A stretch of 64,000 nucleotides of DNA, taken from Mobula hypostoma. Its lineage: Eukaryota. Positions 1 to 64,000 of the stretch are shown here, piece after piece (the stretch's first letter is position 1; the number at the start of each line of letters is the position of its first letter). The stretch is from positions 177,012,001-177,076,000 of the forward strand of contig NC_086097.1 of assembly GCF_963921235.1 (NCBI RefSeq). Reading direction: 5' to 3'. Position numbers and translations under genes: made by a program. Below the pieces are notes generated by a model. That model made no database searches, was not told the DNA's origin, and saw only the letters and a list, made by a program, of their open reading frames with translations.

Positions 1-318
1 CCCATTACTGTCACAAAGGAGGTATAGGAGGATCAGGATATGGACCGCCAGACTGGCGAACAGCTTTTCCCCTCAGACTGCGAAACTAATGAGTACCCTT
101 TCACTACCGAGGTCTCAGCAGTAACACAACGAGTTATTTACTGTTTACTGCTTATTGTTTACCTGTGCTTTGAATTATATCTTATTAACTTATTTGTAGT
201 AATATTTTTGTTTTATGTGCTGAGTGTGATATATGTTTTGTGGGTGCACCATGGTCCAGAAGAACATTGTTTCATTTGGTTATGTGTACAGTCAGATGAC
301 AATGATCTTGAACTTGAA
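1..318 (+). mobile_element. 3' end of a Rex1/Babar-like LINE (decayed)
   Basis: Remnant of the ORF end ('ggaggtataggaggatcagg...cagctttttcccctcagact'), T-rich 3' UTR and short tandem tail (cttgaa)2; the same architecture recurs elsewhere in the window. Confidence 0.5.
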
Positions 319-1258
319 AATTCCAAAGGCTTACATTCATCTGAGTGAATAAAATTCTGTTTGTCTCTGATCCAAATGATAAACCCTTATCCTTATTCCA
401 TGACCTCTATTTACAGAGTGCCAAGCCACAGGGAACAATCTCTCTTCATCCAATACATCAAGCTCTCTTAAGTATTTTATATGGTCCAGTGGGTTCTTCT
501 CCTTGCACATTCTCTAAGGCTATTGATCTACCACATTCAATATCATTGGACAGGCCTCTCATCTCAAATATTAATGCAGTGAATATTTGTTGCGCAGTGT
601 CATTGAGTCACTTACACAGAAAAAGACCCCACAGCTACAGAAGTCCATTCTGACCATCAAATTTGAGTTTATTGTTGGATGCACAGGTTTAAATTTACAG
701 GAATAAATCTTGCACTGATTTACATTGAACATACATTATTCTCCCCACATTCTCATTAACTCACTACTTCCCACGGCTACCGCTGGACAGAAAGTTCAGA
801 AGCCTGAAGTCCCACTCACAGCTGCTTCCCTTCAGCTGCTTGGTCCTTGAACCAACTTGAACAATTCAAATCACCCCCTCAGAATAGCAACATTGTGACC
901 ACCGTGAGCACCTTGCGCGACAAATGACTTCTGTTCTAATTGTGATCCTTCTTGTAAAAGACTCTGCATAATTTGTGTTTGATTTTTTTTTGCGAATGCC
1001 ACTTTTCTGATGCTACATGCCTGTGATGCTGTTGCAGGTATGTTTTTCATTGGACCTGTGCAGTCAAGATTCAAGACTGTTTAATGTCATTTCCTGTACA
1101 CAGGTTTGAGGAGAACAAAATAATTGTTACTCCAAATCCAGTACAGCACAAAAAAATAAAAAACACAAAAGATAACACAATAATAATAATAAAACACAAT
1201 AAAAATAAATACATAAGATAGCTTATGTACATAGATTGAATGTATATCCATAAAGTGA

Positions 1259-1357
1259 GTTAGTCCTGATGAAGGGTCTCGGCCTGAAACGTCGACTGCG
1301 CCTCTTCCTATAGATGCTGCTTGGCCTGCTGCGTTCACCAGCAACTTTGATGTGTGT
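1259..1357 (+). mobile_element. 99-bp Penelope-derived non-autonomous insertion carrying a hammerhead ribozyme
   Basis: Flanked by 12-bp direct repeat TCCATAAAGTGA (1247-1258 and 1358-1369); matches the arms at 15398-15487 and 23981-24082. Confidence 0.8.
1261..1298 (+). ncRNA. Minimal type I hammerhead ribozyme motif
   Basis: Stem I TAGTC/GACTG; core CTGATGA (1266-1272); extra A; stem II GGGT-CTCG-GCCT; GAAA; loopless palindromic stem III (ACGT); GTC cleavage triplet at 1291-1293. Confidence 0.75.
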
Positions 1358-2214
1358 TCCATAAAGTGATATTAGGTTGTACAGAAGGTAACTGACAGGA
1401 AATAATAAAGTAGTGATGGAGTTAATGGGTGGAAGTGTTGATCAATCTTACTGCTTGAGGAAAGTAACCGGTTTTGAGTCTGGTGGTTCTGACATGGCTG
1501 CAATTCCCACCTCCCCGCTTCCTGGTGGGAGAGGGATGGATGATCCACAAGCAGGGTGTGTGGCATCCTTCATGTTACTGGCCATTTTCTGGGACCTTTC
1601 TGCATATATGTCCTTAATGCCGGGTAGACTGGTGCCAGTGATGCAGTAAGCAGTTTTGACTACCTGTTGTAGACCCTCCTGTCCGCCGTAGTGCAGTTAC
1701 CATACTAAGCAGTGATGCAGCCTGTCAGGATGGTCTCTACTGCATATCTGTAGAATGACGTGAATAGCAGCGTTGAATGCTGAACTGAAATCCAGAAACA
1801 GCATTCTAACATGTGTCAGAGCGTATATGTATGTATTTGTACAAGTGATAATAAACCGATATCCCACACAAGTGTTTTGTGTATTGCTTCAGAGTCTAGT
1901 ATCTGTAGTCTTGTGTGTCTCTGGCAATAAACTCAACTTTGATCTAAAACTCTCTCAGGACAAAATACAGTGACCAATTGACCAATCAATCCTCATATCT
2001 TTGTGTTGGGGGAAGAGAGGAAACCAGGGCATCCAGGCCAAAGCCACACATTCAGTGGCGGAACATGAAAAATCATCTCGTATTTATTTTGGTTAGAAGA
2101 TACTGATCAATCAGATTAAATTAGCAGTTCTCATGACATCCACGATACTGGCATGTCCCTTCCAGATTGATGTAATCCTGTTGTATTGTAGGAGGCCAAT
2201 TTGTATACAGCAAT

Positions 2215-3610
2215 CTCTCACAAATAGTAATGCGATAGAACAATACAGCACAGGAACAGGTCCTTCGGCCCATCTGGTCCATGCTGAAACCATTTAAACT
2301 GCCTACTGACATCGACCAGCTCCGGGACCATAGCCCTCTATATCCTTACTCTCCATGTACATACCAAAACTTCTCTGAAACAAATTAAACTAAATCCCTT
2401 CTTCCTGCACATGATCCATATCTCTCCACTCCCTGCATATTTATGTGCCTATCTTAAACCTCTTGAATGCTACTACTGTCTCTGCTTCCACCTCTACCCC
2501 AGGCAGACCGTTCCAGGCACCACCATTCTCTGTGTAATGTTACGAGAATACACATAAAATTAAGATGTTTGCTGGCCTGGGCTAGCATCAGTGGCATCAG
2601 CAGTTGGTCTGCCACCTGCCCTCAGGGGAAGGAGAGATAAGGAACAATGGAGCAGCGTCTGGAGATGTGTAATGAAGGGATGTGGGAGAGAGAGCTGTCT
2701 GGAGCGGCTCCCCCCCCTTTGAACCCTGAACTGTTTGAAGTGATGGACAGGCGATACCCCAGCAGGGGGATAAAAAGGGACAGGTTCGCTAAGACAGACA
2801 CACACGCCACCCGAGGTAACGAGACCCTGGAAGCGGTGCGCCTCTCACGAGTGGGTGAGAACTATCAGACAACGACAAGGGTGGAAAGGTACGATCAGCG
2901 GGAACCCGGTGTGTGTCCGCCCTTGCCTGGGTGCCGGGTTCACTGCAGAGGATCGACCGCATCTGGAGGAGGGGTCACAGTCGGTGACCTCAGGTGACAT
3001 CACCAAGGACCCGCCCAAATGCTGTTTGTGAGCCATCCCGCTGGTCTGTGAGTGAAGCCGTTCTGAATGATCAGTTGTTCCTATTCTATCTCTCTCTTCC
3101 CCCACGTTGTCCACCGCCATGGCAATGATTACTGCGAACTGAACTACTAACTGGACTGAACTTTGAGTAATTTTGAAATTGGTCATTTACCCCTAGACAA
3201 CGATAGAGCTTGATTGATGCTGTTATCTTAATGCTGTGCACATGTGTGTTTATCATCACTGAACTGTTGCATTTATTATCCTTTCGATTACTGTGTTGCT
3301 TGTTTCTTTAATAAAACTTTCTTAGTTCTAGTACTCCAGACTCCAACTGAGTGATCCATTTCTGCTGGTTTGGCAACCCAGTTACGGGGTACGTAACAGT
3401 AAAAAAAAATTCCCCATACATCTCCTTTAAACTTTCCCCCTCTCACCTTAAAGCTAGGCCTTCTAATTCTCAACATTTCTACTCAGAAAAAGATTCTGGA
3501 TGCCTTCCCTATCCGCACCTCTCCTAATGTTATAAACTTTCTATCAAATCGCCTTTCAGCTTCTGACACAACAGAGATAACAATCCATGTTTGTCCAATC
3601 ATTTCTTTTA
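2215..3610 (-). mobile_element. Old CR1 LINE 3' fragments, split by a solo LTR; continue at 7441-7575 beyond the hAT element
   Basis: Minus-strand remnants such as FKVRGGKFKGDV (ORF 3288-3476) and ESLERVQKRF (ORF 7355-7699) match the CR1 ORF2 C-terminus seen intact at 51956-54718. Confidence 0.65.
2538..3398 (+). mobile_element. Solo LTR (861 bp), probably Ty3/Gypsy
   Basis: Ends TGTTACG...CGTAACA (terminal inverted repeat, TG..CA); 4-bp TSD GTAA (2534-2537, 3399-3402); TATA-like GATAAAA near 2770 and AATAAA near 3311. Confidence 0.85.
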
Positions 3611-3692
3611 GCTTATAGCAGCCTTTCTCAACCTTTTTGTCCTTGAGGAATAGTTGAAATAATGTTCAGGTCTCAGGGAACCCTTGCATAGC

Positions 3693-4681
3693 TTCTCTCG
3701 TGTGCCTCCTCACATCCTCCCTCCCATGGTTCTGTGAGCTCTACCAGAATGATTTTCTTGTCTTCAGTGGACCACAGTACAACGTCTGGCAAAGTATGGC
3801 TTGTACCACTTCTGAGAACTGCTGCTTCCTCCCCACATCGGCCCTCATCCTCCATGATTTGGCAGTTTGCAGCAGATTGGATTTTGGCCTCTTTGATATG
3901 ACTGGCATGGCCCTCTCCTTGATGAAAACGACTGCCCTGTTTGCCCCTCTGCCACCTGGTCTCTTTTTACACGTCTCCTGTTCCAGTGTGTCAGCAAGGG
4001 ACAGCAGGACCTTGTCATGGCGCCACCTATACTGTCCTTGTGTTAAAGCTGTTTTGCATCCTGACAGTACGTGTGCCAGTGAACCTCGCTGACCTCAAAG
4101 CTTGCAGTTAGGGTCCTCTCTCAGCCCCCATGTGCGCAGCTGTGATGGTATAGAGAAGGGTTCAGGAGGAAAGAAATGTGGAAGGGCTCCAGTCTCTAAA
4201 GCACTGCCCCAGTGATCTTGTAATTGGGAAGATCCCAATTTGTCCAGGCACCCTGAGACCCCAACTCCACTGCCTTTGATACCCGCTTTTCATCCTCACA
4301 GTTCTGCACCTCTGCCTGGACCATGTCATGCCTATCCATTGCATTTACACTCCCCCATCATTGGAAGTGTGCTGAGATGAGGCCTTGCCATCCCAGGCAT
4401 AGGTTGCCAATGATGTCTCTCAATTGCAGAAGCTTACTGCCTGGTCTGTGGTCGAGTTGGCGGCCACTTTCCCGCTTGGTTTATTAGCTTGTCATTTGAG
4501 CCCCTCAGTGTTAACACAACTCTGCACTTTGCCACCTTGAATTCCTCCACTACTGATAACAATGGGAGTTGTAGCTGGCCTGATCTTATGTAAAACCCCA
4601 CTGAAGAAAGACTTGGGGGGGATCCCCAGCCACCTCTGCAGGGGCTTGTTGACTTTCCTCTCGCTGCCTTCTGCAGTGGTA
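3693..4681 (-). pseudogene. Internal fragment of a HERO-like non-LTR retrotransposon ORF (post-RT region, CCHC-like knuckle, restriction-like endonuclease)
   Basis: Translations ERKVNKPLQRWLGIPP, ...SLAHVLSGCKTALTQGQYRWRHDKVL, and PDVVLWSTEDKKIILVELTEPWEGGCEEAHER (PD...E motif of REL endonucleases); frameshifted. Confidence 0.7.
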
Positions 4682-5169
4682 TATCTAATTATTATATCTA
4701 CAGCATACAGTACGTTAGCCAATCAGTAAGTCGTAGATATAATAAACCAAACGTAATTGTCAATGCTCTTTTGAGTAGAGATTGAATTTTTAGCTAACCT
4801 TTCTTGAAATAAAACAGGTAGTTAAGCTTAGCTTACATTTCTTGAAATTAATCTCTTTCTTTCCCTTTCATTAATTTTAAAAACTCGTAAGACAAACATA
4901 ATAAATTTCTGTTGAATAACTGGCTTAAGCCAAAATGGGATTTCATTTTTCTAAAGGTAGGCTCAGTAGATTTAATTTAAATAAAGGTTGTAAATTGGTT
5001 TTAATTAATGCTATTTACAACATGAAAATTTATTGACAATCTTAAATCATAATCACTAACAATCATAAGCCAAAGCAATATGATAAAAATATAGCCTAAG
5101 ACAGAATTTTATATAAGACTTTGAAAAACATTTTCTTACTAAGTGACATGATCAGGCTCAAATCTAGAC

Positions 5170-7080
5170 CTAGCATGTGAAACCTGTGCTTGTTTTTAGC
5201 TGCACAAATACTTAATTCTGGGTCAAACTTGAGATAAACACACATGGTTTTCACCTTCAACTGAAATGAAACGATTTCTATCCTTGCTCTTGATGCTTGT
5301 TAAACAAGAAAAAACTTGCTCACACATGTAAGAAGTTGAAAACTTCAGCAAAATGTTCATTGCTTTCCTATGAATAGCAGTATATTCTTCTTTCACAGAA
5401 ATCCAGAACTTGTCCAGGGGCAGGTCAGTAAATCTCATCTTGAGGGCACGATCAGAGTGCAGCTCTCCAAGTTCTTCCTCTTCTCTCAAAGTCAAGTTCA
5501 CAGGCTGAGCAGGAGATTCAGAGAAAAAGTACCTCACCCAGTCATACACTTGTGTTGAAAGGGAGGAAAAATACTGCTCAATTTTGTTCTGCTGTTCTTT
5601 TGGGTGGTTTTCTATAACTCTCGAGACTTTATGATATCCTTCCTCACTCTCAAACCCAAGCAGCAGTGGAAACATTTCAAGATTTCCTTTTGCAAAATTA
5701 TTTTTCCAAAGATTCGGTTTCCTTTTCAATCCAAAAATCTGGTCACTTGAGGTCAACACATTTTCTCCAGGGCCTTGCAGAGACTTGTTCAACTGGTTCA
5801 TATAATGAAAAATATCTGCTAAGTAGGCTAGTTTCTGCAGCCATTCTTCATCTTCAAAGTACTCAGTAAAATCTGGCCTATCATTTTCTTGAAAGTACTT
5901 CAGCTATTTACCTTCAGCTCAAACAACCTGTTGAGAATTTTTCCTCTGCTAAGCCAACAGATTTCTGTATGTAGCAGGAAACTAGTGTGCTCTCTGTCCA
6001 GGTTTTCACACAGTTTTTTAAACATTCTTGGGCAAGCTAGTCTTTGTTTAATAAAGTTAACCAGTTTTGTAGCATCATCTAGAACTTGTTTCATTTCATC
6101 TCCAAGGGTTTTTGACATCAGCACCTTTCTGTGAAGAGAGCAGAGTGCTGTGATAGCATCAGGATAAAAGAAACAAAACCCCTCATGGAACCAACTATTG
6201 ATGGGGCACCATCAGTACAGAAGCAAAAACAGTTCCTCCAAGACACACCTTTAGTTTCCAGATATGAAGACAAAACATTAAATATATCTTGGCCTTTGCT
6301 TGTTTTGGACAGCTGTTTGCAATAGAAAAAGTTTTCTTGAATTTCAGCATCATTTACAAATTTTACAAATGCTATGACATGACATTTACTAGGGAAATCT
6401 GTTGACTCATCAACCTGAATAGAGAAGCTGTTTCATTTTCAGTTTATCACACAAAATCTCTCCAGCATCATGTGACATGTCATCAATATGTTGACTTATC
6501 GTCCTTTTTGTAAGTGAAACCTTTTCAATTTCTGGTGCTGCATCTTGCCCTTGCATTTTACCTGCTATAATTTTACATGCTAGCATCATTAGGTTCTCAT
6601 CAACTGTGTGACTTTTCTTTTCCTGGGTAATAAGTTTTGTTACTAAATAATTTGCTTCCTGGATCCTTTTACTGACTGTGACTTTATCAACAAAAGCTTT
6701 ACATTGTTTGTTTTGAGATTCCAATAGCTGTTTAAAATAATCAGCACATTCATGTGTCATATGGCTGTGATTTGTTAAGTGTCTTTTCAATTTTTCTGGA
6801 GCCTATGCTGCATTTGTAAGTAGTTTGCCACAGACTAGGCACAATGGAATAGGACAACTTGGATCTTCAGTCTATGTAAAAATTATTGAAAAGCAGTTTT
6901 CGTTGTAAAGCCGAACTCTTTCTTTGTGTCCGTTGTTGCACTAGTGCAGGGAAATGACTCAGAAGATTGTAATTCTTCATCATTAACCTCATCAGAATTG
7001 CCCGTAGACCTAGGCCTAGAATCCTCCTTTTCCATCTCACATCTCCTCTGCAAAAGTTGCCACAATGGATCGTTAGACAT
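5170..7080 (-). pseudogene. Disrupted hAT (Buster/ZBED5/SCAND3-like) transposase
   Basis: ORF fragments 6410-6790, 5900-6124 (LLHTEICWLSRGKILNRLFELK) and 5223-5801 (FSTSYMCEQVFSCLTSIKSKDRNR, hAT dimerisation region); multiple stops and frameshifts. Confidence 0.85.
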
Positions 7081-8469
7081 GTCTGTAAATCACAGGGGTT
7101 AATAAAATACTCCTGTGTATTTTACACAGAGAGAGGGTGACATCACAGCCCAAGTTGGGTGAGTGCATGCAATGCTCGGAAAACGCACTTCACACTCCTC
7201 ATCAGCCTACTGTCCTCCCCTCCGTACTCAACCAAATAAATATGGTGCTACTGCGTACTGCCAACTGGGCTGAGAAATCTCGAACAAGATTGCTAGCGGG
7301 GCTGCTCGGTCATTGTCCACCGCCATGAGCATCAGCATCACGCATTGCATAAAGTTAAAAAACAATGTTTTTTTTAATCACAATCTCTTGCTGAACTCTA
7401 GGGTTCCGCGGAACCCCAGATGAGAAACCCTGGCCTATACACTGTAATTTAGACAGCTTCCAGATGAACCTCTTCTGCACCCTTTCCAAAGACTCTACGG
7501 CCTTCCTGTAACAGGACAAACAGAAATACACAAAATGATCCAAATGCAGCCTCTTCAAAGTTTTGTTTAACTGCAGCATGAATGAGTGATGGTGCATGAA
7601 TAAGCTTTCAGGAAGTTTGTCTGAGGGATAAATATTTCTTATCTTTCCTGCCTCCCTCCCACTGGGCAGAAAATACAAAATTCTGAAGGGACATGCCACC
7701 AGGTAGACCTTTCAGACTTTATAAAAAAAAGGAAGATGGACCCTTGACTCTACCTTCTAACTCATTATGACCTTGCACCTTATTTTCTACCTGCACTGCA
7801 CTTTCTCTGTAACTGTAACACGATATTCTGCTTTCGGTTATTGTTTTCTCTTGTTCTACCTCATTGTTTTGTTGCAATGAAATAATCTGTATGGATGGCA
7901 TACGAAACAAATTTTTCACTGTACTTTGGTACATGTGAAAATAATGAACTAATTTACCAATATTGGCCCCAATTCATAGGGAATAAAGCTGCATTTCTTC
8001 TGTGAGGTTGTTTCCATCTGATCCTATTTAACCACAAAGGCAGCATGCAGAGCTACTTAATGTCACATAAAAAGATCAGAAATGTTGAGAAGAATGGAGA
8101 AACTTGTCTAGCTTATTGCACAATATCATGCATTTCTACATCATTAGTTTTCTCATCCTAGATATAGGCTCATCTCATTATATATAAAAAATTATGTTCA
8201 ATACATGAGGAAACATTGAATGGCAGTGCAGATTAGAATTTATATTGATGTGCATGGAACTTAGAATCTACGAGGAAATATTAAGCCTATCTTCAGTTGC
8301 TGCTATTCCTATTGCAGCTAGTAAAATTTAATACTTATAATATTTTGGAAATCCAAAATACTTAAGCTGAATTAAGATGGTTATCTGATGTAACTGAAAC
8401 TAAATTAAAGTGCTCTAAAATTAGGCATCATGTTTGGACAATGCTACAAAATAAATGTAGTTACCAGTA

Positions 8470-8630
8470 ACACAAAAGATTCTATAGATGCTCGAAATCT
8501 TGAACATCACACACTAAGTGCTGGAGGAACTTAGCAAGCCAGGCTGCATCTATGGAGAGAAACGAGCAGTCAATTCTTTGGGTCAAGACCCTTCATCAGG
8601 ACTGGAAAGGAAAGGAACAGAAGTCACAAG
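8470..8630 (-). mobile_element. Degenerate Penelope-derived hammerhead-family element
   Basis: '...ggtcaagacccttcatcaggactgg' is the reverse complement of the CTGATGA-AGGGTC motif; the GAAAC half is decayed. Confidence 0.6.
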
Positions 8631-8883
8631 ATGATGGGGGAAGGAGGACCAGTAAACTGCTGAAAACACATATGTTAGAATAGTTACGGTAAATGACTTG
8701 CAGCAATTGAATTAAGGTGGTTAAGTGCTAGCACTGGGATACCTCTTCAAAATTCTTATGCAGCATTTGAAGAGGCTGGCCCTCCAAAGCTCTTTGTGCC
8801 TCAAGTTCCAGAGATCAATCAAGCACGACACTGAGTAAGCAACCTTTTGAATTTGATGATGGTGTTGGCCAGCTTTCAAAGTA

Positions 8884-9375
8884 GAAAGTTTCTAAGAAAA
8901 GATGCGTTGGTGTTGGAAAGGGTCCAAAGGAGGTTTACAAGAATGATCCCACATATGAAAGAGTTAACATATGAGGAGCATTTGAGAGCTCTGGGCCTGT
9001 ACTCATTGCAGTTTAGAAGAATGATGAGAATCTCATTGCAGCCTATCAAATATTGAAATGTCTGGATAAAGTGGATGTGGAGAGGATGTGTCCTATAGTG
9101 GGGGAGTCTAGGACCAGAGGGCACAGCTTCAGAACTGAGGGATGTCCATTTAGAACAGACATGAGGAAAATTTTCTTAAGCCAAAGTGTGGTGAATCTAT
9201 GGAATCCACTGCCCAGGCCAAGTCACTGAGTATATTTATGACAGAGGTTGGTAGTTCTTGATTAATTAAGGAGCCAAAGGTTACAGGGGTGAGAGGGATA
9301 ATAAATCAGCCCTGATGGAATGGTGGAGCAGACTCAATGGGCTGAATGGCCCGTGTCTAATGGTCTTATGGTCTT
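8884..9375 (+). mobile_element. CR1 LINE 3' fragment
   Basis: LRKDALVLERVQRRFTRMIP...LGLYSL; 3' UTR 'gactcaatgggctgaatggcc' with gtcttatg-type tail. Confidence 0.8.
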
Positions 9376-9862
9376 ACTTCCACCTCATCCACTGGTGTAT
9401 TTATTAATTCTCTCTCCCTCTCTGGATTTTTTGGCTCAATTCATCCAGCCTTGCTACAACCACTGCAGTGAGGGGTAGAAGTCCAGACATGTTTATCTAC
9501 TTCTTCTATTTGTGTCAGACTAAGTAACAGGTAGGCAGCTTTATCGGCATGAGTAAGTTGGGCCGAATGGCCTCTTTCCCTGTTGTGTTACTGTACTGCA
9601 CTGTGATGGGTTGGACAAATTTGGATTGTCCTCCCTCGAGTTTCAAAGGTTGAGGGGAGATCTGACAGAGGTCATTTTGAGAGGCACAGACAGAGCAGAC
9701 AATCAGAATCATATCCCTAGGTAGAAATGTCAATTCCAGAGGTTATAGGGTAAGTTTATAGGTTGTGTGACAGGCATCTTTTTTTCCTCAGAGAGTGGTA
9801 GATGCCTGTAAGAAGCTGCCAAGCTGCCAAGGGTATATGGCCATAGGGGTGTTCTGCACTGT

Positions 9863-10068
9863 AAACACAAAATAATCTGCAGATGCTGGGGTCAAAGCAA
9901 CACTCATAACACGCTGGAGGAACTCAGCAGGTCAGGCAGCATCCGTGAAAAAGATCGGTCGATGTTTCGGGCTGGGTCCTGACGAAGGGTTCCGGCCCGA
10001 AACGTCAACCAATCTTTTCCACGGATGCTGCCTGACCTGCTGAGTTCCTCCAGCGTGTTAAGAACGTG
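9863..10068. mobile_element. Palindromic Penelope-derived element with hammerhead motif
   Basis: Inverted arms ~9908-9972 and ~9995-10060; core CTGACGA at 9979-9985, stem II GGGT-TCCG-GCCC, GAAAC-GTC at 9999-10006. Confidence 0.75.
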
Positions 10069-11404
10069 CTGATGATAGGGCAAAATTGCAGTCAAATAGA
10101 TGAGTTGAAATGTAGAATGCAGACAAGTTCGAAAAAGATGAATGCAGGACTGAAGGTGTTATATTTGAATGCACACAATATGCCAAATAAGGTTCAGATT
10201 ACAGATTGGTATGTATGATGTTGTGAGCATCACTAAATCATGGCTGATAGAAGATTATCGATAGGAGCTTAACATCCAAGGATACACATTACATCGAAAG
10301 ACAGGCAGGTAGGCAGAGAGGGAGGTGTGGCTCTGTTGGTAAAAAGATTAAATCAAATCATAAGAAAGAGGTGACATAGGATAGGAAGGTGTTAAGTCAT
10401 TGTGGGTAGAGCTAAGGAACTGCGTGTAAAAAGGCCCTAATGAGAGTTACATATGGACTCCCTAATAGTAGTAAAGATATGGTCTACAAATTACAACAGG
10501 GGATAGAAAATGCATGTCAAAAGTCTATGTTACAATCATCATGAGGGATTTCAATACGTAGGTAAAGTGGGAAAATCAGGTTGAAGCTGGCTCTCAAGAG
10601 AGGAATTTCTAGAATGCCTATGAGATAGTTTTTTAGAGCAGCTCATGGTTCAGCCCACTAGGGGATCAGTTATTCTGGATGGGAGTTATGCAATAAACTG
10701 GAATTGATTAGGGAGCTTCAGGTAAAGGAATACATAGGGAACAGTGATCATAATATGATAGAATGTACCCTGCAATTTGGAATGCTAAAGTCAGATATAT
10801 CATTATTACAGTGGAGCAAGGGGAATTACAGAGACATGAGAGAGGAGTTGGCCAAAATTGATTGGAAAGGAACACTGGCAGGGATGACAGCAGAGCCACA
10901 ATGGCTGAGAGTCATTCTGAAGGTGCAGGATATATATATATATTCCAAAGAAGAAGCATTCTTAAGGCAGGATGACACAACCATGGCTGACAAGAGAAGT
11001 CAAAGCTGACATGAAAGACAAAGGAAGTGCATATAATAGAGCAAATGCTAATGGGAAGTTAGAGGATTCAAGAGCGTTCAAAAACCAGAAGGCAACTACA
11101 AAAGTTATAAAGAAAGAAAAGATAGAATATGAAGGTAGCATATCCAATAATATTAAAGAAGCTACTTCAGATATATAAAAGTGTAAAAGAGAAGTGAGTA
11201 TAGATATCGGACCACTAGAAAACGATGCTGGAGAGGTAGTAATCGGGGACAAGGAAATGACAGATGAACTGAATAAGAATTTTTCACCAGCCTTCACTGT
11301 GGAAGACACTAAACATATGGCAGAAGTTCCAGAGTGTCAGGGGGCAGAAGTGTGTGAAGTTACCACAGCTAGAGAGAAGGCTCTTAGAAAACTGAAAGGT
11401 CTTG

Positions 11405-12042
11405 TACTTTATATTTTATACTTTATTGTCACCAAACAATTGATACTAGAGCGTACAATCATCGCAGTGATATTTGATTCTGCTCTTCATGCTCCCAGGA
11501 GTACAAATCGATAGTAAATATTAAAAATTTAAATTATAAATCATAAATAGAAAATAGAAAATGGAAAGTAAAGTAGTGCAAAAAAAACCAAGAGGCAGGT
11601 CCGGATATTTGGAGGGTACATCCCAGATCCGGCTCAGGATCTGTTCAGCAGTCTTATCACAAATCTGGCCGTATGAGTCTTCAAGCTCCTGTGTCTTCTC
11701 CCGGAGGGAAAAGGGACGAAAAGTATGTTGGCTGGGTGGGTCGTGTCCTTGTTTATCCTGGCAGCACTGCTCCGACAGCGTGCGATGTAAAGTGAGTCCA
11801 AGGATGGAAGATTGGTTTGTGTGATGTGCTGGGCTGTGTTCACGATCTTCTGCAGCTTCTTCCGGCCTCGGACAGGACAACTTCTATGCCAGGTTGTGAT
11901 ACACTCCAGAAGAATGCTTTCTACGGTGCATCTATAAAAATTATTGAGGGTTTTAGGGGACAGGCCAAGTTTCCTTAGCTTCCGCAGGAAGTAAAGGCTC
12001 TGGTGGGACTTCTTGGCAGTGGACTCTGCTTGGTTGGACCAA
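11405..12042 (-). mobile_element. Rex1/Babar-like LINE 3' fragment inserted into CR1
   Basis: LTWSNQAESTAKKSHQSLYFLRKLRKLGLSPKTLNNFYRCTVESIL, the C-terminal region typical of this LINE group; breaks the host CR1 between LKG and DKPPG. Confidence 0.75.
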
Positions 12043-13262
12043 GTCAGATAAGCCACCTGGATCAGATGGTATACACACCAGGGTTCTGAAAGAGGTGGCT
12101 GAAGAGATTGTGGAGACATTAGTAATGGTCTTTCAAGAATCAATTGATCCTGGCATGGTTCTGGTTGAATAGAAATTTGCAAATGTCACTCCACTTGTCA
12201 AGAAGGAAGAGAGGCAGAAGGGAGGAGATTATAGGCCAGTTAGTCTGACTTCAGTGGTTGCGAAGATGTTGGAGACAATTGTTAAGGATGTGGTTTCAGG
12301 GTACTTGGAGGCACATGATAAAATAGGCCGAAGTCAACATGGTTTCCTTAAGGGAAAAACTTGCCTGACAAGTCTGTTGGAATTCTTTGAAAAAAACAAC
12401 TAGCAGGATAGACAAAGGAGAATCAGTGAATGTTGTGTACTTGGATTTTCAGAAGGCCTTTGACAAGGTGCCGCAAATGAAGCTGTTTAACAAGTTAAGA
12501 GCCCAGGAAAGATATGTATATGGTAGAGCATCTGCTGACTGGCAGGAGGCAAAGAGTAGGAATAAAGGAAGACTTTTCTGGTTGGCTGCTGGTGACTCGG
12601 GATGTTCCATAGGTGTCTGTTTTGGGAAAAGTACTTTATATGTTATATGTCAATGATTTGGATTGCATAATTGATGACTGTGGTCAATTTGCAAATGATA
12701 CAAAGATAGGTGGAGGGGCAAGCAGCTTTGAGGATCAGAGAGGCTACAGAAGGACTTAGACAGATTAGGAGAATGAGCATAGAAGTAGCAGATGGAATAT
12801 AATGTTAGGAAGTGTATGGGACTGCACTTTGGTAGAAAAAAATAAAGGAGTAGGCTATTTTATAAATGGAGAGAAAATTCAAAAATCCAAGGTGCAAATC
12901 GACTGGGGGTCCTTGTGAAGGATTCTCTAAAGCTCAATTTGCAGGTTGAGTCATTGGTGAGGCAGGCAAATGCGATGTTAGCATTCATTTTGAGAGGTCT
13001 AGAATATAAAAGCAAAGATGCAATGTTAAGGCTTTATAAAGCGCGAGTGAGGACTCACTTGGAGTGTTGTGAGCAGTTTTGGGCCCTTCATCTAAGAAAG
13101 GATATGTTAAAATTGGAGAAGCTTCAAAGGAGGTTAATGAAAGTGATTGTGGGTTTGAACAGCTTGTAATATGAGGAGTGTTTGTTGACTCTGGGCCTCT
13201 ATGCACTGGAATTCAGAAAAATGAGGGTGACTCTAATTGAAACCTATTGAATATTGAAAGGC

Positions 13263-13963
13263 CTAGGAGTCCTTGTGCAAGATTCCCAGAAGGTTAATTT
13301 ACAGGTTAAATCTGTGGTAAAGAAGGCAAATGCAATATTGGCATTTATTTCAAGGGGAATAGAATACAAAAGCAAGGAGATAATGCTGAGCTTTTATAAG
13401 ACACTAGTCAGGCAACACCTAGCATATTGTCAACAATTTTGGGACCCATATCTCAGAAAGGATATGTTGTCATTAGAGAGAGTCCAGAGGATGATTCTGG
13501 GAATGAAGGGGTTAACATAGGAGGAGAGTTTTGCACCTTTGGGCCCGTACTCACTGGAATTTAGAAGAATGCAGAGGAATCTCATTGAAACCTACCGAAT
13601 GTTGAAAGGACTAGATAGAGTGGATGTGGAGAAGATGTTTCCTTTGGTGGGGGGTATCCAGAACTAGAGGGCACAGCCTCAAAATTGAGGGGCAATACTT
13701 TAGAATGAGGTAAGGAGAAATTTTTATAGCCGGAGAGTAGTAAATCTGTGGAATGCACTGCTACAGACTGTGATGGAGCCCAGGTCCGTGCGTGTATTTA
13801 AGGCGGATGTTGATGGTTTCCTGATTGGTCAGAGCATCAAAGGATATGGTGAGAAGGCAGGTGCACGGGGTTGAGAGGGATCCAGGATCAGCCATGATGG
13901 AATGGCGGAGCAGACTCGATGGGCTGAATGGCCTAATTCTGCTCCTATGTCTTATAGTCTTAT
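13263..13963 (+). mobile_element. CR1 3' fragment nested in the older CR1
   Basis: Second copy of the KKANAILAFISRGIEYKS region, ending in gtcttatagtcttat; short repeat GGCCT at both junctions. Confidence 0.7.
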
Positions 13964-15255
13964 GGCCTCGATGTTTCTTGTGGTGGGGGAATCAATCCAG
14001 AGGACACAGCCTCAGAATAGAGGGGCACATTTTAGAATAGAGATGAGGAGGAATTTGTTTGTTTAGCCAGAGAGTGGTGAATCTGTGGAATTTGTTGCCA
14101 CACTCCCAATCAACCCTACTTCATCATCTTCTGTCAGTCACCTTGTGTACAGACTTTCCTGTGCCTAGTGTCACTTTATGGACAGATTATTAATCTATGT
14201 ATATACATTATTTTAAGTATTTCTAATTATTGTGTCTTTATGTTATTGTGAGTTTATTTCTGCTTCATTAGATCTGGTTTAAAAATCATTTTGTCTCCTT
14301 TACACTTGTGTACTGGAAATGACATTAAACAACTTTGAATCTTTAGGAAGGGTGTGAAGGTCCAGGATAGGGTGGGGACCAGATTGGTTCTGGGGATAAA
14401 GGGTTCAATCTCAAGGTTAAAAGATATTGGTTTTGATCTTAGTTTATGATTGTCACCTGCACCAAGACTCAATGTAAAGCTTTGTTTGTGTGTCATCCAG
14501 CCAGATCTTTCCAACTTTGAGATGGTAAAAAGAAAACAGAATGCGCAATATGTATAGCAGCTACAGAGAAAGTACTGTATAGTACAGCGAGACAAACAAG
14601 GCTATGATGAGGTAGATTGTGAGATCAAGAGTGAAAAAGTCCACTTTTTAGCCTTCAAGTGTCTGATAACAGTGGGATAAAAGCTGTTCTTGAGTCAAGA
14701 GGTACCTGTTTTCAGGCTTTTGCATCCCTTACCCAATGGGGGTGGGGGCAGAAGAGAGAATATGTGAGGTGGGTGTTTTCAATGTGTTGACTGCATTCCC
14801 ATGGCAACAAGAAGTGTAGATGAAGTCAGCAGAAGGTAGACTGGTTTATGAGATGGACAGGGCTGTGTTCACTATAAGTTACCTGTATGAGGAAATGGAA
14901 GGGTGGGTTATTAAGTTTACAGAGGACATGAAGGTTGGTGGTGTTGTAGATAGTGTCGAAGGTTGTTGTGTTTACAATGGGACATTGATGGGATGCAAAG
15001 CTGGGATGAGAAGTGGCAGGTAGAATTCAGTCCCGAAAAATGTGAAGTGATCACTTCGAAAGGCCAAACTTGATGGCAGAGTACTAAGTGAATAGTAGGA
15101 TTCTTAGCAGTGTGGAAGAACCAAGGGATCTGGGGTCCAAGTTCATAGATCCCTTAGAATTGAAGCATAATTGACAGGGTGGTTAAGAAGGCATATGGTG
15201 TATTGGCCTTCATTTGTCAAGGGATTGAGTTCAAAAGCCACAAGGTAATGTTACA

Positions 15256-15486
15256 AAAACAACAGGAATTCTGCAGATGCTGGAAATTCAAGCAACACAC
15301 ATCAAAGTTGCTGGTGAACGCAGCAGGCCAGGCAGCATCTCTAGGAAAAGGTGCAGTCGACGTTTCAGGCCGAGACCAGGAGTTAATCCTGATGAAGGGT
15401 CTCGGCCTGAAACGTCGACTGCACCTCTTCCTAGAGATGCTGCCTGGCCTGCTGCGTTCACCAGCAACTTTTATGTGTGTTGCTTG
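15256..15486. mobile_element. Palindromic Penelope-derived element with hammerhead motif
   Basis: 90-bp inverted arms (15288-15377 / 15398-15487, 2 mismatches); 13-bp TSD AGGTAATGTTACA (15243-15255, 15487-15499); CTGATGA at 15389-15395 followed by AGGGTCTCGGCCTGAAACGTCGACT. Confidence 0.85.
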
Positions 15487-15526
15487 AGGTAATGTTACAG
15501 CTTTATAAAGCCCTGGTTAGACCACA

Positions 15527-15562
15527 CTATGTTCTATGTTCTATGTTCTATGTTCTATGTTC
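15527..15562 (+). repeat. (CTATGTT)5 microsatellite identical to a CR1 3' tail unit
   Basis: Direct read; same unit terminates CR1 copies near 19040-19055 and 54893-54912. Confidence 0.85.
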
Positions 15563-15727
15563 TGTTCTGATATCCTCATTATAGGAAGGATGTGGAAGCT
15601 TTAGAGAGGGTGCAGAGGAGATTTACCAAGATGCTGCTTGGAAGAGAGCAAGTCTTATGAGAAAATGTTGAGAGAGCTAGGTTTTCTCTTCTCTTCAGAG
15701 CAAATAAAAGAAGAGAGGCAACTTTAT

Positions 15728-18583
15728 CCGACAAATCCAGGGCAAGCATTAAAAAGGGCTAAGAGAGTTGTAAAAGAGCGCCTGAAGGCTTTATGTGTCA
15801 ATGCAAGGAGCATTCGTAATAAGGTGGATGAATTGAAAGTGCAGATTGTTATTAATGATTATGATATAGTTGGGATCACAGAGACATGGCTCCAGGGTGA
15901 CCAGGGATGGGAGCTCAACGTTCAGGGATATTCAATATTCAGGAGGGATAGACATGAAGGAAGGGGAGGTGGGGTGGCGTTGCTGGTTAAAAAAGAGATT
16001 AACGCAATAGAAAGGAAGGATATAAGCCGGGAAGATGTGGAATCGATATGGGTAGAGCTGCGTAACACTAAGGGGCAGAAGACGCTGGTGGGAGTTGTGT
16101 ACAGGCCACCTAACAGTAGTAGTGAGGTCGGAGATGGTATTAAACAGGAAATTAGAAATGTGTGCAATAAAGGAACAGCAGTTATAATGGGTGACTTCAA
16201 TCTACATGTAGACTGGGTGAACCAAATTGGTAAAGGTGCTGAGGAAGAGGATTTCTTGGAATGTATGCGGGATGGTTTTTTGAACCAACATGTCGAGGAA
16301 CCGACTAGAGAGCAGGCTATTCTGGACTGGGTTTTGAGCAATGAGGAAGGGTTAATTAGCGATCTTGTCGTGAGAGGCCCCTTGGGTAAGAGTGACCATA
16401 ATATGGTGGAATTCTTCATTAACATGGAGAGTGACGTAGTTAATTCAGAAACAAAGGTTCTGAACTTAAAGAGGGGTAACTTTGAAGGTATGAGTCGTGA
16501 ATTAGCTAAGATAGACTGGCAAATGACACTTAAAGGATTGACGGTGGATATGCAATGGCAGGCATTTAAAGGTTGCATGGATGAACTACAACAATTGTTC
16601 ATCCCAGTTTGGCAAAAGAATAAATCAAGGAAGGTAGTGCACCCGTGGCTGACAAGAGAAATTAGGGATAGTATCAATTCCAAAGAAGTAGCATACAAAT
16701 TAGCCAGAGAAAGTGGCTCACCTGAGGACAGGGAGAAATTCAGAGTTCAGCAGAGGAGGACAAAGGGCTTAATTAGGAAGGGGAAAAAAGATTATGAGAG
16801 AAAACTGGCAGAGAACATAAAAACGGACTGTAAAAGCTTTTATAGATATGTAAAAAGGAAAAGACTGATAAAGACAAATGTAGGTCCCCTGCAAACAGAA
16901 ACAGGTGAATTGATTATGGGGAGCAAGGACATGGCAGACCAATTGAATAATTACTTTGGTTCTGTCTTCACTAAGGAGGACATAAATAATCTTCCAGAAA
17001 TAGTAAGGGACAGAGGGTCCAGTGAGATGGAGGAACTGAGCGAAATACATGTTAGTAGGGAAGTGGTGTTAGGTAAATTGAAGGGATTGAAGGCAGATAA
17101 ATCCCCAGGGCCAGATGGTCTGCATCCCAGAGTGCTTAAGGAAGTAGCCCAAGAAATAGTGGATGCATTAGTGATAATTTTTCAAAACTCGTTAGATTCT
17201 GGACTAGTTCCTGAGGATTGGAGGGTGGCTAATGTAACCCCACTTTTTAAAAAAGGAGGGAGAGAGAAACCGGGGAATTATAGGCCGGTTAGCCTAACGT
17301 CGGTGGTGGGGAAACTGCTGGAGTCAGTTATCAAGGATGTGATAACAGCACATTTGGAAAGCGGTGAAATGATTGGACAAAGTCAGCATGGATTTGTGAA
17401 AGGAAAATCGTGTCTGACGAATCTCATAGAATTTTTTGAGGATGTAACTAGTAGAGTGGATAGGGGAGAACCAGTGGATGTGGTATATTTGGATTTTCAA
17501 AAGGCTTTTGACAAGGTCCCACACAGGAGATTAGTGTGCAAACTTAAAGCACACGGTATTGGGGGTAAGGTATTGGTGTGGGTGGAGAATTGGTTAGCAG
17601 ACAGGAAGCAAAGAGTGGGAATAAACGGGACCTTTTCAGAATGGCAGGCGGTGACTAGTGGGGTACCGCAAGGCTCAGTGCTGGGACCCCAGTTGTTTAC
17701 AATATATATTAATGACTTGGATGAGGGAATTAAATGCAGCATCTCCAAGTTTGCAGATGACACGAAGCTGGGTGGCAGTGTTAGCAGTGAGGAGGATGCT
17801 AAGAGGATGCAGGGTGACTTGGATAGGTTGGGTGAGTGGGCAAACTCATGGCAGATGCAATTTAATGTGGATAAATGTGAAGTTATCCACTTTGGTGGCA
17901 AAAATAGGAAAACAGATTATTATCTGAATGGTGGCCGATTAGGAAAAGGGGAGGTGCAACGAGACCTGGGTGTCATTATACACCAGTCATTGAAAGTGGG
18001 CATGCAGGTACAGCAGGCGGTGAAAAAGGCGAACGGTATGCTGGCATTTATAGCGAGAGGATTCGAGTACAGGAGCAGGGAGGTACTACTGCAGTTGTAC
18101 AAGGCCTTGGTGAGACCACACCTGGAGTATTGTGTGCAGTTTTGGTCCCCTAATCTGAGGAAAGACATCTTTGCCATAGAGGGAGTACAAAGAAGGTTCA
18201 CCAGATTGATTCCTGGGATGGCAGGTCTTTCATATGAAGAAAGACTGGATGAACTGGGCTTGTACTCGTTGGAATTTAGAAGATTGAGGGGGGATCTGAT
18301 TGAAACGTATAAGATCCTAAAGGGATTGGACAGGCTAGATGCGGGAAGATTGTTCCCGATGTTGGGGAGGTCCAGAACGAGGGGTCACAGTTTGAGGATA
18401 GAGGGGAAGCCTTTTAGGACCGAGATTAGGAAAAACTTCTTCACACAGAGAGTGGTGAATCTGTGGAATTCTCTGCCACAGCAAACTGTTGAGGCCAGTT
18501 CATTAGCTATGTTTAAAAGGAAGTTAGATATGGCCCTTGTGGCTACAGGGGTCAGGGGGTATGGAGGGAAGGCTGGGTTCTGA
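15728..18583 (+). CDS. CR1 ORF2: APE endonuclease + reverse transcriptase, uninterrupted; native start not retained or not evident
   Basis: Endonuclease motifs NARS, ITETW, VYRPP, GDFN, LDWVL, SDH; RT motifs KSPGPDG, YRPVSL, LDFQKAFD, GVPQGSVLGP, FADD; no stop in ~950 codons. Confidence 0.9.
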   Translation, partial: PTNPGQALKRAKRVVKERLKALCVNARSIRNKVDELKVQIVINDYDIVGITETWLQGDQGWELNVQGYSIFRRDRHEGRGGGVALLVKKEINAIERKDISREDVESIWVELRNTKGQKTLVGVVYRPPNSSSEVGDGIKQEIRNVCNKGTAVIMGDFNLHVDWVNQIGKGAEEEDFLECMRDGFLNQHVEEPTREQAILDWVLSNEEGLISDLVVRGPLGKSDHNMVEFFINMESDVVNSETKVLNLKRGNFEGMSRELAKIDWQMTLKGLTVDMQWQAFKGCMDELQQLFIPVWQKNKSRKVVHPWLTREIRDSINSKEVAYKLARESGSPEDREKFRVQQRRTKGLIRKGKKDYERKLAENIKTDCKSFYRYVKRKRLIKTNVGPLQTETGELIMGSKDMADQLNNYFGSVFTKEDINNLPEIVRDRGSSEMEELSEIHVSREVVLGKLKGLKADKSPGPDGLHPRVLKEVAQEIVDALVIIFQNSLDSGLVPEDWRVANVTPLFKKGGREKPGNYRPVSLTSVVGKLLESVIKDVITAHLESGEMIGQSQHGFVKGKSCLTNLIEFFEDVTSRVDRGEPVDVVYLDFQKAFDKVPHRRLVCKLKAHGIGGKVLVWVENWLADRKQRVGINGTFSEWQAVTSGVPQGSVLGPQLFTIYINDLDEGIKCSISKFADDTKLGGSVSSEEDAKRMQGDLDRLGEWANSWQMQFNVDKCEVIHFGGKNRKTDYYLNGGRLGKGEVQRDLGVIIHQSLKVGMQVQQAVKKANGMLAFIARGFEYRSREVLLQLYKALVRPHLEYCVQFWSPNLRKDIFAIEGVQRRFTRLIPGMAGLSYEERLDELGLYSLEFRRLRGDLIETYKILKGLDRLDAGRLFPMLGRSRTRGHSLRIEGKPFRTEIRKNFFTQRVVNLWNSLPQQTVEASSLAMFKRKLDMALVATGVRGYGGKAGF

Positions 18584-18685
18584 GTTGGATGATCAGCCAT
18601 GATCATAATAAATGGCGGTGCAGGCTCGAAGGGCCGAATGGCCTACTCCTGCACCTATTTTCTATGTTTCTATGTTTCTATGTTT
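15728..18685 (+). mobile_element. Young 5'-truncated CR1 LINE
   Basis: Open ORF2, short 3' UTR, (CTATGTTT)3 tail; TTTAT at both junctions (15723-15727, 18683-18687); no ORF1. Confidence 0.95.
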
Positions 18686-19911
18686 ATAGAGGTGCATAAG
18701 ATTATGACAGGCATTGACAGAGTAGACAGCTAACAACTACTTCCCAGGGCAGGAATGGCTAATATGAGAAGGCATACTTTTAAGGTGATTGGAGGAAAGT
18801 TAAGGAGTGACATCAGAGGTAGTTTTTTTTATATATAGAAAGAATGATAAGTGCCTGGAACACACTCCCAGCGGTAATGGTAGTGGCAGACACGTAAGGG
18901 TCATTTGAGAGACTCTTAGATAGGCACATAGATGAAAAAAATAGAGTGCAATTGGCTGTGAGTGAAAGATGTTTTAGATTGATTGTGGAGTAGGTTAAAA
19001 TGTCAGCACAACATCATAGGCCTGTACTGTGCTGTACTGTTCTATGTTCTATGTTAACACAAGTTCTCTTGAAAACAACACTCATGAATGCCCTTCAATA
19101 TTTCCCCCAGTTGACCCTGTTTGTTTGGCAACTCCTTATAAGGATTTGCTGACCCTTCAAGTATTTTACGATGATGCCTGTCAAGAAATATTCACAGGGG
19201 CTTTCTTCAGTTCTGAAGCTTAATGATGCTGGAGTGAATACTTCAGCTATCAATTCATTCCATGAATGTTTCCTGTACATTTTCCCATGTACGTGAGACT
19301 TTAAATTGTGTTGACCTCAGCAGTAGCTGATATAGGATGAATCTTACTTTCAGTAGAAATTAGCTTTGCAAAACAAAGAAGTCTTTGTCCATCGCTGTCT
19401 CTCCAGAATGTCTATACACATCCATATGAACAACACCACAGTTGTTACTGAATCCCTCTGATATTCAGGGCTCTTGTTACACAAACAACATCCATGAATG
19501 TGGAAAAGGAAAAAAAAATTGTAATATTTTGTAAGGGTGGGAGGAAGAATTTTGTGGCACAGAGGCATAGAGTCATAGAAAAGTATAGCATAGAAACAGG
19601 CCCTTCAGCCCATTGAGTCTGTGTGGAAACATATAAATTGCCCACTCCCATTGGCCTGCACTGGGACCATAGCCATCCATATCCCTATCATCCATGTGCC
19701 GATCCAAGCTTCTCTGAAAAGTTGAAATCAAGCTTGCATGCACCACTTGCACTGGGAACTCATTCCACACTCTCACGACCCTCTGAATGATGAAGTTTTC
19801 CCTCATGCTCCCCTTAAACTTTTCACCTTTCACCTCATGACCTCTAGTTGTAGTCCACCCAACCTCAATGGAAAAGCCTGCTTGCATTTGGCCTATTTAT
19901 GCCCCCCATAT

Positions 19912-20904
19912 TAACCATATAACCATATAACAATTACAGCATGGAAACAGGAGATCTCGGCCCTTCTAGTCCGTGCCAAACGCTTACTCTCACCTAGTCC
20001 CACCGACCTGCATTCAGCCCATAACCCTCCATTCCTTTCCTGTCCATATAGCTATCCAATATAACTTTAAGTGACAATATCGAACCTGCCTCAACCCTCA
20101 ACCACTTCTGCTGGAAGCTCGTTCCACACAGCTACCACTCTCTGAGTAAAGAAGTTCCCCCTCATGTTACCCCTAAACTTTTGCCCTTTAACTCTCAACT
20201 CATGTCCTCTTGTTTGAATCTCCCCTACTCTCAATGGAAAAAGCCTATCCATGTCAACTCTATCTATCTCCCTCATAATTTTAAATACCTCTATCAAGTC
20301 CCCCTTCAACCTTCTACGCTCCAAAGAATAAAGACCCAATTTGTTCAGCCTTTCTCTGTAACTTAGGTGATGAAACCCAGGTAACGTTCTAGTAAATCTT
20401 CTCTGTACTCTCTCTATTTTGTTAACATCTTCCCTATAATTCGGTGACCAGAACTGTACACAATACTCCAAATTTGGCCTTACCAATGCCTTGTACAATT
20501 TTAATATTACATACTCAATGCTCTGATTTATAAAGGCCAGCATACCAAAAGCTTTCTTCACCACCCTTTCCACATGAGATTCCACCTTCAGGGAACTATG
20601 CACCATTATTCCTAGATCCCTCTGTTCTACTACATTCTTCAATGCCTTACCATTTACCATGTATGTCCTATTTTGATTAGTCCTACCAAAATGTAGCACC
20701 TCACATTTATCAGCATTAAACTCCATCTGCCATCTTTCAGCCCACTCTTCTAACTGGCCTAAATCTCTCTGCAAGCTTTGAAAACCCACTTCATTATCCA
20801 CAACGCCACCTATCTTAGTATCATCTGCATTCTTACTAATCCAATTTACCACCCCATCATCCAGATCGTTAATGTATATGACAAACAATATTGGACCCAG
20901 TACA
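19912..20904 (-). mobile_element. Younger CR1 3' fragment nested in the older CR1
   Basis: Starts at SVLGPILFVIYINDLD; tail (GTTATATG)n reads aaccatataaccatataac on +; produces the chimeric 434-aa ORF. Confidence 0.8.
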
Positions 20905-22367
20905 GATACCTCTATCAAATCTCCCCTCAATCTTCCACATTGCAAGGAATAAAGTCTTAACCTATTCAATCTTTCCTGATAACTCAGGTCCTCCAGATCC
21001 AGCAACATCCTTGTAAATTTTCTCTGTACTCTTTCAACCTTATTTACATCTTTCCTGTAGGTAGGTGACCAAAACTGCATACAATGCTCCAAATTAGGCC
21101 TCACCAATGTCTTATACAACTTCAACATAACATTCCATCTCCTGTACTCAATACATTGATTTATGAAGGCCAATGTGTCAAAAGCTACTTTTGTCTGTGA
21201 TACCACTTTCAATGAATTACGGACCTGTATTTCTAGATCCCTTTGTTCTACAGCACTTCTCAATGCCCTACTGTTCACTATGTAAGACCTACCCTGATTG
21301 GTCCTACTGAAGTACAACACCTTACACTTCTCTGCATTAAATTCCATCTGCCATCTTTCATCCATTTCTCCAGCTGATCCAGATCCCTGCCGCAAGCTCT
21401 GCTAGTCTTCCTCACTGTCCACTATACCCCTAATCTTGGTGTCATCTGCAAATTCGCTGATCTAGTTAACCATATTGTAATCCAGGTCGTTGATACAGAT
21501 CACAAACAACAGACCAGAACCATTCCCTGTGGTACTCCACTAGTCACAGGCCTACAGTCAGAGAGGCAACCCATCTGTTACCATTGTCTGGTTTCTTCCA
21601 CAAAGCCAATGTCTAATCCAATTTTACTACCACCTCTTGAATGCCAAACTATTGAACCTTCTTAACCAAGCTGTCATGCGCGATCTTGTCAAATGTCTTG
21701 CTAAAGTCCATGTAGACAACATCTATTGCCTTGCCTTCATCAAATTTCCTGGTAACTTCTTTGAAATACTCTGTAAGATTGGTTAGACACAACCTACCAT
21801 GCATGATACCATGCTATCCCTAATCAGTCCATGTCTATACAAATACTCATATATCCACTTCCTCAGAATATATGCGGAACAACATTCGCTATCTTCCAAA
21901 CCTCTAGTACCACACCTGTAGCTAAGAATGATTTAAATCTCTCTGCTAGGGCCTCTGAAATTTCTGTATTTGCCTCCCACAGGGACCGAGGGAACGTCTT
22001 GTCAGGCCCTGGGGATTTATCCACCCTAATTTGCTTCAAGACAACAAACACCTCCTGCATAGGGTCCATGAAGCCAGTGTTTTCTTCCCTCACTTCTATA
22101 GACTCTGTGTGCATGTCCTGAGTAATTCTGGATGCAAAAATGTTCATTTAAGATCTCCACTATCTCTTATGGCTCCACACATGGATTACTATTCTGATCT
22201 TCCAATCTTGCATTGAAATAAACACAGCTTAGGACGTTAGTTGTACCATGTTCAACTTTTTGATTCCTGACTTTGTCTAAGATCTTAACAACATCTGTCT
22301 CCACAACTTCTCCGCTGTTTGTTCTGGCAGTCTGGTTCCCATCCCCCTGTAACTGTAGTTTAACCCC

Positions 22368-22370
<3 letters not shown>

Positions 22371-22398
<28 letters not shown>
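22371..22398. repeat. (CA)n microsatellite
   Basis: Direct read, about 14 units. Confidence 0.95.
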
Positions 22399-22400
<2 letters not shown>

Positions 22401-23364
22401 GAGCAGCACTGGGATATTAGTCATCCTCCAGTTCTGGTGCAAACCATCTCTTCAGTACAGGTACCTCCTTCCCTGGAAGAGACCCCAAGCATCCAAAATT
22501 TGGCACCCTAAATCCAGTTCCTAAATCCCTAGTTTGCTCACTTACTCCTGGAAAGTGCCTGCATATCCCTTTATTCCCTGCAAATTTATGTGACTATCTA
22601 AATGCTTCTTGAGCCCTGCTGTTGTATCTGATTCCACCACCATCCTTGGTAGCCCATTCCAGGCAATCACCATTCTCTGTGTAAAGTAACCTGCCCCACA
22701 TACTTATTCTTCCATATATCCTTTAAACCTTCCCACTCTTACCTTAAATGCATGCCCTCTAGTATTTGACATTTCTAACCTGGGAAATAGACACTGCCTG
22801 TCTACACTATCTATGCTTCTCATCATTTTAAAGGCACTACTGTAATGAGGCAAACACAACAGCACAGCAAGATTGCACAAATAGCAATAACATTGTGGCC
22901 TATTTTTAGAGTTAGTAGTTGATGGATAAGTTCAGATCTCAGAATAACTCAACTCCCCTAAACTTTGTCAAAGATGGCTTGTGGATCTTTAAACCCACCT
23001 GAGAGGAGGCAGACAAACCAAAGTCAACGTCAAGATTAAGTTTGAGTTAATTATTTTATGCGTGTACATTATGCACAGGTACAATGAATAACTTACTTAC
23101 AGCAGCATCAGATCAGCAGCATTCAGAAGAAAAAACATATGTTAGACACAATCTTTACAAGGAAGAGTAGAATTAAGACAAAAAAAAGTCCAGTGCAACG
23201 TGATCAAGGTGGTCATAGCGTTACATAGAAAATCAAAATGACATTGAACAGTACAGCCAAATACAGGCCCTTCAACCCACATGTTAACATTCTCCAAGGT
23301 CAATCTAACTTTACCCTCCCACACAGCTCCAGACTTTTCTTCCATCCATGTGCCTGACTTGTCA

Positions 23365-23475
23365 TCTTTTTTTTCCAGTCCTGCTGAAGGGTCTCGGCCT
23401 GAAACATCGACTGTTGACTCTGTTCCATAGATTCTGCCTGGCCTGCTGAGATCCTCCAGCATTTTGTGTGTGTTG
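23365..23475 (+). mobile_element. Penelope-derived hammerhead-family fragment (core mutated)
   Basis: cagtc-CTGCTGA-agggtctcggcct-GAAACATC-gactg followed by the shared downstream sequence ending tgtgtgtgttgc. Confidence 0.7.
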
Positions 23476-23588
23476 CCTATCTAAGAGTTTTTTAAATGTC
23501 CCTAATGTACCTGCCTTTACCAGCAGCCCTGGTAGTGTGCTCCATGCACTTACCACTCTGTGTAAAAAACCTACCTCTGACATCCCCA

Positions 23589-24082
23589 AACACCAGGAAA
23601 TCTGCAGATGCTGGAAATTCAAGCAACACACACAAGATGCTGGTAGAATGCAGCAGGCCAAGCAGCATCTATAGGAAGAGGTACAGTTGACGTTTCAGGC
23701 CGAGACCCTTCATCAGGACTAACTGAAAGGAGAGATAGTAAGAGATTTGAAAATGGGAGGGGGAGGGGGAGATCCAAAATGATAAGAGAAGATAGGAGGG
23801 GGAGGGATGAAGCTAAGAGCTGGAAAGTTGATTGGCAAAAGGGATATAAAGCTGGAGAAGGGAGAGGATCATGGGATGGGAGGCCTAGGGAGAAAGAAAG
23901 GGGGAGGGGAGCCCAGAGGAAGATGGAGAGCAGGCAAGGAGTGATTGTGAGAAGGACAGATCTCCTACTATCTCTTCTTTCAGTTAGTCCTGATGAAGGG
24001 TCTCGGCCCAAAACGTCGACTGTACTTCTTCCTATAGATGCTGCCTGGCCTGCTGCGTTCCACCAGCATTTTGTGTGTGTTG
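23589..24082. mobile_element. Inverted-repeat Penelope-derived element with a hammerhead motif on each strand
   Basis: 14-bp TSD CTCTGACATCCCCA (23575-23588, 24083-24096); arms ~23623-23745 / ~23960-24083; minus-strand motif 23684-23725, plus-strand motif 23981-24022; purine-rich spacer. Confidence 0.85.
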
Positions 24083-26416
24083 CTCTGACATCCCCACTAT
24101 ACTTTGCTCCAATCACCTTAAAATTATGCCATCCCCTATGAGCCATTTTCACCATTGGAAGGAAGTGCTGACTGTCCAGTCTATCTATGCTTCTTGTCCC
24201 CCTGCTCCCTGTTGGTGGTAATGTGAAGAGAGCACGTCCCAGATGGTGAGGGTCCACAGTGATGGACGCTGCCTTCTTGAGGTACTGCCTCTTGAAGTTG
24301 TCCTCAATGACCAGTTCCCTTGAATATGCAGCACTCCCCTTGAAAGTGCACAGGAATGTCAGCCAATGTGTTTTGTTTTGCTCTCTTGTCTTGGAAAGGT
24401 CAACCCACAACCTTCTTCTTTAGAAGCCCACTTGAGCTAATTGCTCTGACAGGAGCTCCTAGACATGTCAAAAAGAAGCATAGCTAGTAAGTGAAAAGAC
24501 AATTCAAACTAATTGGACAGGCAAACAAATTATCCTGATTATTGAGTGCTGTTCAAGACTTCTTTTTCCCCAACAATTTCATGCTTTTTATGAAACTTTT
24601 CATTGCAGCTTATTTAATTAACTAAATTTAAATTCCCCAGCTGGTACACAGAGTGAGTGACTGTCATTTCTGAATCATTAGACCAGACCACAAAACTTCA
24701 CACACGTTAACACCACCACTGGGCTCTCTGTCTCCCAACACATTAAGGAGTTCAGATTGCATCTCTAAATGTAAATGTGCAATTTGTTGCATTCGATATA
24801 CATAAAACCTGTCAAATCGTAGCTTGCCTTTTTATGCATATGTATTGCTTAAAGCCCAAATGATCCACGTTCTGTCAAATCTATTGAATGAATAATTCGC
24901 CAAATGTGGTAAACCAGCCGCAATCTAAATCCAATGAATACTATAGGGCTTTTGTTTCCTGATATATAACAAGCATGAAATCACTTAGCCAGCTGCAGGC
25001 TCTTGCTTCCGAATGCTTCCTGTGCAGTGATAATGTAGCCACAAATGTAATGGGCAACATGCCTAGGGAGACACTGAATTGGCTTTATACAAATTACACT
25101 GTCCTGCTGGAGAGAGAGTGAACATTATTAGTGTCATTAACTATAATCACCCTCAATTATAAATCTGTAAGAAGTACACAGCGAGCCAATAAAAGTAGGC
25201 ATTGTTTACTTATTTTGCCTGTAATTTATCAAGATCTACCATCTATTCCACCAGTTGAAGCTCACTCATCTGCCCAAACCCATTATAGATTTTAACAAGT
25301 TCAGTCAATGCACAAAATGGCTTTTCTTGTGAGGTAAGAGTGCCTTGCAGTGTCGGAGCATAATCTCCACCAACAGATGAAGAATTTATCTCTTAGCATT
25401 CAATTTGCATTTAGTCTCGCATCCGTGCTGCTGGCAGGTTTGTGGATTAGGTGTCTACCTTTGGAACTGGTTTGTGTTTTTTAAGTGTTCTGAACAAATC
25501 TGTGCAGAGGTGATACCGTCTTCTGAAAAAACTCCTGAAGCAGAACTAACCCGTGCAGTGGTGAGCGGGGGCAGTAGTGGGACGACGGCCGGGACAGCAG
25601 TCAAGTCTGCTAAAGGTCACTACTGTGTCTACAAATTCCAGTGCCAGCTACTGCTCTGACGTTCAGTTAATCTTCTCAGACATCAAGAAGAACAGCACAC
25701 CGAGTCTGGTGCTGCATCACAGAATAAGGCCATTCAGTCCATCTGTTCTACCTCCTTGCTGAACAATAACATCAGATTCGTTCAAAGAAAGAACCATAGA
25801 ATGGAATCTCATATTTATTTTTACTTGTGTTATTTTTGTTACCATTAAGTTCATGTTAATTTATGTTTGTAATGTACTGTTGTGCTGCTGCAAAAAAACT
25901 AACTTTCACAGCATTTATATCTCTGGGTATGTATTCCCATGACAAAACTGCTGACAATCATGATGGGGCAATTGGGCCAGCAAGAGTGGTGGAGGAAGCA
26001 GATAAAATAGTGGCATTTAAGAGGCTGTTAGATAGACACACGTCTATGCAGGGAATGAAGTGATATGGGTCTGAAATAATTTTTTAAAAATAAGTAGCTC
26101 TGGTGGTTGATGGTTGGGTTGGGTTCTTCTCCGATCTGGGCAATATGGGTAATGTGCAGGCAGCAGAGATTTAGCTTAATTTGCATCCTATTCGGGCTAA
26201 AGGACCTGTTCCTGTGCTGTTCCAGGCTCTATGTCCTAAGATGAAAACCTTTGGACCAAATAGCGGAGTCGATAAGACTCACAGGTCTGTAAGTATAACT
26301 CCACATTTGGAAGCAGCATGGGCAGGATGAGGAACGGATGATCCATCAAGACCCACCAAGTATGAACATAAGAATGCAATATGCTAAGCAGGAGTTCCTT
26401 AAGGTTGTCCTTAAGC

Positions 26417-26950
26417 GGGGGTGGGGGTTGGCAGTGGGGATAAGCTCTACCTGTTAAATGCTTCCAAAGGTACGTATCTCAAATAGCCTCTGACAACCAA
26501 TTTCAGCTCCTGGCCTTCACATGTAGCTTGGCTAGTAAGCCCAGTGGAACTGTTTCTACTGATAGGAGAAGAGGCAAAGGTGGATTACTGGCGCCCTAAG
26601 ATCAGTCACTTTAGACAGCTGAGGCTTGTCAGCTGTGATTGGCAGCTTATTCATGAGAAGAAAAGCTCTGATCTCAAACCTTCACTGCCTTGCAGCTATA
26701 CCCCCTCATAGAGAAGACTCTGGGAAAATTGCAGAGCATGAGTCCCCTTGGCAGTTCCGCATTGAGCTCAATACTGACTGGCCGCTGGTGCCAAAATGTA
26801 TCAGTCTCTGTTGTTCCTTTGGATTCATCAGCTGCATGGAGAGGGGGAACCTGCTACATGGGCATCAGTTTGTTCTCCGTATCACACAGCCCTCACGTGT
26901 ATGTCACGTACGCAGATGGGATGCAACATCCCCGGTGAACCTCGAGGAGA
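26417..26950 (+). mobile_element. Probable RTE-type 5'-UTR-derived non-autonomous repeat
   Basis: Non-coding, structured segment unlike the CR1/Rex1 copies; contains an HDV-like motif order (see findings). Family assignment is recognition-based inference. Confidence 0.4.
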
Positions 26951-27057
26951 AGCCTTAAGGAAGAGAAGGCCATTCAGCTCGTCACACCTCTTCCACTATT
27001 TCATAACATCATGATCATCTTATCTCAGTTCCATTCTCCTTCACTACCTTCATATGG

Positions 27058-27736
27058 TGCAGGTACAGCAGGCGGTGAAAAAGGCGAACGGTATGCTGGC
27101 ATTTATAGCGAGAGGATTCGAGTACAGGAGCAGGGAGGTACTACTGCAGTTGTACAAGGCCTTGGTGAGACCACACCTGGAGTATTGTGTGCAGTTTTGG
27201 TCCCCTAATCTGAGGAAAGACATCTTTGCCATAGAGGGAGTACAAAGAAGGTTCACCAGATTGATTCCTGGGATGGCAGGTCTTTCATATGAAGAAAGAC
27301 TGGATGAACTGGGCTTGTACTCGTTGGAATTTAGAAGATTGAGGGGGGATCTGATTGAAACGTATAAGATCCTAAAGGGATTGGACAGGCTAGATGCGGG
27401 AAGATTGTTCCCGATGTTGGGGAGGTCTAGAACGAGGGGTCACAGTTTGAGGATAGAGGGGAAGCCTTTTAGGACCGAGGTTAGGAAAAACTTCTTCACA
27501 CAGAGAGTGGTGAATCTGTGGAATTCTCTGCCACAGCAAACTGTTGAGGCCAGTTCATTAGCTATGTTTAAAAGGAAGTTAGATATGGCCCTTGTGGCTA
27601 CAGGGGTCAGGGGGTATGGAGGGAAGGCTGGGTTCTGAGTTGGATGATCAGCCATGATCATAATAAATGGCGGTGCAGGCTCGAAGGGCCGAATGGCCTA
27701 CTCCTGCACCTATTTTCTATGTTTCTATGTTTCTAT
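27058..27736 (+). mobile_element. Young CR1 3' fragment, near-identical to 18003-18681
   Basis: By eye only two substitutions relative to the 15728-18685 copy (tccagaac/tctagaac; gagatt/gaggtt); (CTATGTTT)n tail. Confidence 0.95.
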
Positions 27737-27852
27737 ATCACTTTATTCCCAAAATAAGTAAACTGTATTGATCACATTTTTTCTGTACTCAATGGCTACT
27801 TAATTAAACATTTAAAAGAAATTTGGGCAGGTACATGGATAGGAAAAGTTCA

Positions 27853-28030
27853 AAGGGAGCAGCAAACAATCTGCTGGAGGAACTCAGTGGGTTGAGTAAC
27901 ATCAGAGGGGGAAAGGATCTGTCAAGGTTTCAGGTTGAAACCCTTCATCTGGACTGCTCAGCCCAATGGGTTCCTCCAGCAGATTGTGTGTTGCTCCACA
28001 TTCCAGCATCTTCTGTCTTGTGCCTCCCTG
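27853..28030. mobile_element. Old palindromic Penelope-derived element
   Basis: Arms 'ctgctggaggaactcagtgggttgag' / 'ctcagcccaatgggttcctccagcag'; decayed minus-strand motif 'tttcaggttgaaacccttcatctggact'. Confidence 0.6.
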
Positions 28031-31000
28031 AGGTTTAGAGGGATACGGGCCAACTGAAGCAAAGTGGGACTAGTTTAGTTAGGCGAATTGCTTGGCATGC
28101 ACAGAGTGGGCTGAAAAGCCAGATTCCATACTGTATGGCTCTATAGCTCTGTAACTTCACTCAGGAGCTCAGCCTCCACAGTCCTCTGAGGGTAGAGAAA
28201 TCTAGCGATTCATCACAATCCATGCAAAGAAGTTTCGTATCATCTCTCTTGAACCTCTGCTCCCTTATCTTGAGATTGCCAAATACAGTGCCAGGGAGAA
28301 TGTCATTCCTCTGTCAAGCTCCTCAAGGGATTTTGTGTGAATTCATCTCTTAATTTTCTAAACCCCAGCGAGAGAAGGTCCTAATCTTCTCACAGGACAA
28401 ACCCATCATCCCACAACAAAATATCTGAACTCTGTTCACGCATTTGCAAACTTCCGTAGATAGGGAGAACTGAAATGTGGACAATGTTCTGAGCGTAGTC
28501 TCTCCATGGCCCCTACGTGAACTGAGAAAGGATCTTTACTCCTGAACTCAAATTCTCTTACATCACATTCAATATATAGCTTGCTGTACAAATTGGACTC
28601 ATTCCATTGTAGATTTTTTGAATAAAACATGTGTGAGTTGTTCTATGTGCTTAACAAAAGCTGCAGCCCTTTACTTCCATTATGAACAAAACAAAAGCAG
28701 TCACCTTACACTGATGTCATTACGTCAGACACCTCTTAAAGTGAACACAACAATTCAGTAACAGTGTTTGTGAATTACGTAGTGCAGTTTCTATTATGTA
28801 CAATATGAGTCATCTGTCACCCATTACATTACCCTATGCAGGCCCCTCCAGAATTCACCATAACCAGCATTGTGAGTCCATCTGGAGCTCATAGGAGTCA
28901 TCGAGCTCAAGTCCTATGTGATTTGGGTGGAGTAAGAGCAGGCAGTCGTGGCATCAAGAATAAAATCGCCCAGCACCCATAGCAACTGCCCATACACCAA
29001 CTCAACTGCAGAGGGCTGCAGATCCCCCTTTGGAGCCATTCTAAGCCCCAGCAGGACCCACAGGATAATTCCAACATATCTCCATCAGGGAGGCTCTCAG
29101 AGCCACCTATAATGAATGGTAAAACCACTTACATGGGCCATTGGTGTGTGGGTGATTAACCACCATGTGGTGCAATTTAATATCGAGGGTCTGGACCACT
29201 GCAGCCCAGAAGTCAGATGTAAATTGGGGACTGCAGTTGGAAGAAATATCAGATGCAGTGTTGAGCCCAAGTGACCCAGGTGTTGATGAATGCCAGAGTC
29301 GCATCTGCAGTCATCATCAGTGCTCAACCTGGTGACATGGTCCACATTGGGAAGGAGATGTGTGAAATTGTGGGGTGGGGGCGGGTGGCAAGAGGACCAA
29401 CTAGGTCCACATTGACATGGTCAAACCATCACTCAGGAACCTCAAAAGGCGCTTTTGTTTCCTTAACGTAACAGTTAATTCCCGCTGATACACAACACAG
29501 GCTGCACTCCAATCTCGCAAGTCCTTCCTAAGGCTGTGTCACACAAACTTTAAAGGCACCAATTTCTGTGAAGCCTTTCCACCTGGATGTGAGAGGCGAT
29601 GAATGGAAGTGAAAACAGTACTCCTCCAGTTTGCAGGCACCATGGTATGAGAGCAACTGGTTGAAACTTCGCACAGAAGAGAAACCTCTGTGTTCCCGAA
29701 CTTGACATCAGCCAACCATAGACTGTTGTCCTTTAAGCCTGGACCTCTAGATCGGTAGCTCGGTTGGCTGGCATAGACAACCCAGATATGTATGGCATCA
29801 GCAGCAGCTGTGAGAGACGAGCAGCTACAGCGTTATTTTTCCCTTCAAGGTGCTGCATGTCAGACATGAACTCCGGGTGGTGTTACAACCCTGCAGACCA
29901 GGATCTAACGCTTTGGTCATTGCGTGTACGAGGGGTTTCTGGTCAACAAAAGCTGTGAAATGCCGAACATCCAGCGGAAGACAAAAGTGGTAGGTGACCA
30001 GATAGAGACCGGGAAGCTCGCGGTCAAACATGCTTTACTTCCTCTCAGGTGGTGGGGTGGGACAGCAGGCTGAAGAAGGCAAGCAGCTGCCACATGCCTC
30101 CAACTAACTGTTCATGCACAGCACAAACAGCATAGTCTGAGATGTCTATAGTGATGGCTATAGGTGTGTTGAGGAGCAGGTGCGCTAGTAGGGTTGCATT
30201 TGAAAGAGTTCGTTCAGTGTTGTCAAATGCTCTGATCATGTCTGCTTACCACTCAAGCATGTGATTAGGGGCATTGCCTTTAAAGGCATTATACAAGGGC
30301 AGCATAAGTTTAGCAGCTGGTGGAATGAAACGGTGATAGAAATTCATCATGCCTAAAAGCTGTTACCGTGCTTTGGTAGTGCAGGGCAGTGAATGTCCAT
30401 AACAGCAACAACTTTTAGTGGCAAAGGTGTTGCACCTTTTGCAGAGATGTGGTGGTCGAGAAAGTGAATAGTAGACAAACTGAGCTGCATTTATAGGTGC
30501 TAATAATCAGCCCACATTGGCTTAAGTGATTGAAAAGTGTGCAGAAATGTGAGTCTTTTAACACAATCGATTAGTCACTGGCAACCTGCCTCATGTTTCA
30601 GCTGAAACTCAAATAGGCCAAATGGGGTTATAACAGCAGTTTTGGGAACATCCTCAGCAAAGACAGGCACCTGATGGTAGCCCCTGACTAAGTCCACTTT
30701 AGAAAAAATTATTTTTCTGGCTAAATGTGCCAGAAGTCTTGAATATGTGGGACTGGGTAACAATCGAGGGTGCTGGCCTCGTTAAAGCAGCGGTAATTGC
30801 CACTTGGATGGCAACCACCATTGGGTTTAGGGGCCATGTGGACAGGTGAAGCCCAAGAGCTGTTCGATCTACATACAGTGCCAAACATTTCCAGGTTAGC
30901 AAACTCGGCCTTCACGTTGGCCAGCTCAGTATATGTGCACAGGTATGGACTGCCGAGCCAGTTGTGGAAGTATGGAGCTTGGCCCCGTGCATTGTAACTG

Positions 31001-32075
31001 TAGTGGAAAATGTGGGCTTGGTGAGCTTTGGGAATTCGCCCAGCAGGCGAGTGAATTCACATGGTGGTACATGCACTACACGGAGTGTTTCTGCAGCACT
31101 TACTGGGGTTACAGGTAACAAACCAAAGTCCTTTATGTCCACAAGCCTGCAGTTCTTAAGAGCTACAAAAGTCCTTTGGCACACAAATATGCATTGACCA
31201 GAGGTCTAGCAACTTTAGCCAAGACAAAGTCCTATGTGCAGCATCGTCCACTGAAGTGGAGCATCACACGTCATGTCCCGTAAGTCCAGATCTTGCTGCC
31301 ATTGGCAGCCCCCAGTGAAGGTCTGTCGCTCACTACCTTATAATCCATGGGTGATGCTGGCAGCACATTCACTTGAGCATTTGTATCACACAGGAAGTGT
31401 TGCCGTGAAAGGGTGTTCATAATGAACAATAGATGACCCGGATGCTGGAACCTCAGTGTTCACAAATCTCCGATGTCCCAATGAGCTGGCGCTGTCGAAG
31501 TTGCATGATGGTAGATCCTTTTAGGCGTTCGTGCCAAAGCATGAGTGGTAAAAACAAAGACCTGATGTTGACAGGTTCAGAGCCACAGCTGTGAGTCCAC
31601 TAGAGGCTCTGCTATCAGGGCTTATTGAGACAGGGAAAGGAGGAGGAACAATTCACTTCTGCCTGGCTAAATGTAGACTATCAGCCATTTTAACAAGCCT
31701 CTTATGGTCCTTCACGGGCGTGTTAGCAAGGGCTGTGATAACTCCAACAGGTATCTGTTACGTAAAGAGTTATTTATAAATGCAACAAGGATGGTGATTG
31801 CCCAGCAGAGATAGCATGTGGTCCATTGTTCTGAAGGCCTAGCATCACCACGGCTGTGCAAGGAGAGCAACTGTCTGCTGCACTCAGATTTACACAGTCC
31901 AAAAGTCTGTAAGAGGTCAGTTTTCAGAGTGATGTATTTATCACAGGCAGGCTAAGACCAGAAGGTCTTCTAGTCAACTCTCCACACTGGCTGCAGTGGA
32001 ACTACTTAGAGATCCTATGACATAGTAAAATTTGGTATAGCCTGCCGTGATTTCATACAGCATGAATTGGGCTTC

Positions 32076-32700
32076 CACCTACGAATTGACAATAAACTGA
32101 ACTGGTCTAAGAACACTGAGGCTGTCTACAAGAAGGGCCAGAGCCGTCTCTATTTTCTGAGGAAACTGAGGTCCTTTAACATCTGCCGGACGATGCTGAG
32201 GATGTTCTACGAGTCTGTGGTGGCCAGTGCTATCATGTTTGCTGTTGTGTGCTGGGACAGCAGGCTGAGGATAGCAGACACCAACAGAATCAACAAACTC
32301 ATTCGTAAGGCCAGTGATGTTGTGGGGATAGAACTGGACTCTCTCACAGTGGTGTCTGAAAAGAGGATGCTGTCTAATTTGCATGCCATCTTGGTCAATG
32401 TCTCCCATACTGGGTGGGCACAGGAGTACATTCAGCCAGAGACTCATCCCACCGAGATGCAGCACGGAGCGTCATAGGAAGTCATTCCAGCCTGTGGCCA
32501 TCAAACTTTACAACTCCTCCCTTGGAGGGTCAGACACCCTGAGCCGATAGGCTGGTCCTGGACTTATTTCATAATTTACTGGCATAATTTACATATTACT
32601 ATTTAACTATTTACATTTCTATTACTATTTATTATTTATGGAGCAACTAACGAAAACCAATTTCCCCCGGGATTAATAAAATGTGACTATGACTATGACT
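32076..32700 (+). mobile_element. Rex1/Babar-like LINE 3' fragment inside the Gypsy gag region
   Basis: DNKLNWSKNTEAVYKKGQSRLYFLRKLRSFNIC..MFYESVVASA; AATAAA then (GACTAT)n tail. Confidence 0.8.
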
Positions 32701-32775
32701 AAAACTAAAACCACACAGAAGCGTTCTGTCCCTAAAACTCCAGCAGCTTCAAAGTAACTGTGTTGGTTGACGTGT

Positions 32776-35115
32776 CATAGAAACATAGAAACATAGAAAA
32801 CCCATAGCACAATACAGGCCCTTCAGCCCTCAAAGCTGTGCCGAACATGTCCTTACCTGAGAAATTGCCTAGGGTTACCCATCGCCCTCTATCTTTCTGA
32901 GCTCCATGTACCACTCCAGGAGTCTCTGAAAAGACCCTATCGTATCCACCTCCACCACCATCACTGGCAGCCCATTCCACGCACTCACCACTCTCTGCGT
33001 AAAAAAACTTACCCCTGACATCTTCTCTGTACCTACTTCCAAGCACCTTAAAATTGTGCCCTCTCGTGCTAGCCATTCCAGCCCTTGGAAAAAGCCTCTG
33101 ACTATCCGCACAACCAATTCTTCTCATCATCTTATACTCCTCTATCAGGTCACCTCTCAACCCCCGTTGTTCCAAGGAAAAAAGGCTAAGTTCACTCAAT
33201 CTATTCTCATAAGGCATGCTCCCCAGTCCAGGCAACATCCTTGTAAATCTGCTCTGTACACTTTCTATGGTTTCCACATCTTTCCTATAGTGAGGTGACC
33301 AGAACTGAGCACAGTACTCCAAGTGGGGTCTGACCAAGGTCCTATATAGCTGCAACATTACCTTTCAGCTCCTAAACTCAATCCCACGATTAATGAAGGA
33401 CAATGCACCATATGCTTTTGTAACCACAGAGTCAACCTGCACAGCAGCTTTGAGTGTCCAATGGACTCGGACCCCAAGATCCCTCTGATCCTCCACACCG
33501 CCAAGAGTCTTACCATTAATAGCTATATTCTGCCATCATATTTGGCCTACCAAAATGAACCACTTCACACTTATCTGGGTTGATCTCCATCTGCCACTTC
33601 TCAGCCCAGTTTTGTACCCTATCAATGTCCCACCGTAACCTCTGACAGCCCTCCACACTATCCAAAACACCTACAACCTTTGTGTCATCAACAAATTTAC
33701 TAACCCATCCCTCCACTTCTTCATCCAGGTCATTTACAAATATCACAAAGAGCAAGCGTCCCAGAACAGATCCCTGAGGCACACCACTGGTCACCAACTT
33801 CCATGCAGGATATGATCTGTCTACAACCACACTTTGCCTTCTGTGGGCAAGCCAGTTCTGGATCCGCAAAGCAATGTCCTCTTGAATCCCATGCCTCCTT
33901 ACTTTCTCAATAAACCTTGCATGGTGTGCCTTGCTGAAATCCATATACACCACATCTACTGCCCTACCTTCATCAATGTATTTGGTCACATCTTCAAAAA
34001 ATTCAGTCAGGCTTGTAAGGCGAGACCTGCCTTTCACAAAGCCATGCTGACTATTCTTAATCATATTATGTCTCTTTCCAAATGTTCATAAATCCTGCCT
34101 GTCAGGATCTTCTCTATCAACTTACCAACCACGGAAGTAAGACTCACTGGTCTATAATTTCCTGGGCTATCTCTACTCCCTTTCTTGAATAAAGGAACAA
34201 CATCCACAACCCTCCAATCCTCCGGAACCAGTCCCGTCCTCATTGATGATGCAAAGATCATCACCAGAGGCTCAGCAATCTCCTCCCTCACTTCCCACAG
34301 TATCCTGGGGTGCATCCCGTCTGGTCCTGGAGACTTATCCAACTTGATGCTTTCCAAATCTCCAATACATGCTCTTTCTTAATATCTACATGCTCAGGCT
34401 TTTCAGTCTGCTGTAAGTCATCCCTACAATCATCAATATCCTTTTCCGTAGTGAATACTGAAGCAAAGTACTCATTAAGTACCTTTGTTATCTCCTCCAG
34501 TTTCATACACAATTTCCAACTGTCACACTTGATTGGTCCTATTCTCTCATGTCTTATCCTCTTGCTCTTCACATACTTGTAGAATGCCTTGGGGTTTTCC
34601 TTAATCCTGTCTACCAAGGCCTTCTCATGGCCCCTTCTGGCTCTCCTAATTTCTTTCTTAAGCTCCTTCCTGCTAGCCTTATAATCTTCTAGATCTCTAA
34701 CACTTCCTAGTTTTCTGAAACTTTCGTAAGCTCTTCTTTTCTTCGTGACTAGATTTTCAACGGCCTTTGTGCACCATGGTTCCTGCACCCTACCATCCTT
34801 TCCCTGTTTCATTGGAACGTACCTATGCAAAACTCCACACAAATATCCCTTGAACGTTTGCCACATTTCTTCCATACATTTCTGTGAGAACATCTGTTCC
34901 CTATTTATGCTTCCAAGTTCTTGCCTGATAGCCTCATATTTCCCCTTACGCTAATTAACTGCTTTCCTAACTTGTCTGTTCCTATCCATCCCCAATGCTA
35001 TGGTAAAGGAGATAGAATTGTGATCACTATCTCTGAAATGCTCTCCCACTGAGAGACCTAACACCTGACTAGGTTCATTTCCCAACAACAGATCAAGTAC
35101 AGCCTCACCTCTTTT
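32776..35115 (-). mobile_element. CR1 LINE (5'-truncated, frameshifted) inside the Gypsy element
   Basis: ORF pieces 34288-34893, 34061-34357, 33516-34064, 32732-33358 (DKSPGPDG, GVPQGSVLG, FVDD); tail catagaaacatagaaac on +. Confidence 0.9.
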
Positions 35116-36651
35116 AGGATGCCATTGAGTAACTCTGAAATTGTCTGAGAGCATCGGGGTCACCAATGTAAGAATTTGTGAATAAAACATGCAAGAGTTA
35201 TCTTATGTGCTTAAAAGCCACAGACCTTTACTTCCATTATGAACAAAACAAAAGCAGTCACCTTATGCTGACATCGTTATATCAGGCACTGTGTCTTAAA
35301 GTAAACATAGCAACTCAATGATGGTATTTGTAAATTACGTAGAACAGTTTCTATTATGAACAATATATGTCATCTGTCACCCATTACATTACCCTATACC
35401 ACGGCATGAAATGTCTTGGACATTTTCATTACCAACTATTGTGAAGGAGTTTAGAGCCCACGGAAGGTGGACAATAACTTGATACCTTCAAAAGTTCTTT
35501 CACTGAGGAAGAAACAAAGAAAAAGAATATGAATCAGGTTGATTATCAGTGAAACATGTCGTGATGTTTGTTCTTTTGTGGCAGCAGTACAGTGCAAAGA
35601 CATAGAAGTAATTATAAGTTACAATAAACAAATCAATAGTGCAAAAGAGGTATAGTGAGGTAGTGTTCATGGGCTCATAGACCATTCAGTAATCTGGTGG
35701 CAGAGGGAAAGAATGGGGATCTTCGGGCTCGTCCAGTACCATAAAACCACATAGAGAAGCAGAATTAGGCCATTTGGCCCATCAAGTCTACTCTGTCATT
35801 TCATCAAGGCTGATCCATTTTCCTCTCAGCCCCAATCTCCTGCCTTCTCCCTGTAATGCTCTGACCAACCAAGAACCTATCAACCTCTGCCTTAAATATA
35901 CCAAAAGACTTGACCTCCAGAGCCGCCTGTGGCAAAAGGTTCCACAGATTCACCACTCTCTGGCTAAAGAAATTCCTCCTCATCTCCATTCTAAATAGAT
36001 CTCCCTCTATCCTGAGGCTGTGTCCTCTGGTCTTAGACTGCTACACCACTGGAAACATCCTCTCCACATCCACTCTATCAAGGCCTTTCAACATTCAACA
36101 GGTTTCAATAAGACCTCTCTCATTCTTCTGAATTCCAGTGAATACAGGCCCAAAGCCATCAAGCACTCCTCATGTGATAAGCCTTTCAATCCTGGAATCA
36201 TCTTTATGAACCTCCTTTTAATCCTCTCCAATGTCAGCACATCCTTTTCTTAGATAAGGGGCCAAAAACTGCTCACAATACTCCAAGTGAGGCCTCAACA
36301 CTGCCTTATAAATCCTCAATATTACATCCTCACTTTTATATTCTATTGCTCTCAAAATGAATGCTAACATTGCATTTGCCTTCCTCCCCATGGACTCAAT
36401 CTGCAAATTAACCTTTAAAGAATCCTGCACGAGGACTCCCAATTCCCTTTGCACTTCAGATTTTTTAATTTTCTTTCCATTTGCAAAATAGTCTGTGCTT
36501 TTATTTCTTCTACCAAAGTGCATGACCATACACTTCCCAACACTGTATTCCATCTGCTACTTATTTGCCCATTTTCTTAATCTGTCTCAATCCTTCTGTA
36601 GTCTTTCTGCTTCCTCTACACTACCTGCCTCTCCACCAATCTTCATATTGT

Positions 36652-37095
36652 CCACACCACATGCTGCATCCGTAAAGCAAACAGCATTATGAAGGACCCC
36701 ACACACCCCTCATACAAACTGTTCTCCCTCCTGCCATCTGGCAAAAGGCACCAAAGCATTCGGGTTCTCACAACCAGACTATGTAACAGTTTCTGTATTC
36801 CCAAGCCATCAGACTCCTCAATACCCAGAGCCTGGACTGACACCAAGCTACTGCCCTCTACTGTGCATATTGTCTTGTTATTATTTATTGTAATGCCTGC
36901 ACTGTTTTGTGCACTTTATGCAGTCCTGGGTACGTAGGTAGTCTAGTGTAGTTTTTGTGTTGTTTTACGTAGTTCAGTGTAGTTTTTGTATTGTTTCATG
37001 TCGCACCATGGTCCTGAAAAACGTCGTCTTGTTTTTACTGTGTACTGTACCAGCACCTATGGTCGAAATGACAATAAAAAATGACTTGACTTGAC
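36652..37095 (+). mobile_element. Rex1/Babar-like LINE 3' fragment
   Basis: MKDPTHPSYKLFSLLPSGKRHQSI; AATAAA and (GACTT)n tail. Confidence 0.75.
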
Positions 37096-38371
37096 AACAT
37101 GGCCACAACGTCATCAATTCCGTCATCCGTCATTGACATATAATGTAAAAAGAAGCAGTCCCAACACAAACCCCTGTGGAACACCATTAGTCACTAGCAG
37201 CCAACCAGAAAAAGCTCCTTTATTCCTATTCTTAACCTCCTGCCAACCAGTCAATGCTCTATCCATGCTTGTACCTTTCCTGTAATACAATGGGTTCTTA
37301 TCTTGTTAAGCAGCCTCATGTGTGACAACTTGCAAAAGGCATTCTAAAAATTGAAGTACACAACATCCACCAATTCTCCTTTGTCTACCTTTGTTGTAAT
37401 TTCTGTAAAGAATTCTAACTCATTTGTCAGGCAAGATTTTCCCTCAAGGAAACCATGCAGACTTCAGCCTCCACATGCCTCCAGGTACCCCAAAATCACA
37501 TCCTTAACAATCGCTTCCAACATCTTCCCAACTACTGAGATCGGATTAACTGAGGCCCATAATTTGCTTTCTTCTGTCTTTCTCCCTTCTTGGAGTGGAA
37601 TGACATTTGCAATTTTCCATTCCTCCAGAACCATGCCAGGATCTAGTAAATCTTGAAAAGTGACTATTCAGTCACCTCTTTCAGAACCCTGGTATGTAGA
37701 CCATCTGGTCCAGGTGATTTATCTACATTCAGACCTTTCAGTTTCCCAAATACCTTTTCCCTAGGAATGGCAACTTCACTCACGTCTGCCCCCTGACATT
37801 CTGGAACTCTTAGCACAATGCTAATGTCTTCCACAGTAAAGACTGATACAAATTACTTATACAACTGGTCTGCCTTTCCCCCTATTACTACCTCTCCAGC
37901 ATTATTTTCCAGTGGTCTGAAATTCACTCTCACCACTTACTTACTCTTTCTATATCTGCTGAAACTTTCAGTATCCTCGTTACTATTATTGGCTCGCTTA
38001 ATTTCATATTCCATTTTTTCCTTCTCAATGACTCTTTTAGTTGCTTTCTGTTGGTTTTTAAAAGCTTCCCAATCCTATAATTTTCCATTAATTTTTGCTC
38101 TATTATATGCCCTCTCTTTGGCTTTTATGTTGGCTTTGACTTCTCTTGTTGGCCACGGTTATGTCACCCTGCCTTTAGAATACTTTTCCTTTGGCATGTA
38201 TCTATCCTGTGCCTTCCAAATTGCTCCCAGAAACTTCACCCATTGCTTTTCTGCTATCATCCTTGCTAGTATCTCCTTCCAGTCCATTTTGGCCAGCTCC
38301 TCTCTCAAGCCTGTGGAATTCCCTTTATTCCACTATAATAACTGTAAAAACTGACTTTAGCTTTTGTTTCA

Positions 38372-38481
38372 TGAACAAGAAAAAATCTGCAGATGCTGGA
38401 AATCCAAGCAACACACACAAAATTCTGAAGGAACTCAACAGGCCAGGTCTACTGAGTTTCTCCAACATAGTGTGTGCGTTG
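38372..38481. mobile_element. Short palindromic Penelope-derived element lacking the hammerhead core
   Basis: 'aaatctgcagatgctggaaatccaagcaacacacac...tgtgtgcgttg'; TTTAGCTTTT repeated on both flanks. Confidence 0.6.
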
Positions 38482-39991
38482 TTTAGCTTTTCTTTCTCAA
38501 ATTACAGGGTGAATTCTATCATATTATGATCCCTGTGCCCTAAGGGCTCCCTTACCTTCAGTTCTCTAATTAGTTCCGGTTCATTGCACAACACCCAATC
38601 CAGAAGAGCTCACCCCCTCATGGGCACAACCACGACCTGCTCCAAAAAGTCATCTTGCAATCATTCTTCAAATTCCCCCGCTTGGCATCCAGCACCAATC
38701 TGAGTTTCCCAACGTACCTGCATATTGAAACCCCCCATGACCACTATAACATGGGCCTTCTGACATGTATTTTCTATCTCGCACTGTAATTTGTAACTCA
38801 CAGCTTTGTTACTGTTCGGAGATCTGTACTTAACTCCCAGGATCTTTTAACCCTTGCAGCTTCTTAGCTCTACCCACAACAATTCTACACCTTCCGATCC
38901 TATGTCACCTCTTTCTAAGAATTTGATTTCATTTTTTACCATTAGAGCCATGCCGCCCCCTCTACCTACCTGCCTGTCCTTTCCTTGTGTCCTTGGATGT
39001 TAATCTCCCAGCTATAATCTTCATTCAGCCACGATTCAGTGCTGCACACAACGTCATACATGCTAATCGGTAACTGCACTACAGGTTCATCTACTTCATT
39101 CCATATACGGCGTGCATTCAAATATAACACCTTCAGTCCTGTATTCAATCAGCCTTTTCAATTCTGTCCCCCTTTTACATTGCAATTTGTCCCATTACTG
39201 CAATTTTTCCTCATCAACCTGACCTTGCTGTCAGTCTCACTACATACTCCAACTGCCCCATCTTCAACCCTTTCATTCCAGTTGCCAACCCCCTCACACA
39301 CAACTCCAGCAAAGCTGCCCAAAAGGACATTGGTCCCCCTCGAGTTCAGGTGTAAACCATCTCTTTTGTACGGGTTGTACATTCCCTAAAAGGTGTCCCA
39401 ATGATCCATAAATCCGAACCCCTGCTCTCTGCACCAGCTCCTCAGCCAATCATTTATCTGCCAAATGCTCCTATTCTTACCCTCACTGGTACATGGCACA
39501 GGCAGCAATCCAGAGATTACTACCCTGCTTTTCAGCTTTCTACCTACCTCCATAAAATCTCTCTTCAGGACTTCCTCACCTATGTCCTGACATTGGTGCC
39601 AACTTGTGCCAAGATAGCTGGCTGCTCACCCTCCCCCTTTAGAATATAATGGACTCGATTCAAGACGTCTCTGATCTGGCGTCTGAGAGGCAACATACCA
39701 TTTGGGTTTCTCTATCATGTCCACAGAATCTTATCTCTGTTGCTCTAACTATGGAATCTCCTATCGCTACTGCAGTCTTCTTAACTTCTCTTCTCTCCTG
39801 AGCAAAAGCACCAGACTCAGTGCCAGAGACCTGGTCACTGCATCTCCCCCTGATAGGTCATCTCCCTCAACAGTATCCAAAGTGGTATACCTATTATTGA
39901 GGAGAACAGCCACAGGGGTACTCTGTTCTGACTGCTCACCTAGTCACCCAGTTACCTGCCTCCTGTAAGATAGGGGTGACTGCCTCCCTAT

Positions 39992-41348
39992 ATTGAATTG
40001 AATTGACTTTATTACCTTCATATACATGCAACGGCCTTTGCCCCACTGACTCCCGTTGCCCAGGGTGAATAGCCGTCAACCCCACCAGACAGTGCAAATG
40101 CTTTGGTGCAAATAAGGTGTGGGTCGCCCAATGATCAGCCACAACACAAATATGAAACAATATACAAAATGCGAGTAAAGAATTATACTTCATAGCAAAT
40201 TTTTGGTGATGGGTTAGTAGCAACAACTAAAAGAAAAAGTGCCACATAAGTAACTTACCAGTCTTGTGCACATAATATTTTAATACATTGGAGCTCACGC
40301 CTCCAATTCCATCCACAACGTCCTTCCGAGACTCCGGCCACCCTCTGAACCCCCAAGGTCCAGTATGCGCCGCCCTGGAACTGCTGTCCATTCCTCACAC
40401 GTCCATCCTCTCTGCTTACCTCCCTAAAAAGCCCGCGCTCCTCAACTCAGCACACATATACAAGATAACAGAACATGACTTCCATTGGCTAACAAATGAA
40501 TACAGTTTCCATTATCATATTGTATAACCCAAACATTGCTGTCACAGAGAACCCCTTGCTCAGCAGTTGACAGTATGAGAAGCCATTTTAATATAACACC
40601 TCAGAGAAGCCATTTTGGTAATAAGCGATTAACAGTTAATGGTCCATCTAGTATTACTGAGAGCCCTACATACATGAGGAGTAAAAATCTTTACGTTACA
40701 TCTCTGTCTAAATGTGCAATGTGCTATTTATAGTAATTTATAATAAATAGTATATACAACAATATAACATAGAAATACAGTAGCATCAGCATGAATTAAT
40801 CAGTCTGATGGCCTGGTGGAAGAAGCTGTCCCGGAGCCTGTTGGTCCTGGCTTTTAAGCTGCGGTACCATTTCCCAGATGGGAGCAGCTGGATCAGTTTG
40901 TGGTTGGGGTGACTCAGGCCCCCAACGATCTTTCGCACCTTTTTGCACACCTGTCTTTGTAAATGTCCTGAATAGTGGGAAGTTCACATCTACCGATGCT
41001 CTGGGCTATCCACACCACTCTCTGCAGAGTCCTGCGATTCAGGGAGGTACAGTTCCCCTACCAGGCAGTGATGCGGCCAGTCAGGATGCTCTCAATTGTG
41101 TCCCTGCAGAAACTTCTTAGGATTTGGGGGTCCATACCAAACTTCTTCAACTGCCTAAGGTGAAAGAGGTGCAGTTGTGCCTATTTCACCACACAGCCAG
41201 TATGTACAGACCATGTGAGATCCTCGGTGATGTTTATGCCAAGGAACTTAAAGCTGCTCACCCTCTCTACCCCAGATCCATTGATGTCAATAGGGGTTAG
41301 CCTGTCTCCATTCCTCCTGTAGTCCACAACCAGCTCCTTTGTTTTTGC
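39992..41348 (-). mobile_element. Rex1/Babar-like LINE 3' part, split by a solo LTR
   Basis: KTKELVVDYRR...FKFLGINITEDLTWS; tail ttgaattgaattga on +. Confidence 0.75.
40027..40670 (-). mobile_element. Solo LTR (644 bp)
   Basis: TG...CA termini (plus strand TGCAACGGCC...GAGCCCTACA); 4-bp TSD TACA (40023-40026, 40671-40674). Strand inferred from CCAAT and YY1-like motifs. Confidence 0.75.
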
Positions 41349-43215
41349 TTTGTAGCTCCTATCTATCATTTCCTCAGTCTCCTGTATGAGCCAAAGGTCA
41401 CTGACCTGCAGCTCCAGTTCCTTAACACGTTCCTTGAGAAGCTGCAGCTTGGTGAACCTGGTACAGATGTGACTATCCATGAGGCTGGAGGACTCTCAGA
41501 ATTCCACATCTCACACACAGACCTAAACACAGCTGCTGGAGCCATGCTTACTGCACCAAGGGATAAGGAATGAAGAATAAAGAATAATAAGAAGAAGAAG
41601 AAACTTACCAGATACTTACTTCCCCCATGCCTGATCTTGCTGAAGCCCTATAAGCCAAAGCCACTCCAACAATGGGCAATTCACACAATGGCTACTCCAC
41701 TTACCTCTGACTTATTTTTCTTCACTCTTCACCGATTGGTTGCAGTCTAAACTCCATAAACTGCCACAAAACGCTGCCTTTTTCATCTTCGATCGTGGAC
41801 TAGAATGAAGTTGCCGCTTCTTCTCATGCTCCCATTCACTGAACATGCACAGCCCAAACTCCTCAGTGGTAGGAATTAGAAGAGGGCCTGGATAGTGATG
41901 GTTGTTAATGGCAGATGCTATATTCTTAAGACATCACTTTTGAAGATGTCCTGGAGGAGGAAGATCATTGTGCTTGTGAAGGAACAGGCTAAGTCCTTAA
42001 CCCATCTGCGGCCTCATGCAATCCTACACATTGGAGCTGCCATACAAAGCTTTGATGTAACCAACAACAATGATCGCTACCATACATCTGTAGAAATTTG
42101 TAGTCTTTGGTGCCATACCAAATCTCCTCAAATGCCTAATAAAGTAGAGGCAATGGTGTGATTGCATCAATGTGTTGGGCCCAGGAGAGATCCCCTGTGA
42201 AGCCACAAGCCAGTGAGGTGATAAGGTAGTAGTCGTCCACTTTGATGGGTGCGATTACACCACTGTTCAAGAACCCCAAAATCCCAGAGGGCAGGTCGTT
42301 CTCCATCTAGCTGTAACTTACCTAGCATGACCACAATAGGGTGCCTGAGGAGCATCTTGGATCCACTCCAACTTGCTTATCATCACAACAGGTCAACAGC
42401 AGATGCCATTTCATTCGCTCATCACTCAACGCTGCAACAAATGTACAGTGAAGATGCATACATCAGGGTCTTCTAGTTCACCAAAGCTCCACATTCAACA
42501 CTGTAATCCACTCAAACCTAATCAGTAAGTTCCAAGACTTAGGGTTCAATATTTCCTTGTGCAATTTCATCACTTGCAGACCCTAGTCAGTTCTACTGAG
42601 ATGTTTTACCAGTTTCAGCAAGACATTCCTTACTCAAAGTATGCCCAATATGGCAATCAGACCCAAAGATTTCTGACTACATAGGATGGATCAAAGTGAA
42701 GATTAGGAAAAAGTGGAGGTTTATGTTTCATAATAAACTCTCTGTGTTGCTTCAGTGTGGTGGTTTTGTTGTACTCATGTTCCCCTGACCTTGAACACAA
42801 TCAAATTCCAATTGTTCTATTTACAAGAGAGTTCTCGTCCATGATCCTGACCAGAGTTTACATACCACCAGTGGTTGATTATAATCAAGCGCTTTAGATA
42901 CCTCATATTGCCATCACCAAGCAAAATCAGTCTACCCCGACACATTTCAGATCATAATCGGGGACTTCTATTCTTGTTTGAAGAAATCCCTGCCCAATTA
43001 CCATCTGCATATAACCTTTAGCACTAGGTTAAAGTGCTAAACTGGATCTTAGTTGCACTAAGATAAGAAATGCCTACCGTTCAATACCCAGACCCAGTTT
43101 CAGGAAATTTGATCACTTTGTCGTCCTTCTCCTGCCAGCATACAGGCAGAGGCTAAAGAGCGAGGCTCCAGAGATTAAGACAACAAATAGATGATTGCAG
43201 GAGGGAGAAGCACCG

Positions 43216-43546
43216 TGTGGATAGTCAGAGGTTTTTTCCCAGGGCTGAAATGGCTAACACGAGAGGGCACAGTTTTAAGGTGCTTGGACGTAGGTACAGA
43301 GGAGATGTCAGGGGTAAGTTTTTTACGCAGGAAGTGGTGAGTGCGTGGATTGAGCTACTGGCAAAGGTGGTGGAGGCAGATAAGGTAGGGTCTTTTAAGA
43401 AACTCCTAGATAAGTACATGGAGCTTAGAAAAATAGAGGGCTATGGGTAACCCTAGGCAATTTCTAAAGTAAGTACGTGTTCGGCACAGCATTGTGGGCT
43501 GAAGGGCCTGTATTGTGCTGTAGGTTTTCTATGTTTCTATGTTTCT
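43216..43546 (+). mobile_element. CR1 3' fragment
   Basis: DSQRFFPRAEMANTRGHSFKV; (CTATGTTT)n tail; same subfamily as 32776-33100 and 60772-61023. Confidence 0.85.
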
Positions 43547-43654
43547 AAGCAAAAGAAAATTTGCAGACGCTGGAAATCCGAAATATCGACAGCACTTTTT
43601 TCCATAGATGCTGCCTGGTCTGCTGAGCTCCTTCAGCATTTTGTGTGTGTTGCG
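43547..43654. mobile_element. Short Penelope-derived element with inverted tail
   Basis: 'aaatttgcagacgctggaaat' followed by sense 'ccgaaatatcgac...tgtgtgtgttgc'. Confidence 0.6.
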
Positions 43655-46164
43655 TGAGGCAGAAGAGTGGCCACAGGATCATTTCAAGTAGGTGGACTGG
43701 GCTGTGTTTAAGGACTCATCTGTGGATCTGAATGAATACAGCCGGTTGTCACAGACTTTATAAAAACAGGCCTAGACAGGTGTGTCCCCATGAGATCCAT
43801 GATCTGCAAAGGGCCTGATCAAAGGCATTCAAGTCTGGCAACCAAGGAAGTTATAAGAGATCCATGTACGATCTCCGGAAAGCCATCTCACAGTCAAAGT
43901 GGGGATTCTGGACTGAACTTGATTAGTGAAGGATGCTGGACAGCTGCGGCAGGGCTTGAGTACTATCTCCTCTTACAAAGTAAAATCAGGTGGCATAGCT
44001 GACAAAAGGGTTTCACTTCTGGATGAGCTCAATGCCTTCTATGCTCACTTTGACTGTCAAAACATTAGAGGAAACATAACAAACTCCCATAACCCTCAAT
44101 GCCCCTATGATTTCAGTCTCTGAGGCCAATGTGAGAGCATCCTTCAGGAGGGTGAACTCACAGAAAGCACCAGCCCAGATGGGGTACCTGACCGAGTGCT
44201 AAGGACCAGTGCTGATCAACTGGCTTGAATGTTCACTGAGACATTTAACATCAGGTTGAGGTACCCAAATGCTTTAAGCAGGCTTCAGTTATACCAGTGC
44301 CTAAGAAGAATGTAGTAACTTGTCTCAATGACTGTTGTCCAGTAGCACTTACATCCACAGTGATGAAGTGTTTTGAGAGATTGATGGTGAAACATATCAA
44401 CTCCTGCTTGAGAAGAGACTTGGATCCACAACCAGCACAACAGGTCCACAACAGATGCCATTTCATTGGCTCTTCACTCAAGATACATACATCATGATAC
44501 TCTTTATTGACTAAAGCTCAGCTTTCAATAGCGTCATCCCCTCAAAGCTAATCAACAAGCTTCAAGTCCTTGGCCTCAATACCTCCGTGTACAATTGGAT
44601 TCTCAATTTCCTCACTTGCAGACTGCAGTCAGTTCGGATTGGCAACAACCTCTCCTCCACAATCTCCATCAGTACAGGTGCACCACAAGGCTGTGTGCTT
44701 AGCCCCCTGCTCTACTCACTTTACACTTACGACTGTGAGGCTAAGCACAGCTCCAATGCCATATTCAAGTTTGCTGATGACACCACCAGCGTAGGCTGAA
44801 TCAAAGGAGGTGATGAATCAGCACATAGGAGGGAGATTGAAAATCTGGCTGAGTGGTGCCACAACAACAACCTCTTACTCAATGTCAGCAAGACCAAGGA
44901 GCTGATTATTGACTTCAAGAGGAGGAAATCGAGTGTCCATGAGCTGATCCTCATCAGGAGATGAGAGGTGGAGAAAAACGACAACTTTAAATTCCTCAGT
45001 GTTATCATTTCAGAGGACCTGTCCTGGGCCCAGCACGTTAGGTACAACTATGAAGAAAGCACAGCAGCACCTCTACTTACTCAGAAGTTTGTGAAGATTC
45101 GGCTTAGCATCTAAAACTTTGATGAACTTCCGTAGATGTATGTTGGAGAGTTTATTGACTGGCTGCATCACAGCTTGGTCTGGAAATACCAATGAACTTG
45201 AACGGAAAATCCTACAAAAAGTAGTGGATATGGCCCGGTTCATCACAGGTGAAGTCCTTCCCGCCACTGAGCACATCTACAAGGAGTGCTGTCACAATAA
45301 AGCAACATCCATTATCAAGGACCCCCACCATGTAGGCTATGCTCTCTTCTTGCTGCTGCTGTCGGGAAGGCCTCCAACGTATGAGGTTCTGTGACAGCTT
45401 TAATGAACCCATACTTGAAATATTGTGCACAGTTTGGTCATCTTAAGGAAAAGGATGCACTTGCTTCAGAAGGGATGAAGATTCACTAGATTGGCTCCTG
45501 GGTTAGTGGGTTTGATTTATGAGGAGATATTCAAAAGACTGGAACTTTATACTCTAGAGTTGAAAAAGGTTGAGAAGCAAACTTGTTGAAGTTGGTAAGA
45601 TTCTTATGGATTGAATAGTTGGATGCAGGTAAGATGCTTCCCCAGGCTGAGAGTCTCAAACCGGGGCTCACAGCCTCAGAATTAGGGAGCCAGCATTTTG
45701 GGACTGAGGGTAGGGAAGTGAACCTAGCAAGGAGGTTATTCTGCAACAGTATGGGATACTTGTGAGGAGTACTGCATACATTTCCTGTCTGCTTAATTGA
45801 AGATCAAAGTTCAAATTTATTATCAAAGTACGTATACTAACTGCAACCTCGAGATTCATCTTCTTGCAGGCATCCACAAAATAAAGAAACACAATAGAAT
45901 CCAAGAAAACCACACGACTGAAAAGCATCCAACGTGCAAAAGAGGAATAATCGTGCCAATAGTTTAAAAAAGGGAAAACAAATAACACATAGAATATGAG
46001 CTGTACCATCCCTGGAATTGTGTCCACAGCTGCAGACTCAGTTCAGCACTGAGGCAAGTGAATCCAGTCCAGGCTGAAGATCAACAACCAGGCAGCATGG
46101 GTCCCAAGTCTCTGCCTGATGGTAGAAGCGAGAAGAGAGGGAAGCGATCAAATGCAGGCAGACA

Positions 46165-46305
46165 TTGCTGAGTCCAGCCGAAGGGTCTGGGCCCAAAACG
46201 CCGACTGCACTTTTTTCCACAGACGCTGCCTGACCATCTGAGTTCCTCCAGCATTTTGACTGCGTTGCTTGGATTTCCAGCATCTGAAGACTTTCTCTTG
46301 TTTGA
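46165..46305 (+). mobile_element. Degenerate Penelope-derived hammerhead-family element
   Basis: agtc-cagccga-agggtctgggccc-aaaac-gcc-gact plus the shared downstream sequence. Confidence 0.65.
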
Positions 46306-46419
46306 GACATTGCTGAACACTGGTTCATTTTGTGCTCTTGGGCCTCTGCTTTAATCAGGCTTGTTGCTTTAATCAGCGTGGAACAATGGATTGAGCATGG
46401 GTTCTTTTTCTGCTCTCGG

Positions 46420-47440
46420 CATCAGATTCAGAATCAGCATCAGAATCAAGTTTAATATCACTGGCGTATTTTGTGAAATCTGTTGTTCTGTGGCAGCAGT
46501 ACATTGTAAATCATAATAATTTTTTCAAAATTATAAATTACGATAAGAAATATACATTAAAAATTAAATTAAGTAAGTACTACAAAAAGCGAGAAAAAAG
46601 CAGAAAGGTTGTGTTCATGGATTGATTGTCCATTCAGAAATCTGATGGTGGAGGGGAAGAAGCTGTTCCTGAAATGCAGAGTGTACATCTTCAGACACCT
46701 GCACCTCCTACCTGATGGGAGTAACGAGAAGAGGTCATGTCTTGTGTGATGGAGGTCCTTAATGATGGATGCCACCTTTTTGAGGCATCGCCTTTTGAAG
46801 GTATCCTTGATGCTGGGGAGGTTAGTGCCCTTGATGGATCTGGCTAAGTTTACAACTTCCAGCAGCTCTTTCCAATCCTGTGCAGTGGCTCCTCCATTTC
46901 AGGTGGTGATGCAACTAGTTAGAATGCTCTCCATGGTACACCTGCAGAAAATTGTGAGTCTTTGGTGACATACCAAGTCTCCTCAAACTCCTAATGAAAT
47001 GCCTGTCATGCCTTCTTTGCAATTGCATCAATATATTGGACCCAAGGTAGATCTTCAGAGTTGTTGACACCGAGGAACTTGAAACCGCTCACCCTTTCCA
47101 CTTCCGGTGAGGAGTGGTGTATCTTCTCCCAGATTCCTCTTCTTAAGTCCACAATCAATTCCTTGGTCTTACTGACACTCAGTGCAAAGTTGTTGTGACA
47201 CCACACAACCAGCTGTTCTATTTTTCTCCTGTACGCCTCCTCGTCACCATCTGTAATTCTGCCAACAATAGTTGTGTCATCAGTAAATTTATAGATGCCA
47301 TTTGTGCCAAGCCAAGTCATACATTTTGGGTGTAGACAGTGTAGAGCAGTGGGCTAAGCACACATCATTGAGGTGCGACAGTCCTGATTATTAGTGAGAA
47401 CATATTATTCCTGATCCAACTGACTGTGATCTTCCGGTGA
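46420..47440 (-). mobile_element. Rex1/Babar-like LINE 3' half
   Basis: IYKFTDDTTIVGRI..SKTKELIVD; IIKDLHHTRHDLFSLLPSGRR; (CAGAAT)n tail on +. Confidence 0.75.
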
Positions 47441-47669
47441 GGTCCATCTTCAGCGATGGCCGCCCCGGCAATGGTAGTACCTGCATTCTTGGAAGTCAAG
47501 TTCGCCAAATCCTTCAGGAGATCATAAAATTGCTTAGACAGCTCAAAGGTACATTTCTTAAGGAGCAATTACAGGCTGCAGATTGCAGTGATCATACTTC
47601 AGAACAAGTATATCTAGTAGTTTAGTGAGCTGCCTACAAAAACATCACTGTACGTTGCCAATGTCATCT

Positions 47670-48190
47670 TCTGAGGAAAGATACTGACTTTGGAGGCAGT
47701 GCAGAGGAGATTCACCAGGTTGATTTCAGAGATGAGATTAGCCTATGAGGAGAGATTGAGTTACCTGAAACCATAGTAACAGGAATTCATAAGAATGAGA
47801 GAGGATTTTATAAAAATATATAAAATGAAAAATATATATATGAAAAGGATAGTCAAGATAGAGGCAGAAAGTTGTTTCTGCTGCTAGTGAGACTGGAACT
47901 AAGGACATAGTCTCAAGATTCTGGGGAGTGGATTTCAGACGAAGATGAAGAGGAACTGCTTTTCTGAGAGTAGAGAACCTATGTAATTGTCTGCCCAATA
48001 AAGCAGTACAGGGTATGTCATTAAATGTATTTAAGACACAGTTAGATAGATGTTAGCACAATGGGTTATAAGAAAAAGGCAGTAGTTGGAACTTAGTCTA
48101 TGCCCAGATCAGCCATGACCTTATTGAATGGTGGAGCAGGCTCGATTGGTCAGATAGCCTATTCCTGTCCTTATTTCTTATGTCCTTAAG
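47670..48190 (+). mobile_element. Old CR1 3' fragment
   Basis: Remnant 'ttggaggcagtgcagaggagattcaccagg' and 3' UTR 'gaatggtggagcaggctcga'. Confidence 0.65.
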
Positions 48191-48269
48191 TAAGAGGCAC
48201 AAAGGTAGAAGATCTGCTTTGATCTTGGTGACCAGCTCAACAAGCTCGATGAGCCAAGTGGCTTTTGGA

Positions 48270-48650
48270 GACATGAACATTGAATTTTCCAACTTCAAAT
48301 AATTGATTCTTCTCATGTTTCATTCCCATTCCTACTGATCCACCCAGGTTCTCTTCCCCTTTGTTCACCTTTTCCATCACCACCATCCCTCTCTCCTACC
48401 TGCACCCCCAAACTCCACTTTACTTATTACCTATATTCCATACTGTCCTCTTTCTGGTTCTATCTATCTATATTTCTTCCCGTACTCGGTTCCACTTCCC
48501 TTCCTCTCTCCATCAGCCCCTTTCTTAGACATCCCTCCCACATCATTTTCCTGGCCCTCTCCCCTCTGCACTCTCAGTTCTGATATAGGGTGCTGACCCA
48601 AAAGGTCAACCACAGCTGCTGCTGACCCCTGCCACTGAGATCCTCTGACA
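48270..48650 (+). mobile_element. Probable 3' end of a Penelope-like element: ORF terminus, pyrimidine-rich UTR, decayed hammerhead
   Basis: MNIEFSNFK* at 48273-48302, ~270 nt C/T-rich tract, then 'cagtt-ctgatata-gggtgctgaccc-aaaag-gtc-aac'. Confidence 0.5.
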
Positions 48651-50696
48651 CTCCATTAGTTGAGCAAAATGGCTTGCTCCTATTCCTTATGTTCTCATAT
48701 TGTTTCGTGGGAAAAGTATGGGTCAATTTGTGCACAGCAAGCTTCCACAATCAGCACTATGATATTAAGCAGATTTCCTGTTTCGGTGTCATTGGGAGAG
48801 AGACAGAGATCCTTCAGGATACTAGGGGTAACTCTGCTGCTGCTCCTGAGTCACAGAGCCATGCAGCACAGAAGCAGGCCCTTTGGCCTAACTCATCCAT
48901 ACTGACCAAGATGGCCATCCAAGCTAGTCCTGTCTGCCTACACTTGACCCATATCCCTCTAATCTTTTCCTATCCATGTGCTGATCCAGCTGCCTTTTCA
49001 AAGTTATTAATGCATCTGCCTCAACCACTTTCTCCAGCGGCTAGTTCCAATTAATGACAGTCCTCTGGGTGAAAAAGTTGCCCCTTAGATTCCTATAAAA
49101 TTCTGGGAAAGAACATGTGCCTTTTCTTTAATTATTCCCCTCATGACTTCATACATCTCTTATTCTCCCAAATTGCTGAACCTCCCTCCATAACTCTGTT
49201 GCTCAAGTCCTGACAGCAACCTTTTCTGAACTCTTTCTAACTTAATGGCATCTTTCCTACAGCAGGATGACCAAAACTGAACACAATACTCTAGATGCAG
49301 CCATATTACCAACTCCCTTTATCCCCGGGACTATTGAGAGATAAATCTGCTTGGCGCCTTCTCCAAGGTCATGATGTCCTTTATATTCTGCTACCTGAAC
49401 AAGTGCAGGGGACCTGAATAGTACACTTCAGACATCAAGAAACACCTTGGTTGTTTTCATCCTCAGTCAATAGAACATTTACTAGGATCACGATCAGAAT
49501 ATCCAGTCCCATCTGAACAGAACTCGTGGTATCTCCTTCAGTCTCAATGAATGCAGACTGGGAAAGGATTCAGTGTGATGAAGTAAATAAACAACATTAA
49601 TCTGCTTCATTTCACAGCAGTTCAAGCTGAAGCTGTCTACCTGGTTCTAAACAATCTAAGTACTAATTAAGTAGCATATGATGGCTCACACTACATACAG
49701 CACTGATATCATAAGGGCAACAGGCCCTTCAGCCCATTGATTCTATGCTGACTATTAAGCAGCCACTGACACATTCATCTGCATTCTGTATTTTGTTACT
49801 GTTATTGTTTTTCCATTTTACTACCCCAATGTACTTGCTGTATATATGGAACGATCTGTCCAGATGGCAAGCAAAACAAAGTTTTTCACTGTACCTTTTG
49901 TAATAATAAATCAATTTACCATTTACTAATTGATCCCATTTTATTCTCCCCACATTCCCACCAGATTCTACCTCTCACCTACACACTAGGGGCAGTTTAC
50001 AGCAGCCAATTAACTTAACTGAACTGCATGTTTTTGGGATGGGGAGCACTGAGAGAGGCTGGAAACTCCAAAAGGTCAGGACCTCACTGTGGGGGGGGGG
50101 GTCAGGCTTTTGGCCCATGATGTCCATGCCAAAATTAAAACTACTTCTCTTCTGCATGCACATGATCCATATCCATTATCCATTCACTGCGTGTCCATGT
50201 GTCTAACTAACAGCCTCTTAAACAGCACTATCATATCTGCCTCCAACAGCACCCCTGGCAGTCTGTTCCGGGCACCCACCACTCTGTGTAGAAGTTTTGT
50301 CCGACACTTCTTGAAACTTCCTTTCTCACCCTCAAAGTATGTCTTCTAATATTTGACATTTCAGCCCTGGGAAGAGGATTCTGGCTGCCTACTCTATTTA
50401 TGCCAAAACTTCTATCAGTTTCCCTCAGCCTCGCATGGTCCAGAGAAAACAACCCATGTTTGTCCAACCTGTCCTTATAGCACATAGCAGGCAGGATTGT
50501 GATTCCTGGTGAACCTCCCCTGCACCACCCCAAAAGCCTGCACATCTTTCCTGCAGTGGGGTGACCAGAACTATACAGAATAAGCATAACAATCACTAAG
50601 CGCCAGCACACTCATGCCTTCAGTCAGAGTTACCATATGACTTAGGTTTTGAGGGAGAGGCTGTCATAACTTTCACAGACTTTCTGAATAAGCACT

Positions 50697-51074
50697 TGGA
50701 TGATGAGCAGTGGATGATGAGGAGTGGATGATGAGCAGTGGATGATGAGGAGTGGATGATGAGGAGTGGATGATGAGCAGTGGATGATGAGGAGTGGATG
50801 ATGAGCAGTGGATGATGAGGAGTGGATGATGAGCAGTGGATGATGAGGAGTGGATGATGAGGAGTGGATGATGAGCAGTGGATGATGAGCAGTGGATGAT
50901 GAGGAGTGGATGATGAGCAGTGGATGATGAGCAGCGGATGATGAGGAGTGGCTGATGAGCAGTGGATGATGAGGAGTGGATGATGAGCAGTGGATGATGA
51001 GCAGTGGATGATGAGGAGTGGATGATGAGCAGTGGATGATGAGGAGTGGATGATGAGCAGTGGATGATGAGGAG
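50697..51074. repeat. Minisatellite, 27 x 14 bp TGGATGATGAG(C/G)AG
   Basis: 378 bp = 27 units; two interspersed variants, plus rare point changes. Confidence 0.95.
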
Positions 51075-51429
51075 GAGCTAAAGATGGCACCAGAGGGTGA
51101 CTTTTTTGAGTTAATCTGTGAAACAGTTTAAATTCTTCATTTTATGTCTCTTCTTTCCTTTTCAAGGCGGCTGAGTCCATCACCTACAGCTGCACAAACT
51201 GCAGTTCTTCAAGGTGGTGAGTTCTCGTTCTCAGAGCTCATCAAGCGGCCTTGTGTTTTCGATATCTTCAGGAGTGGCCTGAAAGATGTGCGCCTTCTGG
51301 GTGCAGCCTGTGCACCCCTGAGGACAACCCAATTCCTCACTGCTGTTGCCAGCTGGAGCGTCACAGAAGATCGGAACATCGAGACAGCACATATGGCTGT
51401 CAGAGCCCATTGTACTAGAGTAATCGCCT

Positions 51430-51479
51430 TCTCTCTCTCTCTCTGTCTCTCTCTCTCTGTCTCTCTCTCTCTCTCTCTC
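51430..51479. repeat. (CT)n microsatellite
   Basis: Direct read, with occasional GT interruptions. Confidence 0.9.
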
Positions 51480-51480
51480 A

Positions 51481-54400
51481 AGAAAAGGACACCCGCATGG
51501 TTTGTTGCCTCCCGGGTGCCAAGGTCTAGGATGTCTCTGACCGAGTGCACGACATCCTGGTATGAGAGGGAAAGCAACCAGAAGTCGTGATACATGTTGG
51601 GACCAACAACATACACAGGAAGAGGGATGAGGTCCTGAAGTGTGAGTTTCGGGAATTAAGCAGAAGGCTGAAGAACAAGACCTCAAGGACGACGTTCTCA
51701 GGATTGCTGCCAGTGCTACGTGACAGAGATGGTAAGAATTGGAGGAGATGGCAGTTGAATGCGTGGCTGAGGAGTTGGTGCAGGGAGCAGGGTTTTAGAT
51801 TTTAAGATCATTGGGATCTCTTCTGCGAAAGGTGGGACCTGTGCATTGCACCTGAACTCGAGGGGGAGCAATATCCTTGCAGGTAGGTTTGCTAGCATGG
51901 TTCGGGAGGGTTTAAACTAATTTGCGAGGGGGATGGGACCCAGAGCGATAGAGCAGTGAAAGAAGTGCATGGAGTAAAGCCAGATCTAACATACAGAGAG
52001 GCTTTGAGGAAAGAGAAGCAGGATAAACGGTGTAAAGACAGTAAGGTAGAAGGGCTGAAATGTGTGTACCTCAATGCAAGAAGCATCAGGAACAAAGGTG
52101 ATGAACTGAGAGCTTGGGTACATACATGGAATTATGATGCAGTGGCCATTACAGAGACTTGGCTGGAACCAGGGCAGAAATGGATTCTCAATATTCATGG
52201 ATTTCAGTGCTTTAAGAGGGATAGAGAGGGCGCAAAAAGGGGAGGAGGGGTGGCATTACTGGTCAGGGAGACTATTACAGCTACAGAAAGGGGGGGTAAT
52301 GTAGCAGGATCCTCTTTTGAGTCAATATGGGTGGAAGTCAGGAACAGGAAGGGAGCAGTTACTCTACTGGGGGTATTCTATAAGCCCCCTGGTAGTAGCA
52401 GAGATACAGAGGAGCAGATTGGGAGGCAGATTTTGGAAAGGTGCAAAAATAACAGGGTTGTTATCATGGGTGACTTTAACTTCCCTAATATTGATTGGCA
52501 CCTGATTAATTCCAAGGGTTTAGATGGGGCAGAATTTGTTAAGTGTGTCCAGGATGGATTCCTGTCACAGTATGTGGACAGGCCGACCAGGGGGAATGCC
52601 ATACTAGATCTAGTACTAGGTAATGAAGCGGGTCAGCTCACAGATCTCTCAGTGGGTGAGCATCTGGGGCACAGTGACCACTGCTCCCTGGCCTTTATAA
52701 TTATCATGGAAAAGGATAGAATCAAAGAGGACAGGAAAATTTTTAATTGGGGAAAGGCAAATTATGAGGCTATAAGGCTAGAACTTGTGGGTGTGAATTG
52801 GGATGATGTTTTTGCAGGGAAATGTACTATGGACATGTGGTCGATGTTTAGAGATCTCTTGCAGGATGTTAGGGATAAATTTGTCCCAGTGAGGAAGATA
52901 AAGAATGGTAGGGTGAAGGAACCATGGGTGACAAGTGAGGTGGAAAATCTAGTCAGGAGGAAGAAGGCAGCATACATGATGTTTAGGAAGCAAGGATCAG
53001 ATGGGTCTATTGAGGAATATAGGGAAGCAAGAAAGGAGCTTAAGGAGGGGCTGAGAAGAGCAAGAAGGGGGCATGAGAAGGCCTTGGCGAGTAGGGTAAA
53101 GGAAAACCCCAAGGCATTCTTCAATTATGTGAAGAATAAAAGGATGACAGGAGTGAAGGTAGGACCGATTAGAGATAAAGGTGGGAAGATGTGCCTGGAG
53201 GCTGTGGAAGAGAGTGAGGTCCTCAATGAATACTTCTCTTCGGTATTCACCAATGAGAGGGAACTTGATGATGGTGAGGACAATATGAGTGAGGTTGATG
53301 TTCTGGAGCATGCTGATATTAAGGGAGAGGAGGTGTTGGAGTTGTTAAAATACATTAGGACAGATAAGTCCCTGGGGCCTGACGGAATATTCCATAGGCT
53401 GCTCCCCGAGGCGAGAGAAGAGATTGCTGAGCCTCTGGCTAGGATCTTTATGTCCTCGTTGTCCACGGGAATGGTACCGGAGGATTGGAGGGAGGCGAAT
53501 ATTGTCCCCTTGTTCAAAAAAGGTAGTAGGGATAGTCCGGGTAATTATAGACCAGTGAGCCTTACGTCTATGGTGGGAAAGCTGTTGGAAAAGATTCTTA
53601 GAGATAGGATCTATAGGCATTTACAGAATCATGGTCTGATCAGGGACAGTCAGCATGGCTTTGTGAAGGGCAGATCGTGTCTAACAAGCCTGATAGAGTT
53701 CTTTGAGGAGGTGACCAGGCATATAGATGAGGGTAGTGCAGTGGATGTGATCTATATGGATTTTAGTAAGGCATTTAACAAGGTTCCACATGGTAGGCTT
53801 ATTCAGAAAGTTAGAAGGCATGGGATCCAGGGAAGTTTGGCCAGGTGGATTCAGAATTGGCTTGCCTGCAGAAGGCAGAGGGTGGTGGTGGAGGGAGTAC
53901 ATTCAGATTGGAGGATTGTGACTAGTGGTGTCCCACAAGGATCTGTTCTGGGACCTCTACTTTTCGTGATTTTTATTAACGACCTGGATGTGGGGGTAGA
54001 AGGGTGGGTTGGCAAGTTTGCAGACGACACAAAGGTTGGTGGTGTTGTAGATAGTGTAGAGAATTGTCAAAGATTGCAGAGAGACATTGATAGGATGCAG
54101 AAGTGGACTGAGAAGTGGCAGATGGAGTTCATCCCGGAGAAGTGTGAGGTGGTACACTTTGGAAGGACAAACTCCAAGGCAGAGTACAAAGTAAATGGCA
54201 GGATACTTGGTAGTGTGGAGGAGCAGAGGGATATCGGGGTACATGTCCACAGATCCCTGAAAGTTGCCTCACAGGTGGATAGGGTAGTTAAGAAAGCTTA
54301 TGGGGTGTTAGCTTTCATAAGTCGAGGGATAGAGTTTAAGTGTCGCGGTGTAATGATGCAGCTCTATAAAACTCTGGTTAGGCCACACTTGGAGTATTGT

Positions 54401-54912
54401 GTCTAATTCTGGTCACCTCACTATAGGAAGGATGTGGAAGCAATGGATAGGGTACAGAGGAGACTTACCAGAATGCTTCCTGGTTTAGAGAGTATGCATT
54501 ATGATCAGAGATTAAGGGAGCTAGGGCTTTACTCTTTGGAGAGAAGGAGGATGAGAGGAGACATGATAGAGGTGTACAAGATAATTAGAGGAATAGATAG
54601 AGTGGATAGCCAGCGCCTCTTCCCCAGGGCACCAGTGCTCAATACAAGAGGACATGGCTTTAAGGTAAGGGGTGGGAAGTTCAAGCGGGATGTTAGAGGA
54701 AGATTTTTTACTCAGTGAGTGGTTGGTGTGTGGAATGCACTGCCTGAGTCAGTGGTGGAGGCAGATACACTAGTGAAGTTTAAGAGACTACTAGACAGGT
54801 ATATGGAGGAATCTAAGGTGGGGGCTTATATGGGAGGCGGGGTTTGAGGGTCGGCACAACATTGTGGGCCGAAGGGCCTGTACTGTGCTGTACTATTCTA
54901 TGTTCTATGTTC
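51481..54912 (+). mobile_element. CR1 LINE with 3' half of ORF1 and near-complete ORF2
   Basis: ORF1 esterase-like remnant IHVGTNNI..FSGLLPV..LNAWLRSWC; 816-codon ORF2; (CTATGTT)n tail. Confidence 0.95.
51956..54847 (+). pseudogene. CR1 ORF2 (APE endonuclease + RT) with premature stops near the C-terminus
   Basis: NARS, ITETW, GDFN, SDH, GVPQGSVLGP, FADD present; in-frame TAA at 54404-54406 and TGA at 54716-54718. Confidence 0.9.
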
Positions 54913-55029
54913 AATGGTGAGAGAAAGTTCGTTCCTGATTCTCAAGTTGGGGGAACTCAAAATAAAGTGACGCTGCAGACTGTAATGTCGAAACTGTGAA
55001 CTGCTGGCAACATCAAAATCTTATCAAAG

Positions 55030-55195
55030 TTTGTCTCCATAGATGCTGCCTGACCTGCTGAGTTCCTCCAGAATTTTGTATGTGTTGCTCAGGCTTCTGC
55101 CCTCTTCCTTTCCAGACCTGATGAAGGGTCTTGGCCTGAAATGATGATTGCATGTATCCCTCCATGGATGCTGCCTGACGGCTGAGTTCCTTCAC
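55030..55195 (+). mobile_element. Penelope-derived element in partial direct-tandem arrangement
   Basis: 'tccatagatgctgcctgacctgctgagttcctcca' repeated as 'tccatggatgctgcctgacggctgagttccttca', with CTGATGAAGGGTCTTGGCCTGAAA between them. Confidence 0.65.
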
Positions 55196-56686
55196 TATCA
55201 GAAGAGGCCCTGCTACCACTACAAAGAAGACCAAGGGACTATAGTTTGACAATTGTGCTCATTGTTTATCACTCAGTCAACTTCCGTTAACATCACGTTG
55301 GCTTTTTCATGTTTTTGAGACCGAACAGTTCCAAAGGTATTAATTCGATCCTGACCTTCGTTGCGACCTGCATCAATTTGCATCTTCTTCCTGCAGCTCT
55401 ATGGGCTTCTACATTACACACATACCACATGCATGCAGGATAGTGGATTAGTTATCCACTGTAAATTGGTCCTAGTGTGTGGGTGAGTGATACAGTCTGG
55501 CGGAGTTAATGGGAATGTCACAATGTGATATCACTAAAGCCAGCCTTTCCTCTGTGTAGGCTGTCTACACTTCGCGATGCCTCAGTAAACCATCAACATA
55601 ATCAAAGGCCAGTCCCACCCTGTACGTTCTCTCTTCTCCATCCTCCCATTGGGCAGAAGATATAAATGTCTGAAAGCATGTACCCCTAGGGTCCAGTACA
55701 CCTTCTGTCCTGCTGTTATAAAACTATTGAACAGTCCCTTTGTAAGATAACATGAACTCTTGACCTATCTGCCTATGACCTTGAACCTTATTGCCTACCT
55801 GCACTGCACTTTCTCTGTAACTGTAGCACTTCATTCTGAATTAGATTATTATTTTCCCTTGTACTACGTCAATGTGATGAAATTATCTGTGCAAATGGCA
55901 TTCTAAATAAAAGTTTTTTTAACTATATCTCAGCACAAGTGACAAAAATAAACCAATTAATTTGTTTATCAAAGTAAGGAGAATAAAATGGGGTAAGTGT
56001 AAATGTGAACTTGATGGCTGAGAGAGACTCAGTGATTTAGCGTGTCCATTGCCTTGCTCTATGATCCTATGATTCCATGTGCTGTGCTTGATTGGAATAG
56101 TGCTTTGAGCTCACAAGATGCATCACAAAAATACTTTCTTCCTCAATAAAGAGCAGATACATTTAGTCACATTGTGCCAGTTTACCAGTGTTTGATGGGG
56201 CTATTCTACAAAGGGCAAAAAAAATCTTACTGAAGGAACTCAGCATGTCAAGCTGCATCAGAAGGTGGGAAAGGAATTGTGGACATTTTGGGTCAAGACT
56301 CTTCAGATGCTGATCAACCCTCAGAGATCTTCCAGCAGTTTCGGTTTTGCTCCAGAATCCAGCATCAGCAGATTCTTGTGTCTCTGTTATATGAGGGGAT
56401 TATTAAATACCCTCAATTTATGCTGGCTGGGTGCCATCAAACTTCCATATATCCTTCAGAAAGTACAAGAAACATCACTGATTATGTGTCCCAATGGATC
56501 CTAGGATACATCTCAGCATCAGATCAGTAGCTATTAAACTGGTAATTGCTTTTTTATTGTCACATGTACCGAGATACAGTAAAAAAACTTTGCACACCAT
56601 CCAGCAAGATCATTCCATAAATAACTACATTGAGGTAGTACAAAAGAAAGACAAAACAAAATTCAGAATATAGGTTTACAGTTATA

Positions 56687-56892
56687 GCTGGCCAGTGGTG
56701 TAGCAGCATCAGGAAAATAAACTTTGAGGCAAATGATCTCGTGTTTGAATTCAGCCGGCTCCTTGCATGCTTTCCATCTGTGCTGGATTGAGCATCAAAC
56801 TAGCCACTCGGCCTCGTAAAACAGACAAATGCTAAGGAAACGGCAAAAAACGCTGCCCAATGCACCACAAGGCTCAAAAAGAAACAACCACA
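56687..56892 (+). mobile_element. tRNA-derived SINE
   Basis: A-box-like TGGTGTAGCAGC and B-box-like GTTTGAATTC; (CAA)-like tail; 15-bp TSD AGGTTTACAGT(T/A)ATA (56672-56686, 56893-56907). Confidence 0.65.
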
Positions 56893-57494
56893 AGGTTTAC
56901 AGTAATACAGAAAGTGCAGTGCATGTAAACAAACAAGGTGCAAGGACCAAGATAAGTTATATTGAGAGATCAAGAGTTCCTCTTTATCATATGAAGTCAA
57001 TTCAAGAAGCTCATTAACAGCAGATAGAAGCTGTTCTTGTGTCTAGTGGTATACCAAGCTTTTATACCTTCTGCCCAATGGGAGGGCAGAGAAGAAAAAA
57101 TGATCAAAGTGGAAGGAGTCTCGATTACGTTGACTGCATTCCTTAGGCAGCAGGAAGTGTAACTAGAGTCCATGAAGGGGTTGTGTGTGGCGGGGGGGGG
57201 GTGGTTTCTGTGATGTGCTGAGCTGTTTCCACAGCTCGGTGTACTCTTGGGTGGAGCAGTTGCTATACCAAGCTGTGATGCATCTGGATAGGAGGTTTTC
57301 TATGGTGCATCTGTACATCACATATAAACAGCAAATACCTGGTAAGAGTCAATCAGCCTCTATGAAAATCCAGCTGTTAATGTTGCAGTGGGCTTCCAGA
57401 TTCTCTTTGTAAGTCAACCCTGGTGTGCTCAGTCAGCAAAAGTAACTTCACCAGCATTTTCAGGCAGCAACCCAAATCCAGACAGGAGACCTCA

Positions 57495-57720
57495 GGGATG
57501 CTGGTGCAGCTGCTGCCTCACAGTGAGAGACACCTGGACTCATTCCTGACCTTAGGTACTGTAAGTTTGGAGTTTTCACGCTCACCCTGGGACCACATGG
57601 GTTTCCCTGGGTGTTTCCTTTTCCTCCCATGTCCCACAGCTGTGTGTTTTATAGTTCATCTGCCACTGAAAATGACCCTTAGTGTGTGTAGCTGTGTGGT
57701 GGAATTTGGTGGGAACGTGG
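57495..57720 (+). mobile_element. Decayed V-SINE-like element
   Basis: tRNA-like head 'gctgctgcctcacagtgagagacacctggactcattcct' followed by a V-domain-like 'tggagttttcacgctcaccctgggaccacatgggtttccctgggtg...ttcctcccat'. Confidence 0.55.
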
Positions 57721-58319
57721 GGATAATATTATGTTTCTGTGCTGCATTCTTCAAAGGCTTTGTGATCTATGACTCTAAAAGCTGATGTTTATTCTGCTAG
57801 AACAGAACGTGCTGAGAGCAGATTTGACAGGGATGTTTGCAAATCATGAAATACTTTGATAGCTTGAATGAGAACCTGCTTCCACTGATAGGAAGGCTGA
57901 TAGGCAGAGGGAAGACCTGACATGTGGGCAGCTGCTGAAAGCATCTCTCCCAGTGCTGGGAACTTGTGTGGAGGACACTGCCAACTTCAGCAGTAAAACG
58001 GTACCCAGTGAGGTTGGAATATAGGCACCTTCTGCAACTGAGGCACACAACACCGTGCTCCAATTCACCACATTCCAGTACATTGAGTTCTGCCTTCTCT
58101 GCTCACTTTGAAAAGGGGCACAATCTCAGCAGGAATGAAAATATATGAAAAAACAAAACAGCAGATGCTGCAAATCTGAAACAAAAGCAGAAGTTGCTGG
58201 AAACACTGACAAAACCATCAATGTCAGCAAAGCGAAAGGATGGAGAGCAGTGCACTCGCTCCTCTTTACATTAATTCTGTTGAGGTTGACAGGATTGAGA
58301 GACTGAAGTTCCTAGGAAC

Positions 58320-59522
58320 TTCACCAATTGTCTGTCCATCAACCAGACAGGACAACCAGAAAAGGTTCCCTTTATTCCCAGTCTTTGCCTCCTGCCAATC
58401 AACCAATGCGCTGTCCATGGGAGTATCTTTCCTATAAAACCATGGGCTTTTACTTGTCAAACAGCCTCATGTGTGGCACCTTGTCAAAGGCCTTCTGAAA
58501 ATCCAAGTACATAATATCCACTGATAGTCCTTTGTCTAACATGCTTGTTATTTCTGCAAAGAATTCCAACAGACTTGTCAGGCAATAGTTTCCCTTAAGG
58601 AAACCATGCTGACTTCAGCCTTTTTTATCATGTGCCTCCAAGTACCTCAACACCACATCCATAACAATCAACTCCAACATCTTCCCAACTGCTGAAGTCA
58701 GATTAACTGGCCTGTAATCCTGCCTTTAGAATACTTTTCCTTCATTAGGATGTAGCTATTTTACATCTTCTGAATTGTCCCTAGAAACTCCAGACATTGC
58801 TGCTCTGCCATCATCCCTGCTAGCAACCCCTTCCAATCAACTTTGGTCAGCTCTTATCTCCTGCCTCTTTAATTCCCTTTACTCTACTGTAATACAGCTA
58901 CATCAGACTTTAGCTTCTCCTTCTCAAATTGCACCGTGAGTTCTATCGTATTACAATCACTGGCTCCTAAGTATTCCTTTACCTTAAGCTCACTAACCAA
59001 TTACAGTTCATTGCACAACGCCCAATCCAGAATAGTTGATCCCCTAGTGAGTTCAACCATGAGCTGTTCTAAAAAGCCATCTTATAGGCATTCTACAAAT
59101 TCCTCCTCTTTGGATCCAGCAACAACCTGGTTTTCCCAATCTACCTGTGTATTGAAATCCCCCATCACTATCACAACATTTCTCTTTTGACATGCATTTT
59201 CTATCTCCTAATGTAATCTGTAGCCCACATCCTGCCTACAGTTCAGAGGCCGGTATAAAATTCCCATTAGGGTCTTTTACTCTTGCGGTTTCTTAGCTCT
59301 ACCACATTGATTCTACACCTTCTGATCCCATGTCATCTCTTTCTAAGGATTTGATTTCATTTTTTACCAACAGAAGCACACCATACCTTCTGCCTACCTG
59401 CCTGTCCTTTTAATACAACGTGTATCCTTGGATGATAAGCTCCCAGCTATAATCTCCTTTCAGCCACAATTCAGTTGATGCTCACAGCATCATACGTGCC
59501 AATCCGTAACTGTGCTACAAGT
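58320..59522 (-). mobile_element. Old internally deleted CR1 ORF2 fragment
   Basis: Matches the endonuclease and RT regions of 10110-14100 and 35738-39150 (e.g. 'ccttgtcaaaggccttctgaaaatccaagtac'). Confidence 0.7.
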
Positions 59523-60771
59523 TCAGAGAGCTGTCAACATATTACAGTACCCAGCCTTCCCTCCATGGACTCTGTCTACACTTCCCACTGCCTCCGTAAA
59601 GTAGTCAGCATAAGCAAAGGCTCCACCCACACCAAATATTCTCTCTCCTCACCAGAATATTAAAAAAGCCTGAAAGTAGGTACAACTAGGCTTAAGGATA
59701 GCTTCCACTCCACTGTTATAAGTCTATTGAATGGTTGCCTAGTACAATAAGATGAATTCATGACCTCACATTCTCCTTTCATTGTGACCTTGCATTTTAT
59801 CATCTACCTACACTTTCTCTATAGCTGTTACACTTTATTCTGCATTCTGTTATTGTTTTACCTTGTACTACCTCAATGTACAGCATGCAAGACAAGCTTT
59901 TCACTGCACCTCTTATCTGTGACAAAAATAAACCAATTCCAGTTCCAGTCCCAATTCTAATTCCACTGTTTACACCACCACCTGGTATGGAGGCTCCAAT
60001 GCACAGAACCACAAGAGGCTGCTGAGGGTTGTAGACACAGCCAGCTCTATCACAGGCACAACCCTCCCCACCACTGACGACGTTTTCAAGAAGTGACACC
60101 TCATGAGGCCGTGTTCATCTCTAAGGACCCTTACCATCAGGGACATGCCCCCTCCTTGCTACTGCCATCAGGGAGGAGGTACAGGAGCCTGAAGAACAAC
60201 ACCCAAAAATGCAGAATCAGCTTCTTCCCCTCCACCATCAAAATTATCAACGGTCCATGGACACCTCTTCTTTATTCCTTTTGCAATTTTATTCCATGCT
60301 TTTTTTATTTTTATTTTTTAATTCATTGTAACGTAATGCCTCGCATTGTGCTGCTGCCGCAAAACAGTGAATTTCACATAATCTAAGTCAGTGACAATAA
60401 ATTGATTCTACTCAGCTAGTCAGGCAGCATCTGTGGAGAAAGACAGAAAGATAAAAATCATTAGTATTTCTTCTTAGCCATGATCATATGAATGGTAAGG
60501 AGGGCTTGAAGGGCCGAATGGCTGACTCCTGCTCCTGTTTTTTCATGTCCTTGAGCTCAGGGACTAAGCAGCTGAAGATAATGGCAGAAGAGTGAAAATT
60601 AAGGAAAAAGGAGATGCCACAGTTAGAGGAACTCAGAATTCTTAGTGGGCACAAAGCATGGTGGCAATTGCAGTGACCGGCTCTATATACTGAGCTTATT
60701 TTCAGAAACAAATTTGTCTTATGCCTTTCATTTGTTTCACAACTATCATTGTGGGTTGGGTAGAAAATGAA

Positions 60772-61023
60772 ATAGTACAGAGGAGGTGTCAGGGGTAAGC
60801 TTTTTACACGGAGAGTGGTGAGTGCGTGGAATAGACTGCTAGCGACAGTGGTGGAGGCGGATATGACAGGGTCTTTTAAGAGACTCCGGGATAAATACAT
60901 GGAGCTTAGAAAAATAGAGGGCTATGGGTAGCACTAGGTAAGTTTTAAATTAAGTACATGTTCGGCACAGCATCGTGGGCCGAAGAGCCTGTATTGTGCT
61001 GTAGCTTTTCTATGTTTCTATGT
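60772..61023 (+). mobile_element. CR1 3' fragment
   Basis: Highly similar to 43290-43546; ctatgtttctatgt tail. Confidence 0.8.
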
Positions 61024-61909
61024 AAACCAATAATGCTTGCAAGTTTCAAAGATGCTTGCAGTAGGCTTATCTGTACATTCCCACCATGCATTAATCTTTA
61101 TTTTCCAGTAATTTTAATAGATATAAAAGAAATAGTCAGTATACCAGAATGACAGGAAGTCAGCTTCCAGTATGTTTTACAGCTACAGTATTGTGAAATA
61201 GTACCGCATTAATCATGAAGGGAAGAGATGTGTTCCTTCTTCAGCACAATATCATTATCTATCTGAAATTTTTCATTTAATAAGATGACAATTCAAACAG
61301 AAAAGAAGATCAAGCTGTCAACCAACTCTTCTTTGGTTGACTCTGGAAGCCAGGATTCTTGTTTCAAGACTTGTGTGAGACTGATAAGGCTTTAAAAGAT
61401 TTATTGTAATTTCAAGATTCTCAGAGGTGGCAAGATACATGAAATTTAATTTTTTTTTGCTCAGCCATTCGTTGAGATACAGCATCCATCATCTATCAAA
61501 GCCAGGAATATGGAGCTGGTGCTATAGATCACTCACTGCTGAGCACATGTACATCATTCAAGGGTATTGATTACTGAATAAGTATCCCAAAGCTTCTGTT
61601 GCAGGGGAAAATATTTTGCCTCACAATTCATCTCGTACAAGAGGTGACCCTCACGCGCCATAAAGTCCAAATCTATTACAACACAGAGGAGTTCTTTGTG
61701 CGAACATCATAATTTTTCATTTAAATTGGACACTTTCCAATTGATCTTCATTTTCTTTGTTTTATACACAAGTGCACAATCATTCTGAGAACCCTGTCAG
61801 CTGGCTTAACTGCAGCAAATTGTAATGACTATTAACTTTAGTCCAATAGGTAAGGGACTCACCAGCACAGCCAATATGATCATACAGCTCACTAAGTTGT
61901 TGATCCCAT

Positions 61910-62316
61910 CTCTTTATCCTCCCCTGCATTCTCAATCTGCCTATAACCCACTCATTCTTCCCTCTGAGTCCCCTCCTCACCTCTTTCCCTCAATTTCATA
62001 GTCCACTTTCCTCTCCTTTCAGATTCTATCAACTTCAGCTGTTTGTCACTTCCACCCATCACCTACCATCTTTTACATCAGACCCAGTTTCCCAGTCCCT
62101 TACCCTCCTCACCTAGATCCACCTATCACTCAGTCCATCACTTGCTCCACGCCACCTTTTATATGTCTCCTCTTACCTTCCCATCCTGATGAAGGTTCTC
62201 ATCTCAAAATCTCGACTGTCCATTTCCTTCAATAGAAGTTGCATGACCCGTGAGCATCTTCAGCTTCATGTGTGTGGCCCCAGATTTCCAGCATTTGCAG
62301 AATCTCTTGTGTCTCC
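61910..62316 (+). mobile_element. Old Penelope-like 3' UTR with decayed hammerhead and terminal tail
   Basis: C/T-rich tract, then 'atc-ctgatga-aggttctcatctc-aaaat-ctc-gact', ending 'tttccagcatttgcagaatctcttgt'. Confidence 0.55.
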
Positions 62317-62545
62317 TGGTAATTGCTTTTAACTTTTGTCAGTATAATCAATATAACTACATCATATGAAAGTGAGGGAGGAAGATATGACAGAAAAATT
62401 AAACAAATGTTTCATGTCCGTCTCCATGGAGACCCAAAAAGAACTTGTTATAAAAAAAGGCTTGTTACTTCCTTCCATCCAGCCAGTCTCTATGGAGCAT
62501 TGCTTCAGAAAGGCTGTCAGTACTGTAAGGGTTACCTGCCACTTC

Positions 62546-64000
62546 TGTCATGCATCATAACTGTTAGGAGGCACTCCCAACCGCACCAGCTTGCAGGGCT
62601 TAGCTGCTCTAAGTCTCCGGAGCGGAGATAGCTAAAGTGGCCACTTTAAGGGTTCAGGACGGTCCTGCTAATTGGCAATCATGTTTTGGGCACCATAAAC
62701 TGAGTATTTAAAGAGCACCTGAACTGAGGTTCAATGCTCAATCATCAGACTTACTAGTGTTTTGTCCAGTATTTGTTTGTTTTGTGTTCAGTTCACTATC
62801 CGGCTTGACACCATGTCTCAATCTTTGCTTCGGGTACTCCAGCATTTGGATCCAAACCATTCTTTTCAAGGACCCTCGTCACAGTATGATTGGGCCAGTA
62901 TGGACCCAGTGAGATATCAGAGTCTTTCATCTGCTGTGGCCAACCCAGCAAGAGGGGTACAGATAGAGCCTGGAGATACACGAGCTCCAGGTAGCCATTC
63001 GTCAACTTCCACAAGAAGGAAGTCAGAATCGCTCAGGCGAGCCAAAACATCTTTCAACTCTAGAGAGATTCAACAGTGACCCGAGTCCTTGCCATAGTTT
63101 CCTTATCCAATTCTCATTAGTGTTTGAACTCCAACCATCCTGGTTCCCTTTGGAGTATGGAAAGGTGGATTTCATTATCTATCTTCTGATTGGAAGAGCC
63201 CTGGGCTAGGCCACCATGTATTGGGATCGTAGCTCAGAGATTTGCTCAGATTTGGAGGAATTCATGGGTGCTATGAGGAAGGTGGTCCATCACTCTGACA
63301 GAGCCAGCCAAGCCTTGGACCGCCTGATGAAGTTTCGACAGGTTGGGAGGTCAACGGCCAACTACATGATTGAATTTCGGACTTTGGCCCAAGAGAGTGG
63401 TTGGAACGGGGAAGCTTTGGCCACTCTATAGCACCATGGACTCCAGAATGAACCGAAGGATGCCCTTGCCTTGGGAGAACCAGCAGAACTTAGAGATTCT
63501 AGTTGACCAGTCCATCCATCTCGATGATTGCCTGGCTGAGTGAGAGGAGGTCAAAGAGAGGTGGCCTGAGCCCAGTCCCAGCACATTGCAACTTCGCTCC
63601 ACAACTGCAGACCATGACCAATCTGCCCCCGCTCAAAATCCTGATGAGCCCATGCAGGTCAGCAGCACTAGACTCTCTGCCGATGAGATGTCCCAGCGTC
63701 AGAGTCGAGGTAGTTGCTTTTACTGTGGGGAAGCAGGTCACCTGCAGCTCGAATGTCCCAGACTGCAACAGACAGAAAACTGCACAGATTGGCCAGTGTC
63801 ATGACAGTAGCGACCACTACTCCCAATCCCAGGGATTCTGGTTTCGTGCCGAAGGTGGAGTTCGCCAGGGGTAAGAACTTAAGTCAGGTGAAGGCTTCGG
63901 TGGACTCTGAGGCACTGAGACTCTGAGAGAGTAATTTTCTGGATTTAGAAAGCGCCCGTTGGTTCGACATACCACTGTGAGAGTTCAGACAGTCCTCGCC
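62546..64000 (+). mobile_element. 5' part of a decayed Ty3/Gypsy element (LTR, gag, start of protease); runs off the window
   Basis: Putative LTR ending CGTCACA at 62883 (start uncertain, 62524-62546); gag ATG at 62900; RQVGRSTANYMIEFRTLAQESGWNGEAL; zinc knuckle CFYCGEAGHLQLECP; protease-like VDSEA. Confidence 0.8.

Follow-up and report, generated by a model that had tools for sequence, protein, structure and literature searches.

The window analysed here is the whole 64-kb stretch of DNA. Near its left end lies a 99-bp insert, positions 1259–1357, which contains a small hammerhead ribozyme motif and is flanked by exact 12-bp repeats, TCCATAAAGTGA, at 1247–1258 and 1358–1369. The features of the locus are listed below; published work is cited by PMC number or preprint DOI, in each case for the parts of it drawn on here.

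1247–1258, plus strand: left target-site duplication (TSD); its last A is also the family base preceding the insert (1-nt microhomology)
1259–1357, plus strand: 99-bp insert, in our reading a 5'-truncated pLTR segment of a Penelope-like element (PLE) family that stops at the short 3' end of the family
1261–1265, plus strand: hammerhead stem I, 5' arm
1266–1273, plus strand: core CUGAUGA and an extra A, as is usual in the minimal hammerheads of Penelope (PMC4209133)
1274–1285, plus strand: stem II, 4 bp with a 4-nt loop; pair 10.1-11.1 is G-U
1286–1293, plus strand: GAAA, a loopless palindromic ACGT (no stem III in the monomer) and C17; predicted cut after 1293
1294–1298, plus strand: stem I, 3' arm, its presence pointing to a template that was uncleaved or re-ligated
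1299–1357, plus strand: downstream pLTR segment with a pyrimidine run, TAG and then an ATG at 1314, in a frame similar among the longer copies
1358–1369, plus strand: right TSD; its first T is also a family base
14171–14182, minus strand: paralogue of the host repeat in its empty-site form, carrying the 12-mer once and lacking the insert

The initial annotation had described a 99-bp unit with a 12-bp TSD, and its coordinates proved exact. Identity between the two repeats ends at 12 bp, with no extension on either side. Exact 12-mer repeats at a spacing of 105–117 were found, over 63,500 positions checked, only at this locus and at 50.7–50.9 kb, within a tandem array of 14-bp period that spans 50613–51158. 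The flanks of the insert are part of an older interspersed repeat, a paralogue of which at 14100–14343 (minus strand) has both flanks joined: the flank homologues, 14343–14172 and 14182–14100, overlap in a single copy of the 12-mer and the insert is absent. The perfect 12-bp repeats, taken together with this insert-free paralogue and its one 12-mer, demonstrate a true insertion with target-site duplication.

The insert had been thought to start at stem I, which is correct to within a few letters, the actual left end lying 2 nt 5' of stem I. The right end is the short 3' end of the family. At each junction there is 1 nt of microhomology, the last A of the left TSD and the first T of the right TSD both matching the family sequence. 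The insert is young, with five CpG intact. Contigs from all four sequencing runs contain joints that jump from 1258 to about 1378–1391, and these most likely represent other copies of the host repeat that lack the insert; among the contig pieces shown from the runs, none bridged the insert.

The parse of the hammerhead given earlier stands as it was, with C17 at 1293, except that pair 10.1-11.1 is G-U and not the consensus G-C. The motif fits the published consensus of minimal type I hammerheads of the Penelope kind (PMC4209133), as had been proposed, and the short palindrome of the dimer type is present as ACGT at 1289–1292. This copy was also said to be the best preserved, and it is: it has no core mismatches and all nine stem pairs (three of them G-U), and it alone among the 12 ribozyme-spanning copies of the window has an intact core and both stems. 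Pair 10.1-11.1 is G-U in six of these copies, the insert included, and G-C in the other six. At 11.1/G12 the CpG of a C-G parent has decayed in opposite ways in the two arms at 23.6 kb, which makes G-C the ancestral state of this pair. The insert and both arms at 15.3 kb have T at 11.1 in spite of having kept most of their CpGs, and for this reason the young master probably carried U at that position.

Two computational checks that the initial annotation had proposed for the ribozyme gave it no support. Rfam covariance models returned no hammerhead at gathering score anywhere in the window, and none at E up to 10 within 1200–1420. Across the 12 copies, a decayed set, 88% of the cells are paired and there are two two-sided changes, a score reached by 131 of 500 shuffles, and the stems do not stand above the shuffles in covariation. 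Folding of the monomer was likewise no better than that of shuffled sequences (z −0.8 for the 38-mer and +1.6 for the 99-mer). In the lowest-energy monomer the core is mispaired, and this structure is more stable than the open hammerhead fold by 2.2 kcal/mol; the lowest-energy dimer fold differs from the hammerhead dimer. The minimal hammerheads reported in PMC4209133 are inactive as monomers and have low activity as dimers, and cleavage by a PLE hammerhead can require the element's own protein (PMC11167929). In the lone copy at 1259–1357 the ACGT dimer helix has no partner in cis. As the cleavage site lies within the insert, and as the insertion at 38.4 kb lacks a ribozyme altogether, the hammerhead in this copy is most likely a passenger.

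Searches with BLAST, nhmmer and a covariance model placed the insert in a family of 14 insertion sites with 22 arms in the 64 kb, close to the 15 or so copies first estimated. The other sites are as follows, with the strand given for all but the inverted pairs.

15256–15486: closest relative, differing at 5 positions over 99 nt; an inverted pair whose long-tail arm is on the minus strand and whose short arm is on the plus strand, 13-bp TSD
23589–24082: inverted pair that includes the longest of the young arms (~370 nt, ~237 nt of it upstream of stem I), 14-bp TSD
46172–46304, plus strand: the other solo mini-insertion, beginning at stem I and reaching the long 3' end, with a 12-bp TSD
38373–38481: inverted pair without any hammerhead, with TSD
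48270–48650, plus strand: old copy with a possible reading-frame end, a pyrimidine-rich spacer of ~270 nt and a decayed hammerhead at 48575 (limits approximate)
9863–10054: inverted pair of an older subfamily
27860–28030: inverted pair, old (limits approximate)
43545–43657: inverted tail and short arm (limits approximate)
56228–56375: inverted pair, old
8471–8662, minus strand: solo copy with the long end
23354–23476, plus strand: solo copy with the short end and ~22 nt 5' of stem I (start approximate)
55034–55198, plus strand: partial tandem of two truncated copies
61870–62312, plus strand: old solo copy with a pyrimidine-rich upstream part of ~300 nt (start approximate) and the long end

Many of these copies are nested in other repeats, and the two family insertions within 23354–24082 are about 110 bp apart in one older repeat. 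The 64-kb window is eukaryotic, probably from a cartilaginous fish to judge by its repeat sequences, and is rich in APE-RT LINEs. An uninterrupted frame of 992 codons (stop to stop) at 15605–18583 on the plus strand has the APE endonuclease and RT domains of a CR1-like LINE; its 3' part recurs near 27015–27716 with 100% identity in the blocks compared, which indicates that this CR1-like LINE family is young. Another long frame resembling a LINE ORF2, 836 codons in length, is found at 51896–54406 (plus strand), and a broken hAT-like transposase remnant, with a weak Pfam match below the cut-off, at 5223–6802 (minus strand).

Relatives of the insert reach up to ~300 nt further 5' and ~35 nt further 3' than the insert does. 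Several copies extend 20–310 nt further upstream, and the 5' ends range from −310 to +105; the longest young arm has ~237 nt 5' of stem I, and two old copies have ~300 nt. The 3' ends, in contrast, form two classes past the predicted cut site, one at +64, +65, +68 and +70 (four arms) and the other at +99 to +103 (five arms), separated by a gap of ~35 nt. Nine of the ten measured arms belong to these classes, the arm at 9976, which ends at about +48, falling outside both. On the ribozyme strand, the short end has a GU-rich sequence. Half of the sites (7 of 14) are inverted pairs, and each of the seven, as read by eye, combines one long end, with the tail, and one short end; a partial tandem occurs at a single site of the 14 (55 kb). 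Exact flanking repeats of 10–14 bp stand at the expected places at 5 of the 14 sites. No other site shares both ends of the insert, the nearest being the short arm 15381–15486. The initial annotation had proposed a discrete 99-bp non-autonomous unit, the smallest member of its family, and this picture is not supported, the family sharing its 3' ends in two classes and not its 5' ends. The match to the short end, in a family that is longer in both directions, makes the insert best regarded as a 5'-truncated copy of a pLTR end rather than as a separate family.

We thus consider the insert to be a short 5'-truncated retroposed copy of the pLTR end of an endonuclease-type PLE, and assign this reading a probability of about 0.83. 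In such a scheme a GIY-YIG/RT protein, presumed to come from an autonomous copy elsewhere, would nick the target with the 12-nt stagger that the TSD displays. Reverse transcription would then begin within the RNA, from the closer of two start sites; the two end classes may be regarded as RT starts by analogy with the PLE of Anolis. From there the cDNA would run back through an uncleaved hammerhead, stop after 99 nt and be joined to the target by way of the 1-nt microhomology observed at the junction. Insert sequence is present on both sides of the cut site, which suggests copying from uncleaved RNA, or from RNA that had been re-ligated. The hammerhead would belong to the pLTR of the parent, where cutting would need a dimer and probably a protein.

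Several properties described for PLEs agree with this scheme. Inverted pairs of endonuclease-bearing PLEs have one long and one short end (PMC8557442). Penelope has a repeat of 34–37 bp (PMC2377424), inverted pLTRs have an optional tail of 31 bp (PMC3846280), and in the Anolis PLE the tail corresponds to the interval that separates two internal RT start sites (PMC11167929); the ~35-nt gap between the end classes of the family matches all three. In vitro, the template of the Anolis element is uncleaved RNA, and mutants of the ribozyme still insert (PMC11167929).

Among the ORFs of the window that were listed and scanned there was no PLE RT or GIY-YIG frame, a scan of four proteins giving only an APE-RT LINE and the hAT remnant. 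A 43-aa frame that runs through the ribozyme had no homologue in a protein search, a result that carries little weight, and a Pfam scan was blank for this frame and for the frame at 48.2 kb. The latter concerns a putative ORF end of ~10 residues (48270–48302) at the start of an old copy, which may be akin to the end of a PLE GIY-YIG endonuclease; terms related to a GIY-YIG ORF end were absent from one published supplement. As no autonomous partner was found, the parent master may itself be non-autonomous. At 1305–1316, and at the homologous places in other copies, a pyrimidine run followed by TAG or CAG stands directly 5' of an ATG, and in the long copies this ATG opens a similar frame of 27 codons. 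The arrangement looks like a putative splice acceptor ahead of a start codon, and the ATG at 1314 is a possible ORF start.

The density of 14 sites in 64 kb extrapolates to about 5 × 10⁵ per 2.5 Gb, far above the tens of thousands per genome that had been suggested. That the family is abundant is borne out as well by the sequencing runs, which come from four organisms and in all four of which its contig depth is very high. Summed contig depth relative to the unique flank is ~6 × 10⁵ in run X1, 5 × 10⁵ in X5 and 1.2–1.3 × 10⁵ in X10 and X12; this ratio, five to six orders of magnitude over the unique flank, is not a copy number and agrees in scale with the density in the window. At base 1300, A replaces the G of the insert in ~68% of the depth in X1 versus ~98% in X5, a hint that a young sub-lineage expanded in organism A only. 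Exact degenerate motif patterns gave no matches in viral, metagenome and prokaryote genome contigs.

In an alternative that we judge unlikely, both ends would be fixed, the left one by the RNA 5' end, with transcription starting at the A before stem I, and the right one by the near RT start. The insert at 1259–1357 and, with the far start, the insertion at 46172–46304 would then be 'strong-stop'-like copies of a whole leader and perhaps masters themselves. Starts within −4 to +1 of stem I are found in 5 of the 22 arms, slightly above random truncation (P 0.03–0.11 under uniform nulls), but this estimate rests on ends set by hand and on a test chosen after looking. Three of the five starts, moreover, lie at inverted junctions for which microhomology within the self-complementary ribozyme region accounts, and this leaves two copies to carry the case. 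In each of these two solo mini-insertions, at 1259 and 46172, the TSD ends in TGA and a G comes next, at one and the same family position; both take up the family sequence at the G belonging to the first AG that follows the family's pyrimidine tract. The family sequence at the start of stem I presumably resembles an initiator, and the shares of the base-1300 variant, with their hint at a young sub-lineage in organism A, also favour defined ends. On the other hand, the commonest loose contig ends before 1262 continue into pyrimidine-rich, family-like sequence, and the AG at the start of stem I could instead be a splice acceptor or a place where the RT stalls at the ribozyme. The intron of the D. 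virilis element ends at helix I (PMC4209133). The starts of the solo copies at AG could be due to chance, to RT stalling, to splicing at an acceptor or to transcription beginning there.

An extra G at the end of a copy can be a cap-derived signature. It was initially counted in four of six arms; three inverted arms were dropped for microhomology and the 56.3-kb arm starts at +9 of stem I, outside the −4 to +1 interval, and this candidate was rejected. A literature search for the cap-derived extra G yielded no supporting passage.

It is similarly doubtful that PLE proteins make leader-only cDNA, extending from one of the two internal starts nearest the RNA 5' end to a capped start before stem I. 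If they did, ribozyme-only insertions of ~100 and 135 bp would have been produced by the hundred thousand, some of these leader-only copies would have gone through transcription and recopying and would be the smallest ribozyme-bearing retroposons known, and from the ends of the copies one could map in vivo where transcription and RT start in a vertebrate PLE. A pile-up of 5' ends at stem I would locate the RNA 5' end and support a leader-only product.

Considerably less probable is that the insert is a non-LTR retrozyme monomer that moved by way of a small RNA, self-cleaved and circularised. Neither end of the insert is at the predicted cut site, and its ends follow the PLE tail pattern. The ribozyme is of the minimal PLE type, as opposed to the canonical type reported for retrozymes (PMC7229834), and there is no head-to-tail array of the 99-bp unit in the 64-kb window, where the sole tandem (55 kb) is partial. 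These points outweigh the facts that retrozymes are of pLTR origin and can be found as monomers, also in the one chondrichthyan sampled (bioRxiv 10.64898/2026.07.22.740005), and that some contigs have go-back joints across the hammerhead. In run X12 such joints were seen over 1262–1298 with few letters between, one of them at a depth of 260, which suggests hammerhead-only tandem units of ~40–50 bp in another organism, a possible micro-retrozyme. That the insert is the remnant of a longer insertion shortened by a later deletion is hardly credible in spite of the existence of longer family copies, as both TSDs are perfect and abut an insert that is young by its five intact CpG.

The truncated copy of a PLE pLTR end is thus the reading that we prefer. 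Its mode of insertion is already described for the PLE class, and the kind of object is well known. A description of this particular family was found neither in the literature nor by look-ups of sequence or place, in a search made without Repbase, Dfam and some supplements. The value of the observation is mainly one of annotation, since stumps of this sort may be misannotated as SINEs, MITEs or retrozymes. With 14 sites in 64 kb, the genome is also a good natural data set on how the ends and inversions of PLEs are formed.

Endonuclease-bearing PLEs (Penelope/Poseidon and Neptune; PMC8557442, PMC3846280, PMC2377424) have in common with the family heavy 5' truncation, an inverted 5' copy, an optional tail of 30–40 bp at one end, a TSD of ~9–14 bp and a hammerhead in the terminal repeat. 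The family differs in that its copies are unusually short and dense and in that no RT/GIY-YIG frame was found in the window. Compared with PAc, the Poseidon of Anolis carolinensis (PMC11167929), both have two ends a tail apart 3' of the hammerhead and an ATG in the ribozyme core, and the template, uncleaved RNA in PAc, appears to have been so here. The core ATG of the insert reaches a TAG after 14 codons, with the second ATG directly next, and its end region is rich in GU on the ribozyme strand, while the start site in Anolis is described as AC-rich (PMC11167929).

The minimal hammerheads of PLEs (Cervera and de la Pena 2014, PMC4209133), of which there are thousands of single motifs per genome, share with the insert CUGANGA and an extra base, stem II, GAAA-C-G-U-C without helix III (Fig. 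S3 of that paper), a short stem I and a pyrimidine-rich 5' flank. The G-U at 10.1-11.1 departs from their G-C consensus and is present in several of the published rows (PMC4209133); the alignment of Fig. S3, in the part drawn on here, has no shark or ray row. Non-LTR retrozymes (PMC7229834; bioRxiv 10.64898/2026.07.22.740005) resemble the insert in being small, non-coding, hammerhead-bearing and related to pLTRs. They are, however, tandem units, whereas the insert is a dispersed single copy with ends of the PLE type.
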